Source: Thermomicrobiales bacterium (GTDB lineage Bacteria; Chloroflexota; Chloroflexia; Thermomicrobiales; UBA6265). Taken from it: a DNA stretch of 44,318 bases. The DNA is taken from contig DASYWB010000112.1 of assembly GCA_035936495.1 (NCBI GenBank), forward strand, positions 1-44,318. The letters are read 5' to 3'. The translations under genes were made by a program, and so were the position numbers. The notes under the pieces are model-generated. The model worked only from the letters and a program-made list of their open reading frames with translations. It did not search any database and was not told where the DNA came from. This document shows positions 1 through 44,318 of this stretch, one piece after another; the stretch's first letter is position 1, and every line of letters begins with the position of its first letter.

Positions 1-38
1 CGACGTGGTCGTCCTCGTCCCCGGCCGACCCGGTTACC

Positions 39-473
39 CTAGGTTACATCCGCGAACGCCCCGACCGTATCCCACTTCGCCATGTCCGTGTCGAGCACTT
101 CAACCAAGGTGACAAACGCGAACGTCAACACGCTGCAGCCCAACTCCAGGTGCCCACCCATCGCCTTCTCGGTGTCCGAGAACGTCAGATGGGCATGGAC
201 GCGGCCACCGAGCACATGGCCCGTGATCGCCAGGATATCGAACGGTCCCTCGCCCTTCATGAAGGCGTTTTCGGGCGGCAAGTCGGTGCTGGACACCACA
301 TGAACATGGTAACTCGTCAGCGACCCCACTCCGCCGAGAAAGGCCCCGTCCCGAATCCCCAGCTCCCTCGCCGCCTGTTGCAGCCCTTCCAGCAAGTCCT
401 CGCCGGGATCAAGCCGCAGGCTCCACATCCGCCCGTATCGGGCAGGCTCCGCGTGCATCAGTTGCTCCCTCAC
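39..473 (-). CDS. PPC/DUF296-domain protein (predicted DNA-binding PCC fold)
   Basis: The 144-aa ORF has motifs GRMWSLRLDPGEDLLEGL, GSLTSYHV, GPFDILAITGHV and HAHLTFSD, typical of bacterial PPC/DUF296 proteins. The track start is GTG at 473, but AGGGAG-N6-ATG favours a start at 458. Confidence 0.7.
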   Translation of the reverse strand: MREQLMHAEPARYGRMWSLRLDPGEDLLEGLQQAARELGIRDGAFLGGVGSLTSYHVHVVSSTDLPPENAFMKGEGPFDILAITGHVLGGRVHAHLTFSDTEKAMGGHLELGCSVLTFAFVTLVEVLDTDMAKWDTVGAFADVT

Positions 474-514
474 ATAAGCGTTCTCGGAACGCTCCGTATC
501 GTCGTCGGCGCACC

Positions 515-1000
515 ATGCCCCACGCTGGTCTCGCCGTCAAGCCCTGGCATGAAGAGCGGCGAATCATGCTATCGCCCTCGTCTACCGTGTCCGCTACGAT
601 GTCGGATCATCACACCTTGCGTGAGATGGATTGGGAGCGGCTCGGTGACGAAGAAGACGAGCGGCCGATTACCCGGCAACGCGTCGGGGCAACGGTGCGC
701 GAAGAGAGCGGGGTGACGTTGGAAACGCTCGCTGGCCAGACCGGCATCTCGGCATCACACACGTCGCGCATGGAGCGTGGCCTCACTATGCCAAGCGACG
801 ACGCGCTTGCCCGAATCGCCACGGCTCTTGGGAGCGCCCTCCCGACCCTCGCGGCGGAAGAGGCAACAACGAAGGCGGTCGATGCGAATCTCGACGCCAT
901 CCTTACCAGGTTTGGCGTGTCCGAGGACGCGCGGGTGGACCTGCTGCGGCAGACACCGATCACACGGGCCGAGCCGGCCACCGTACTCGACCGGGACTAG
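515..1000 (+). CDS. XRE-family helix-turn-helix transcriptional regulator
   Basis: The HTH core reads RVGATVREESGVTLETLAGQTGISASHTSRMERGLTMPSDDALARIATAL. It is divergent from the PPC gene. The start is uncertain: in-frame ATGs at 515, 566 and 599 all lack a clear SD. Confidence 0.7.
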   Translation: MPHAGLAVKPWHEERRIMLSPSSTVSATMSDHHTLREMDWERLGDEEDERPITRQRVGATVREESGVTLETLAGQTGISASHTSRMERGLTMPSDDALARIATALGSALPTLAAEEATTKAVDANLDAILTRFGVSEDARVDLLRQTPITRAEPATVLDRD

Positions 1001-1277
1001 GGAGTCTATGTACAAGGCACAGCCGAAACCGCTGATCCTGCACTGCACGGCGGATGCCCTAGCGGTCGCAGCAGACTAGCCCACCACACTGAAGCCACGA
1101 GCACGGCGCTGGGAACATCCTCCTGGCGCCGTTCGCTATGTGGTGCGATAAAATATTTTAAGCCCACCCCGCTTCCTAATTCTGAGCTACCATCATACGG
1201 TCCATCCTCGTAATGCTAAAGGGGGAACGTAAATCGTCCTACTTGCCGGCCATCGCCGATTGGAACGTGGAGGAACC

Positions 1278-1433
1278 ATGGCGTCCGAAGCCGCCAACGC
1301 ACCGGCCCGCGCAATAGCGCAAAGACAGCGCGGCCCGGGGACTGGGTGTGACGCGCCGACCTTCTTCGTCAAGACCATGGAGGAGCAGATCGGCCGCCTG
1401 CTCGACCGGGTGGCGATGCCGATTGAGCGTTGA
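1278..1433 (+). CDS. small hypothetical protein (51 aa)
   Basis: GGAGG-N4-ATG at 1278 with TGA at 1431-1433. About 80 percent of third codon positions are G or C, like the neighbouring genes. It lies downstream of an AT-rich patch (gataaaatattttaag, about 1148-1165). It is below the ORF-track size cutoff and has no recognisable family. Confidence 0.3.
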   Translation: MASEAANAPARAIAQRQRGPGTGCDAPTFFVKTMEEQIGRLLDRVAMPIER

Positions 1434-1547
1434 TTGGCAACGGCGAGCCGTGGACTGCCAGGACAGTCGCGGAGGAGGGGTGCGGTCAGCCCGACCAGAG
1501 GACACCGGGCGCGGCGAACCTGCGGTGCTTGGCCGCGGCGGTAAGCT

Positions 1548-2306
1548 ATGATGGTCTGCGAGTATGGACAGGACCTGGCGACTTCGCGAGGTGGTTGGGA
1601 TCGTGGAGACGGCGTGAAGGGGACGAGGAATAACCCGGCGGTGAGAAGTTCCGCTCCTCCGACGACCGTCTGGCTGGTCCGTCACGCCGAGGCGAACAAT
1701 CCGAACCAGGTTCTTTACGGCCGGCTCCCCAGGTTTCATCTGAGTGAGCGAGGTCGCGAGCAGGCTGAGAGCGTCGCCGCGTTCTTCGCGGACCGGCCGG
1801 TGGCGGCCATCTACACGAGCCCACTGCTCCGGGCCCGGCAGACGGGGCGTGTCATCGCCCAGCACCACCCGGAAGCAACGATGCATCGTTCGCTGCTCCT
1901 CCACGAAGTCGGGAGCGCCTGGCAGGGGAGCGAGTTCGCCTCGCTGAAGCCGGGGTTCAGCACGTACGAGGACCGGCGGGAGCCGGACGACGAGTCGATT
2001 GAGGATATCCAGCGGCGGATGATCGCGTTCGTGGAACGGGTGCGCCGCCGCCACCCAGGGCAAGCCGTCGTCGCCGTTAGTCACGGCGATCCCATCACGA
2101 TCCTGCGACTCGCCCTCAGCGGCCGGCCCGTTACCCATGCTGCCATGCGGGGGCCGGACTACGCTGGCCTCTGTTCCGTCACCGAGGTCACCTTCCCGCC
2201 GGGCGGCGAGCCTCAGGTGTCCTATCTGACTGTCCCGGGGCTCGCCGATCCATCGGGTGGGTCGACCGAGGGGAAACTGCAGGCGGCCGATGAGGAGACG
2301 ACCTGA
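1548..2306 (+). CDS. histidine phosphatase family protein (phosphoglycerate-mutase-like)
   Basis: It carries the RHG-type motif VWLVRHAEANN, then LSERGREQA, IYTSPLLRARQT and the second catalytic His in AVSHGDPI. The likely true start is GTG at 1641 (GAGGAA about 10 nt upstream). Confidence 0.8.
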   Translation: MMVCEYGQDLATSRGGWDRGDGVKGTRNNPAVRSSAPPTTVWLVRHAEANNPNQVLYGRLPRFHLSERGREQAESVAAFFADRPVAAIYTSPLLRARQTGRVIAQHHPEATMHRSLLLHEVGSAWQGSEFASLKPGFSTYEDRREPDDESIEDIQRRMIAFVERVRRRHPGQAVVAVSHGDPITILRLALSGRPVTHAAMRGPDYAGLCSVTEVTFPPGGEPQVSYLTVPGLADPSGGSTEGKLQAADEETT

Positions 2307-2387
2307 TCCACCAGCGAGGGATTGCGGGTACGTCTACAACCATGTTCGACATCGTCGAGGGTAAGACGCCGCGGTTATAGCTGGTGG

Positions 2388-2759
2388 TTATGGGTTGCGG
2401 CGGCGAAGGATCTCGATGGCGGAACCGATGAGAACGCCACCGTCGAGGCGGACGTTGGGCTTGGTGACCCGAACTCGGACGGCTTCGACCGGCGGATGGC
2501 TCTCAAGGACTGCCGAGGCAATCCGCTCCGCCACGGCCTCGGTCAAGCTGAGGGGCGGACCCTCGACGACGCGGCGGACCTGACGGTAGACGTCGCTGTA
2601 GTCGATTGTCCGGGCGAGGTCATCGCTGAGGCCAGCGGCGCGAAGGTCACAGTGTAGCTCCACGTCCACGACGAAGCGCTGCCCGAGCTCGCGCTCGGCC
2701 GCGATGGTCCCATGGTGACCAAAGAAGAGCATGCCTTCCAGCACAATCCTGTCGTCCAT
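2388..2759 (-). CDS. folB: 7,8-dihydroneopterin aldolase
   Basis: The 123-aa product from ATG 2757-2759 reads MDDRIVLEGMLFFGHHGTIAAERELGQRFVVDVEL...TIDYSDVY, a classic FolB tunnel-fold signature. The longer 208-aa track ORF has a junk-like N-terminus. Confidence 0.85.
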   Translation of the reverse strand: MDDRIVLEGMLFFGHHGTIAAERELGQRFVVDVELHCDLRAAGLSDDLARTIDYSDVYRQVRRVVEGPPLSLTEAVAERIASAVLESHPPVEAVRVRVTKPNVRLDGGVLIGSAIEILRRRNP

Positions 2760-2846
2760 TGTCCGCCGCCACTCCGCTCTCGAAACCACCGTCCGGGAGG
2801 CCGGAGTATAACCCGGGCCTCGCCCGGCTAGTACTATAATCGCTCC
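2760..2846. promoter_or_regulatory. divergent promoter region between folB and the reductase gene
   Basis: A perfect TATAAT sits at 2835-2840, 6 nt before the ATG at 2847 and with no SD in between, which suggests a leaderless transcript. On the opposite strand, TATACT (2805-2810) lies about 45 nt upstream of the folB ATG. Confidence 0.4.
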
Positions 2847-3563
2847 ATGGATGGTGAGGTCTTCGCCCCCGGTTCCTCCGGAGGACCGCGGCCGCTCGTG
2901 ACGGTCAGCTATGCCCAAACGCTCGACGGGCGACTCGCGACCCGGACGGGAAGCTCGCGGTGGATCAGTGGGGCGGAGTCGCTCCGATTCGCCCATGAGT
3001 TGCGCGCGAGCCACGATGCGATCATGGTCGGCGCTGGTACGGTCTGCCTGGATGATCCGCGCCTAACCGTCCGCCTCGCGCAGGGGCGTGATCCGCTCCG
3101 GGTCATCGTGGACAGCACGCTGCGCATCCCGCTGACGGCAGCGGTTCTCGCCTCGGGTGCTGCCCAGGGAACGGTGCTGGTCGTGACGGAGCGAGCCCCG
3201 GCTGAGCGCCGGGCCGAAGCGATGGCGCTGGGGGCGACCGTCCTGCCCGTTCCGGTCGACGCTCAGGGCCGCGTCTCTCTCCCCACGGCGCTTGCGATGC
3301 TCGGCGAACGGGGGGTGCGCTCGGTGATGGTGGAAGGGGGAGCGCGACTGATCACCTCCCTCCTGCGCGATCGTTTGGTCGATCGCCTCGCGATCTGCAC
3401 GGCTCCGCTGATCCTGGGCACTGGGATCGACGCGGTCGGCGACCTGGGGATCATCGATCTCGGCCGGGCGCTGCGACTGGATCAGGCGCGGGCGACGCCA
3501 TACGGCGAGGATCTGATCATCCAGGGACGGGTGGTCTACCCGGAGGCCGGCGATGGCAACTGA
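2847..3563 (+). CDS. RibD C-terminal-type diaminohydroxyphosphoribosylaminopyrimidine / 5-amino-6-(5-phosphoribosylamino)uracil reductase (reductase domain only)
   Basis: The motifs VTVSYAQTLDGRLATRTGSSRWISGAESLRFAHELRASHDAIMVGAGTVCLDDPRLTVR and VMVEGGARL match the RibD_C/Rib7 reductase pattern. No deaminase domain is present. Confidence 0.8.
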   Translation: MDGEVFAPGSSGGPRPLVTVSYAQTLDGRLATRTGSSRWISGAESLRFAHELRASHDAIMVGAGTVCLDDPRLTVRLAQGRDPLRVIVDSTLRIPLTAAVLASGAAQGTVLVVTERAPAERRAEAMALGATVLPVPVDAQGRVSLPTALAMLGERGVRSVMVEGGARLITSLLRDRLVDRLAICTAPLILGTGIDAVGDLGIIDLGRALRLDQARATPYGEDLIIQGRVVYPEAGDGN

Positions 3564-4602
3564 GCGGGCGCCGATCGAGGCGACGGCACTCTGGCTCACC
3601 GCCCCGCGTACGGTGGAGTTCCGGCGAGAAGTCGTCCAGCCCCCAGGCCCGGGCGAGGCCCGGGTCCGCACGATTGCGTCGGCCATCAGCCAGGGGACCG
3701 AGTTGCTCGCCTATCGCGGCGAGGTTCCGCATGACCTGCCGCTCGATTTGCCCACACTGGCCGGCAGCTTCGCGTTTCCGATCAAGTATGGCTACGCGTC
3801 CGTCGGTCGCGTCCTCGACGTCGGTGCCGGCGTTGAGTCGTGCACCGAGGGCGATCTCGTCTTCGCTCTCTACCCGCACCAGACCGCCTACGTCGTCCCC
3901 GCGCCCATGGCAGTTCGCCTGCCTCCCGACCTCGACCCGCTCCTCGGCGTCTTCACCGCCAATCTGGAGACGGCTGTCAACGTGCTCCTCGATATGCCGT
4001 TGCGGCTGGGGGAAACCGTGGTCGTCTTCGGCCAGGGAACCGTTGGGCTTCTGATATGCCAGTTGCTGAGGCGAGCGGGCGCGGGATACGTGATGGCGGT
4101 TGACCCCCTTTCCGCACGGCGGGCGTTGGCGCGACGGATCGGCGCGGACGAGGCCACCGCGCCCGGTGAAGATCTCGTCGATCGCGTCCGAGCGTTGACG
4201 AGGGGGCGCGGTGCCGATGTCGCGATCGAGGCGAGTGGGAATCCGGCGGCTCTCCAAGCCGCGTTGGACGTGGTCGCCACCGAGGGGACCGTCGTCGGCG
4301 TGTCGTGGTACGGAACCAAGCCGGTGCCGCTCGTGCTCGGAGGGCACTTCCATCGCGGCCGGGTCCGGCTCCGTTCGTCTCAGGTGGGGCGAATCAACCC
4401 CGCGCTGGCTCCCCGCTGGGATCACGTGCGGCGTCAGGAACTCGTGACTGAACTCCTGCCGCAGCTGCACCTCGCGGACCTCATCACGCGCCGGGTGCCC
4501 TTCCATGAGGCGCCGGACGCCTTCCGGCTCATCGATGAGCGCCCAGCGGAAACGGTGCAGACCGTCCTGACCTACCACGGTGGAGGACTCGAGGATCATT
4601 GA
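3553..4602 (+). CDS. medium-chain dehydrogenase/reductase (alcohol dehydrogenase-like, zinc ligands not evident)
   Basis: It has a GroES-like N-domain and the Rossmann motif VVVFGQGTVGLLICQLL. The canonical GHE and Cys zinc ligands are replaced (ISQGTE, GYASVG). Its start overlaps the reductase stop by 11 nt. Confidence 0.75.
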   Translation: MATERAPIEATALWLTAPRTVEFRREVVQPPGPGEARVRTIASAISQGTELLAYRGEVPHDLPLDLPTLAGSFAFPIKYGYASVGRVLDVGAGVESCTEGDLVFALYPHQTAYVVPAPMAVRLPPDLDPLLGVFTANLETAVNVLLDMPLRLGETVVVFGQGTVGLLICQLLRRAGAGYVMAVDPLSARRALARRIGADEATAPGEDLVDRVRALTRGRGADVAIEASGNPAALQAALDVVATEGTVVGVSWYGTKPVPLVLGGHFHRGRVRLRSSQVGRINPALAPRWDHVRRQELVTELLPQLHLADLITRRVPFHEAPDAFRLIDERPAETVQTVLTYHGGGLEDH

Positions 4603-4642
4603 TCGTCGTTCGGATCGTATGTGGAAGGAGCACTGAGGACCG

Positions 4643-5044
4643 GTGCTGAAAGCTGGGGGCAAGGTGTACGAAATTGGGGTGGTAGCACAATTCGAGGCGG
4701 CGCACCGGCTCATCGGTGATTTCGGGCCGGCCACGCGCACGCACGGCCACACCTATCGGCTTGAGGTCATGCTGCGCGGGGAGTACCTGCGAGACGACTC
4801 CACCCTCTACGACCTGGCACAGCTCCGGGCCGACGTCGACGCTCTCGCTGCCACGCTGCACTACCGGGATCTCGCCGAGGTGCCGGGGCTCGAGGGAGTG
4901 AACACGACGGCCGAGGCCGTGGCCGGCTACTGCTGGGAGGCATTGGCGCCGAGTCTCCGCGGCCACGGCCTCATGTCGCTCGTGGTCCGCGTCTGGGAGT
5001 CGCCCCAGGCCTACGCGGCACGCGAGGACGTTCTAGGCTCCTAG
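4643..5044 (+). CDS. 6-pyruvoyl-tetrahydropterin synthase / QueD family (COG0720) protein
   Basis: FEAAHRL and THGHTYRLEV supply the three zinc-binding histidines of the PTPS T-fold. The product is 133 aa with a GTG start. Confidence 0.85.
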   Translation: MLKAGGKVYEIGVVAQFEAAHRLIGDFGPATRTHGHTYRLEVMLRGEYLRDDSTLYDLAQLRADVDALAATLHYRDLAEVPGLEGVNTTAEAVAGYCWEALAPSLRGHGLMSLVVRVWESPQAYAAREDVLGS

Positions 5045-5069
5045 CTGCGCCCACGTGGATCATCCAATT

Positions 5070-5864
5070 TCAGATCCGCTCGGCGACGATTGCGAGCTTG
5101 CGAACGCGGCTCGTCGAGAGCCATCCGGCCCACGTCGCGTGGGCGCTCAGCGCTTGGCGCCATGCCGCTTCCCCTATATCGGCGGCGATGCTGCTCCGTT
5201 CTCTCTGAAGTGCCGTGACGAGGCGGCGGGCGACCTCGGCGTGCACTGGGGTGCGGTCCTTCAGCGAGTGCGTGCTAAAGCCAGAGGTGGCGAGGAGTGC
5301 CAGGAAGTCAGCCTCGGGGATCAGCCAGACCGGCTCTTCGCCGAAGATGTCGCCAACCTCCTCACCGCTCATCGGCTGACCTGCCTCCAGTGTGAGGGCG
5401 AACCGGCCGCGAGATCCGAGGATCCCTGCCACGGCAGCGAGCAGATCCGCTTTGTCGGGGATGGAAAGCATCGTCTCGAGTAGGAGCACCGCATCGAGTT
5501 CCGTTGCGAACGGTGGCCGCGCGGCGTCGCCCACGACGAAGGATGCGTGGTCGGCAAGATTCCGCCGGTTCGCCTCGGACCGGGCCACATGGATCACTTC
5601 CGGCAAGCGGTCGACGCCCACGATCTGGCAGCCCAAGGTCTCCGCGAGGAAGAGGGCTGGACCGGCTGTACCGCAGCACAGATCCGCGACCCGCGAAGCG
5701 GCGCCGATGTTGGCGGCGCTCGCCAGGGCGAGTATCTCCGCGGTGGGCATGAAGCTCTCTTGGCCCACGAATGTCTCACCGAAGGCCGCGAGACGGGCAG
5801 GGTAGAGTGCGGCGTTCCACTCGGCACGGGTCACCGTCCTTAGCGCCAAGAGATCCTCCTTCAC
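5070..5864 (-). CDS. class I SAM-dependent methyltransferase
   Basis: SAM motif I reads VADLCCGTAGPALFLAE, with post-I IVGVD and FDAVLLLE-type motifs. The start is either GTG at 5864 or TTG at 5849, which follows AAGGAGGA. Confidence 0.75.
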   Translation of the reverse strand: MKEDLLALRTVTRAEWNAALYPARLAAFGETFVGQESFMPTAEILALASAANIGAASRVADLCCGTAGPALFLAETLGCQIVGVDRLPEVIHVARSEANRRNLADHASFVVGDAARPPFATELDAVLLLETMLSIPDKADLLAAVAGILGSRGRFALTLEAGQPMSGEEVGDIFGEEPVWLIPEADFLALLATSGFSTHSLKDRTPVHAEVARRLVTALQRERSSIAADIGEAAWRQALSAHATWAGWLSTSRVRKLAIVAERI

Positions 5865-5968
5865 CGCCCGCTGACACGGTCGCCCGACGCGGGTCCGACG
5901 ACAACCGGCACGTCCCTTGCAGGGCTATCGCACGGACGATACCGTTTTTGCCCGTCGTTGCGGCATCG

Positions 5969-6811
5969 ATGTCTGGAGTAATGCCAATGCACGCCACGTG
6001 CTCAGCCGAGTGGGGAGCGCCGTCCGGGGCTGGGAGGCGAGTGCCGCACCCATGGCTCGCGGCTGATCTCGCCCGCCTGTACGACGTGTTCCCGTTCGAC
6101 GCGGACGTACCCTATTACCTTAGCCTTGCCGGCGAGCAGAGAGGACCGGTGCTGGAAGTAGCGAGCGGCAGCGGGCGTGTGCTGTTGCCCCTTGCTAGGT
6201 CCGGTCATCGCCTGACTGGCCTCGACGCCTCCCCGGCGATGCTGGCATTGGCTCGCGAGAAGCTGCAGGCGGCAGGACCGGAAGTGATGGATCGTGCCAC
6301 CCTGATTGAGGCCGACATGCGTTCCTTCGCTCTTGGCGAGACGTTCGGACTGGCGATTATCGCCGCCAAGAGTTTCGCGTATCTGCTCACCCCGGCCGAG
6401 CAGCTCCAGGCGCTCCGGACGATCGCCAGCCACCTCCAACCGGGCGGCCTGCTCGCTCTCGACCTGCATCATCCGCGCCCTGCATGGTTGCTCGAACCGC
6501 CGGGCAGCCTCCGCCAGGATCTCGCCCAGGATGTACCCGAACAGGGCGTGACGGTGCTGCGCACGGAGACGGCGGTCAGTACCGACCTTGCGAACCAAAT
6601 CCGCGTCATCCGTTCCGTCTACGAGATCGTCGCGGCCGACGGCAGCGTGACGAAGCGGTTCGTTGAGTGGCCCTATCGTTACATCTATCGTTTTGAGGCG
6701 GAGCATCTGCTGGAACGCGCTGGATTGACGGTCGAGGCGCTCTACGGCGGGTACGAGCACGAGCCGTTCACCTCCGATTCGCCGATGATGCTGCTCCTGG
6801 CGCGCCGCTGA
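5969..6811 (+). CDS. class I SAM-dependent methyltransferase
   Basis: Motif I is VLEVASGSGRVLLPLARSG, followed by LTGLDASPAML and LQPGGLLAL. The track ORF begins at 5771 but its first 66 codons overlap the divergent gene and look non-coding. Candidate ATGs are at 5969, 5981 and 5987. Confidence 0.75.
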   Translation: MSGVMPMHATCSAEWGAPSGAGRRVPHPWLAADLARLYDVFPFDADVPYYLSLAGEQRGPVLEVASGSGRVLLPLARSGHRLTGLDASPAMLALAREKLQAAGPEVMDRATLIEADMRSFALGETFGLAIIAAKSFAYLLTPAEQLQALRTIASHLQPGGLLALDLHHPRPAWLLEPPGSLRQDLAQDVPEQGVTVLRTETAVSTDLANQIRVIRSVYEIVAADGSVTKRFVEWPYRYIYRFEAEHLLERAGLTVEALYGGYEHEPFTSDSPMMLLLARR

Positions 6812-6875
6812 GTCCCTCTGCCACTCCCTATGACCGTATTTGGCGGCCTTGCCGACGACCGGGGATGAAGGGTGG

Positions 6876-7949
6876 TCACTCCGTCAGGGCTTCCCGGACC
6901 GCGGCGAAGAAGAGGGCCGCTGTCTGCTCCCAGGTGGGCCGGGCGAGAGCGCGGACGCGTGCTGCTTCGCCTAGGCGGTGTCGTAGATGCTCATCCTCGG
7001 CGAGGAGCGCCAGGGAGCCTGCCAAGGCCTGAATATCACCGGGCGGCAAGACAAACCCTTCCTGGCCATCCTCGGCGAGATATGGCAAGTTCCCGGCGCA
7101 CCAACCGACGACAGGCAGGCCCGCCGCCATCGCCTCACCGTAGACCGTGCCGTACGGCTCCTTCAGGCTCGGCAGGACGAAGGAGTCTGCCGCGGCATAG
7201 AGAGCGGCGACGGCCCCGATCGAGACCGGTCCATGGACGACGACACGTCCGCTGAGATCAGGCTGGGCCAGCCGCCGTCGCAGCCGGGCGGCGTAGGGTG
7301 GATCGGCGCGGTCGTCGCCGACGAGATGCAAGGTTGCCATATCGGGGGGGAGGCGGGAGAAGGCGTCGAGCAGGTCGTGGATCCCCTTCCGCTCAACCCA
7401 GTTGCCGACACAGAGGAAGGCCGCTTGACGGCCACACCGGAGGTCACCCGGCCATGGGCCAGGGGCGGGGGCGACGTCGCGGCCTGGCGGCACGACGCGC
7501 AGCCGTTCCCGTGGTGTACCATCCCGCACCAATTGGTCGGCGAGCGCATCGCTGGCGACCATGAGGAGGCGGGCGCGCCGGTAGGCCAGCTGATCCAGGG
7601 ACGCTTGCACCGCGGCGCGGATCGGACCGTGGTCAATGCCTCCAGGGGGCTGGTGTAGCATCCCGATCAGCGGGACGGCAGGCGAACGCACCAGGGTCCA
7701 AGGTCCGACGTATGCGGCCGCGATACTGTCGAGGATGAATGCGCCGGCGTCAGCCGCCATCGCTTCGCGAAGCACGCGGGGCGCGGCGAGCGCTGGGAGC
7801 GGGAACAGGGATTCGGGAAATGAGACGAAGGTGATGTGAGCGCCATGGTGCGGGGCAAGGTCGGCGATGCGCCGGTGGTAGAGGTAGCCGCCGGTCAGCC
7901 GGCCCGGATCGCCGAGGGTGAGCAAGGCAATTTTTAGGATGCGGGTCAT
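6876..7949 (-). CDS. GT4-family (group 1) glycosyltransferase
   Basis: The N-terminus MTRILKIALLTLGDPGRLTGGY and the C-terminal E-x7-E region (PSLKEPYGTVYGEAMAAGLPVV) are typical of GT-B GT4 enzymes. Confidence 0.8.
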   Translation of the reverse strand: MTRILKIALLTLGDPGRLTGGYLYHRRIADLAPHHGAHITFVSFPESLFPLPALAAPRVLREAMAADAGAFILDSIAAAYVGPWTLVRSPAVPLIGMLHQPPGGIDHGPIRAAVQASLDQLAYRRARLLMVASDALADQLVRDGTPRERLRVVPPGRDVAPAPGPWPGDLRCGRQAAFLCVGNWVERKGIHDLLDAFSRLPPDMATLHLVGDDRADPPYAARLRRRLAQPDLSGRVVVHGPVSIGAVAALYAAADSFVLPSLKEPYGTVYGEAMAAGLPVVGWCAGNLPYLAEDGQEGFVLPPGDIQALAGSLALLAEDEHLRHRLGEAARVRALARPTWEQTAALFFAAVREALTE

Positions 7950-9045
7950 TCACGTCGCTCCCACGCCGTTCGGGATATCCGGGTTATTGGGCGGCGGCGA
8001 GCGCTTTCCGCTCGAACTCTCGCGTGCCCTGGCGCGCCACGTGGCCTGCCAGTTGGTGACGTTCGGACCCGAGTCCCGCGTGGAACGCGAGGCGAGCGGG
8101 CTGACGATCCAGACCCTGCGCTACCGAGTACTCCTCCACGGGCACCCGGCGCATCCCGTCGCCCCCGGGTTGCTAGCCGTTCTTCGTCACGCGGATATCG
8201 TCCACACACATCATATGCGGAGCACACCGAGTCGCCTAGCGGCACTTGGTGGGCGTGCGCTCCAGAAGCGACTGGCGGTGACTGATCATGGACTGCAGGG
8301 CGGGGATTGGTTCGGCGTGTTGCCGCGTCTGTTCGATCGTTTCCTGATGGTCTCGGCATACTCAGCACGTGAGCTGCACGCTCCTCCCGGGCGTAGCCGG
8401 GTCATCTATGGGGGAGCCGATCCCAATCGGTACAAGCCAGATCCCGCCGGTCGCCGCGAGGGTGTGCTATTCGTGGGGCGCCTGACCCCGCACAAAGGCG
8501 TCGATCGCCTGATCGACGCGCTCCCCCTCAATGCCCGGCTCCTCGTGGCTGGCTCGGCCGGTCACGATCCATTGCCGCCGGAGAGCGAGTATCCTGCCCT
8601 GCTTCGCCGGCTAGCAACCGGGCGCGACGTGACGTTCCTCGGGCCGGTCTCAGATGACAACTTGCCGGCACTGTACCGACAGGCAGCCGTCTTCGTCCTG
8701 CCGTCCGTGGAGCGGACATGCTACGGGCGGGATATTCGTGTCTCTGAGCTGTTGGGACTGGTGGTCATCGAGGCGATGGCGAGCGGAACTCCTGTGATCT
8801 GCAGCCGATTGGGTGGACTGCCGGAGATCGTCGAGGACGGCGTGACGGGGTTTCTGGTCGAGCCGGGCAACGTCGAGGAGTTGCGCGAGCGCCTGGACGA
8901 GATGCTACGCAACCCGGTGCTGGCTCAACAGATGGGCCGCCGTGCCCGCGAGTCGGTGGTGGAGCGGTTTACGTGGGACGCGTGTGCGCGGCGATGCCTG
9001 GCCGCGTACCAGGAGATGTGGGTTGCGGGTGATGAGGCTCTCTGA
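7939..9045 (+). CDS. GT4-family (group 1) glycosyltransferase
   Basis: The N-terminus MRVIHVAPTPFG and the region PSVERTCYGRDIRVSELLGLVVIEAMASGTPVICSRLGGLPEIVEDGVTGFLV are GT4-like. The ATG at 7939 is preferred over the track start at 7918. Confidence 0.8.
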   Translation: MRVIHVAPTPFGISGLLGGGERFPLELSRALARHVACQLVTFGPESRVEREASGLTIQTLRYRVLLHGHPAHPVAPGLLAVLRHADIVHTHHMRSTPSRLAALGGRALQKRLAVTDHGLQGGDWFGVLPRLFDRFLMVSAYSARELHAPPGRSRVIYGGADPNRYKPDPAGRREGVLFVGRLTPHKGVDRLIDALPLNARLLVAGSAGHDPLPPESEYPALLRRLATGRDVTFLGPVSDDNLPALYRQAAVFVLPSVERTCYGRDIRVSELLGLVVIEAMASGTPVICSRLGGLPEIVEDGVTGFLVEPGNVEELRERLDEMLRNPVLAQQMGRRARESVVERFTWDACARRCLAAYQEMWVAGDEAL

Positions 9046-9091
9046 TTGGGAGCCTGGCCGAGAGTAGCCGCCCACGGCCCGTCGTTCCCAG

Positions 9092-9715
9092 TCAGCCACG
9101 GAGATCGCCAGTGACCTGGCCGAGGGACAACAGGTGCCCCATCCGCTCCTCTTTCGTGCGAAGGTACTGGAGGTTATCGGGATTAGGGCGGACGGGTAGG
9201 GGCAGGCGCTCGACGACCTCGATCCCGTGCTCCTCGAGACCGGCGATTTTGGCCGGGTTATTCGTGAGCAGACGCACCTGATGTACGCCGAGGTCGCGGA
9301 GGATCGCGGCGGCGTAACCGTAGTCACGGACATCTTCTGGGAGACCGAGGGCACGGTTGGCCTCAACCGTGTCGAGGCCCTGGTCCTGCAGCGCATAGGC
9401 GCGCAGCTTGTTGATCAGGCCAATGCCCCGGCCCTCCTGGCGCAGATAAAGCAAGACGCCTCGGCCCTGCTCCTGGATGCGCAGCATCGCGGACGCCAGT
9501 TGCTCGCCGCAGTCGCAGCGACACGAGCCGAAGACGTCGCCGGTCATGCATTCGGAGTGCAGCCGGGCCAGGACCGGTCCGCCACGATCGACCTGCCCTA
9601 AGGCGAGCGCCAACTGATCCTGGCCGTCGGACGATCGGTACCCGGCAAGGCGGAAAGTCCCGTACCGGGTCGGCAGTTGGGTCTCCACCAGGCGGTGGGC
9701 AGACGGTGATGTCAA
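9092..9715 (-). CDS. ribA: GTP cyclohydrolase II (stand-alone, no DHBP synthase domain)
   Basis: It has the zinc triad in [20 protein letters not shown], plus [23 protein letters not shown] and TVEANRALG. The best start is TTG at 9713-9715, preceded by GAAAGGGA. The 288-aa track ORF has an Arg/Trp/Cys-rich junk N-terminus. Confidence 0.85.
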
Positions 9716-9963
9716 CGGGGTTCCCTTTCGCTCGTGCGGATGCCCGGCGTGCCAAGCGATCCGGCCCGCCGACGCCGGTAGAGCGGCGGATCTGATCCTC
9801 CAGCACTGGCTGTTGCAAGACCCGGACCAGCCACCGGTGGTCCGTGGCCCCGCCCGCCGCACCTTCCACCGCACCCGCGACACGGCGGCCAGCCTGATGC
9901 TCACCAAGGGTGTATCCGCAAACCCGTGTGCTGGGTGCAGGCCGTCGCGACGCCCCACCCCGC

Positions 9964-10566
9964 TCAGGGTCGCGGTCCGTCGGAAGCGAAGACGCGTCCG
10001 AGCACCGGGCTCACGAACTCGCTTGTCAGGCAGTCCATATAGATCTCATCCGACCGCCCAGCCGCCCCGCGGATGGCCTGCCGGCGGCGGCCGATCTCGT
10101 TGAACCCCGCCCTCGTGTAGGCGCGCACCCCGGCGAGGTTCGACGCGTCAACCGACAGCATCACGTTGTGCAGCCCGAGCGCGGTGAACGCCACGTCGAG
10201 CAGCAGGCGTACGGCCTCCGTTCCGTACCCTTTGCCACGGTCCTCCACGTCGCCGATATGCACGCCGATCCCGGCGGTGCCGTGACGGTGGTCCACCGAT
10301 TTCAGGGCGCAGGTCCCGATCGGTCGCCACTCTTCCCGTGCGTAGATGGTGAAGACGAGGTCCTCACCGGTTGCGGCACGATCGTACCACGCCGTTCGGG
10401 CCTCGACCGTCATTGGCCGTGGCTCCAACCCGAGCCAGTGGGCGGCGGCGAGGTCATTGATCCAGCGCAGATAGAGCGGCAGCAGGTCGCGCCGCAGCGG
10501 CCCGAGAGCAACGCGCTCGCCGACGATGTTGAGGACGGGCTGCTCCAATCGATGGGTCTCGGCCAT
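9964..10566 (-). CDS. GNAT-family N-acetyltransferase (RimJ/RimL-like)
   Basis: The acetyl-CoA motif is [19 protein letters not shown], followed by [13 protein letters not shown]. The ATG at 10564-10566 follows AAGGAGG. Confidence 0.8.
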
Positions 10567-10588
10567 GAGTTGGCCCTCCTTTGACCGT

Positions 10589-10641
10589 CTCCTCGAAGCG
10601 ATTACGAACCGACGGATTGCTCCCACCACCGGGCCGGAGTA
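10589..10641 (+). repeat. 53-bp direct repeat, copy A (orphan fragment homologous to the 3' end of ORF 11205-11543)
   Basis: ctcctcgaagcgattacgaaccgacggattgctcccaccaccgggccggagta matches copy B at 45 of 53 positions without gaps. It would encode LLEAITNRRIAPTTGPE. Confidence 0.7.
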
Positions 10642-11204
10642 CCTGGGTATCTCAGCGGCTCTGAGGCGCCGTCAAAACCGATCACCCATTCGCGCGCGGA
10701 GCTGCCGGACCTTGAAGAACCGGCGGCTCCTTGGCTTCGGCTCCGCCGCTACGGCGCTGGTGTCCCAAAGGCTTCAGCAAAGGAGGCTACCGGCGTCCCC
10801 GCGGCCCTGACGGCGATCCGCTCGCTAGCCTGCGATCGGCGAACCCGGCTTGTCCGAGCGTCGCGGATGCTACCCACGTCTCGAATGGTTGTCAATCGCC
10901 ACGCGGGCCGAACTGGCCAGGGTACTAGCTGGGATCGGTACGAATGGGTGAGCCGGTCGGCAGGCAATGAGCCTATTGGCACCACATGCAGCCTCATGGA
11001 GAATCGGGGGAGGTTGGCCAGAGGCGGCCACCTCGCGAGCATTGGCGTTCCCCCTGGGATGATCCAGCAACGAGAGGATGAGCCGATGCGGTTAATCCTT
11101 ACCTTCTTCCTGCGCTTCACCATGCGTCCCCTCCGGGAGGCCGTGTTCCCCTCGTCCATGCCCACGGCGACGGCTGCGACGAGGACCAGCTTGTTAGGGG
11201 CACC

Positions 11205-11543
11205 ATGCCGAGACCTGAGGACGTTGCGCACGAAGCCCCGGTGTCTTTCCGCGTGCAGTGGATCGACCCTCACCCACTGGGGGAAGACTATCCATCCGAC
11301 GACATCATCCTAAGCATTGAGCCTCTCGGTCAGCCAAGGGCCGTCTTTATCATCTCTCGGGAGAGGTACGAGCCATTCCAAGATGCCGTAACCGAAGCGA
11401 TTGCGTCGCAGGCGGTGTACTGGGTGATGTTGGATGGTTCCACCATGTCGACGTTGCCGTCGCGCCTGAGCGATGCAACGCTTGTCCGTCTGCTCGAAGC
11501 GATCCAGAACCGACAGATTGCTCCCTCCCCAGGGCCGGAGTAA
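11205..11543 (+). CDS. hypothetical acidic protein (112 aa)
   Basis: The ATG is preceded by AGGGG. GC3 is moderate and there is no recognisable family. Its last 17 codons form repeat copy B. Confidence 0.4.
   Translation: MPRPEDVAHEAPVSFRVQWIDPHPLGEDYPSDDIILSIEPLGQPRAVFIISRERYEPFQDAVTEAIASQAVYWVMLDGSTMSTLPSRLSDATLVRLLEAIQNRQIAPSPGPE
11490..11542 (+). repeat. 53-bp direct repeat, copy B
   Basis: ctgctcgaagcgatccagaaccgacagattgctccctccccagggccggagta is 85 percent identical to copy A, which lies 901 bp upstream. Confidence 0.7.
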
Positions 11544-11557
11544 CTGAATGGCTCCGG

Positions 11558-11815
11558 TTACTCGCAGCTGACCCCAATCGGCGTGCCCGTCGGGACCGCT
11601 GCATCCCCCCGCAGAACGAGGCCCTCCGCGGCAGCCAGACGCTCCTCAACGGCGGCGAGCCGAAGCATCAGCTCCGCAGATCTCTCCACCACCGCCGCGA
11701 GCTCCCCGCGTTGCTGCTCAAGCGCGTGGACCCGCAATGTCAACTCCGGAACCGCCTGTAGGAGGGCAGCGACCTGCGTTTCCTGAGCCGTGGTCCGGGT
11801 TTCCAGCGCCGCCAC
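11558..11815 (-). CDS. hypothetical coiled-coil ORF (85 aa), coding status doubtful
   Basis: It has Leu/Ala/Glu heptad-like sequence (LETRVAALETR... LEQQRGELAAVVERSAELMLRLAAVEERLAAAEG), a GTG start and no SD. It sits in a decayed region next to a transposase relic. Confidence 0.25.
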   Translation of the reverse strand: MAALETRTTAQETQVAALLQAVPELTLRVHALEQQRGELAAVVERSAELMLRLAAVEERLAAAEGLVLRGDAAVPTGTPIGVSCE

Positions 11816-11933
11816 CCGCGTCTCCAGGACCGCAACGGCAGGTGTCCCGCTGACCGGTGTCGTGGCCGGCGGCGACCCATCCTAGCCGGTACTGTCCGCA
11901 TGCCAACCACCGGTGAGCATCCCGAGCAGCACT

Positions 11934-12399
11934 ATGACGATAGGCAGGGGGATCAAGGCGTGGCGCACGGCGACTCCCTCCTCTGCTTGACCGGCCAGGG
12001 CAGCGACACGGCATCATAGCGGACCGGGGAGACGCGACCTGCTGAAGACGTCGACCTTCCACCGCGTTCGAGTTGGCGCTGGTCACCTTCGCCACCGACG
12101 AGGGGATCGGGCCGGACCGCCAGGTGGTGCTAGTGCTCGACCAAGCAGGTCGTCACCTGAGTCCCCGGCTGGTCGTCCCGGAGGGCGTCCACCTGGCGCC
12201 CCTGCCCCCTCCACGCCCGAGTTGCAACTGGCAGAACGGCTGTGGCCGCTGCTCGACGAATCGATTGTCAACCAGGGCCATCGCCGACCTGGGTGAGCTG
12301 GAGACCATCCTCGTCGATCGATGCCAGACCTTGCGCGCCCATCCGGCGCGGGTTACCGTCCACCCTCACGTCCGCTGGCGGACCGAGGACGTCGTATGA
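11934..12399 (+). pseudogene. IS630-family (DDE_3-type) transposase remnant, C-terminal part, several frameshifts and stops
   Basis: Read across three frames it gives MTIGRGIKAW.., TGETR, AFELALVTFATDEGIGPDRQVVLVLDQAGRHLSPRLVVPEGVHLAPLPP, then STPELQLAERLWPLLDESIVN in a shifted frame, then AIADLGELETILVDRCQTL back in the first frame. This matches the conserved ...LVLDxAGWH...LPPYSPELQPAERLWP...L.ELE... pattern. The N-terminal HTH half is absent. Confidence 0.55.
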
Positions 12400-12471
12400 A
12401 CCGTCTAGACTTGGCCGGAGTCCGTATTACTTCTGATGTTCTCCGTCGTACTCATCACTCGCATAGTTCAG

Positions 12472-13068
12472 TCAAGCGGAGACGGTATCCGGATGAGCGG
12501 CGGCCAACCGCTCCAGCTCGCTCACCGTTCGCTCTAGCTCCTCGACCAAGGGGGTGGACTCCACCGCCCGAAAGGCATCGACCAGCGCCCGGTAGTACCA
12601 CAGCGTGCCGTCACGCCCGCCCCGGAAACGATCCCAAAGCGCTTCGCTGAGCTGGCGGTAATCGACCAGGATCGACCGCGCGTTGTGCAGTTTGTCAGCG
12701 GCGGAGACGAGGCGAACCGATGGGGAGGCGTCGCCGAGGTGCGCAACGTAGGCTTCCTTGCGCTGCCGCCACGGGGGTTTCGGCACTGTTTCAGCGTCGG
12801 TACAGCCGTCGATGATGGCAACGACGTCCTCGCCAAAGCGGCGGCGAATCTCAGCGCGGGCCGCGGCACCGCCCTGATCCTCGATCGCATCGTGCAGCAA
12901 GGCGGCAATTGCCTCGTCCTCCCCGCCCCCGGATTCCATCACGATCGCCGTCACTGCCAAGAGGTGCGAAAGATAGGGGATGGTCGAGCCCTTGCGAACC
13001 TGGCCGGCGTGGAGTCGGCTTGCGAAGGCGAAGGCCTCGTCGAGGCGAGGCGAGAAGATGGTTGCCAT
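12472..13068 (-). CDS. HD-domain hydrolase, RelA/SpoT-type (p)ppGpp-hydrolase-like (small alarmone hydrolase-like)
   Basis: The motifs are FAFASRLHAGQVRKGSTIPYLSHLLAVTAIV and AIAALLHDAIEDQ. The ATG at 13066-13068 follows GGAAGGA. The earlier track start overlaps the upstream gene. Confidence 0.8.
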   Translation of the reverse strand: MATIFSPRLDEAFAFASRLHAGQVRKGSTIPYLSHLLAVTAIVMESGGGEDEAIAALLHDAIEDQGGAAARAEIRRRFGEDVVAIIDGCTDAETVPKPPWRQRKEAYVAHLGDASPSVRLVSAADKLHNARSILVDYRQLSEALWDRFRGGRDGTLWYYRALVDAFRAVESTPLVEELERTVSELERLAAAHPDTVSA

Positions 13069-13117
13069 AGTGCCTGATCCTTCCGCGTCTCGGGGCGCAT
13101 CGCGTCGCTCGTCGCCG

Positions 13118-14302
13118 TTACGCCGCCCCAAGCAGCCGCGTGATCGTCTCCGCGTAGACGCGGGCCTGAACTACCAGGTCGTCGATATAGACGCATTCGT
13201 TGGCACCGTGGGCGCGTTCGCCGCCGGGTCCGAAGCCAACGGTGTCGATACCGGCCTGGCGGTAGAAGCGGCCGTCGGTCGCGCCGGCCCAGGCGACGAA
13301 CCATTCGGGCTCCTGGCCCATGACGGTACGGACACTCTGTTGGAGCGCCGCGACGAGTGGTGAGCTCTCGTCCGTGATATTGGCCTCGATGAAGTCGCCG
13401 TGCGGATCGACCGTGAGCTCGTAGCGGAAATCGGGGTCCTCGGCCGCGACGCCGTCCAGAACGGCGCGGACCTCGGCGACGGCGCTCTCCTTCGTCTCGC
13501 CGGGGACGAGGCGCCGGTCAATGGAGATCATGCATTCCCCCGGCACGACGTTGTGGGCGACGCCAGCCTGGATCGTGTTGACGCTGATCACCGGTTTGCC
13601 GACGGAGGGGTGGAAGCGGTCCAAGTCCTGCTCCAGCGCCAGTACACCCTTGGCCGCCTTGGCAATCGCGTTGATCCCGGTCGCCCGGGCGGCGGCGGTG
13701 TGCGATGCCCGGCCGAGGAACGTCACCTCCAGGCCCAGGATGCCGCGCTCGGCGTTGCGGACCTTGAGGTCGCTCTTCTCGCCGATCAGGCAATAGTCGG
13801 GGCGCGTCAAGCGCCCGGCTTCGATCTCTTCCAGGAGGTGAAGCGTGCCAAACCGCCCGCTCAGCTCCTCGTCCGAGACGACGTGCGCCTGCAAGCAGCC
13901 CTTCAGCGGCGCATCCTTCAACAGGCCCATCAGGTAGATCATCACCCCGGTCGAGGCCTTCATGTCGCCACTGCCCCGGCCAAAGAGGTGCTTGCCATCT
14001 TCGGATAGCCGTGGCTCGAACGGCCCGCTTGCCCAGGCGCCGGCGTCAGACACGGGGACGGTATCGAGGTGCCCGTTCATGACAATCGTCGGTCCTGCCA
14101 CCGGATCGCCAATCGAGATGACGACATTCGGCCGCGCCGGATCCTTCGCCAGCACCTGGTGCTCGATGCCCCGTGCCGCGCACCAGCCGATGACGAACTC
14201 CATCACCGCCAGCTCTTCGCCGCTCGGACTCGGAATGGCGACCAACTCCTTCGCCATCTCGACGATGCCATCCCACTCGACCCGCTCCGCCCACTGATTC
14301 AC
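13118..14302 (-). CDS. M20-family metallopeptidase (ArgE/DapE-like deacylase)
   Basis: The metal-binding motifs are MNGHLDTVP, FGRGSGDMKAS and VVSDEELSG, with a dimerisation domain in the middle. It has a GTG start. Confidence 0.85.
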   Translation of the reverse strand: MNQWAERVEWDGIVEMAKELVAIPSPSGEELAVMEFVIGWCAARGIEHQVLAKDPARPNVVISIGDPVAGPTIVMNGHLDTVPVSDAGAWASGPFEPRLSEDGKHLFGRGSGDMKASTGVMIYLMGLLKDAPLKGCLQAHVVSDEELSGRFGTLHLLEEIEAGRLTRPDYCLIGEKSDLKVRNAERGILGLEVTFLGRASHTAAARATGINAIAKAAKGVLALEQDLDRFHPSVGKPVISVNTIQAGVAHNVVPGECMISIDRRLVPGETKESAVAEVRAVLDGVAAEDPDFRYELTVDPHGDFIEANITDESSPLVAALQQSVRTVMGQEPEWFVAWAGATDGRFYRQAGIDTVGFGPGGERAHGANECVYIDDLVVQARVYAETITRLLGAA

Positions 14303-14312
14303 GCGTTCTTCC

Positions 14313-14422
14313 GTTGTAGTCGGAAGTCGGAAGTCGGACGTCCCGGAGAGTGTAGCTTCGCCGGCAAAGTGATCTACCGTCTTTCTTTCGTCTTCTGTCT
14401 TCCGACTTCCGACGGCTACAAC
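14313..14422. repeat. long imperfect inverted repeat built from TCGGAAG heptamers (about 21-bp stem, about 60-nt loop)
   Basis: The left arm gttgtag-tcggaag-tcggaag-tcggacg (14313-14340) pairs with the right arm cttccgac-ttccgac-ggctacaac (14399-14422). The right arm overlaps the darA stop codon, and the left arm ends 10 nt from the GTG start of the M20 gene. Confidence 0.6.
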
Positions 14423-14745
14423 CGCTCAAACCGCGCCACGTTCGCCACGAAGACGACCGCGCCGCCGACTTCGACCTCGAAGTTCTCGGGCATATAGAGC
14501 AGGCCCGGCTCCAATGCTGGGGAATAGGGCACCGCGATCTGCGTCCGCCGCCGGCAGACACGCCGCAGGATGCCCATCACCGCCGGCACGACCTTATCCT
14601 CGACCCCAATCATCAAGCTCGAGTTGCCGGTTCGCAGAAATGACCCCGTCGTGCTGATCTTCGTGAACCGGTGTCCAGCGCTCACGAGCGCCTTCGTCAG
14701 AGCGTCAGTATCCTCATCCTGCACGATGGCGATGATCAGCTTCAT
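14416..14745 (-). CDS. darA: cyclic-di-AMP receptor, PII-like (DarA/PstA, YaaQ family)
   Basis: The 109-aa product MKLIIAIVQDEDTDALTKALVSAGHRFTKISTTGSFLRTGNSSLMIGVED...EVEVGGAVVFV is collinear with B. subtilis YaaQ/DarA. The ATG at 14745 follows GGAGGGTG-N5. Confidence 0.8.
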   Translation of the reverse strand: MKLIIAIVQDEDTDALTKALVSAGHRFTKISTTGSFLRTGNSSLMIGVEDKVVPAVMGILRRVCRRRTQIAVPYSPALEPGLLYMPENFEVEVGGAVVFVANVARFERL

Positions 14746-14837
14746 CGATGCACCCTCCATCCTGGCCGCCCGCCAGCGACCCCGTGGTCGCGGCAGCGGC
14801 TCATTTGCCCTCCCCGAATTCGCATCCTAGCACATCG

Positions 14838-15638
14838 CTATTGGCCCGCTGATTGGCGCCGCGCGATGACCTCCAACAGCCGCTCGTGCAACACGCCATT
14901 CGAGGCGACCATCTCCAACTCGTACGGCTGAAACGGCGCCCCATCGAACTGGCTGATCCTGCCACCCGCTTCGGTGATCATCACCGCCCCGGCGGCCATA
15001 TCCCATGGCTGCAATGGTCGTTCGTAGAATCCGTCCAATCGGCCCGCGGCTACCCAGCAGAGATTGAGCGCTGCCGAACCATCCCGCCGCACGCCCTGCG
15101 TCTCGAACAAGAATCCGCTCCACAGCGTCTCCGCTTCCGCCCGTCGATATGGGTCATAGGGAAATCCCGTCGCCAGCAGCGACTGCAAGAGGTCGGCTTG
15201 CCCGCTTACTGCAATCGGCGCCCCGTTGAGCGTCGCTCCACAGCCGTGCTCCCCGACGAACAGCTCATCCCGCATCGGGTCGTAGACGACGCCAAGGATC
15301 GGGACGCCTCCACGCTCCAACCCAATCGAGACCGCGAAATGGGGATATCCATGCGCGTAATTTGTCGTCCCATCCAGCGGGTCGACCACCCAACCGTAGG
15401 GCGAGGTGCTGTTCGGGCCAGCCCCCCGCGCTCCCTCTTCCCCGATGAAGCGATGGTCCGGAAAGGCGCCGCGGATGCGTCCCGCGATCACCGCCTCGGA
15501 TGCCCGGTCTACGTCCGTCACAAGATCGATGGTTCCCTTGAATTGAACGTCGCGGATGTGGCCTAAGCGTCCGCGGAGAATCGCCCCGGCCTCCCGAGCC
15601 GTCGAAATCGCCAAATCTCGCGCGCCATCAGGAACCAC
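14838..15638 (-). CDS. inositol monophosphatase family protein (SuhB/ImpA-like)
   Basis: The motifs are FIGEEG, VVDPLDGTTNYAHG and WDMAAGAVMITEAGG. The start is GTG at 15636-15638 after GAGGAGG-N5. The 433-aa track ORF would overlap tsaD and has a junk N-terminus. Confidence 0.8.
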   Translation of the reverse strand: MVPDGARDLAISTAREAGAILRGRLGHIRDVQFKGTIDLVTDVDRASEAVIAGRIRGAFPDHRFIGEEGARGAGPNSTSPYGWVVDPLDGTTNYAHGYPHFAVSIGLERGGVPILGVVYDPMRDELFVGEHGCGATLNGAPIAVSGQADLLQSLLATGFPYDPYRRAEAETLWSGFLFETQGVRRDGSAALNLCWVAAGRLDGFYERPLQPWDMAAGAVMITEAGGRISQFDGAPFQPYELEMVASNGVLHERLLEVIARRQSAGQ

Positions 15639-15661
15639 GATCACCTCCTCATCGACAACGC

Positions 15662-16759
15662 TTAGCTCGTGGATACGAGCGGCAGGCGCGGTGCGATATC
15701 CGCCTCCCAACCCGCCTGCTCTCCCCGGCGCAACGCATAGTACGCCGCCCCAGCGATCATTGCCGCGTTGTCCGTACAAAGCTCCAGCCGGGGTACCCGG
15801 ACTGGAACCTCGGGGGCAACACACTCGACCTCTCGCATCACGCGTTCGCGCAACGCGCGGTTCGCCGCGACGCCGCCTGCCAGCAGGACGCTTCGCGCCC
15901 CTTCGCGTCGGACGGCGCCCGCCGTCTTCACCGCCAGCACCTCGACGACCGCCTCCTGGAACGCGGCCGCGAGGTCCACGCGCGGCAGATCGTCGCGGAA
16001 TGAGGGGGGCCGATGCTCGGCAAACGGAGTGCTCGGCGACCGCCGCGGATCTGGCGCCGGCAACCGGTAGGGATCCACGAGCCGTAGCAACGCCGTCTTC
16101 AAACCCGAGAAGCTGAAGTCGTCGCTCTCGCCGAGCCAAGCACGGGGCAGATCATGCCTCCTGGGGTCGCCGTCCCTCGCCGCCTCCTGGATCGCTGGGC
16201 CGCCGGGATAGCCCAATCCGAGCAACCGCGCCCCCTTATCGAACGCCTCGCCCGCGGCGTCGTCCAGGGTCCGCCCCAGGTGGCGATATCGCCCGTGATC
16301 CTCGACCAGAATCAGCTCGGTGTGGCCGCCGGAGACGAGCAGGCACACCGCCGGCAGTTCCGGCGGCGGCAGAACCGCCTGATCATCAGGAAACGTCAGC
16401 CAGTTGGCGTAGACGTGGGCTTCAAGGTGGTTGACCGGCACGAGCGGCTTCCCCCAGGCGTACGCCAGAGCCTTGGCGACGTTCATTCCCACCAGGAGCG
16501 CGCCGGCCAATCCGGGGCCGGCGGTAACGGCGATGACCTCGACGTCCTTCTCGCTCGCGCCGGCATCGTCCAGCGCGCGCTCGATTACCGGCAGGATCGC
16601 GGTCACATGGCCGCGCGCCGCCAGCTCGGGCACGACGCCACCATGGGCGCGATGCAGCTCGATTTGGGACGCGATCACGTTGGAGCGCACGCGGCGTCCG
16701 TCAGCGACAACCGCCGCTGCCGTCTCATCACACGATGTCTCGATACCGAGAATGTTCAT
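15662..16759 (-). CDS. tsaD: tRNA N6-adenosine threonylcarbamoyltransferase
   Basis: The motifs MNILGIETSCDETAAAVV, HRAHGGVVPELAARGH and VSGGHTELI are hallmarks of the Kae1/TsaD family. Confidence 0.9.
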   Translation of the reverse strand: MNILGIETSCDETAAAVVADGRRVRSNVIASQIELHRAHGGVVPELAARGHVTAILPVIERALDDAGASEKDVEVIAVTAGPGLAGALLVGMNVAKALAYAWGKPLVPVNHLEAHVYANWLTFPDDQAVLPPPELPAVCLLVSGGHTELILVEDHGRYRHLGRTLDDAAGEAFDKGARLLGLGYPGGPAIQEAARDGDPRRHDLPRAWLGESDDFSFSGLKTALLRLVDPYRLPAPDPRRSPSTPFAEHRPPSFRDDLPRVDLAAAFQEAVVEVLAVKTAGAVRREGARSVLLAGGVAANRALRERVMREVECVAPEVPVRVPRLELCTDNAAMIAGAAYYALRRGEQAGWEADIAPRLPLVSTS

Positions 16760-16771
16760 CCGGTCATGGCG

Positions 16772-17437
16772 TTAGGTGCCGCTGCTCGGCAACGAGGCGT
16801 GGAGGGGGGCGTGCTCGACAGGCCACGGCACGAAGCGGGCGGCGATCTCCTGCCGCAACGCGTGGAACCGGTCCACGTACTCCTGCTCTCGCAGCGACGG
16901 CGACCACATGATATACGCGTCTTCGTTGTCATCGCTGTAGTATCGCTTGCGGGTCCCCTGCACCGAGAACCCGTATTTCCGATAGAGCGCCTGGGCCGGC
17001 TCATTCGAGACGCGTACTTCCAGGGTCAGCCACCGCGCCTGGCGAGTGATGGCCTCATCGATGAGATGAACAAGGAGCCACTCCCCCAACCCCTGACCGC
17101 GGTACTCGGGAGCGACGCCAATCGTCGTGATGTGTGCCTCGTCACAAACGATCCACATGCCCGCGAACCCGACGATCCGGCTCTCTGGCTCCGTCTTCCG
17201 GGAGAACGGCAAGAGCGATAATCGTGAGCGGCCTTTCCCGTTTGGGCTAGTGTCCGGACCTCGCTCGCTCGGCTCCGCCCCGCTCGGGATCTGCCGCGCG
17301 ACGAGGTAGACGTTCTGATCAGGAAGCCTGAGCTCCCGCCGGTATGCCGAGGGGGGCCAGGGATTCGTGAAGCACCGCGCCTCAACGCGGCTCACCTCGG
17401 GCACGTCCGCTGTCGTCATTGGCTCGATCCGGTACAC
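16772..17437 (-). CDS. rimI: ribosomal-protein-alanine N-acetyltransferase (with internal insertion and C-terminal extension)
   Basis: It has IEARCFTNPW-type motif A and the acetyl-CoA motif YRGQGLGEWLL, and it sits between tsaB and tsaD as in many bacteria. It has a GTG start. Confidence 0.8.
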   Translation of the reverse strand: MYRIEPMTTADVPEVSRVEARCFTNPWPPSAYRRELRLPDQNVYLVARQIPSGAEPSERGPDTSPNGKGRSRLSLLPFSRKTEPESRIVGFAGMWIVCDEAHITTIGVAPEYRGQGLGEWLLVHLIDEAITRQARWLTLEVRVSNEPAQALYRKYGFSVQGTRKRYYSDDNEDAYIMWSPSLREQEYVDRFHALRQEIAARFVPWPVEHAPLHASLPSSGT

Positions 17438-17566
17438 CCGTGACTCTGCTTTCCAGATAGGTCAAACCACCAATATCGTTACTCGCGCCGGGGCACCATC
17501 GCACATTTTGGACCGTACCGGGAGCACGTTAGCATGCCCTGCCTGCTACCAACAAATCGTCCGGGA

Positions 17567-18271
17567 TCAGATAGGATCGCTCGCCGCGGACGCGGCATGG
17601 AGATACATCGGCACGAGGCTCACGGCATCGTCGAACTCCCCCCGGCTGAACCGCTCCCAGGCAATAGTCACCAGTCCAGCCACTCGTCGTTCTCGGAGCA
17701 TCACCGGGGGCACGATCCCACCAACCCTCCGGATGCTGACCGCCTGCTCCTCGTTGAGCTCGCCGGTAATATATGGTCGCCGGCCGTGTCGCTCGATCTC
17801 GGCAGCCATCACGGTTATGTCTCCATTGCGAGGCGCCACGAGCTGGCTCCAGCCTCCCTCACGCGGCCCATACCTCGCCCAGGCGAGACGGCCACGACCC
17901 GCGGCGATGACCGCGATCGTCTCAAGGCCCGTTTCCGCGAATGGTCTCGCCGCGCCATCAAGGGTGGGAACGCCAATGAGTGGCAGGCCCCGGGCGAAGG
18001 CTAACCCTTTCGCCGTGCTCAGTCCGACCCGCAAGCTGGTGAATGCCCCCGGCCCTGTCGCCACCGCGATCGCCGATACCTCCCCCAGCCCGACGCCCTC
18101 GAGTGTCATCAATTGATCTACCGCGGAGAGGAGGGTTGCCGTCTGGTTTCTCCGCGCATCCCAGCTCAGCTCCGCCACTCGCCGTCCATCGGTCAGGGCT
18201 GCGCTTGCCCGGTCCGTCGAGGTATCCAACGCGAGGAGCCACTTGACCTCGGCGGGCGAGCGCATCGTCAT
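17567..18271 (-). CDS. tsaB: tRNA threonylcarbamoyladenosine biosynthesis protein TsaB
   Basis: The motifs are LLALDTSTDRASAAL and IAVATGPGAFTSLRVGLSTAKGLA. The ATG at 18271 follows GAGGAA-N4. Confidence 0.8.
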   Translation of the reverse strand: MTMRSPAEVKWLLALDTSTDRASAALTDGRRVAELSWDARRNQTATLLSAVDQLMTLEGVGLGEVSAIAVATGPGAFTSLRVGLSTAKGLAFARGLPLIGVPTLDGAARPFAETGLETIAVIAAGRGRLAWARYGPREGGWSQLVAPRNGDITVMAAEIERHGRRPYITGELNEEQAVSIRRVGGIVPPVMLRERRVAGLVTIAWERFSRGEFDDAVSLVPMYLHAASAASDPI

Positions 18272-18418
18272 CAAATTCCTCGGGGATACCCCTGAGCCGC
18301 TCCATCTAAGACTGGTAGTATTATGGATTGTGAGAATGTTAAATGGACGTGAGTGGTCGCGATGCCGTGACCAGCACGCCGATCTTAATAGCTCGTTCAC
18401 CGAAACTGGCTGGCGATC
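18272..18418. promoter_or_regulatory. AT-rich divergent promoter region (tsaB operon / sugar ABC operon)
   Basis: This is the locally lowest-GC stretch (gtagtattatggattgtgagaatgttaaatgg) between two divergent operon starts. TATTAT- and TTGTGA-like hexamers are present, but no confident -35/-10 pair. Confidence 0.35.
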
Positions 18419-19438
18419 ATGGATGATGAGATCACGCAACGGCGCGGCGCGTCTGGTCCCGTGATACGCGAAAGAGGGGAAATAGCCGGCGGGTCGTCAC
18501 TCTCGGTCCCGGGGCGACGGGGCGTCGCTCGCTCCACTCCTACTCGCCGCTCACTTTGGTCGCGCGTGGTCCATTCGGAAGTATTGCTCTTCACCCTCTT
18601 CGTCGCGCCCAATCTGCTTCTCTTCGGCATCTTCACGTACTGGCCGATGCTCTACAGCGGCTATCTGAGCCTGGTGAGCTGGGATTTGCTCTCGGCCACC
18701 AAGCCCTTCGTGGGGCTCGCCAACTACCGCTATCTTCTCGGCGACGATATCTTCCGGCTCGTCTTGCGCAACACGTTTGTCTTCACGGTCGGCTCGGTCG
18801 GCGGCTCGCTCGCCCTTGGACTCGGCGTTGCCCTGCTGCTCAACCAGCCACTACGTGGGCGCGACGGCGCCCGGGCGGTCGTCTTCGCCCCGACACTGCT
18901 GAGCGGCGCCGCGATCAGTATCATCTGGGTCTATATCTTTGATCCTCGCTTCGGCCTGATGGCCAAGCTTCTCGGCTTTGTCAATATCGCCTCTCCCACC
19001 TGGCTGCGTGACACGACCTGGTCTATGGTCGCGATCATCATCGTCTATGTCTGGAAGAATCTTGGCTTCGCGACGGTCATCTACCTCGCTGGGCTCCAGA
19101 CGATTCCGCGTGATCTCTACGAAGCGGCCAAGGTCGATGGCGCCGGGCCATTCAGCCGCTTCCGCAACGTCACGCTTCCGATGCTCTCTCCCATCAGCTT
19201 CTTCCTCCTGGTGACCTCGATCTTGACGACTTTTCAGGCCTTCGACATCATCTCCGTCATGACCCAGGGCGGTCCCGTCGACGCCACCAACACCTTGATC
19301 TACTACGTTTACGAGCAGGGGTTCGTGGCCTTCAACGCGGGCCGTGCCGCCGCGGCGTCATGGGTTCTGTTCATCATCATGTTGGCCGTAACACTCATCC
19401 AGCTCCGTTACTCGGAACGGAAGGTCCACTATGGATAG
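18419..19438 (+). CDS. carbohydrate ABC transporter permease (CUT1, MalF/UgpA-like)
   Basis: It has six predicted TM segments and the EAA loop LYEAAKVDGAGPFSRFRNVTLPML. An alternative GTG start lies at 18461. Confidence 0.8.
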   Translation: MDDEITQRRGASGPVIRERGEIAGGSSLSVPGRRGVARSTPTRRSLWSRVVHSEVLLFTLFVAPNLLLFGIFTYWPMLYSGYLSLVSWDLLSATKPFVGLANYRYLLGDDIFRLVLRNTFVFTVGSVGGSLALGLGVALLLNQPLRGRDGARAVVFAPTLLSGAAISIIWVYIFDPRFGLMAKLLGFVNIASPTWLRDTTWSMVAIIIVYVWKNLGFATVIYLAGLQTIPRDLYEAAKVDGAGPFSRFRNVTLPMLSPISFFLLVTSILTTFQAFDIISVMTQGGPVDATNTLIYYVYEQGFVAFNAGRAAAASWVLFIIMLAVTLIQLRYSERKVHYG

Positions 19439-20321
19439 TCGAGCGCTCCAGTTCCGGATCACTCGTTTGGCTGGGTACGGCGCCATGATCCTGATTCTCC
19501 TCGTGATCGGCGCTCCCCTCTTCTGGATGGTGACCGGCGCCTTCAAGACGAATCAGGAGATCCGGGCACTCCCGACCGTCTGGTGGCCCGAGCTGCTGCA
19601 ATGGACCAGCCTGGCCGACCTTCGCGCGTCCTACGTCAATTTCACGGAAGCCTGGGCCGCGGCGCCCTTTGGCCGCTTTTACCTCAACAGCACCATCATT
19701 ACGCTCGCCGGCATGACGCTCGAGGTCGTCAACGCGACGCTCACTGCCTACGCGCTCGCCTTCCTCCGCTTCCCCAAGAAGAACCTCGTCTTCATCCTCG
19801 TCCTCGCCGCGCTGATGGTGCCTAATCAGGTCACGATCTTGCCTAACTATGTCTTCCTGGGGCGGACCATGGTCGATCTCTTCGGACAGAACTGGATCAA
19901 TACCTATCAGGGCATCATCTTGCCGGGCGCCTCCGTGGCCTACGGCACGTTCCTCCTTCGTCAAGCCTTCATGGGCCTGCCCCGGGAAGTGCTCGACGCC
20001 GCCAAGGTGGACGGCTGCGGTCACCTGCGCCTCCTCTGGGACATGGTCATCCCCATGGCGCGGCCCGTCCTGATCACCTTCGGTCTCATCTCGATGGTCG
20101 CGAAGTGGAACGATTACCTCTGGCCTCTGGTCGTGACGACAAACGACAATGACCGGCCCCTGACGGTCGGCCTCACTTATCTCTTCAACCAGGAAGGCAA
20201 CACCGACTGGGGCGTCGTCATGGCAGCGACATGCTTCGTGATCGCCCCCTTGCTCCTCATCTATCTTTGGGCGCAACGGTTCATCATCGAGGGGATGACG
20301 GCTGGAGCGACCAAAGGATGA
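19431..20321 (+). CDS. carbohydrate ABC transporter permease (CUT1, MalG/UgpE-like)
   Basis: The EAA loop reads VLDAAKVDGCGHLRLLWDMVIPMARP. It overlaps the upstream permease by 8 nt. Confidence 0.85.
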   Translation: MDSRALQFRITRLAGYGAMILILLVIGAPLFWMVTGAFKTNQEIRALPTVWWPELLQWTSLADLRASYVNFTEAWAAAPFGRFYLNSTIITLAGMTLEVVNATLTAYALAFLRFPKKNLVFILVLAALMVPNQVTILPNYVFLGRTMVDLFGQNWINTYQGIILPGASVAYGTFLLRQAFMGLPREVLDAAKVDGCGHLRLLWDMVIPMARPVLITFGLISMVAKWNDYLWPLVVTTNDNDRPLTVGLTYLFNQEGNTDWGVVMAATCFVIAPLLLIYLWAQRFIIEGMTAGATKG

Positions 20322-20440
20322 GGAGTCCCCGGCCTCGAGCCGGCTAACATCGGTCCAAGCGCGAGCATGGTCGCCGTGTGGCGAACCGGCCGCTGGATAA
20401 GGCGCAGGCGTTGCGCCACGTATCGTACGAGGAGATGGAC

Positions 20441-21760
20441 ATGCGACGACACCTAAATCGACGGACGCTGATCAAGGGGACCGCCGGTGCGGCCGCCGCC
20501 GCGGCGGTCAGCAAGCGGAGCACGAGCTTCGCGGCGCCGGCGGTCATCAAGCAGACCGGATCGACCATCGACGTTACCTATTGGGGCTCGTATACCGACA
20601 ACTTGGGAGAAGCCGAGCAGGAAGTCGTCAAGCGATTCAACGAATCGCAGCAAGACGTCCGCGTGATCTACGAGTTTCAGGGCAACTACGAGGAAACGGC
20701 GCAGAAGCTGACCGCTGCACTCGCCGCCCAACAGATTCCTGATCTGGCACTCCTCTCGGACGTCTGGTGGTTCAAGTTCTACCTCAGCAAGGCCCTGGCA
20801 CCGATGGACGGCTTCATCGACGCCAATGAATATAAGACCAGCGATGTCGTCGATTCCCTCCTGGTGGAGGGCAACCGCGAGGGTCAGCAGTTCTGGCTAC
20901 CGTTCGCACGGTCCACCCCACTCTTCTACTACAACGACGACATGTTCCAGGAGGCGGGCTTGACTGACGGCCCGCCTGAGACCTGGTCGGAGTTCGCCGA
21001 GGTGGCGCCGTCTTTGGTCAACGAGAGCGAACAGCGGTCCGCCTTCGCCCACCCGAGCAGCGGCTCCTACATCGCCTGGCTGTTCCAGGGCGTGACCTGG
21101 GCCTTCGGTGGCCGTTATTCGGACCCGGACTTCACCATCCGCATTGCCGAGCCCGAAGCGGTTGCCGCCGGCGAATACTACCGGCAGTCGGTCGCGGATG
21201 GCTGGGCCAGCACGCCGGACGACATCGAAGCCGACTTTGCCAGCGGCCTCACGGCCTCGATGATGGCATCGACCGGAAGCCTCGCCGGCGTCAAAGAGCA
21301 GGTGGGAGACTCCTTCAATTTCAAGACCGCCTTCCTGTTGAAGGAGAAGGAGCTCGGCGTCTGCACCGGTGGCGCGGGGCTCGCGATCATGGCCGGTGCT
21401 CCGCCGGAGAAGCAAGAGGCAGCGTTCAAGTACATCGCGTTCGCCACGTCGCCGGAGATCACGACGTTCTGGTCGCAGGCCACCGGCTACATGCCGGTCC
21501 GCAAGTCGGCCGTTGAGAGCCCGGAGATGCAGGCGTTCTTTGAAGAGAACCCGAACTTCAAGACCGCGGTCGAGCAGCTGCCGATAACCCAACCACAGGA
21601 TGCCGCGCGGGTCTTCATCCCGAATGGTGACCAGATCATTGGCCGCGGCCTCGAAGAGATCACGATCAACCTCACCGAGGCACAGGAGGCATTGGAAGAG
21701 GTCGCCGCCGTTCTCGAGGAGGAAGCACAGCCCATCATCGAGCAGGTCGAAGGCCTGTAG
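20441..21760 (+). CDS. ABC transporter extracellular solute-binding protein (family 1, sugar-type) with twin-arginine-like signal
   Basis: The signal is MRRHLNRRTLIKGTAGAAAAAAV. The ATG at 20441 follows GAGGAG-N6. The family-1 SBP pattern WGSY...DVWWF...YYN is present. Confidence 0.85.
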   Translation: MRRHLNRRTLIKGTAGAAAAAAVSKRSTSFAAPAVIKQTGSTIDVTYWGSYTDNLGEAEQEVVKRFNESQQDVRVIYEFQGNYEETAQKLTAALAAQQIPDLALLSDVWWFKFYLSKALAPMDGFIDANEYKTSDVVDSLLVEGNREGQQFWLPFARSTPLFYYNDDMFQEAGLTDGPPETWSEFAEVAPSLVNESEQRSAFAHPSSGSYIAWLFQGVTWAFGGRYSDPDFTIRIAEPEAVAAGEYYRQSVADGWASTPDDIEADFASGLTASMMASTGSLAGVKEQVGDSFNFKTAFLLKEKELGVCTGGAGLAIMAGAPPEKQEAAFKYIAFATSPEITTFWSQATGYMPVRKSAVESPEMQAFFEENPNFKTAVEQLPITQPQDAARVFIPNGDQIIGRGLEEITINLTEAQEALEEVAAVLEEEAQPIIEQVEGL

Positions 21761-21801
21761 ACAACAGATGCAAAGAGCCTGATCGTGAGCTGATCACTCG
21801 A

Positions 21802-21854
21802 CCCCTTCTCCCGAAATCGGGAGAAGGGGTTGGGTCCCCGAGTTCAGAGGGGGC
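21802..21854 (+). repeat. intergenic hairpin-plus-tail repeat, copy 1 (also a likely bidirectional terminator)
   Basis: A perfect 12-bp stem ccccttctcccg-aaat-cgggagaagggg is followed by ttgggtccccgagttcagagggggc. It lies between convergent genes and is about 81 percent identical to the copy at 38077-38127. Confidence 0.65.
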
Positions 21855-21862
21855 CGCTTTCC

Positions 21863-22447
21863 CTACAGCCCGATGGCAATCGCGACCGCGATACCCATCG
21901 CCAGGAGTTGCGTCGCCGCGACGAGCCGGGACCACTCGCCGTGGGTGACTAGCCACACCCCGAAGGCGTCTCCGCCGATGCCGAGCCTGCGCGGCAAGAG
22001 CAGGAACGCCCAGACCGACCATCCCCGGACGCATCCATAGATGCCATAGAGCAAGGCTCCGAGCAGAGGATCGCCGAGGAGAAACGCGCTACAGGGGATC
22101 GCGTACCACAGCCAGAAGCCGATCCGGCTCGTCGCCCCAATGCCGAGCGCGGCGCCGTTGAGGCTTGCCCACCGGAGCGCGCCGGCGTTCATCCACCGCT
22201 GCGGGGTCTCCCCGTCCCATTGCAGGAGGCGCGGCGGCCTCGGGCCGAGCTCCAGGGCGCCAATACCGATCGCGATGACCGCCAGCAAGCTCGCGACCGC
22301 GACGCGGGCGTTGAACGAGATTGCCTCACCGGCGAATCCAAGCACCCAACCTGCCAGCACGCTCGCGAGCGTCGCCGCCAGCGCAAAGACGACCGCCTTC
22401 GCGATCCACGACGTCCCGGCTTGATTACGCTGGTGAGCGGCATGCAC
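21863..22447 (-). CDS. polytopic integral membrane protein, family unknown (downstream part of an interrupted reading frame)
   Basis: The 194-aa ORF has about 5-6 hydrophobic spans and a PC dipeptide in a TM segment (YAIPCSAFLLGDP). The GTG at 22447 has no SD. The same frame continues upstream to the ATG at 22630 across a single TGA. Confidence 0.6.
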   Translation of the reverse strand: MHAAHQRNQAGTSWIAKAVVFALAATLASVLAGWVLGFAGEAISFNARVAVASLLAVIAIGIGALELGPRPPRLLQWDGETPQRWMNAGALRWASLNGAALGIGATSRIGFWLWYAIPCSAFLLGDPLLGALLYGIYGCVRGWSVWAFLLLPRRLGIGGDAFGVWLVTHGEWSRLVAATQLLAMGIAVAIAIGL

Positions 22448-22474
22448 GATGCCGAACGCGGCGTTCGGCCCTCA

Positions 22475-22630
22475 GGGCAGCGTCTGTTGCGCGAGCGCAA
22501 CGAGCGCCGCCGAAACGGCGAGGAGGGCAACGAGCCACGCTTCACCATTCGGAGTCAGCCGAATCAGGAGGCCAAGGGCGGCTCCCCCGCCTACCCCGAG
22601 CGCGAGGAGCTTGCGACCGAGCGGCCTCAT
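22475..22630 (-). other. 52-codon in-frame upstream segment of the membrane gene, ending at TGA 22472-22474
   Basis: ATG 22628-22630 opens MRPLGRKLLALGVGGGAALGLLIRLTPNGEAWLVALLAVSAALVALAQQTLP (two hydrophobic spans), followed by TGA and then GPNAAFGIV-HAAHQ... of the 194-aa ORF in the same frame. Confidence 0.5.
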
Positions 22631-22643
22631 CCTGATTCAGGCC

Positions 22644-23186
22644 TTACTGGCGAATCGAGCGACTACCACCATCGGTTGGCGGCGGCGAACCGCTAGCCCC
22701 GTCCCGACTCCGCCGGGCAGGCGGTGACGGTGCTGGAACTGGGCTTGGCGTAGGTGCAGGGGACGGAGAGGAGCCGCCAGGAACCCGGATGCCATCACCA
22801 CCCGAGGACCCTGTACACGAGGTGTAGGCATAGGAGCGGCAAATGCAGGTGCTCTCGGCACTCCGGTACCAGTCACAACAGCGGTAGTACTTGCGGCACC
22901 CGTTGGCGTCGGCCGTGGTTGCCACCAGCCAGCATTGATTTCCACCACAGGTGTAAGCCGGGCCGTTGTAGCACTCGGTGCATCGTCCCCCGGAGTCACA
23001 CGAGTCGCAGCCGGGCGCGCCATTGCAGAGCGGTGGCGTCGGTGCGGCGAGGCTGGATTTCGGAGCGACCGCTCGCGTCGCCACGCCGAAGAGCGCTCCG
23101 CCCAGGAGCGTGAGAAACCGGCGCCGGCCAACGCGTGTCGCCGTGAGGCCCTCCCGCCCCTGACCGCTGCCCATTTCAGCCACCAT
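22644..23186 (-). CDS. TAT-signal cysteine-rich secreted protein, amine-dehydrogenase light-chain (MauA)-like core plus Pro/Ser-rich tail
   Basis: The twin-arginine signal is VGRRRFLTLLGGALFG...SSLAAP. The core has 13 Cys and 2 Trp in about 70 residues: LCNGAPGCDSCDSGGRCTECYNGPAYTCGGNQCWLVATTADANGCRKYYRCCDWYRSAESTCICRSYAYTSC. The tail reads SSPSPAPTPSPVPAPSPP. The ATG at 23186 follows GGAGGA-N7, and other in-frame ATGs lie at 23201, 23192 and 23174. Confidence 0.7.
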   Translation of the reverse strand: MVAEMGSGQGREGLTATRVGRRRFLTLLGGALFGVATRAVAPKSSLAAPTPPLCNGAPGCDSCDSGGRCTECYNGPAYTCGGNQCWLVATTADANGCRKYYRCCDWYRSAESTCICRSYAYTSCTGSSGGDGIRVPGGSSPSPAPTPSPVPAPSPPARRSRDGASGSPPPTDGGSRSIRQ

Positions 23187-23784
23187 GCCCATGTCCTCCA
23201 TCCGCCCGCGCTGCCGCCAAACCAGGGTCCGTCGCCCTCTTCTCGATGAACTGTATCAAATCAGCCGTGGAATCCAAAGGGGGCGCTTTCGCCGTCACGG
23301 TGCCGGACTCCACGCGAAGCGCAAACGGCACCCGTTGAATCGAAAGGCCGCGGGCCAGGGCCGTCGCTTGTGGGTCTCGAACATGCCGGACACCTGCCGG
23401 CAGCATCGCGACTAACCCATCCGCGAGCTCACGCCGCCCGGGGATGAGCGCGAGCACCCTTCCCTCTTTCGGAATCCCGGCCCGCCCGAGCCCCTCGGCC
23501 ATATCGCGGCACGGTCCACAGGTCGCGGAGAGGAGCAACAGATGCGTCGTGCCGCTGCCCAGCTCCGGCAGTGAACGCGCCACCTCGTCCGGCAAACGGC
23601 TGCCAATTTCAGGACCCTCGGCCATGGGATCGTAAAACGATCCAATGGCGCCGACTCCCTCTCCGAGCCGGTCGAGCCGCACCATGAGAATCGCCACCTG
23701 GCGGATCGTCAGGACCACGGCCAACGTCAGTAGTCCCATCCAGATGGCAGCTAGGACCAGGGCGATCGTGCCGAGGCCGCTCAT
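23176..23784 (-). CDS. membrane-anchored thioredoxin-fold protein (MauD/TlpA-like, CGPC active site)
   Basis: It has an N-terminal TM helix (IALVLAAIWMGLLTLAVVLTI) and then a thioredoxin-like domain with LLLLSATCGPCRDM. Its ATG overlaps the upstream stop as ATGA (23781-23784). Confidence 0.75.
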   Translation of the reverse strand: MSGLGTIALVLAAIWMGLLTLAVVLTIRQVAILMVRLDRLGEGVGAIGSFYDPMAEGPEIGSRLPDEVARSLPELGSGTTHLLLLSATCGPCRDMAEGLGRAGIPKEGRVLALIPGRRELADGLVAMLPAGVRHVRDPQATALARGLSIQRVPFALRVESGTVTAKAPPLDSTADLIQFIEKRATDPGLAAARADGGHGHGG

Positions 23785-24374
23785 GCTTCAGCCACCGGCG
23801 CGGGATCAAAGACTCCCCGGTTCCAGCGGAGCAAGGGTGGTACTTGCCGGATCAAGACGACCATGCCGAAGAGCGATGCGGCGGCCACGAGCTCCAGCCA
23901 TGGCTCGCCGGTATCCCAACGCCAGCGTCGGGGCGCACCGAGGGCTAAGACGGTGGCTAATAGCGCGAGCGTTCCCGTCCGCGCCAGTGTCCACCGTGAG
24001 AGCGCGCCATCACTCTCGCCGAAACAGAAGCAGGCAAACTTCTCACCACCGCGCAGGCCCCGGGCAATCAACCCGGTAAAGAGCCAGAGCAACGGAACGG
24101 CGACGAAGACCGCGACGGCCGGCACGAGCGCCAGCCCGACCGCCAGCGCCACTTCCACCGCGCCAAGGAGCCAGCCCAGAATCGGGAGGGGCCTCCGCAC
24201 GATCTGAAAGTCAACCAAGGCCATCGCCGCGAGCGCGGGCCGTCGCAGCTTGACGATGCCGCTGAGGGCAAAGACCGCCGCCAAGAACCATGACAGCACA
24301 CCGGACCCTGCCGGCGCCATCAGGGCCTCCAGGCCGTCGCGAAGCATCGCGGCCGCAAGTGCGAATCCTCCCAA
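23781..24374 (-). CDS. MauE/DoxX-family redox-associated membrane protein
   Basis: FLAAVFALSGIVKLRRPALAAMAL, then VEVALAVGLAL, and the signature FACFCFGES (the CGCFG-type motif) occur across 4-5 TM helices. The TTG start at 24374 follows GAGGAG-N8. Confidence 0.75.
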   Translation of the reverse strand: MGGFALAAAMLRDGLEALMAPAGSGVLSWFLAAVFALSGIVKLRRPALAAMALVDFQIVRRPLPILGWLLGAVEVALAVGLALVPAVAVFVAVPLLWLFTGLIARGLRGGEKFACFCFGESDGALSRWTLARTGTLALLATVLALGAPRRWRWDTGEPWLELVAAASLFGMVVLIRQVPPLLRWNRGVFDPAPVAEA

Positions 24375-24468
24375 TTGCTGATCTCCTCACCGTGAGCGAA
24401 CACGAGACCGGACGGGGATGCCGCGCTCACTGAATCGTAGCAGAGGCTCGTGAGACGCCGCGGAACCC

Positions 24469-24984
24469 TCACATTTGGAGCGCGTCCGCTTGCAGGCTTG
24501 CCAGCCATGCCGCGTAGTGTCCGTCGACCGGCACCGCTTCGAAGGTGAGGCGTCGCTGATCGACGCCGCCCGTCTCTAGCCTGACCAACAGATACGGCGC
24601 TTCGATCAATCCACCGGCACGCTCGGGCCACTCCACCACGGCTATGCCGTCGGGCGGCGCGAGGTACTCGTCGAAGCCAAACGTCTCGAGGTCGTCCACG
24701 CTTGTCAGCCGGTAGAGGTCAAGATGATAGAGCCTGAGTAGCTTGCCGGTGGCATCGCGCCCGTCATATTCAGCAACGAGCGTGAACGTCGGGCTCTGGA
24801 CCGGGCCCTTGATCCCCAACCCCTCCGCGATGCCTTGCGTCAGCGTGGTCTTCCCGGCCCCCAGGTCACCATGCAGGAGGATCACATCGCCCGCGCTGGC
24901 CAGGCGGCCGATGCGCGCACCCCAAGCGCGGGTCTCACCCGCCGAGTGGCTGACGATCACGACGACCGCGGGGCCGCCCATCAC
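24469..24984 (-). CDS. tsaE: tRNA threonylcarbamoyladenosine biosynthesis ATPase TsaE
   Basis: The motifs are the P-loop LHGDLGAGKTTLTQGI, SPTFTL, HLDLYRL and EWPE. Its start overlaps the HAD gene stop. Confidence 0.85.
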   Translation of the reverse strand: MMGGPAVVVIVSHSAGETRAWGARIGRLASAGDVILLHGDLGAGKTTLTQGIAEGLGIKGPVQSPTFTLVAEYDGRDATGKLLRLYHLDLYRLTSVDDLETFGFDEYLAPPDGIAVVEWPERAGGLIEAPYLLVRLETGGVDQRRLTFEAVPVDGHYAAWLASLQADALQM

Positions 24985-25670
24985 CCGGCATCCGGCAGGT
25001 TAAGGAACGCCTGCGCATCGAGACGACACAGGTCACCGACACGATCCAAGACGATCTCGGCGCCCGGCGACCCGGCCCCGGCCGCTTTCGCGTACTTGCC
25101 CTGGCGCACTAGCACACCGGTGAAGAGCACCGCCCCGAGCGCCGCTCGCACCTTGGCCAGATTGTCGGGCTTATCCTCCACCAGCACATACTGATCCGCG
25201 GGGAAGGCGGCGGTGATCTCATCCAGATGTTCCTCCTTATGCCCATAGACCAAAACAAATCCGTCCACGGCTTGGTCGATCCCCGACCGGGCGATCTTGC
25301 TCGGCTGGTACGCTGGATCGCCGTCGGAGAGCACCGCCACGCGCCCCAGACGGCGAAGATGCGCGATCACGTTCATGGCATCCGGGTAGAGGAAATCGGC
25401 ATACGGAAACTCCATCACGATATCAGCAAGTGCGGCCCTCTCCGCCACGGTGGCCGCCGGATCGGTCTCCTGCCAGAAACGGGCGAGGGTGGAGGGATAG
25501 CTGACGACGGTCGTTTCAGCCCGGATTTCCTCGTAGGCGCCCCAGAACCGCTCGGCACGCTCGTCGCCCACGGCCTCACGGATCCGCCGGTCCAGTTCGG
25601 CCTTCGCCGCGTCGTTATCGAGCAGGGTGTTGTCGACGTCCAGCAGAAAGACGATCCGGTTCACCGTCAT
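24981..25670 (-). CDS. HAD-superfamily hydrolase
   Basis: Motif I is FLLDVDNTLLDN and the motif III/IV region is VAVLSDGDP...LVEDKPDN. It has 4-nt ATGA overlaps on both sides. Confidence 0.75.
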   Translation of the reverse strand: MTVNRIVFLLDVDNTLLDNDAAKAELDRRIREAVGDERAERFWGAYEEIRAETTVVSYPSTLARFWQETDPAATVAERAALADIVMEFPYADFLYPDAMNVIAHLRRLGRVAVLSDGDPAYQPSKIARSGIDQAVDGFVLVYGHKEEHLDEITAAFPADQYVLVEDKPDNLAKVRAALGAVLFTGVLVRQGKYAKAAGAGSPGAEIVLDRVGDLCRLDAQAFLNLPDAG

Positions 25671-26758
25671 CTTCCCTCGCCATGGCGCGGAAAGGTCAAC
25701 ACCGCGCCCCGCACCGCCGCCAAGACCCGATCACCCGGCCGGATACCACTGTAGGTCCCGAGACGCGCCCGGAGCATCGTCCCATCGTCCAATCTCACGT
25801 GTACCAACTGATCGTGGCCATAAAACTCCCGGATCAACACGGTCCCGTTGGCGCCCTCACCCTCTTGCTCTGGCACGAGCCGGACGCTCTCCGGCCGCAA
25901 CATGACGAATACCGGCCCATCCGCGGCGTGCGTCCCCGGCAGATCGCCTAGCACGGTCGCGACCCGTCGCCCTGATCCCTCGCCGGGCAAGAACTGCGCG
26001 TCGCCCACGAACGCCGCGACTTCTTGTGACACGGGCCGGTGATAGAGCTCCTCTGGTGATGCCTGCTGGACGACCGTTCCACGGGCCATGACGGCGATGC
26101 GATCACTCAAGCTCAGCGCTTCCTCCTGGTCATGCGTCACCAGGATCGCCGTTGCCTCCGCGTCGCGAAGAATCTGGCGAACTTCCGCCCGCACCCGCGA
26201 CCGTAGCGCCGAGTCCAGATTGGAAAATGGCTCGTCTAACAGCACGATCTCCGGGGAAGGCGCGAGCGCCCGCGCGAGAGCCACCCGCTGTTGTTGACCG
26301 CCGGAAAGCTCGTAGGGCATGCGATTCGCAAGGCCACGCAACCCGACAAGGTCGAGCGCTTCCTCGATGCGGTGTTTGCGCTCACCGCCACGCGGCAAGC
26401 CAAAGGCGACATTCCGACCAACCGTCAGGTGAGGAAAGAGTGCGTAGTCTTGAAAGACCATCCCTACTCGCCTGCGCTCGGGCGGCAGGCTCCACCGGGG
26501 GCTCGCGACCACCTGTCCCCCGACCTCGATGACACCGGCGTCCAAATCCTCGAATCCGGCAATCAGGCGCAGCGAGGTCGTTTTTCCACAACCACTCGGA
26601 CCGAGCAGCGCGACAAGCTCGCCACGCTGGGCGTTCAGGTTCAGATTGTTCACTACCGGCACCTGCCCGAACCGCTTGCTCACTCCCGTGCAGCGTAAAG
26701 CAGCGGGCACCGCGATCTGGCTTCGCTCAATTGGCCGTTCTACCGCCGGGGCAATCAT
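25667..26758 (-). CDS. ABC transporter ATP-binding protein (FbpC/PotA-type with C-terminal TOBE-like domain)
   Basis: It has Walker A GPSGCGKTT, signature LSGGQQQRVALARAL and Walker B IVLLDEPFS. The ATG at 26756-26758 gives MIAPAVERP. The longer track ORF overlaps the permease. Confidence 0.85.
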   Translation of the reverse strand: MIAPAVERPIERSQIAVPAALRCTGVSKRFGQVPVVNNLNLNAQRGELVALLGPSGCGKTTSLRLIAGFEDLDAGVIEVGGQVVASPRWSLPPERRRVGMVFQDYALFPHLTVGRNVAFGLPRGGERKHRIEEALDLVGLRGLANRMPYELSGGQQQRVALARALAPSPEIVLLDEPFSNLDSALRSRVRAEVRQILRDAEATAILVTHDQEEALSLSDRIAVMARGTVVQQASPEELYHRPVSQEVAAFVGDAQFLPGEGSGRRVATVLGDLPGTHAADGPVFVMLRPESVRLVPEQEGEGANGTVLIREFYGHDQLVHVRLDDGTMLRARLGTYSGIRPGDRVLAAVRGAVLTFPRHGEGR

Positions 26759-26762
26759 CACT

Positions 26763-28442
26763 TCAGCCCTCACCACGAGGCGGCGACCAACGCGCATCCA
26801 AGAGCAGCGTCGGCACCGCGGCGACGACGATGAGCAAGAGCGCCGGCGCCGCCGCCTTGCCATAGGCACCGCCCCCGGACGCGTTCCAGACCGTGGTCGC
26901 TAGAGTCTCCCACTCGGTTGGACGCAGCAATAGCGTGAGCGGCAGCTCCTTCATCACCGTGAGAAAGACCAGTGCGGCTCCCGCGCCAATGCCCGGCCAC
27001 GATAGTGGGACCGTGATGCGCGCGGCCGTGCCGAACGTCGAGCGCCCCAAGTTTCGCGAGGCCTCTTCGAGTCGCGGGCTCACCTGGAGCAAAGCCGCCC
27101 GTGCCGATCCCACGGCCTGCGGTAGGAAGCGGACCACGTAGGCCAGCACCAGTAACGGTAATGTCTGATACAGCGGTGTCAGGTAGTTGGCCCCAAGAAA
27201 GACAAAGGCCAGCGCCACCACGATCCCAGGCAGGGCATAGCCGAGATAGGTCAGGCGCTCCAGCATCCGGGCCATGCGACCGGCATAGCGCACCGCGAGC
27301 CAGGCCACGGGCATCGCCGCGAGCACCGCGGCGGCGGCAGCCACGATGCTAATCCCAATCGAATGGAGCGTCGCCGCACCCAGTCCACCGAGCCCTTCAC
27401 CACCGGAAACACCATGCAATAGCCAGTACGTCAGCACACCAACCGGTAAGGCGAGCGCGAGACCCAAAACGACCAGGCAATAGGCACCGGCCAGCCAGCG
27501 CCAGCGGCCAAGCCGCACCAACCGGGGATGACGTGACGCCCCGCCACCGATTCGATAGTAGGCTGCCCTACCCCGCGCCCGGGATTCGGCTACCAGGACC
27601 ACCAGCGCCAGGAGCACCAGCAGCAGAGCCATCGCCGCCGCCTGTGACCGGTCGAACGACGAACGGTATTGCACGTAGATGACCCGGGTGAAGACGTCGA
27701 ACCGCAGCAGTGTCACAACGCCGAAGTCGCTGACCGCGTAGAGCGCCGCGAGCAGCGCGCCGGCGACGACCGCCGGTCTTAACTGAGGCAACAAACAGGT
27801 GAAAAACGTCTGCCACGGGCCGATGCCGAGCGAGCGGGCCGCCTCTTCGATAGCGGGGTCGATGCCGCGCAACGCCGCACGGGTGCCAAGATAGACATAG
27901 GGATACGTGAACAACGTCAGGGTCAGCCACGCCCCGAAGAACCCGTAAAGCTCTGGCAGCCGCTGCACACCGAGCGGCTCCAAGGCCCCCTGGAGCATGC
28001 CTCTGGGACCGAGCGCGGCGACAACGGTCATCGCCCCGACGTACGACGGTATGACCAGCGGCAGCACGACCACCACTGACCAGGCCCGGCGACCGGGCAG
28101 ATCCGTTCGTGTCGTCAGCCACGCGAGCGGCACCGCCAAGCTCGCGCTACCGACGGCGACCGAACCGGCCAGGAAGATCGTGTTGGCCATCACCTCGGCG
28201 GTGCGGACCCGAAACAGGATCGGCCACAACCCGGTTCTCGCGTCCATCGCCCGGATCACCAGGTAGACGAGCGGAACCAACATTCCCAGAGAAATGACCA
28301 GCGCCGGCAGCCAGACAATCACCGGCGGTCGTCGGGGACGGCCCCAGGTCAAACGGTCACGCCGAAGACGGGGCCGGCTCTCTGGCTCCGGCCCCGTCTC
28401 TCGCACGATCTTCGCCTGTCCAATATGCGGGACCGCCGGCAC
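26763..28442 (-). CDS. Fe(III)/thiamine-type ABC transporter permease (fused double permease, FbpB/ThiP-like)
   Basis: The 559-aa product has about 12 TM segments in two homologous halves, each with an EAA-type loop (EEAARSLGIGPWQTF and EEASRNLGRSTFGTA). Confidence 0.85.
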   Translation of the reverse strand: MPAVPHIGQAKIVRETGPEPESRPRLRRDRLTWGRPRRPPVIVWLPALVISLGMLVPLVYLVIRAMDARTGLWPILFRVRTAEVMANTIFLAGSVAVGSASLAVPLAWLTTRTDLPGRRAWSVVVVLPLVIPSYVGAMTVVAALGPRGMLQGALEPLGVQRLPELYGFFGAWLTLTLFTYPYVYLGTRAALRGIDPAIEEAARSLGIGPWQTFFTCLLPQLRPAVVAGALLAALYAVSDFGVVTLLRFDVFTRVIYVQYRSSFDRSQAAAMALLLVLLALVVLVAESRARGRAAYYRIGGGASRHPRLVRLGRWRWLAGAYCLVVLGLALALPVGVLTYWLLHGVSGGEGLGGLGAATLHSIGISIVAAAAAVLAAMPVAWLAVRYAGRMARMLERLTYLGYALPGIVVALAFVFLGANYLTPLYQTLPLLVLAYVVRFLPQAVGSARAALLQVSPRLEEASRNLGRSTFGTAARITVPLSWPGIGAGAALVFLTVMKELPLTLLLRPTEWETLATTVWNASGGGAYGKAAAPALLLIVVAAVPTLLLDARWSPPRGEG

Positions 28443-28499
28443 TTAGAGGCGACCTTTCCGTTCAGGAGCGGACGTATCCACCCGGGTCTTTGGCCGGCT

Positions 28500-29675
28500 T
28501 TAGATGACCCCGACCTCGGCGAGCAGTTGAAGCGTGCCTTCGAGGTCGCTCAAGTCCGAGAGATCAATCTCAGGACTGTCAATCTCCGCGAGCGGCTTCA
28601 GATCCGGGATTGGCTCGACTCCCTCGATCAGCGGATACTCGAAGGTCTCCGTCGCGAAGTATTCTTGCGCGTCCTCACCCAGCAGCGCCCGGATGACCGC
28701 CAGCGCCTGCTCCTCCTGCTCGGTCCCCTTCACGATACCGGCGCCGGCGACGTTGACCAGCGACCCGGGATCGCCGCCGGGGAAGAAGTGGTTCGCAATC
28801 GGCTGTTCGCCCTCTTCCGCCTCAACCTCATAGAGATAGTAGTGGTTGACCAGACCAACCTCGATCTCACCCGCGGCAACCGCTCGGGTGATTGCCCCGT
28901 TACTCTCGTAGGGCACAACACCGTTCGCGAGCATACCTTCAAGCCATTCACGAGCGGCGTCATCGCCCTCTAACAGGCGCAGGGCAGTCACGAACGACTG
29001 GAACGAGCCGTTCTCCGGAGCCCAACCGACCTTCCCTTCCCACTTCGGGTCGGTGAAATCGAGCACGGAATCGGGCATATCGTCTTCCGTCAGCTCATCG
29101 GTATTGTAAACCGCAACCCGGGCACGCCCGGAGAGGCCAGTCCAGAGTCCCTCCGGCGATCGGAATCGCGGATCGACCCGCTCCAGAATATCGTCAGGCA
29201 ACTCCTGCAGCCGGCCCTCCTCAGCCAGCTCTCCGAGTGCTCCGGCATCCTGGGCGATGTAGAGACCGGCCGGGCTATTCTCGCCCTCTTCCAGGATCTG
29301 AGCGGCCAGTTCAGCGGTGCCGCCGTAACGTACCTCGAGGTCGACTCCCGTCAACGCCTCGAGACGCGGCACCAGCGGGCCGAGAAACGCCTCATTGCGC
29401 CCTGAGTAGACGGTTAGCGTTCCGGCCGACCCGACTGGGGTTCCCTCGATCGGCTCAAGGGTCGGCTCCTCAACCTCGGGGTCCGCCTCAGGGTCAGGCT
29501 CGGCTGTCGGATCTTGGGCAAGGGCACCCCGCGCCCACAAGCTCGCGGCCGCGATCCCTCCGGCACCGACAGAGGCGAGCTTGACTAGGCTCCGGCGGGT
29601 CATCTGATCGTCCCAATTGGGATTCTCAGCCAGCATCTTCTCCCGCCATCGCATCCATGCCCACTGACTTCGCAC
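28500..29675 (-). CDS. ABC transporter substrate-binding protein (FbpA/AfuA/ThiB-like) with twin-arginine-type signal
   Basis: The GTG at 29675 follows AAAGGAG-N6. The signal is MTRRSLVKLASVGAGGIAAASLWARGALA. The body is a family-1 iron(III)-type SBP (LTVYSGRNE...VRYGG...). Confidence 0.85.
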   Translation of the reverse strand: MRSQWAWMRWREKMLAENPNWDDQMTRRSLVKLASVGAGGIAAASLWARGALAQDPTAEPDPEADPEVEEPTLEPIEGTPVGSAGTLTVYSGRNEAFLGPLVPRLEALTGVDLEVRYGGTAELAAQILEEGENSPAGLYIAQDAGALGELAEEGRLQELPDDILERVDPRFRSPEGLWTGLSGRARVAVYNTDELTEDDMPDSVLDFTDPKWEGKVGWAPENGSFQSFVTALRLLEGDDAAREWLEGMLANGVVPYESNGAITRAVAAGEIEVGLVNHYYLYEVEAEEGEQPIANHFFPGGDPGSLVNVAGAGIVKGTEQEEQALAVIRALLGEDAQEYFATETFEYPLIEGVEPIPDLKPLAEIDSPEIDLSDLSDLEGTLQLLAEVGVI

Positions 29676-29753
29676 TCGATGCTCCTTTCCCCGTGATGGC
29701 GCACACCTTCGGGTCGCGCCCTAATTCCGACCTGCCAACTCGGCATTGCCACT

Positions 29754-29783
29754 ACGCTAGCGCGTCCGGTTCCCTGCTGTCAA
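29754..29783 (-). promoter_or_regulatory. candidate sigma-70-type promoter of the iron-type ABC operon
   Basis: On the minus strand, TTGACA (29778-29783), an 18-nt spacer and TAGCGT (29754-29759) lie about 80 nt upstream of the GTG start. The -10 element is weak. Confidence 0.25.
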
Positions 29784-30295
29784 GACCCGCGGTGATAGGA
29801 GTGGGGTAGCAGTGCCGTGGCCCGCGCCTATCCTTCTATCTACCCGTCAGCCCAAGCCGAGCGCCACCCTGGCCGCCAGGATCGTGTCTCGCCGGTGGAA
29901 GCTCAGCTGGGTAATCCACCCGCGCTCGGCAATGCCGCATGACGCGCGGCGCTCATGCGCCGCTAGCTGGCTTCGATCCGACGTATCCGGGTGAGCGCCG
30001 GGGCTTTCAGCCTCTGGCGCTTATTCCGTCTCCTTCTCCCAACATGTAGCCTGAGATTCACCGGGTAGCCCATGAAAACCGCGAGGCGCACCCGGAAACC
30101 TTGCACGGATTGAGTGCCGCACCGCACACTGTCTCATCATCCGGCGCAGGAGGTTTTCAAGCTCGGAGGCGGCGCAACCGTGTCCCGCGCTTGCCGGGTC
30201 AATCAACATCCGGCACACGCTCTTCGCCTCTTGCCACTGATACGTGCAAGCCACCGTACCCGTACGCGGAACGAATGACAGGGAGGAGACGCATC

Positions 30296-30784
30296 ATGAC
30301 CCGCAAGGCAGACTTCTCCAAGAAGAATCTGGCTCATGCTAGCTTTCGAGGGGAAGACTTTACCGAGGCCGAGCTCTCCGAAACCAACCTGCAGGGAGCT
30401 AGCCTTCGCGACGCGAATCTCCGCGGCGCGCAGCTGAGGGGGGCCGACATGAGTCACGACGATTTCCGAGGTGCCTCGCTCATCGGTGCGCAAATGGAAA
30501 ACACCCAGTTGCCGGGGGCGCATCTCGCCGGCGTCGATCTCTCGAACGCCAATCTCCATGGCGCCAACCTCGAGGGAGCTGACCTACGGGACGCGAATCT
30601 GAACGGTGTCGATCTTCGTCACGCGAATCTCGTGGGCGCAAATCTCACGGGATCCAACATCGAAGCCGCCGCCACGCTGGCCGGAGCAAATCTGCGCGAC
30701 GTCATCGGCCTTACCGAGGAGCAGATGGACGCGTGTCGCACTCGATGGGCAGTGACGGACCGCGAGACGAGCGAATCGAGATGA
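30296..30784 (+). CDS. pentapeptide-repeat protein
   Basis: The 162-aa product is made almost entirely of A(D/N)LxG-type pentads (ANLRGAQLRGADMSH...ANLHGANLEGADLRDANLNGVDLRHANLVGANLTG). The ATG at 30296 follows GGGAGGAG-N7. Confidence 0.85.
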   Translation: MTRKADFSKKNLAHASFRGEDFTEAELSETNLQGASLRDANLRGAQLRGADMSHDDFRGASLIGAQMENTQLPGAHLAGVDLSNANLHGANLEGADLRDANLNGVDLRHANLVGANLTGSNIEAAATLAGANLRDVIGLTEEQMDACRTRWAVTDRETSESR

Positions 30785-30851
30785 CCCAACGTATAGGGTC
30801 GTCAGTCCTGGGGATTTACGAACCCATAGGGCGGGCACCGGACGCATACGA

Positions 30852-30871
30852 CCGGCGTCGCATGACGCCGG
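30852..30871 (+). terminator. GC-rich hairpin downstream of the pentapeptide gene (no U-tract)
   Basis: ccggcgtc-gcat-gacgccgg forms an 8-bp perfect stem about 70 nt after the stop codon. It is followed by gaaaatag rather than a T-run. Confidence 0.3.
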
Positions 30872-31147
30872 GAAAATAGAGCGCGTTGCCATGCCGTCAT
30901 CCGTTGGAGGGTTCGAAACCTTTGTCGGGTCGCGGTTCGAGTGGTTCCATCGCCCGGTGGCCTGCTCCCTCTCCGTCGCCTCGCTCACACATAACCGAAA
31001 GCGGGGGATTGCCTTTCGGGCAACGCGGGCGTACCATAACAGCCTGATTCTCGGAAGACTTCCGGCGGTGGTGGCCACCTAGGGGCATCCTCACTAACGG
31101 CCGAGAACCAGACGGCGCCGCGGTCGGCTAGAGACAAGGAGATCAGC

Positions 31148-31381
31148 ATGGGACGGATCATTGTCGCCAATCGCCGAGGTCATCAGGTCGTTGACTGGGA
31201 GACGACCGACACCGAAGAGGCCCGCGCGGGCATCGCCGAAGCTGAGCGCATCCTGGAAGAGGCGCGGTCGAGCGGGTGCGCGATCTCGAAGAAGGTCGAC
31301 GGCGCCCACGTCCTCGATGACGGACCATTCGATCCCCAAGCCGAGGAATATCAGATCATCGCTCCGATTGCCGGCGGCTAA
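31148..31381 (+). CDS. small beta-grasp-like protein with C-terminal Gly-Gly (ThiS/MoaD/ubiquitin-like candidate)
   Basis: AAGGAG-N6-ATG opens a 77-aa ORF ending ...EEYQIIAPIAGG-stop. The strand-strand-helix-strand pattern and the hydrophobic-x-P-hydrophobic-x-GG terminus resemble sulfur-carrier and ubiquitin-like proteins. Confidence 0.6.
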   Translation: MGRIIVANRRGHQVVDWETTDTEEARAGIAEAERILEEARSSGCAISKKVDGAHVLDDGPFDPQAEEYQIIAPIAGG

Positions 31382-31538
31382 CGACCGCCGGCTCACTCTA
31401 GGAACGCCGCGTCTTGCCGGGGTTGCCGCCACGGTGAGATCGGAGCGTCTCGCGCCCGCGGAGCGCCGTCTCCTATCCCGGTGTCCCTCTGGCGCACTCT
31501 GGTTCCCAGCGAGGCACGAGGGCGGCGAGGTGGTGAGG

Positions 31539-32072
31539 ATGATCATGACCGGACTGTCCGAGTGGTGGCAGGACACCATCGCTTCCTGGCAGCGCTGGTG
31601 GAGTGATCAACTCGATACGCTGAGCGGTGAACCTCCCCATCCCGGGGACGAGACCCAGCTCGAGCTGCCCTGGCGACACCGGTGGGATCATCTGCCGAAG
31701 CGCACTGCCGGCTTCGGGTTCACCAAGCATGACTATCGACAGGCCCGGCGCCGCGCCGAGGAAGTCGCCCGGACGACGCTCGGCGCGGCGCTCTGGTCGA
31801 AACTCCAGCGCGACGGCTTCCTCGACCTCCCGTCGCGCATCTACCCTGGGCTCACCTACCGCCTGCGCGTCGGGCAGCGCATCGAGGTGCTCGTGGAACC
31901 AGGCGTGCGAATGCCGTGGCGGCATCCGTATCTCTGCATCAATCCCACCTATCCGCTGCCGGAGGCCGAGTTCTTCGCGCACCTCTATCTCTACGTCAGG
32001 GACCGCGAATCCGAAGTGATCCGCGTCGCCGCTCCCCAACCGTGGGACCAGGCGCTCGGCCGCACCTTCTAG
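31539..32072 (+). CDS. hypothetical protein with Trp-rich N-terminus (about 177 aa)
   Basis: GGTGAGG precedes ATGATCATG (starts at 31539 or 31545). The sequence is MIMTGLSEWWQDTIASWQRWWSDQL...YPGLTYRLRVGQRIEVLV...PYLCINPTYPLPEAEFFAHLYLYV. I recognise no family. The N-terminal part of the 303-aa track ORF overlaps the upstream gene and is discarded. Confidence 0.5.
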   Translation: MIMTGLSEWWQDTIASWQRWWSDQLDTLSGEPPHPGDETQLELPWRHRWDHLPKRTAGFGFTKHDYRQARRRAEEVARTTLGAALWSKLQRDGFLDLPSRIYPGLTYRLRVGQRIEVLVEPGVRMPWRHPYLCINPTYPLPEAEFFAHLYLYVRDRESEVIRVAAPQPWDQALGRTF

Positions 32073-32219
32073 GCCCGTTATGGCCGCCACGCGAACGGCA
32101 ACTGTCGTCTCGGTGCAATGGGGAGCAAGGGGTATTCACTGTTCTTCAATATGGCGATGGACCGGGTGTGTCGCCCGGTCCATCGCCTTGGTGTCACGAT
32201 GCTCAGGCAGCGGGAGAAG

Positions 32220-32420
32220 CTACTGAGTCGCCTTCTTGACAAGGTTGTCAACTTTGTCCTTGGCATCGGCAAGACCTTGTTTGGCCTCTCCGCTCGTCTC
32301 CTGCGTTTCACCCTCGGCCTTGGTCTGCTCGTCGCCGGTCAAGTCGCCAAACGCGCTCTTCGCGCGTCCCATGACCTCGTCGGACTTCCCTTCGACACGA
32401 TCTTTGCTTTGATCTGTCAC
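32220..32420 (-). CDS. CsbD-family general stress protein
   Basis: The 66-aa product has the typical repeats KDRVEGKSDEVMGRAKSAFGDLTGDEQTKAEGETQETSGEAKQ. The GTG start follows GGAAAGGGGG. Confidence 0.8.
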   Translation of the reverse strand: MTDQSKDRVEGKSDEVMGRAKSAFGDLTGDEQTKAEGETQETSGEAKQGLADAKDKVDNLVKKATQ

Positions 32421-32721
32421 GATCTCTGCCCCCTTTCCTCTCGTTGGGCCTCACCAGCACGTGTCCAGGTGCTGGACTGTAGGATTGGTCGCAGTCCGCA
32501 TGCCATGAGCCTGATAAAACCTTCGATAAGCTACACTGACGGGTATCCTCACGGGAGCACCCTATGCGCAGGAATACGGCGCAATCTATTGACGAAGAGC
32601 CGATGCAGGACCAAGATGGCAATGATTCGCGAGGACGCGGGAACAGATCCACCGGCTCCGGGTCCCTATGTTCCGGGAAACGCGCGACGGCGGTGCGCGG
32701 TATCCCAGGAGGAGGCCGAGC

Positions 32722-33546
32722 ATGTTGCAATTCGACGCGCGTGATGGGTCCACCGCTCGCACGCTCGCCGTGATGGCCGTTCCAACGACTCGGCGCGCCG
32801 CGCCGCTTATTCGATCCAGTGCTTCAACTCCGGATGAGGCGCCAGGATGCGCCTCCTTCGCCGGATCTCCAGACGGTACGCAACCTGAATCGGACGGGGC
32901 AAGCAGCGGCTCCCGGCACCAACGGCCGTCCACGGTCACCTACCTCAAGGGCCAGGAGATCTTCTCTCCGGGTCAGGGAAACGGTCTCGTCTACTTCGTC
33001 CGTTCCGGCTGCGTCCGGCTATACAAATCGCTGTCTGATGGACGCGCGGTCAACCTCGGGATCCTTGGACCAAATACGATCTTCACCCAAGAGGACGCGT
33101 ACGATGGTCTGTCGACCGGCGCCTCGGCCGAGGCCATGGTGGAATCTACCCTCTCGGTCGTGGATATGGACGATCTCTCCCGCCTTATCGCCCACTCTCC
33201 GGATCTTGCCGCGGCCGTGGTCACGGGAATGACGCGACGGATGACCGAGCTCCAGACGCTGGTCGAGCAGCTCTTGGCTCGCGACACCTCGGTCCGGTTG
33301 GTGACGACGCTCCTCCAACTCGCCAACCGATTTGGCCGTCCGACCGCCGATGGCATGTTCGCCATCGCCTTCCCCTTGACGCATCAAAGCCTGGCGAACA
33401 TGATTGGCTCCAACCGGGTAACGGTTACCCGCAAGCTGCTGGAGCTCCAAGAGCAGGGCATCGTCCGCTCGCTGGGCCGCAACGCCGTGGCGGTCGATCG
33501 CGATAGGCTGCATCAGTATCTCCAGACGGCAACGGTCGACCGGTAG
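32722..33546 (+). CDS. Crp/Fnr-family transcriptional regulator with about 60-aa low-complexity N-terminal extension
   Basis: It has a cNMP-binding-type beta-barrel (YLKGQEIFSPGQGNGLVYFVRSGCVRLY) and the C-terminal HTH THQSLANMIGSNRVTVTRKLLELQEQGIV. The ATG at 32722 follows AGGAGGAGG-N6. Confidence 0.8.
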   Translation: MLQFDARDGSTARTLAVMAVPTTRRAAPLIRSSASTPDEAPGCASFAGSPDGTQPESDGASSGSRHQRPSTVTYLKGQEIFSPGQGNGLVYFVRSGCVRLYKSLSDGRAVNLGILGPNTIFTQEDAYDGLSTGASAEAMVESTLSVVDMDDLSRLIAHSPDLAAAVVTGMTRRMTELQTLVEQLLARDTSVRLVTTLLQLANRFGRPTADGMFAIAFPLTHQSLANMIGSNRVTVTRKLLELQEQGIVRSLGRNAVAVDRDRLHQYLQTATVDR

Positions 33547-33615
33547 CGAGAACCGAGGCGCGGATGAGCCCGTCCCAGGGAGACTCACGACCCACCCCGT
33601 CACAGAGAGAGAAGC

Positions 33616-34566
33616 ATGGCCATGGATGGTCTCCAACCGGCAACAAGCGACCCCCCGCCGTCTCTCGCACCTGACGGTCCGGTCTTCGTCACCGGTGGCA
33701 CGGGGTTCGTCGGCGGTAATATCCGGGAGGCGCTCCGTGGTCGTCCGCTGCGCTTGCTGGTGCGAGACAAGGTCAAAGCGGCCGCGGAGGCTGAGGCCGG
33801 CATCGAGCTGGTTGAAGGTGACGTGACCAGACCGGAGAGCTTGCGTGGCGCCATGGACGGCTGTAGCGCCGTGGTTCATCTGGTCGCCATCATTTCGGAA
33901 GAGGGCGGCGCCACCTTTGACGGGGTCATCCATCACGGCACGGTCAACGTGCTTGAGGAGGCCAGCCGAGCGGGCATCGGCCGGTTCATCCAGATGAGTG
34001 CCCTCGGCGCTAGGGATGACACGCGTTTCCCCTACCTGCAGGCCAAATGGCGCGCCGAGCAGGCGGTCCAGGCGTCGGGTATCCCGTGGACCATCTTCCG
34101 TCCCTCGGTGATCTTCGGCCCCGGCGACGAGTTCATCAACCAACTCGCGAGCGTAGTGCGGAAATTCCCGATCATTCCCGTCGTCGGCGACGGGCAGTCC
34201 ACGTTCATGCCGGTCGCTGTCAAAGAAGTCGCCGCCGCGTTCCGACGAGCGCTCGACGATCCAGCGACGATCAGACAGATCTACGAGCTCGGTGGCGGGA
34301 AGGTCTACACCTATGAGGCAATGCTCAATGTCATCGCCGCCAAGCTCGGCAAGCGCAAGCCGAAGGTCCATGTCCCGGTCTCGCTGATGATGCCGGTCGT
34401 CACGTTCTCGAAGCCCCTGCCTAAGGCGCTTCGGCCGCCCGTCACCGAAGAACAGCTCAAGATGCTCGCGCTCGACAACAGCACCGACCAGAACGCGATC
34501 GCTGAGCTCATCGGGCAGCCACCGACCGCACTGGAAGACGGCATCGACTACATCGTCAAGCGTTGA
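33616..34566 (+). CDS. NAD(P)-binding atypical SDR (NmrA / complex-I NDUFA9-like epimerase-dehydratase fold)
   Basis: The Rossmann motif is VFVTGGTGFVGGNI, followed by VVHLVAII and a YLQAKW-type Y-x3-K. Confidence 0.8.
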   Translation: MAMDGLQPATSDPPPSLAPDGPVFVTGGTGFVGGNIREALRGRPLRLLVRDKVKAAAEAEAGIELVEGDVTRPESLRGAMDGCSAVVHLVAIISEEGGATFDGVIHHGTVNVLEEASRAGIGRFIQMSALGARDDTRFPYLQAKWRAEQAVQASGIPWTIFRPSVIFGPGDEFINQLASVVRKFPIIPVVGDGQSTFMPVAVKEVAAAFRRALDDPATIRQIYELGGGKVYTYEAMLNVIAAKLGKRKPKVHVPVSLMMPVVTFSKPLPKALRPPVTEEQLKMLALDNSTDQNAIAELIGQPPTALEDGIDYIVKR

Positions 34567-34651
34567 GCCGTTAGCCATCAGCCCTCCAGGTGCGTTCGCG
34601 CTTCGGGGGTGATCTTCGCCTGTTGTTTGAAAGATTCCCGCCCTACGATGC

Positions 34652-35614
34652 ATGGCAGTCGTCGCCACGATGGCGACCGGAACCAATTCGCGTTACGCGA
34701 GAGGAGAAACCGCCAGGCACCGGTTCATGTTTGCGTTGGTTGTCGCGCTGTTCGGGCTTGCCCTCGGGAGTCCCGCGGCGATTGCCCAAGACGGCACGCC
34801 GCCGGCGGGAGCCCCGCCCAATCTCACGTTTGCCGAGCCGCCGGACTATCCGGAACTCACGATCATGCTGACGAGTGAAGGCTATCAAGTGCCGGCGGAG
34901 GTCGAGGCCGGTCGTCTGCTGTTGACCTTCGAGAACCAGACCGACATGGAGTTCGCCGACGCCCAGCTCATGGCGGTGCCCGAGGGTATCTCGCTTGACG
35001 AGATCAAGGAGGTCTTGGCGAATCCCGATGCGGCGCCAGCATGGCTCTACGATGCGGTCTTCCCGGGCGGAGCACCGGCGCTTGCCGGCGGCACGGGGCA
35101 AGCTATTGTCGACCTGACGCCGGGTGAGTATGTCGTCACATCGACTGATCCGTCGCTGACTGAAGTCGCCGGTCTCCAGCCCTTCACAGTGGTCGAGGGA
35201 GAGGATCCCGCGGCTGCGGATGCACCCCCGGCGGATGTCACGGTGACGATGATCGACTTCGCGATCGAGCTGCCCCAAGGAATCTCGGCCGGTCCGCAAG
35301 TCTGGGAAGTGACTCACGAGGGAGACCACCCGCACTTCCGATCGATGATGCAGAGTCCGGAACCGATCACCGACGAGCAGATTCAAGCTATCCTCTCGGC
35401 GGAGATGGCCGGTGAGGCGCCTCCGGCGGACGGGCCAAACCCGGAGGAGTTCATGCCGGTCAGCTATGTCCCGGTCCTCTCGACGGGTGAGACGACGTGG
35501 ATACCGCTCGATTTGTCGCCCGGCTACTACGTCGTCGCCTGCTTCGTGCCGACCCAGACCGGCGATCCGCACGCGATGCTAGGCATGGTCACCTCCTTTG
35601 AGGTCGCCGCCTAG
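34652..35614 (+). CDS. secreted two-domain protein, C-terminal domain cupredoxin-like (tentative)
   Basis: The signal peptide is RHRFMFALVVALFGLALGSPAAIAQ. Two related domains end in GEYVVTSTD and GYYVVACFVPTQTGDPHAMLGM. The second has a His (VTHEGDHPHF) plus a C-x9-H-x4-M arrangement reminiscent of type-1 copper ligands. Confidence 0.6.
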   Translation: MAVVATMATGTNSRYARGETARHRFMFALVVALFGLALGSPAAIAQDGTPPAGAPPNLTFAEPPDYPELTIMLTSEGYQVPAEVEAGRLLLTFENQTDMEFADAQLMAVPEGISLDEIKEVLANPDAAPAWLYDAVFPGGAPALAGGTGQAIVDLTPGEYVVTSTDPSLTEVAGLQPFTVVEGEDPAAADAPPADVTVTMIDFAIELPQGISAGPQVWEVTHEGDHPHFRSMMQSPEPITDEQIQAILSAEMAGEAPPADGPNPEEFMPVSYVPVLSTGETTWIPLDLSPGYYVVACFVPTQTGDPHAMLGMVTSFEVAA

Positions 35615-35645
35615 CGAGGGCTCACCAGCCAAAAAGATATGGTGA

Positions 35646-35685
35646 AGGCCGCTGGGGAGGATCCCCGGCGGCCTCATTCGTTGGT
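35646..35685 (+). terminator. rho-independent-type terminator
   Basis: aggccgctgggga-gga-tccccggcggcct forms about 13 bp with one G-U pair. It is followed by cattcgtt and lies 32 nt after the stop at 35614. Confidence 0.5.
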
Positions 35686-35952
35686 CATGGTTGCTCCTCA
35701 TCTTGAGTTGCTTGGCACGAAATCTGTACCGGGGTAAGGAACGGCCCTGGCTTTGCATCGTACTGAGAGGCCGCGTGGCACGGGCCGGTGATGCAGCTGG
35801 AGGCCGGGCTGGCCTTGCCCAGCCCATACGATGTCGAGGGTTCCTAGTCGGTCGTAGGAGACGAACAGCCCTCCACACGGCCTCTGATACGGAATCCAGC
35901 TGAATGATCTCTAGCGACGGGCCGCCCGTGCCGGGGCGCCAATGCGTGACCA

Positions 35953-36498
35953 ATGGCTCGGAGTCGGTATGATGGCATGAGAGGAAGCGTCGTGTTCTTT
36001 GATAACGTCGGTGGTCTGGTCCGAGTCATCGTTGTCGGCCTACTGGCCTATACCTCCCTTATCGTCGTGCTGCGTGTCTCAGGCAAGCGTACCCTCTCCA
36101 AGATGAACGCCTTTGACCTCATCGTGACCGTCGCCCTCGGTTCGACCTTGGCCAGTGTCATCACGAGCAATCAAGTCGCGCTCGCGGAGGGCGTGCTCGC
36201 GCTGACGCTACTGATTAGCCTGCAGTACGCTGTTGCCTGGCTCTCCGTTCGATCGGAGAAGGTCGGCCACTTCGTCAAGTCCGAGCCGAGGTTGCTTTTC
36301 TACCGGGGCGAGTTCCTTCGCGACCAGATGCGCCGCGAACGGGTGGTCGAGGCCGAGGTTCGCCAGGCGATACGGCTTCAAGGTTCAGCCTCAACCTCGG
36401 AGGTCGAAGCTGTGGTCCTGGAAACGGACGGTTCGTTCTCCGTCATGAGCGCAACCGACCAGGATCCGACGGCGCTGCAGGGGGTTCAGGGGCGGTAA
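35953..36498 (+). CDS. DUF421-domain membrane protein (YetF-like)
   Basis: The pattern VLRVSGKRTLSKMNAFDLIVTVALGSTLASVI is followed by a soluble C-domain (EVRQAIRLQG...EAVVLETDGSFSV), typical of DUF421. Confidence 0.75.
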   Translation: MARSRYDGMRGSVVFFDNVGGLVRVIVVGLLAYTSLIVVLRVSGKRTLSKMNAFDLIVTVALGSTLASVITSNQVALAEGVLALTLLISLQYAVAWLSVRSEKVGHFVKSEPRLLFYRGEFLRDQMRRERVVEAEVRQAIRLQGSASTSEVEAVVLETDGSFSVMSATDQDPTALQGVQGR

Positions 36499-36756
36499 GC
36501 AGCAGGCGGCCAGGACGATCGTATCCCGTCGTTCCAAAGAAACCACCGCGGGTCCGCTGGTCATCGTTTTGATGTTGCCTGGCAAAGGGAAGTCTGGTGG
36601 TAGGAGAGCGGGCAGGGCGAATCCCGCCCCACTTGCGGGAATTCCTGGACGCCGGGCAGGGGCGGCCAGCCCGATGGGTCCGTCCAGAAGCATTCACCCG
36701 CAGTCAGTATCAACCGGCAGTGATCCGGGTTCCGCGTCGGCCTGGAAATGCTCCTC

Positions 36757-37641
36757 CTACTTGTTGTCTGGCTCGTGGTAGCGGGCCTGCACGTACTGGA
36801 GGAGGGTCTCGAAGACGAGGCCGCCGGCCATGTTGCCGACGAGTGCGGGGAGAAAGTTGCGTGTGAACCATTCTCCCGGCGTGATCGACGCGCCCAACAG
36901 CATCGCCATGAAGATCTCAGCGGCCGAGATGACGACGTGATTGAATTGCCCCAGGACGATCAAGGTTCCGATGATCCAAATCATCACGAGGCGTGGTCCC
37001 ATCCCGTCCGCCGCGAGCAATAGCCACGTGAGGACGGTGATCAGCCAGCCCGCGAAGAGCGCCTTGATGAACGCGGTGAGTAACCCGTACTCCACTTTAT
37101 GTTCCGCCAGTGCCCGCAATTCCTCCACCGCACGGGCGGACAAGACATCACCACGCGAGACGAGAAAGGCGAAGACCAATACCCCGATCAGATTTCCGCT
37201 CAGGCTGACCGCCCACAGCGCCGATAGCTGACGCAAGGTACCGCGGTCCTTCAATACACCCGTGACCGGTAGCAGAAAGTTCTCGGTGAAGAGCTCACTC
37301 TTACCGACGAGCAGGATGACGAACCCGACTGGAAAGACCAGCGCTCCGATCAGCAGGGCTGGTGATGATGCGGCCAGCCCACCTCCCATGGCGCCGGCGG
37401 CCGTGACCATGGCCACCGCACCAAAGCATACGCTCATGCCGCCGATGAAGGAGGTGATCGCGTCACCCGCGAGCGGCCGCTCCAGCCTATGCGCGCCAAT
37501 CTTGGAAGCATCTTCGACGATCTCGGGCGCCTCCTGCCCGAGCGGTTTTGGCTCTTCGTCCTCGATCCTGGTTGTCTCGTCGATCTGATCCGCTGTCGCC
37601 CCGTCGGCACGGTCATCTCGTCGCCGCGCGATCCCCGCCAT
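36757..37641 (-). CDS. formate/nitrite transporter (FNT) family channel
   Basis: The motifs are LVGKSELFTENF and GQFNHVVISAAE (FNT signatures) across six TM helices. It has an acidic N-terminal extension. Confidence 0.85.
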   Translation of the reverse strand: MAGIARRRDDRADGATADQIDETTRIEDEEPKPLGQEAPEIVEDASKIGAHRLERPLAGDAITSFIGGMSVCFGAVAMVTAAGAMGGGLAASSPALLIGALVFPVGFVILLVGKSELFTENFLLPVTGVLKDRGTLRQLSALWAVSLSGNLIGVLVFAFLVSRGDVLSARAVEELRALAEHKVEYGLLTAFIKALFAGWLITVLTWLLLAADGMGPRLVMIWIIGTLIVLGQFNHVVISAAEIFMAMLLGASITPGEWFTRNFLPALVGNMAGGLVFETLLQYVQARYHEPDNK

Positions 37642-37771
37642 GCCGTCGTTTCCCTTCCTATCCAGGCGCTATCAGGCTCTGCCGGCAGGGCCAACGCAAG
37701 CACGGTGCCCGACCCGCGCTTGGTCTGGCCATAGGACTACGATCATAGGCTCGGGCGCCGCTAATAACATG

Positions 37772-38038
37772 CTACGGCGAGGCGGGGGGAACCGGCGCCA
37801 GGGTAACGGGTGGCCGGAGCAGCCCCGCTGTCGGGATATCGGAAGGAGTGGGGAAAAGGCCACGCCACTGGGAGGGAACCTTTGTCGCTGACGCTGTCGC
37901 CGCGGGCGCGAGGGTTGGGGTAGGCAGCGCCGCGGTCTCATCCACCTGTCCCGCGGTAATGAACCACGCGCCGAAGAGCAGCGCATAGACCACAATTACG
38001 ACCACGAGCGCGACGGTCCCGCCGCGTCCTTCTGTCAT
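37772..38038 (-). CDS. small hypothetical membrane-anchored Pro-rich protein (88 aa)
   Basis: It has one TM helix (VALVVVIVVYALLFGAWFI) followed by a Pro/Ala/Thr-rich tail. GC3 looks coding, the SD is weak and no family is recognised. Confidence 0.3.
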   Translation of the reverse strand: MTEGRGGTVALVVVIVVYALLFGAWFITAGQVDETAALPTPTLAPAATASATKVPSQWRGLFPTPSDIPTAGLLRPPVTLAPVPPASP

Positions 38039-38076
38039 ACGGACGCCGTCATTGCCCGGGCCGGGGCCACGGAAAG

Positions 38077-38127
38077 CCCTTCCCCCGATTTCGGGAGGGG
38101 GGTTGGGTCTCGGAACTCAGAGGGGGC
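38077..38127 (+). repeat. intergenic hairpin-plus-tail repeat, copy 2
   Basis: cccttcccccg-attt-cgggagggggg is followed by ttgggtctcggaactcagagggggc, in the same orientation as copy 1. The tail matches at 21 of 25 positions. The stem is kept mostly through G-U pairs when read on the plus strand. It lies just downstream of clpX. Confidence 0.6.
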
Positions 38128-38163
38128 AGTTCAACACCGGCCATCTATCGATCTCGACAGCCG

Positions 38164-39408
<1,245 letters not shown>

Positions 39409-39476
39409 CCGCCCACCTCGCGCTGGTCAACCCTTATCCGGCACTCTCCGCCCCGGTTGCTCTTCGCCGGGAAGAG

Positions 39477-40124
39477 CTAGGTTCGATTCGTTCCGTTGAC
39501 GCCCGCCGCGGCCGCGCCAACCACATTGGCTGGCTCCAACACTTCATCGACAAGTCCGTACTGCTTGGCTTCTTCAGCCGTCATGTAGTAGTCACGCTCG
39601 GTGTCCCGCTTGACCTTGTCGTAGTCCTGGCCCGAGTGCTGGGCAAGGATCTCGGTCAGCTTGGTGGTCAAACTCAACGTCTCGCGGGCCGCGACTTCGA
39701 TATCCGGGACGTTGCCGCGGAATCCAGCCGAGCCTTGGTGAATCATCACCCGGGCATTCGGGAGCGCGAAGCGCTTGCCCTTGGTCCCGCCGGCCAGCAA
39801 CACGGCCGCCATGCTGGCGCCCATACCCATGCAGAAGGTTGAAACATCGGGCTTCACCATCTGCATCGTATCATAGATGGCGAGCCCGGAATAGACGACG
39901 CCACCCGGCGAATTGATGTAGAGCCGGATATCCTGCTCGGGATCTTCATGCGCCAAGAAAAGCATCTGGGCGATGATCAGGTTCGCGATCTGGTCGTCGA
40001 CCGGCGTGCCCAGAAAGATGATGCGGTCCTTCAGGAGCCGCGAGTAGATATCGAAGGCGCGCTCGCCCCGGTTGGTGCTCTCGACCACCATCGGCACTAA
40101 GTTCTCGATCTTGGGGATTTCCAT
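39477..40124 (-). CDS. clpP: ATP-dependent Clp protease proteolytic subunit
   Basis: The motifs are [24 protein letters not shown], the catalytic Ser in [10 protein letters not shown] and the His in VMIHQ. Confidence 0.95.
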
Positions 40125-40361
40125 GGCTGTCGTGACCTCGCCTTTCTTCGTTGTCCTTCGTGGTTCTAATCTTCGCTCGTCGCCTGGGGTGTGAGGGCTT
40201 GCCCGAGGTCTGTCATATCTCGTGCCTCACTGAATGATACTCTGAGCCCGCAATGCGGCTACTATCCATCCGTGGAGGTCACGCGCGGTTTCCGGCAGGC
40301 GTGCGCCATCTTCACAACGATCGCACGACCATGGGCGCGAGCGATGGTCTATGGCCCAGGG

Positions 40362-41978
40362 TTAGGCCGTTGGATTCGGTAAAGCGCCACCATCGCCAGG
40401 TTCGCCTCGCGCCTCGTGCTCCTCGGGCGTGACGGCGCTGGACGGAGCCTCGTCCGCTACCGCCTCGTTCTCCGCCTCGTGCCCAACCGAGGCCGCCTGC
40501 TCGACGTCGCTGGCCCTGCCTTCGCTGGCGACCTCGCTCACGCTCACGGCGGCATCAGGATCCTCGCTGGTAGCCGTCGCGGCGATGTCGCCGGGCTGCC
40601 CCTCCATGACCCCGGTGGTCAAGGCTGCATCCGTTCCGCTGTCGCCATCTCCCACCGCCGGCTCGGGAGGCACCCAGCCGTTGATTGCCGCGCCGCGCCC
40701 TTCGGTGGCAATCTCGATGAGACGATCGCTCACGCGCTGCTCAAAGAGCTGGTTGCGCAATATGCGCGTGAAGTATTCGCCGCTGTAGACCTCACGCATC
40801 CGATCCGCTTCGGCGGCACCCTCGGCCATGCGATCGATTACCGCCTCGACATCGGCATCCGTGACCTCGATGCCCTCCCGCTCGGCGATCGTCCGCAGCA
40901 CGAGGGAGTTCCGTAACCGCTTCGCGGCCTCGGGCCGCATCTCGGCGCGCATCTCCTCCTCGGACTGGCCGACCTGGCGGAGATACGTCTCGAGCGGCAT
41001 GCGCTGCTGAGCGAGACGGCCGCGCAGGCTGTTCACGTCGCTCTCGACCGCTTCGTCGACCATGACGGAGGGCAAGTCGACCGTTGCTCCCTCCGCCATC
41101 TGACGAATGATCTCGTCGAGGACCTCGCCGCGTGCTTCGCTCGTCTTCCCTTGGTGCAGGTCTTCGCGAATCTCGCGCTTCAGCTCGTCGAGCGTCTCCG
41201 CCTCGCCAACCGTCTGGGCAAACTCGTCGTTCAACTCCAGCAGGTCACGCTCTTTGAGCCCACGCAGGGTGACGGTGTAGGTCAGCGTCTTCCCCCGGAT
41301 GCTCTCGTTGACGGATTCGTCGTCCGCGGCGAACGTCAGGTCGAACGTTCGGGTCTCATCAACCTGCATCTGCTCAAGTTGCTCGCGTAACCCGGTGAAG
41401 AGATTGCTCTCGCCAATGATGAACTCGGCACCCTCGATAGGCTCCTGGAACTGCTCTTCCCCCTCGACAACCGAGATGTCAACCGTGACCTGGTCGCCCT
41501 CGTGAGGGGTCCGGGGCTCCGCCGGATCGACCCAGGGGCTCTGGCTCGTCCGCAGGCGCTCCACCACCTCGTCCACCGCCGACTCGTCGATGCTCGCGTC
41601 GACGGGCTCGACCCGGACCTCGGTGTAGGGACCAGGATCGATGTCGGGGTAAACCGGTATGGTAACGGTGAAGCCGACCGGTTCGATCGCGGTAATATCG
41701 ACCTCTGGCGCGCCGACCGGGCTCAGCGATTCCTGCTCCAGTGCCCGGCGATAGAGATCATCCATGACCTCCTTGTGCGCCTCTTCGAGGAAGATCGACC
41801 GGCCATAGTACCGCTCGATCATCACCCGCGGCGCCTTGCCCTTGCGGAACCCAGGGAGGCTGATCTCCCGCGAGACCTTGCGATAGGCCCGGTCCATCGC
41901 CTTGCCGAACTCATCCTCGTCCGCGGTGATATCGAGCCGAACCTGGCTCTCGGGCAGCCGCTCAACAGTCAGCTTCAC
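40362..41978 (-). CDS. tig: trigger factor with about 100-aa acidic C-terminal extension
   Basis: It has the ribosome-binding motif PGFRKGKAPR, an FKBP-type middle domain and a C-terminal arm. It lies directly upstream of clpP-clpX, the canonical order. Confidence 0.9.
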   Translation of the reverse strand: MKLTVERLPESQVRLDITADEDEFGKAMDRAYRKVSREISLPGFRKGKAPRVMIERYYGRSIFLEEAHKEVMDDLYRRALEQESLSPVGAPEVDITAIEPVGFTVTIPVYPDIDPGPYTEVRVEPVDASIDESAVDEVVERLRTSQSPWVDPAEPRTPHEGDQVTVDISVVEGEEQFQEPIEGAEFIIGESNLFTGLREQLEQMQVDETRTFDLTFAADDESVNESIRGKTLTYTVTLRGLKERDLLELNDEFAQTVGEAETLDELKREIREDLHQGKTSEARGEVLDEIIRQMAEGATVDLPSVMVDEAVESDVNSLRGRLAQQRMPLETYLRQVGQSEEEMRAEMRPEAAKRLRNSLVLRTIAEREGIEVTDADVEAVIDRMAEGAAEADRMREVYSGEYFTRILRNQLFEQRVSDRLIEIATEGRGAAINGWVPPEPAVGDGDSGTDAALTTGVMEGQPGDIAATATSEDPDAAVSVSEVASEGRASDVEQAASVGHEAENEAVADEAPSSAVTPEEHEARGEPGDGGALPNPTA

Positions 41979-42496
41979 GCTTGTCCAATCCTCATGTTAA
42001 CTGAAATGCTCTGGCGTCCCGGTCAATGCGATGCGGAGAGCGGAGACGCACCGAAGAAAACCATCCCTAAGACCCCGGAGTATACCAGAGGGGCAGGAGC
42101 GGCCGAGAAGCGGCCCCATCCCACCTTCCATAATCCACCGCCGCGGGGACAGATGCCGATTCGATAATAATGAGGCTAGACCAATCAAGCGACATACTTT
42201 GCATGGCTTCGCACCCTCTATCACCGTCGGTGACACGGAGTCACAGCCTCCACACCTATTGCGATGTGGCTATGCTAGATGCTAAGGTGCGTATAGCTTA
42301 CGGCGTGACAGAGGCGATGCTTCCGTCACGCCGTACCCCGCTCCCGCATCGCGAAGGCTCTTGAGGCGATCACCGGCTCGTCCGAGCGGTCGCCCCGTGT
42401 CGGAATTGGCTACCCGACACCAGCCGAATTTTGGATATCCGTTCAGACGCGCGGCCCGGCGAGATCGCGGCACGCCAACCATGGGGGAGAGGGCGA

Positions 42497-44233
42497 GTGA
42501 AGAGCGTGTTTGGGCGGAAGCGGCGCGGCCAGACAAGAACCGGCGCTGACTGGCGATCCCGGCTCGTCGCATTGACGCTGACCGGCGCCCTGGCGTTGGC
42601 CGGCGTGGTCCAACCCGTGCTGACACCCAGTGTCGCGTTCGCGTCGAACCACACGGCGCGCATTACCGGCGACGATGGCGTCCTCCTCCGGGCGAAGCCG
42701 TCGTTCGGCGGCGAGGTCCTCGACGCGCTCGCGGAGGGGACCACGGTCGAACTCAGGATTGACGAGGCTGATACGGTCCTCGACCCGGATGGCGCGACCC
42801 GCTGGTGGCCCATTCGCGTCCACGGCCAAGATGGCTGGGTGGCGGGGTACTTCCTCGATACCGCCATCGCGCCAGCCGGGGAGAGCGCGACGAGGGAGAG
42901 GCCTGCCGACCCGACCATGGTACCGGAGGACGGTCCACCACCCGCGGCACCCGAGCGCGCCTCGGTGCCACAAGGCGCGACCGCCCGCGTCGATGATCCG
43001 GAAGGGGTCAACCTCCGCGCTGAGCCGAGCACAGACTCCGAAGTCCTGGCGCCACTCGCCGCGGGGACGATCGTCGAGCTCCGTCTCGATGAGACGGATA
43101 CCGTCGTCAAAGGCAACGTCCGCTGGTGGCCCGTCCGGGTCTATGGTGAAGACGGCTGGATCGCCGGCGAGTATTTGGCTGACGATGCTGAGCCAGGCGA
43201 AGCGCCGCCGCCCGCCACCGAGAGGGAGCCGGTGGCAGAACAGCCGGCGCGGGACCCGGTGACGTTCCGCACGGGCCAATACGTCGCCGCCGATGCGAGT
43301 GACGGCCTAAACATCCGGGCGGAGGGCGCTCCCGGCGCCGCACCCGTCGGTTTTGTCGCGGGTGGCGAGATCGTCCAGGTGATGGATGGCCCAGCCGGCT
43401 TCGAAAACAGCATCAACGGCTGGTATCTGATCACCACCGGCGACGTGACGGGCTACGTCGATGGGGACCTGCTCCGAGCCGCCGAGCAACCCGCGCCTCC
43501 CGCCGAGGTTGAGGCGGCGCCCACTCCCCCCCGCCAGGCGGCCACCTTCGGCGCGGGCGATATCGTTTCGCCCGCGGATGGCGACGGGTTGAACATTCGC
43601 GCCGATGCGTCGACCGACGGCGAGGTCGTGGCATCGCTCGCGCCGGACGCGGTCATCGAGATTGTCGGCGAAGCGGCCTACGACGGGGAGGGCAATGTCT
43701 GGTATCCAGTCGTTGCCGACGAGCTCACCGGCTACGCGGCGGGAGCGTTCCTCGTCGCGGCCGCCGCCCGGCCAGTTCCGACAGAGGCGCCGCCCCCGCC
43801 CGCTCCGGTCCAGGGCACGGCCACGGGCACGTTCATGATGCCCGTGGATGGCTACACCTTTACGCAACCCTACGGCTGCAGCCCCTACGCCTTCGAGCCC
43901 TGGAACGGCAACCTGGGCTGCAATTTCCATAACGGCATCGACCTCGCGGCACCGTCCTACACGCCGATCGTGGCAAGCGATGGCGGGATCGTCAAATACG
44001 CCGGCTGGTGTGATTGCGGGCTCGGGTACTACGTCGAGATCGACCATGGCAACGGCTTCGGGACCGTCTATGGTCACATGGCTGAGATGCCCTACGTGGC
44101 CACCGGCCAGGCGGTCAACCAGGGCGATGTGGTTGGACCGATGGGCAGCACCGGTATCTCGACCGGTCCCCACGTCCACTTCATGCTCAAGCTCAACGGC
44201 AGCACCATCGATCCACTCGGCTACGTCGGCTAA
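42497..44233 (+). CDS. secreted cell-wall hydrolase: four SH3b-type repeats plus C-terminal M23 metallopeptidase
   Basis: The GTG at 42497 follows GGGGAGAGGG. The signal/TM segment is RLVALTLTGALALAGVV. Four roughly 70-aa repeats follow the pattern GVNLRAEPS...VL..L..G..VEL......WW.V...G.DGW.AG.YL. The M23 motifs are HNGIDLAAP and GSTGISTGPHVHF. Confidence 0.85.
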   Translation: MKSVFGRKRRGQTRTGADWRSRLVALTLTGALALAGVVQPVLTPSVAFASNHTARITGDDGVLLRAKPSFGGEVLDALAEGTTVELRIDEADTVLDPDGATRWWPIRVHGQDGWVAGYFLDTAIAPAGESATRERPADPTMVPEDGPPPAAPERASVPQGATARVDDPEGVNLRAEPSTDSEVLAPLAAGTIVELRLDETDTVVKGNVRWWPVRVYGEDGWIAGEYLADDAEPGEAPPPATEREPVAEQPARDPVTFRTGQYVAADASDGLNIRAEGAPGAAPVGFVAGGEIVQVMDGPAGFENSINGWYLITTGDVTGYVDGDLLRAAEQPAPPAEVEAAPTPPRQAATFGAGDIVSPADGDGLNIRADASTDGEVVASLAPDAVIEIVGEAAYDGEGNVWYPVVADELTGYAAGAFLVAAAARPVPTEAPPPPAPVQGTATGTFMMPVDGYTFTQPYGCSPYAFEPWNGNLGCNFHNGIDLAAPSYTPIVASDGGIVKYAGWCDCGLGYYVEIDHGNGFGTVYGHMAEMPYVATGQAVNQGDVVGPMGSTGISTGPHVHFMLKLNGSTIDPLGYVG

Positions 44234-44279
44234 TCTGGGCTCCGGTAGCATGCGGTCGGATGGACCCATAAGGACAGCC

Positions 44280-44318
44280 ATGGCGCAGGGTGGGAAGTCC
44301 CGGCGCGACGCCCCCGGC
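44280..44318 (+). CDS. 5' end of an unidentified CDS truncated by the window edge
   Basis: AAGGA-N6-ATG at 44280 opens a frame (MAQGGKSRRDAPG...) that stays open to the end of the window. Confidence 0.3.
   Translation, partial: MAQGGKSRRDAPG

Follow-up and report, generated by a model that had tools for sequence, protein, structure and literature searches.

The region spanning positions 1548–10566 of a Thermomicrobiales contig is probably a Chloroflexota (Thermomicrobiales-like) copy of a widespread, conserved and uncharacterised pathway. It represents a real, widely conserved cluster which probably converts GTP into a sugar-decorated, methylated pterin-like compound via an unusual route. 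The window, by which is meant the whole stretch of DNA analysed, comprises 44,318 nt (positions 1–44,318) of contig DASYWB010000112.1 from a Thermomicrobiales bacterium (GCA_035936495.1). Genes were assigned by Pfam and NCBIfam scans, and the remainder of the 44-kb window was scanned with Pfam. Each of the eleven genes named in the original prediction was found at the coordinates and with the domain claimed for it, and the same gene calls are present in L087, a strain contig 98% identical to the window. The full set comprises 89 loci: the window itself, eight loci obtained through protein look-up, and the 80 best among at least 577 species genomes. To our knowledge, products have been demonstrated for enzymes of this cluster type only in the case of GCH II and its Streptomyces FAPy variant, and the cluster is an orphan.

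Conservation and subtypes of the cluster

A zinc-less MDR dehydrogenase, a PTPS-fold protein and a GT4 glycosyltransferase are encoded side by side in nearly all 89 loci. In 79 of 86 loci MDR is the gene immediately upstream of PTPS. GT4 genes occur in 79 of the 89 loci, and in 67 of 78 the GT4 gene immediately follows PTPS. GCH II, a deaminase-less RibD_C reductase and a methyltransferase are usually found within 5 kb of this core. The loci span approximately eight phyla, their hosts belonging to the Chloroflexota, Actinomycetota, Dormibacterota, Alpha- and Gammaproteobacteria, Myxococcota, Acidobacteriota and Gemmatimonadota. The core retains its order on megabase-scale MAG contigs with unrelated flanks, and the same seven-gene module, again in unrelated surroundings, occurs in four Thermomicrobiales-type genomes. 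The 11-nt overlap predicted between the RibD_C stop and the MDR start is present in the window and conserved in L001 and L088; in L005, PTPS, GT4 and methyltransferase genes form a translationally coupled chain with 4-nt overlaps. This grouping is far beyond chance. The proposed check of co-occurrence in related genomes has a clear positive outcome across the examined loci and supports a dedicated module rather than a scatter of housekeeping genes. Membership of this module does not extend to all eleven genes: the histidine phosphatase, the GNAT protein and one methyltransferase (MT1) are not conserved neighbours. Nor is the combination new, as had been supposed: a neighbourhood of PTPS-IV with PF00925 and PF01872, that is, with GCH II and RibD_C, has been reported independently (PMC5445326).

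Two subtypes can be distinguished. Subtype A (30 loci), the Chloroflexota/Rubrobacter subtype to which the window belongs, retains a three-histidine metal site in PTPS, has a canonical GCH II and often includes FolB. Subtype B (59 loci), which includes the orphan locus SCO6650–6655 of Streptomyces coelicolor, lacks the third PTPS histidine and additionally encodes a CDP-alcohol phosphatidyltransferase and an MprF-like membrane protein. The S. coelicolor version has already been studied enzymatically.

The GCH II and RibD_C front end

The stand-alone GCH II (9092–9715, minus strand; Pfam GTP_cyclohydro2, E 1e-70) passes the NCBIfam RibA models and aligns closely over its full length with E. coli RibA (2BZ0; E 3e-65). 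The equivalent of Tyr105, which specifies the diaminopyrimidine product, is conserved. Of the 89 loci, 47 encode a GCH II no more than 10 kb from PTPS. The 16 copies from Streptomyces all carry Met as the switch residue; the 31 from other hosts all carry Tyr. In many Rubrobacter loci the cluster includes no GCH II, so that a copy encoded elsewhere can serve the pathway.

The RibD_C reductase (2847–3563, plus strand; Pfam RibD_C, E 5e-53) also stands alone, without a deaminase domain, and a TATAAT motif lies 6 nt upstream of its ATG. It scores 178 bits against the NCBIfam ribD_Cterm domain (cut-off 150) and 155 bits against the archaeal equivalog, which is under the 186-bit cut-off. Its best PDB matches are 6P8C (E 4e-37) and 2AZN/MJ0671, which places it, by sequence, closest to the archaeal 2,5-diamino-6-ribosylamino-4(3H)-pyrimidinone 5'-phosphate reductases, enzymes that act before deamination. 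A homologue is present in 53 of the 89 loci; it is absent from most Streptomyces loci, suggesting that reduction to the ribityl form may not be obligatory.

As predicted, the remaining riboflavin and folate genes never adjoin the cluster. Searches by tblastn with E. coli queries found no FolE, FolK, FolP or RibD in the window, Pfam found no rib or fol genes in the rest of the 44 kb, and none of FolE, FolK, FolP, the RibD deaminase or the other riboflavin genes was found in any examined locus. A deaminase domain is likewise missing from the window and the 88 other loci, which implies that the 2-amino group is kept; the analogy once drawn with toxoflavin and azapteridines is consequently weak.

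The MDR dehydrogenase and the PTPS-IV-like protein

The MDR dehydrogenase (3553–4602, plus strand; Pfam ADH_zinc_N) is part of the invariant core. BchC is its only full-length NCBIfam relative. The suspected lack of zinc ligands is borne out: the catalytic Cys, His and Glu are replaced by Ser, Tyr and Ala, and no Cys is conserved in the family. Family-invariant motifs include SxGTE, KYGY, PHQ, GxGxxG, an acidic VDP motif, SWYG, FH and SSQVG; the acidic residue after beta-2, in the VDP motif, suggests NAD as the cofactor. An AF2 model (pLDDT 89) has threonine, butanediol, idonate, sorbitol and xylitol dehydrogenases as its top Foldseek matches, and on this model the protein would belong to the polyol/secondary-alcohol dehydrogenase structural branch. 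The missing zinc ligands make its mechanism, and even the direction of its reaction, uncertain.

The family marker, and a further member of the invariant core, is a T-fold protein (4643–5044, plus strand; Pfam PTPS, E 2e-27). It had been labelled a PTPS/QueD-fold protein, a label that needs revision. It does not reach the NCBIfam cut-offs for QueD or PTPS, has neither Cys nor Glu ahead of its HGH, and carries His-Tyr in place of the Asp-His pair. All characterised PTPS/QueD enzymes have both the catalytic Cys and the Asp-His pair, in contrast to this protein, which is neither QueD nor PTPS-II or PTPS-III. Its best PDB match is 3D7J (SCO6650), and its motif DFGPATRTHGH matches the PTPS-IV signature FGPAQ (PMC5445326) at four of five positions; these features assign it to the uncharacterised PTPS-IV-like group. 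The metal-site histidines are all retained in 30 of 30 subtype-A loci and read H-H-A in 59 of 59 subtype-B loci, while the T-fold Glu that anchors 2-amino-4-oxopyrimidines (E119) is invariant.

Glycosyltransferases, methyltransferases and accessory genes

GT4a (6876–7949, minus strand; Pfam Glycos_transf_1 and Glyco_transf_4) completes the invariant core. It shares 36–37% identity over its full length with the Rubrobacter GT4 that follows PTPS, and 28–32% with the Streptomyces and Halomonas cluster enzymes, and is the orthologue of the universal cluster glycosyltransferase. GT4b (7918–9045, plus strand; Pfam Glycos_transf_1, E 4e-37) is a lineage-specific accessory; since its maximal ORF runs over the start of GT4a, the position of its start codon is uncertain. 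Its orthologues (67–69% identity) occur only in L001, L002, L009 and L088. PDB matches to GT4b are generic GT4 enzymes (6KIH, annotated without a function, PimB' and MshA), the pteridine glucosyltransferases 5ZE7 and 9V0L matching only at E 5e-6 to 3e-8; the PDB comparison revealed no specific similarity of the cluster glycosyltransferases to known pteridine glycosyltransferases.

The same four loci carry orthologues (60–65% identity), at the equivalent position, of MT2 (5987–6811, plus strand; Pfam Methyltransf_25), which like MT1 is a class-I methyltransferase. The start given is that of the L087 gene call, the maximal ORF beginning at 5771. The nearest NCBIfam model, for daptide-type N-methyltransferases, scores 118 bits, below its 175-bit cut-off, so MT2 is not a member. 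MT2 is a lineage-specific tailoring methyltransferase and, like GT4b, is specific to the Thermomicrobiales-type lineage. In other lineages the corresponding position is taken by methyltransferases of unrelated sub-families (in Halomonas as a fusion with the GT4), and those of different lineages are not orthologous. MT1 (5070–5849, minus strand; Pfam Methyltransf_25/11), a possible accessory, has no counterpart in L001, L002, L088 or the Rubrobacter loci; homologues (37–47% identity) lie about 8 kb or less from PTPS in eight Actinomycetota subtype-B loci, a weak sign of recurrence elsewhere.

FolB (2388–2759, minus strand; Pfam FolB, E 2e-32) is a 7,8-dihydroneopterin aldolase of the canonical type: its score of 101 bits exceeds the NCBIfam folB equivalog cut-off of 72, and it conserves the catalytic E/Y/E/K residues of S. 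aureus DHNA (1DHN). Homology to characterised enzymes thus predicts an intact catalytic site. The folB gene adjoins RibD_C in 17 of 30 subtype-A loci. In Rubrobacter and the window it is transcribed divergently from the RibD_C operon; in Chloroploca and other Chloroflexota the genes run in one direction, in the order FolB, RibD_C, MDR, PTPS, GT4. None of the 59 subtype-B loci has the gene, and of the four closest syntenic loci three (L001, L002 and L088) also lack it. FolB is a clade-level accessory; it may be the housekeeping copy, or the 6-hydroxymethyl step may be restricted to certain lineages.

The histidine phosphatase (branch 1; 1548–2306, plus strand; Pfam His_Phos_1, E 2e-33) lies next to the cluster, among the loci examined, only in the window and L087. 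In Aquifex, a phosphatase of the histidine family dephosphorylates the ribitylaminopyrimidine 5'-phosphate of riboflavin synthesis (PMC12051542). The gene is a neighbour whose membership of the pathway is unproven. The GNAT N-acetyltransferase (9964–10566, minus strand; Pfam Acetyltransf_3, E 3e-20) has no homologue in any related locus and was seen in this species only.

Proposed pathway and alternatives

The gene content confirms the suggested combination of pterin-type enzymes, a glycosyltransferase and a methyltransferase with a front end of the GCH II/RibD type, and the core of this set is conserved. A pteridine glycoside remains the best reading of the product: the pathway is proposed, with a probability of roughly 45%, to lead from GTP to a 2-amino-4-oxo pteridine that is glycosylated and methylated and may be similar to cyanopterin. 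Judging by their characterised homologues, GCH II would convert GTP to 2,5-diamino-6-ribosylaminopyrimidinone 5'-phosphate, and the archaeal-type RibD_C would reduce this to the ribitylamino compound with the 2-amino group retained. The NAD-type MDR may then re-oxidise the side chain, most simply at C2', which would give the same keto-amine as an Amadori rearrangement. Chlamydia GCH II together with an Amadori-type isomerase (TrpF) can reportedly feed the pterin branch, as Adams et al. are said to have described in 2014. The PTPS-IV-like protein could bind the 2-amino-4-oxopyrimidine moiety and close or process the ring to a dihydroneopterin-type pterin, which FolB would trim to 6-hydroxymethyl-dihydropterin. 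GT4a would glycosylate the pterin, and in the Thermomicrobiales-type lineage GT4b may add a second sugar and MT2 a methyl group.

The product may instead not be a pterin at all, the ribityl chain made by RibD_C being kept, modified or condensed by MDR and PTPS-IV and glycosylated by GT4 to give a glycosylated ribitylaminopyrimidine or an 8-ribityl-pteridine (a 2-amino lumazine analogue). Firm homology is confined to the GCH II and archaeal-type reductase steps, the residues on which known pterin side-chain chemistry depends are all missing from PTPS-IV, and FolB is missing from subtype B and three close relatives, all of which suit this proposal. It is nevertheless unlikely, given that FolB, which acts on dihydroneopterin, has an intact active site and sits in the operon of several Chloroflexota, that most Streptomyces versions lack RibD_C, so that the ribityl state is not universal, and that neither the window nor the relatives examined encode a DHBP synthase or a lumazine-synthase-like protein. 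An improbable alternative is a membrane-anchored product, in which a polyol-phosphate pterin or pyrimidine head group is joined to CDP-diacylglycerol, as by PIP/PGP synthases, then dephosphorylated, glycosylated by PimA-like GT4s and flipped outwards; in subtype A a PlsC-like acyltransferase would acylate the glycoside instead. This would account for the CDP-alcohol phosphatidyltransferase and LPG_synthase_TM (MprF-like) genes that adjoin 43 and 35, respectively, of the 59 subtype-B loci, the 4-nt overlap of RibD-family and phosphatidyltransferase genes on Thiodictyon pTs417, the PlsC-like acyltransferase and MFS genes in nine subtype-A loci from two phyla, and the presence of PimA, PimB' and MshA among the best PDB relatives of the GT4s. 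However, the window, L001, L002 and L088 lack these lipid genes (L088 has only an MFS exporter), lipid-gene neighbours are common and could be coincidental, and no pterin lipid is known.

Housekeeping precursor supply, with the glycosyl- and methyltransferases as unrelated passengers, appears quite improbable. The cluster would then provide either 5-amino-6-ribitylaminouracil for riboflavin or F420, with PTPS-IV as the missing archaeal-type pyrimidine deaminase, or dihydroneopterin for folate by a FolE-independent route. A remark citing unpublished work does connect PTPS-IV with F420 synthesis (PMC5041015). GCH II, a creatininase (ArfB-like) and RibD_C also parallel the archaeal ArfA/B/C steps, F420 is made by Chloroflexota and Actinomycetota, and FolB is adjacent. 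Against this, the GT4 and PTPS genes are neighbours at nearly all loci and show translational coupling, Halomonas has a methyltransferase–GT4 fusion, and genes for lumazine synthase, riboflavin synthase, DHBP synthase, FolK, FolP and F420 synthesis are never adjacent. The cluster also occurs in Halomonas and Acetobacteraceae, neither of which is known to make F420, many Rubrobacter versions do without their own GCH II, and the metal site of subtype-B PTPS-IV is incomplete, unlike that of known deaminases. S. coelicolor reportedly has separate GCH II copies for riboflavin (Spoonamore, 2006), which also counts against this explanation. A chance juxtaposition of housekeeping and envelope genes might explain why three of the eleven genes (histidine phosphatase, MT1 and GNAT) are not conserved neighbours, but it is effectively refuted by a core whose order and orientation are kept across at least eight phyla, amid unrelated flanks and with overlapping reading frames.

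The pterin glycoside predicted here would resemble cyanopterin (6-hydroxymethylpterin 4-O-methylglucuronyl-galactoside), a natural 6-hydroxymethylpterin disaccharide carrying an O-methyl sugar (PMC3546692). The recurrence of MFS, acyltransferase, CDP-alcohol phosphatidyltransferase and MprF-like genes makes export or membrane association of the product likely in many lineages.

Gene content and setting of the cluster

The window has a G+C content of about 65%, and genuine genes were therefore chosen by codon-position G+C and then scanned against Pfam and NCBIfam. These profile scans bear out all eleven gene assignments of the original prediction. The cluster comprises a histidine phosphatase (His_Phos_1; 1548-2306, + strand), FolB (2388-2759, -), a stand-alone RibD_C reductase (2847-3563, +) whose gene overlaps by 11 nt that of an MDR dehydrogenase (3553-4602, +), a PTPS-fold protein (4643-5044, +), the class-I methyltransferases MT1 (5070-5849, -) and MT2 (~5987-6811, +), the GT4 glycosyltransferases GT4a (6876-7949, -) and GT4b (7918-9045, +), a stand-alone GCH II (9092-9715, -) and a GNAT (9964-10566, -). 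Gene calls on the 8-kb contig of a 98%-identical strain match those of the window. No further rib or fol genes occur elsewhere in the 44-kb window, either by Pfam scan or by tblastn with FolE, FolK, FolP and RibD.

Outside the cluster, the window consists of unremarkable core chromosome, encoding tsaD, tsaB, tsaE, rimI, clpX, trigger factor, ABC transporters and a c-di-AMP receptor. The receptor gene (PF06153; 14416-14760, -) is found a short way downstream of the tsaD region; after it come an M20 peptidase and an HD_4 (RelA/SpoT-like HD) protein in overlapping frames (12472-14302, -). Beside tsaE, translational coupling links the gene for a MauE-like membrane protein (PF07291) to that for a 202-aa protein without a Pfam match (23176-24374, -). 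A 299-aa ORF antisense to the histidine phosphatase gene (1239-2138, -) is 97% conserved in the 98%-identical strain because the two belong to the same species; it was rejected as a gene, being a typical high-GC shadow ORF.

Rfam searches of the whole window at the gathering threshold, and of positions 1-12500 at E up to 1, found no FMN, THF, preQ1 or other relevant element, and no riboswitch or other relevant RNA element was found in seven related loci. A promoter and terminator scan of positions 1000-12500 yielded nothing informative. A perfect TATAAT that ends 6 nt 5' of the RibD_C ATG (2822-2849; …tagtacTATAATcgctccATG) was missed by the consensus promoter scan because it has no -35 match. 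Its distance from the start codon suggests that the RibD_C-MDR-PTPS operon transcript may be leaderless or have a very short leader.

Conservation and subtypes of the neighbourhood

One genome per species was scanned for the motif FGPA[TAQ]RxHG[HA], giving at least 577 confirmed matches. The set analysed consists of 89 loci, namely the best 80 of these matches, eight loci from a protein look-up and the window; counts of loci refer to this best-80-plus-nine set throughout, or to its 88 loci other than the window. Partner genes were detected by tblastn with the window proteins. Going by their record titles, the loci belong to Chloroflexota, Actinomycetota, Dormibacterota, Alpha- and Gammaproteobacteria, Myxococcota, Acidobacteriota, Gemmatimonadota and one spirochaete MAG.

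The expectation that the neighbourhood would be conserved in related genomes proved correct. The MDR gene lies directly upstream of the PTPS gene in 79 of 86 loci and a GT4 gene directly downstream of it in 67 of 78 (best 80 of at least 577 matches plus nine). A methyltransferase is present in 66/89 loci, RibD_C in 53/89 and GCH II in 47/89. Assemblies of Chloroflexota/Thermomicrobiales and Rubrobacteraceae contain many MDR and PTPS homologues with 65-79% identity. Two Mb-scale Chloroflexia MAG contigs and one Thermomicrobiales contig share the window arrangement in unrelated flanks: RibD_C, MDR, PTPS and an MT2-type methyltransferase run in one direction, followed by reverse GT4a, forward GT4b and reverse GCH II. 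The Rubrobacter-type order is a reverse FolB, then RibD_C, MDR, PTPS, GT4 and methyltransferase; in one such locus (L005) the PTPS, GT4 and methyltransferase genes are joined by 4-nt stop/start overlaps. All-against-all ORF clustering of the high-GC loci returned mainly antisense shadow ORFs without Pfam matches, and the only extra partners that it yielded were an LPG_synthase_TM protein and one methyltransferase family. A Chloroflexota-type cluster with core proteins 49-60% identical to those of the window, and of the same subtype A (below), occurs on a contig of 9 kb that bears the label 'uncultured Klebsiella sp.' (CAYZZI010000072.1) and is probably mis-binned.

Two subtypes can be distinguished among these best 80 plus nine loci. 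Subtype A, with 30 loci counting the window, occurs in Chloroflexota, Rubrobacter and Dormibacterota and has a Tyr-type GCH II. FolB adjoins in 17/30 of its loci, at times within the operon, and a PlsC-like acyltransferase together with an MFS gene is found in nine, from two phyla; ORF clustering and tblastn revealed no conserved families in subtype-A loci beyond those named. Subtype B (59 loci) occurs in Streptomyces, Halomonas/Vreelandella, many Alphaproteobacteria, Gaiellales and others. By tblastn FolB is found in 0/59 of its loci; a divergent CDP-alcohol phosphatidyltransferase is present in 43/59, an LPG_synthase_TM protein in 35/59 and a creatininase/ArfB-like gene in 22/59. RefSeq-annotated copies of subtype B lie on a 927-kb plasmid of S. 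fungicidicus and on pTs417 of Ca. Thiodictyon syntrophicum. In the latter, a purple sulfur bacterium, region 12168-13876 of locus L094 shows a cytochrome b gene within the operon and a 4-nt overlap between the genes for a RibD-family protein and the CDP-alcohol phosphatidyltransferase, the tightest link between pathway and lipid enzymes seen.

A PTPS-fold protein related to PTPS-IV

PTPS-IV proteins of COG0720 carry the signature FGPAQ in front of the HG(H) metal motif, and a PTPS-IV neighbourhood containing PF00925 (GCH II) and PF01872 (RibD_C) has been reported (PMC5445326). Both families are encoded within 5 kb of the PTPS gene in the window as well as in most of the related loci (best 80 of at least 577 plus nine). 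The segment DFGPATRTHGH of the window protein agrees with FGPAQ at four of five positions. FGPAQ itself is present in 59/59 subtype-B loci; in subtype A the fifth position is T in 24/30 and Q in 4/30. The closest PDB structure is the uncharacterised SCO6650 (3D7J).

The classical PTPS-IV proteins, such as SCO6650, have lost the third metal-binding His, which is Ala (H-H-A) in 59/59 subtype-B proteins of the best 80 plus nine loci, whereas H21, H34 and H36 are all kept in the window protein and throughout subtype A (30/30). Neither subtype has the catalytic Cys or the Asp-His pair, and in the window protein His-Tyr replaces the pair. Since it retains three His and has lost the catalytic residues, the window protein is best described, from its sequence, as a member of a sister clade of classical PTPS-IV.

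Other assignments were rejected. QueD/PTPS-I (CxxxHGH) is incompatible with Ala at the Cys position and with a score of 55 bits against the 89-bit cut-off of NCBIfam TIGR03367, the protein falling below both the QueD and the PTPS cut-offs of NCBIfam. The motifs of PTPS-II (CxxxxxHGH) and PTPS-III (ExxHGH) (PMC5041015) do not fit G-P-A-T-R-T before HGH, which has no Cys at -6 and no Glu at -3. The PTPS-IV proteins of S. fungicidicus plasmid p1 (9010-9408 of locus L093) and of pTs417 (9001-9405 of L094) are both named '6-carboxytetrahydropterin synthase' by PGAP, with a queuosine GO term. QueC and QueE were not found among the annotated neighbours of related loci. As PTPS-IV proteins have neither the QueD Cys nor the Asp-His pair and never lie beside queC or queE, this naming is probably a systematic misannotation.

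The accompanying enzymes

The window GCH II, which is without a RibB fusion, aligns closely with E. coli RibA over its full length (E 3e-65). According to what Spoonamore et al. are said to have shown in 2006, a Tyr marks diaminopyrimidine-forming GCH II as against the FAPy-forming SCO6655. This switch Tyr is retained in the window, so that a FAPy-type enzyme is ruled out there. Met occupies the position in all 16 Streptomyces copies (L043, L051-L085), and the substitution, with its FAPy product, is limited to them among the best 80 of at least 577 matches plus nine. In Halomonas-type loci a Tyr-type GCH II stands alongside a creatininase/ArfB-like gene. Many Rubrobacter loci in the same set have no cluster-linked GCH II, from which it follows that the pathway can take its first intermediate from a GCH II copy elsewhere; this in turn argues that the cluster GCH II may be an extra copy.

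The window RibD_C has no deaminase domain. It clears only the generic ribD_Cterm domain model, and its 155 bits against the archaeal DARPP reductase equivalog (ArfC, TIGR01508) are below the 186-bit cut-off. Its nearest solved structures, 6P8C and 2AZN, are archaeal reductases working ahead of deamination, and despite the sub-cut-off score it therefore probably acts like one of these. FolB scores above the NCBIfam folB equivalog cut-off and has its four catalytic residues (E/Y/E/K) intact, as expected of a catalytically competent enzyme.

In the MDR, Ser, Tyr and Ala stand where Zn-dependent MDR alcohol and polyol dehydrogenases have their catalytic zinc ligands (Cys, His, Glu/Asp), and the Cys-rich structural zinc lobe of those enzymes is missing. 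BchC is its sole full-length NCBIfam relative. The closest folds to its AlphaFold model (pLDDT 89, confident) are those of threonine, butanediol, idonate, sorbitol and xylitol dehydrogenases (TM 0.75-0.80), and not those of quinone or enoyl reductases. Use of NAD is suggested by an acidic residue conserved after beta-2.

The universal GT4 of the cluster is orthologous to GT4a, not to GT4b. A specific kinship of either glycosyltransferase with the pteridine glycosyltransferases BGluT, PgtA and CtPGT was rejected. GT4b matches 5ZE7 (E 5e-6) and 9V0L (E 3e-8) far less well than 6KIH (a GT4 of unknown function), PimB', MshA and GlgM-type enzymes, and for GT4a no match to 5ZE7 or 9V0L at E 1e-5 or better was found. 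The methyltransferases of three lineages are mutually non-orthologous, and MT1 has only scattered relatives among the 88 related loci. In Vreelandella aquamarina (10414-12348 of locus L037) the GT4 and methyltransferase are fused into a 644-aa protein; this fusion, found in Halomonas-type loci, argues that the two activities may share a substrate. The histidine phosphatase and GNAT were seen by tblastn in no other species' loci (best 80 of at least 577 plus eight). Three different types of MFS gene lie beside the cluster in Thermomicrobiales (L088, 14360-15871), Rubrobacter (L005, 5448-6680) and Streptomyces (L057, 6175-7401), hinting that the product or a precursor may be exported.

Relation to characterised pathways

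The neighbourhood is an already known orphan, represented by S. coelicolor enzymes, PDB 3D7J and the AGeNNT network paper, and the window cluster is rated as a variant of it. The S. coelicolor enzymes were reportedly characterised in 2006-2008 and the neighbourhood has been an orphan since; a full-text literature search on cluster function found no assigned product. SCO6650-SCO6655 shares the core order, MDR, PTPS-IV, GT4 and methyltransferase with GCH II near, and SCO6650 shares the motif FGPA-x-R-x-HG with the window PTPS protein. However, the PTPS His pattern is H-H-A there and H-H-H in the window subtype, and the GCH II (SCO6655, reportedly FAPy-forming) has Met instead of the Tyr of a diaminopyrimidine-forming enzyme, a creatininase-type deformylase not being needed in the window subtype. 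The window adds FolB, a second GT4 and another methyltransferase family, and it lacks the CDP-alcohol phosphatidyltransferase and LPG_synthase_TM protein. By these sequence traits, a kept metal site, linkage to FolB and a canonical GCH II, the window is of a distinct subtype, which sharpens the hypothesis toward a dihydroneopterin-type intermediate.

The pteridine glycoside pathways of cyanobacteria and Chlorobium, whose products include biopterin glucoside, tepidopterin and cyanopterin, use GCH I, PTPS-II, sepiapterin reductase and BGluT/PgtA/CtPGT. They had been proposed as a precedent, and the pathway logic stands: a GTP-derived pterin, a side-chain oxidoreductase and a GT-B glycosyltransferase. 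The enzymes themselves differ. Entry is by GCH I there and by GCH II and RibD_C in the window; GCH I (FolE) gave no tblastn match in the window or in the 88 other loci (best 80 of at least 577 plus eight). The CxxxxxHGH motif of PTPS is missing, no SDR sepiapterin reductase is present, the MDR and RibD_C being the only oxidoreductases of the window cluster by Pfam, and the window GT4s are no nearer to BGluT than to other GT4s. Cyanopterin is 6-hydroxymethylpterin 4-O-methylglucuronyl-galactoside (PMC3546692). A disaccharide with an O-methyl sugar fits FolB, two GT4s and a methyltransferase, and by analogy cyanopterin would be the closest known product to that proposed here.

The toxoflavin precedent fared worse. 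The tox operon encodes ToxB (GCH II), ToxE (RibD), ToxA (methyltransferase), ToxC and ToxD, and it resembles the cluster in combining a dedicated GCH II, a RibD-type enzyme and a SAM methyltransferase. The toxoflavin pathway requires a deaminase, and ToxE carries the domain; tblastn with E. coli RibD matched the reductase half alone in the window and the other 88 loci, so the module is not toxoflavin-like. The Pfam tables of the window and loci hold no ToxC or ToxD homologues, and FolB, PTPS-IV, MDR and GT4 are without tox counterparts.

In archaea, the early steps of riboflavin and F420 synthesis are catalysed by ArfA (GCH III), ArfB (a creatininase-family deformylase) and the ArfC/MJ0671 reductase. 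The likeness lies in a stand-alone RibD_C that reduces before deamination and, in subtype B, in a creatininase-family gene beside a FAPy-type GCH II; the cluster differs in having no deaminase, lumazine synthase or FO synthase and in always having an MDR, PTPS-IV and GT4. E. coli FolK and FolP queries, like FolE, gave zero tblastn matches in the window and 88 loci. DHBP synthase, lumazine synthase and riboflavin synthase were found neither in the window by Pfam nor in annotated neighbourhoods, and F420 genes were not found in the annotated neighbourhoods of related loci. With no such genes, deaminase, QueC or QueE nearby, the module is no part of a riboflavin, folate or queuosine operon.

In chlamydiae, GCH II and TrpF reportedly replace FolE and FolQ in folate synthesis (Adams et al., mBio 2014), a precedent for conversion of the GCH II product to dihydroneopterin phosphate without GCH I. 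The Amadori step is carried out there by a PRA isomerase and the pathway ends in folate, whereas a reductase/dehydrogenase pair with a T-fold protein, and a glycoside end, are proposed here.

A possible route to glycosylated pterins

Homology supports the early steps of the proposed route: GCH II would convert GTP to the diaminopyrimidinone ribosyl phosphate, RibD_C would reduce this to the ribityl form with the 2-amino group kept, and FolB would be a working dihydroneopterin aldolase. The intact FolB inside the operon and the consistent lack of a deaminase indicate a dihydroneopterin-type intermediate. Between these steps, the invariant MDR/PTPS-IV pair would turn the ribityl intermediate into a pterin. 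Polyol-phosphate and polyol 2-dehydrogenases are MDRs, and the simplest chemistry would be NAD-dependent oxidation of the ribityl C2' hydroxyl, producing the same amino-ketone as the GCH I Amadori step. This would cyclise onto the 5-amino group while the T-fold protein holds the 2-amino-4-oxopyrimidine via its invariant Glu. FolB would then yield 6-hydroxymethyl-dihydropterin, to be glycosylated by GT4a. In the window lineage, extension and methylation of the sugar or the ring would fall to GT4b and MT2. The histidine phosphatase, which is not a conserved neighbour, could strip the side-chain phosphate; in Aquifex a histidine-family phosphatase dephosphorylates a riboflavin intermediate (PMC12051542).

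The full reading, a GCH I-independent pterin ring made by GCH II, RibD_C, a zinc-less, NAD-dependent MDR that re-oxidises C2' as redox substitute for the Amadori step, and closure by PTPS-IV, leading to a new family of glycosylated, methylated pterins that in many lineages would be membrane-anchored by a CDP-alcohol phosphatidyltransferase or acyltransferase, is unlikely to hold in every part, at a probability of roughly 0.15. Weak points of the route set out above are the absence of zinc from the MDR, the lack of RibD_C in most Streptomyces loci and of FolB in subtype B and three close relatives (best 80 of at least 577 plus nine), and GT4s without specific kinship to known pteridine glycosyltransferases. 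A non-pterin product that retains the ribityl chain is plausible. Membrane anchoring is suggested by the recurrent lipid-type neighbour genes, for many lineages and not specifically for the window.

Chance juxtaposition of the genes is excluded by the conservation of the cluster across loci. Housekeeping supply is disfavoured, whether of an F420/riboflavin precursor with PTPS-IV in the role of the missing deaminase, a version at which an unpublished remark in PMC5041015 hints, or of folate by a FolE-independent route: downstream cofactor genes are absent, and a GT4 is near-universal and translationally coupled in the best 80 plus nine loci.

Implications

The PTPS-IV/GCH II neighbourhood is present in hundreds of species, including soil actinomycetes, halophiles and phototrophic Chloroflexota, and the intact FolB and missing deaminase make the pathway testable in vitro with five soluble enzymes. 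Were the proposed chemistry true, the pterin ring would be reached by a second biochemical route, pterin glycosides would range far wider than cyanobacteria and green sulfur bacteria, and the database misnaming as QueD/6-carboxytetrahydropterin synthase would be corrected. Membrane-anchored pterin glycosides would be the first known pterin-headed glycolipid. Candidate roles of pterin glycosides are those of UV-A screen, photoreceptor chromophore or redox mediator, and the cluster represents a widespread, testable pathway that may hold a new route to the pterin ring.

Follow-up and report, generated by a model that had tools for sequence, protein, structure and literature searches.

A Mau-type operon in Thermomicrobiales couples a cysteine-rich Tat-signal protein to a MauF homologue with a putative selenocysteine

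We analysed a 44,318-nucleotide stretch of DNA from a Thermomicrobiales bacterium (contig DASYWB010000112.1 of assembly GCA_035936495.1), referred to here as the window. Four closely packed minus-strand genes and three associated features make up the locus:

23781..24374, minus strand: gene 1, a MauE-family membrane protein (PF07291) carrying the CXC-F-G active-site motif as CFCFG
23176..23784, minus strand: gene 2, a MauD homologue (profile comparison), membrane-anchored at its N terminus, with CGPC in its thioredoxin-like domain
22644..23201, minus strand: gene 3, a Tat-signal Cys-rich mini-protein (sequence, HMM and AF2 evidence) with a signal at about 23046-23129, a 13-Cys core at 22815-23027 and a Pro/Ser-rich tail at 22647-22814
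21863..22630, minus strand: gene 4, a MauF homologue (hhalign) of 255 aa when read through an in-frame UGA, a putative selenoprotein
22472..22474, minus strand: the in-frame TGA, which would encode selenocysteine within Q-Q-T-L-P-U-G-P-N-A (88-locus alignment)
22438..22454, minus strand: a SECIS-like stem-loop, CGGCAU-CGUGC-AUGCCG, the RNAalifold consensus hairpin, starting 17 nt past the UGA
21801..21830, minus strand: a 13-bp inverted repeat, ACCCCTTCTCCCG-ATTT-CGGGAGAAGGGGT, read directly off the sequence

An ORF check of the window recovered the four co-directional genes at the positions given by the first-pass annotation (23781-24374, 23176-23784, 22644-23201 and 21863-22630), with products of 197, 202 and 185 aa for genes 1 to 3. 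The tight spacing it described was found throughout (an ATGA overlap at 23781-23784, a 26-nt overlap at 23176-23201 and a 13-nt gap at 22631-22643), as were the motifs CFCFG and CGPC, the twin-arginine GRRRFL and the core with 13 Cys and 2 Trp. The inverted repeat sits between the end of gene 4 and a convergent solute-binding-protein gene and is the probable end of the operon; the consensus terminator scan did not report it because it lacks a T-run.

The cassette occurs in about 90 loci of Thermomicrobiales, Rubrobacteraceae and Thermoleophilaceae. Among the 42 related loci with at least 2.1 kb of upstream sequence, 33 keep the same gene order, so the arrangement is not due to chance, and the remaining nine mostly carry divergent Cys-rich genes. 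The proposed check of co-occurrence was borne out, the cassette strictly accompanying the Cys-rich Tat-signal protein. Insertion contexts are unrelated, with tsaE and ABC transporters flanking the cassette in the window and polysaccharide clusters in Rubrobacter. In two phyla or more the four genes travel together, unaccompanied by MauB, MauG or amicyanin. Using Paracoccus denitrificans queries, tblastn returned no match to MauB, MauG, amicyanin, MauJ or MauM/N in the 44-kb window, in line with the earlier statement that heavy chain, amicyanin and MauG are absent from it, and none in roughly 494 kb of related loci (about 95 loci).

Gene 1, previously described as MauE/DoxX-type, is MauE by Pfam, matching PF07291 well above the curated cut-off (E=2.7e-17, 63.7 bits, cut-off 27). 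CFCFG is present in 39 of 54 family members and another C-x-C-F-G in 10 more (49/54). MauE has been shown to act as a DsbB-like oxidase of general role that mostly occurs uncoupled from MauA; its CXC active site precedes F-G, and it works with a thioredoxin-fold partner (bioRxiv 10.64898/2026.03.05.709764). The description of gene 2 as MauD/TlpA-like stood as far as homology to MauD is concerned: the family profile aligns with P. denitrificans MauD over 157 columns spanning the anchor and the CxxC (hhalign 95.8%, E=7e-9), BLASTP gives E=0.002, and tblastn with MauD finds matches at the gene-2 position in several related loci. The accompanying TIGRFAM check (TIGR02661) gave no match; gene 2 has no match in Pfam and none in NCBIfam at E <= 1. 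Membership of the TIGR02661 equivalog was ruled out, gene 2 lying below the cut-off, and P. denitrificans MauD itself scores 383.7 bits. These comparisons support genes 1 and 2 as true Mau-type maturation genes, homologues of MauE and MauD.

Homologues of gene 3 are few (10 among 5.8e9 proteins; 15 representatives among 1.8e9), and its core of about 70-75 residues is highly conserved across phyla, with variable flanks. The Cys pattern is retained among them: the invariant positions are 12 Cys, a Trp and an Asp, with the 13th Cys nearly so; the C-W and C-C-D motifs are likewise invariant, and the spacings include C-x2-C, C-x5-C and CC. Odd Cys counts (13, 15 or 17) characterize 41 of 44 distinct mature domains, and additional Cys arise pairwise. 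The AF2 model is a compact all-beta fold (pLDDT 88.8). The Pro-rich tail, once suggested as a surface tether, is lineage-specific, being confined to Thermomicrobiales. Neither HMM, PDB profile nor Foldseek searches placed gene 3 in a known family.

The fourth gene had been described as a polytopic membrane protein. It is a MauF homologue, but its open reading frame is interrupted by the in-frame TGA at 22472-22474; both the TGA and the kinship to MauF had gone unrecognised. Read through, gene 4 aligns end to end with the MauF family (hhalign 96.4%, E=1.3e-9, 243 columns), and the UGA falls on the invariant Cys79 of MauF, which lies in S-P-C-G-Y-S after the second hydrophobic helix and corresponds to L-P-U-G here. 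No Pfam or NCBIfam model represents MauF itself. MauF is linked weakly to DsbD_2, the domain of the CcdA/DsbD membrane thiol-disulfide transporters, with one of 14 members matching PF13386 (E=3.2e-5) and source annotations naming CcdA. Whereas CcdA and DsbD use two membrane cysteines, the gene 4 family has one Sec and no conserved partner Cys. Its topology is ambiguous, with two hydrophobic stretches before the Sec and K/R-rich loops after it, and the Sec could lie towards the cytoplasmic face. The close family (the U-G-P-N clade) contains no Cys member, an observation that runs against a Sec reading; Cys homologues of gene 4 are found only as distant proteobacterial MauF proteins. Searches of NCBIfam and of a selenoproteome review from 2026 gave no Sec-MauF family. 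The text of the review mentions neither MauE, methylamine, CcdA nor transmembrane; a word search of it for membrane yielded only an outer-membrane beta-barrel family, although a DsbD-fusion family, TsoB, is listed.

Conserved hairpins follow the UGA at distances of 9-50 nt, many with a CGUGC loop and with lineage-dependent positions (11, 17 or 28 nt). Cells of the consensus hairpin are 96.9% paired compared with 19-52% in slid controls, and its pair 36-46 is seen as GU, AU and CG. Equivalent hairpins in other lineages show compensatory changes in six of seven pairs, and the observed values were reached by none of 500 shuffles. The paired Ala-to-Met substitutions that separate GPNAVYGIAS from GPNMVYVIMS correspond to the two arms of hairpin A. 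Rfam contains no match for the SECIS-like hairpin and no curated SECIS model fits it, which, together with the shift in offset between lineages, counts against the Sec reading.

Gene callers split gene 4 into pieces of 52-54 and 172-194 aa, and database homologues all end at the TGA, with query coverage of at most 77%. The TGA could accordingly be a true stop, gene 4 being a 52-aa single-helix peptide and a translationally coupled 194-aa membrane protein. All gene callers and NCBI annotate it so, a GTG or ATG follows soon after the TGA in many loci, and the Sec machinery (selA, selB, selD and tRNA-Sec) was found neither in the window nor in the 494 kb of related loci. We nevertheless regard this as very improbable. 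In the alignment, which is collinear from end to end, such a split would strike the sole invariant membrane Cys of MauF. All 88 of 88 loci have TGA at this codon, never TAA or TAG, and covarying hairpins follow it. Between the TGA and the nearest start the encoded residues are conserved with free third positions, and in related loci residues are kept on either side of the UGA while synonymous sites vary: at codons -1, +1 and +2 the third position has an entropy of 1.7-1.8 bits, whereas positions 1 and 2 stay at 0-0.34 bits. One related locus (L004) has GTC in place of the sole GTG start codon nearby and nonetheless keeps the frame conserved, and the start codon downstream of the TGA is likewise missing in Rubrobacter loci. 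Within the operon, genes 1 and 2 themselves end in TGA, which speaks against a genome-wide reassignment. At the level of aligned sequences, these data establish gene 4 as a single reading frame in which the membrane Cys of MauF is replaced by a universally conserved UGA. We infer that this UGA is decoded as Sec and that gene 4 most likely is a selenocysteine-containing MauF. The Sec trait is documented in Rubrobacter xylanophilus and in Chloroflexi (PMC1794560), and in bacterial selenoproteins Sec typically stands in for a redox Cys (PMC1794560; PMC13188914).

The nature of the gene 3 product admits several accounts. It may be a truncated homologue of the MADH/AADH light chain with a TTQ- or CTQ-like cofactor, i.e., a stand-alone quinoprotein. 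Its place directly after mauD, the mauA position, beside MauE, MauD and MauF homologues would fit this, as would its MauA-like Tat-type leader, its all-beta, disulfide-rich fold with an invariant Trp adjoining Cys and an odd Cys count, and the divergent PF02975 light chains that Thermomicrobia possess alongside Sec-MauF. The MauA strings from which such kinship had been proposed (ICDCSGG, SWVASC, AYRDCCGY and CPC) are genuine, matching PDB 1mg2_B exactly, and the region of MauA Trp108, the second TTQ Trp, is indeed missing from gene 3, as had been stated. The kinship itself, however, was not detected in HMM and profile-profile tests. None of 11 gene 3 members matched PF02975 or TIGR02659 at E <= 10, and a PDB profile search retrieved no MADH or AADH chain. 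Against a MauA/AauA/T. roseum family profile the core profile reached an hhalign probability of 2%, with a short match that differs from the alignment first proposed, and the 82% score of full-length gene 3 against MauA-type sequences was contributed by signal peptides. The proposed structural comparison was equally negative, in that Foldseek with the confident AF2 model found no amine dehydrogenase light chain and nothing in the PDB at E < 1, although Foldseek is weak on small disulfide-rich folds. The cassette also has no conserved heavy chain, MauG, flavoprotein or radical-SAM enzyme, and the second Trp (CCDW) is replaced by Phe or Tyr in some members. A light-chain identity is therefore unlikely. 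We give somewhat more room, still as a doubtful proposition, to a RiPP-like biosynthetic cluster whose product is an antimicrobial or signalling secreted cystine-knot peptide tailored or folded by the Mau-type proteins. decRiPPter has picked out mauE/mauD clusters whose precursors hold eight or more Cys, in genomes with no other mau genes (PMC7794033), and the small secreted product with conserved core and variable flanks, as well as the unrelated neighbourhoods of the cassette, would agree with such an origin. Yet the cassette has no conserved protease, exporter or immunity gene, export is by a Tat signal and not a leader peptide, and a core of about 75 residues that is invariant across phyla better fits a housekeeping or enzymatic role than a fast-evolving toxin. 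This account differs from the one we favour below solely in the product's role and is compatible with it. Lastly, gene 3 might bind Fe-S, Cu or metal in a metallothionein-like manner, acquiring its cofactor in the cytoplasm and leaving through Tat in folded form, with the redox proteins maintaining its thiol state. Tat signals are typical for cofactor-containing proteins, and 13 Cys in a core of about 70 residues with C-x2-C, C-x5-C and CC motifs would suit a metal site. MauE and MauD, however, are oxidising, disulfide-forming components, the extra Cys come in pairs as disulfides would give, the compact beta fold is predicted with high confidence in the absence of a ligand, and the cassette contains no metal chaperone or transporter, all of which makes metal binding quite improbable.

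One close relative of the cassette is the mauFBEDACJGMN cluster of P. denitrificans, in which MauF, MauE and MauD all have homologues in the cassette. The order mauE-mauD-mauA mirrors that of genes 1 to 3, with a small Tat-signal Cys-rich protein in third place, and the CXC-F-G, CxxC and P-C/U-G motifs are common to both. The cassette differs in lacking MauB, MauG, amicyanin, MauJ and MauM/N, in a substrate that is not detectably a PF02975 light chain, in a MauF homologue that follows the substrate gene whereas mauF leads the Paracoccus cluster, and in the UGA where MauF has a Cys codon. A second relative lies on the megaplasmid of Thermomicrobium roseum DSM 5159 (NC_011961, L008), which belongs, like the window's organism, to Thermomicrobiales. 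MauE is encoded there together with a thioredoxin-like protein and with a MauF homologue (96.5%) with a TGA at the same position (W-S-P-TGA-G-Y-S) that aligns to the same MauF Cys79, and a hairpin with a CGUGC loop, GGUCGA-CGUGC-UCGGCC, begins 11 nt past the UGA. This cluster differs in having as many as three copies of genuine PF02975 light chains (E=9e-9), each adjoining a protein of about 430 aa, and a MauE fused to a large domain similar to these proteins; such partner proteins are present neither in the window nor in the related loci. MauE as described by Gonzalez et al. 2026 (bioRxiv 10.64898/2026.03.05.709764) is treated as a generalist, with no mention of MauF or selenium; the cassette MauE, by contrast, is tied to one specific substrate and to Sec-MauF. 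Candidate RiPP clusters of Streptomyces contain an orphan mauE/mauD adjoining a small Cys-rich precursor (Kloosterman et al. 2020, PMC7794033), but they are uncharacterised candidates from another phylum-level lineage with no MauF homologue or selenoprotein reported. Given these Streptomyces precursors and the general oxidase role of MauE, the earlier suggestion that such a system is undescribed no longer fully holds. Bacterial selenoproteins of thiol-oxidoreductase-like type (DsbA-like, DsbG-like and thioredoxin-like) are a further group for comparison.

We consider it reasonably probable that the mauE-like, mauD-like, Cys-rich Tat-signal and mauF-like genes form a self-contained operon for a small secreted all-beta protein and its private thiol-redox maturation machinery. 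In the model we favour, the cassette is dedicated to the oxidative folding of a single secreted protein with a cysteine knot. MauE would act as a quinone-linked, DsbB-like oxidase that re-oxidises the membrane-anchored MauD-like thioredoxin-fold protein, which in turn would oxidise the mini-protein, forming about six extracytoplasmic disulfides. The MauF-like protein, a distant CcdA/DsbD relative, would provide a highly reactive selenol that does what the cysteine of MauF does in methylamine dehydrogenase maturation; the likeliest tasks are to reduce or reshuffle disulfides, or to deal with the Cys that the odd count leaves unpaired. A Tat signal normally means that folding precedes export, and this fits awkwardly with extracytoplasmic disulfide formation in gene 3. 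With its odd Cys and its conserved C-W and C-C-D motifs, the mini-protein could accommodate a cross-link or cofactor. An improbable extension of the model is a new protein-derived cofactor or cross-link, CTQ-like or thioether-like, in which the unpaired Cys and the Trp or Asp would be joined or oxidised, with the MauF Sec in the role otherwise played by MauG, a flavoprotein or a radical-SAM enzyme; if true, it would reveal the long-unknown catalytic role of MauF.

To our knowledge, no chemistry has ever been assigned to MauF, which is required for methylamine dehydrogenase. The presumed exchange of Cys and Sec at one MauF residue would mark this residue as the redox-active centre. Gene 4 represents a candidate new selenoprotein family of integral-membrane proteins, and known bacterial selenoproteins mostly have thioredoxin-like folds (PMC13188914). 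The database entries found for Sec-MauF all appear to be mis-annotated as truncated hypothetical proteins. Sec-MauF has a cultured carrier in T. roseum DSM 5159, which makes the prediction directly testable. In Actinomycetota and Chloroflexota of soil and desert, where the MauF/E/D module occurs, this trio would have found a second use, as a portable module that matures a wholly different cysteine-knotted secreted protein.

The first-pass annotation of this locus was confirmed in its overall observation. All four minus-strand ORFs were found where it had placed them, with the spacing it had described (ATGA overlap, 26-nt overlap and 13-nt gap), as were the CFCFG, CGPC and GRRRFL motifs and the core of 13 Cys and 2 Trp. 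The position of the fourth ORF was also correct, but its frame contains a TGA that had not been mentioned.

Features of the cassette in the window
23781–24374, minus strand: gene 1 ORF, 197 aa
23176–23784, minus strand: gene 2 ORF, 202 aa
22644–23201, minus strand: gene 3 ORF, 185 aa
21863–22630, minus strand: gene 4 frame, interrupted by an in-frame TGA
22472–22474, minus strand: the in-frame TGA of gene 4
21801–21830, minus strand: 13-bp inverted repeat between gene 4 and the convergent gene

The window, one contig of a Thermomicrobiales MAG, holds the cassette among unrelated housekeeping genes (tsaE, HAD hydrolase, ABC transporters). For gene 4, NCBI annotates a hypothetical protein of 194 aa that covers just the part after the TGA (P0011).

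We are highly confident that the UGA is translated within one MauF-like protein. In the first five loci, a short upstream ORF and a downstream ORF lie in one frame with the TGA between them, preceded by L-A-Q-Q-T-L-P and followed by G-P-N-A-A-F/Y-G-I-V-H. Scanning of species genomes and metagenomes yielded about 95 loci, and the codon is TGA in all of those covering the site (88/88). Third positions of codons −1, +1 and +2 are near random (1.7–1.8 bits) while first and second positions are fixed, and therefore translation runs through the TGA. TGA serves as a normal stop in genes 1 and 2 of this operon, which makes the recoding site-specific. Each of the 99 database homologues of gene 4 begins downstream of the TGA, and coverage is at most 77%. 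Alignment of the read-through profile with the MauF family runs from end to end (243 columns; hhalign 96.4%, E = 1.3e-9) and puts the UGA on the invariant MauF Cys79 (S-P-C-G-Y-S). Correspondence of selenocysteine (Sec) and Cys is a classical selenoprotein signature. The fourth gene very probably encodes a new membrane selenoprotein; no model of NCBIfam release 20 matches the read-through protein.

The region after the UGA carries predicted RNA structure. In the Thermomicrobiales group, RNAalifold predicts a hairpin (CGGCAU-CGUGC-AUGCCG) starting 17 nt past the UGA that is 96.9% paired, compared with 19–52% in slid controls, and one of its pairs is seen as CG, AU and GU. Two hairpins, A and B, are predicted for the other lineages (28 distinct sequences). 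Hairpin B, e.g., GUUCCGA-CGUGCA-UCGGAAC, displays compensatory changes at six of seven pairs, and its observed values were reached by none of 500 shuffles. Hairpin A accounts for a coupled protein change after the Sec, GPNAVYGIAS to GPNMVYVIMS (columns 25–41 of alignment A9; e.g., L062, L072, L077, L085 and L086). Both Ala-to-Met replacements arise from codon changes (GCG to AUG; CGC to CAU across a codon boundary) that sit on opposite arms of this hairpin; the amino-acid sequence is visibly shaped by RNA structure. When single sequences downstream of the UGA were folded, no z-score was significant, and the informative signal came from comparative analysis only. Since no Rfam family matched at the gathering or a permissive threshold and the hairpin offset from the UGA varies by lineage, the evidence for a SECIS element is good but not conclusive. 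As a separate observation, a perfect 8-bp hairpin, GCCGAACG-CCG-CGUUCGGC, directly follows the UGA in the window (22451–22469, minus strand); it is window-specific and not kept in relatives, and when the sequence is folded singly it competes with the conserved CGUGC-loop hairpin.

The Sec trait has been reported for Rubrobacter xylanophilus (five selenoproteins) and Chloroflexi (PMC1794560). The window contains no tRNA, and tblastn with E. coli SelA, SelB and SelD returned nothing in the window and 494 kb of related loci. A SelD tblastn against plasmids matched 168 records, with Thermomicrobium roseum not among the 60 of 168 matches listed.

Gene 1 encodes a clear MauE (PF07291, E = 2.7e-17, Pfam scan) with the C-x-C-F-G motif; a 2026 preprint describes MauE as a DsbB-like disulfide oxidase and identifies this motif as its active site (bioRxiv 10.64898/2026.03.05.709764). 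Gene 2 had no match in Pfam or NCBIfam scans; its family profile aligns with Paracoccus denitrificans MauD (hhalign 95.8%, E = 7e-9, 157 columns) across membrane anchor and CxxC. Gene 2 encodes a MauD homologue, but not the TIGR02661 equivalog. In one related locus (L001; ENA contig ctg148381, ERZ25070591), a second pair of MauE and an AhpC/TSA-type thioredoxin-fold protein (18444–19667) is encoded on the other strand, ~8 kb away from the cassette, and P. denitrificans MauD matches this pair (E = 7e-11) more strongly than the cassette's own MauD-like gene.

The Cys-rich family of gene 3 is rare, with 10 clusters among 5.8 billion proteins and 15 representatives among 1.8 billion proteins in an exhaustive profile search. 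Common to its members are a twin-arginine signal and a ~75-residue core in which 12 Cys are invariant and the 13th nearly so, together with invariant C-W and C-C-D. Of 44 distinct mature domains, 41 have 13, 15 or 17 Cys, all odd counts, with additional Cys coming two at a time, so that one Cys is systematically partnerless. In most members the sequence stops at the last Cys; a Pro/Ser-rich tail is found in Thermomicrobiales only. This tail (window 22647–22814, minus strand, and proteins P0001–P0007) has a conserved end, P-P-P-T-D-G-G...R-S-I-R-(R/Q/G), which was not found in any gene 3 member outside Thermomicrobiales and could act in sorting or attachment.

The likeness of gene 3 to the methylamine dehydrogenase light chain (MauA) proposed earlier was drawn from MauA strings that are genuine, but the alignment itself is without statistical support. 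Gene 3 matched neither PF02975 nor TIGR02659 in Pfam and NCBIfam scans, nor any PDB entry by phmmer or profile hmmsearch. Comparisons by hhalign with MauA and two T. roseum light chains were negative, and an eight-sequence MauA/AauA/T. roseum profile gave a probability of 2%. The AlphaFold model, all-beta and confident (pLDDT 88.8, 22-sequence alignment), had no Foldseek match. Two other results were discarded: an hhalign score of 82% obtained with signal peptides included, a Tat-leader artefact, and Foldseek matches from an initial AF2 run (10-sequence alignment, pLDDT 55), which was too poor for them to be meaningful. The sole recurring weak match joins another region. Gene 3 is thus a positional analogue of MauA and not a demonstrable homologue. 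The earlier interpretation is supported in part, for the Mau-type MauE and MauD homologues but not for light-chain homology.

Of 42 loci whose sequence extends 2.1 kb or more upstream of the TGA, 33 have MauE, MauD-like and Cys-rich genes in the same order, by HMM detection, and divergent loci hold recognizable Cys-rich variants retaining C-W...C-x2-Y-x-C-C-D. In two divergent loci with MauE-like, MauD-like and Sec-MauF-like genes (L091, L100), no Cys-rich gene was found in the interval of only about 120–170 nt that separates D from F; their substrate gene may be missing or located at another site. Carriers belong to Thermomicrobiales, Rubrobacter/Rubrobacteraceae and Thermoleophilaceae, plus one MAG labelled Anaerolineaceae. 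The first-pass claim that the 44 kb lack a heavy chain, amicyanin and MauG extends to every related locus: neither the window nor any of the loci contains MauB, MauG, amicyanin, MauJ, MauM/N or the T. roseum partner proteins. In five Rubrobacteraceae loci (L005–L007, L017, L018) the cassette lies inside polysaccharide biosynthesis clusters (Wzy_C, glycosyltransferases, sulfotransferase, Bac_transf, UDP-glucose dehydrogenase). L001 has an HTH/cupin regulator and a FAD_binding_2/Pyr_redox_2 flavoprotein between tsaE and the MauE gene (6784–8535); as these occur neither in the window nor in other loci, they are probably outside the cassette.

The cluster of T. roseum, a cultured organism, has genuine PF02975 light-chain homologues, with a protein of ~430 aa beside each. 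It contains up to three light-chain-like genes, each adjoining a 'hypothetical' protein of about 400–456 aa.

Features of the T. roseum DSM 5159 locus
Megaplasmid NC_011961, 475850–488068: locus L008, with the cluster at locus coordinates 510–9349
Light-chain-like gene 1: annotated, matches PF02975
Light-chain-like gene 2, ~5900–6315: unannotated
Light-chain-like gene 3, ~3772–4189: apparently split over two frames

Next come a MauE with a similar large domain fused at its N terminus, a thioredoxin-like protein and a MauF homologue whose frame contains a TGA (8744–8746). The latter is annotated only from 8756 (WP_012643071.1, 'hypothetical protein'); read upstream, it begins with an ATGA overlap and runs M-T-L-W-...-A-L-W-S-P-TGA-G-Y-S. 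Its read-through protein matches MauF (96.5%) with the UGA again on Cys79, and a hairpin, GGUCGA-CGUGC-UCGGCC, begins 11 nt past the UGA. Sec-MauF is thus not confined to the orphan cassette; with its putative Sec, it also serves true light chains in the order Thermomicrobiales.

What the comparisons demonstrate is homology to the Mau proteins, recoding of the UGA and joint inheritance of the four genes; we hold the functional model as a whole with moderate confidence. MauE would oxidize its thioredoxin-fold partner with quinone (bioRxiv 10.64898/2026.03.05.709764), and, following the literature, the MauD-like protein would hand disulfides to the exported mini-protein. MauF is weakly linked to DsbD_2/CcdA; the redox center of its homologue would be the putative Sec, and the protein may reshuffle or reduce disulfides, or handle the odd Cys. 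Simple hydropathy and positive-inside analysis assigned no membrane side to the Sec. The Tat signal of gene 3 fits poorly with post-export folding.

Several components are already known: orphan MauE (bioRxiv 10.64898/2026.03.05.709764), mauE/mauD beside Cys-rich precursors among Streptomyces candidates (PMC7794033), and the MauFED trio in mau clusters. We found no description in the literature of a MauF homologue with selenocysteine, of its SECIS-like element, or of the fixed four-gene cassette with this Cys-rich family, and literature searches on MauF, MauE, CcdA or DsbD with selenoproteins yielded nothing relevant to the gene 4 family. A 2026 review covers 119 prokaryotic selenoprotein families (PMC13188914); by keyword search, the words MauE, methylamine, CcdA and transmembrane are absent from it, and the family may bear another name there. 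The locus encodes a new form of the Mau maturation system.
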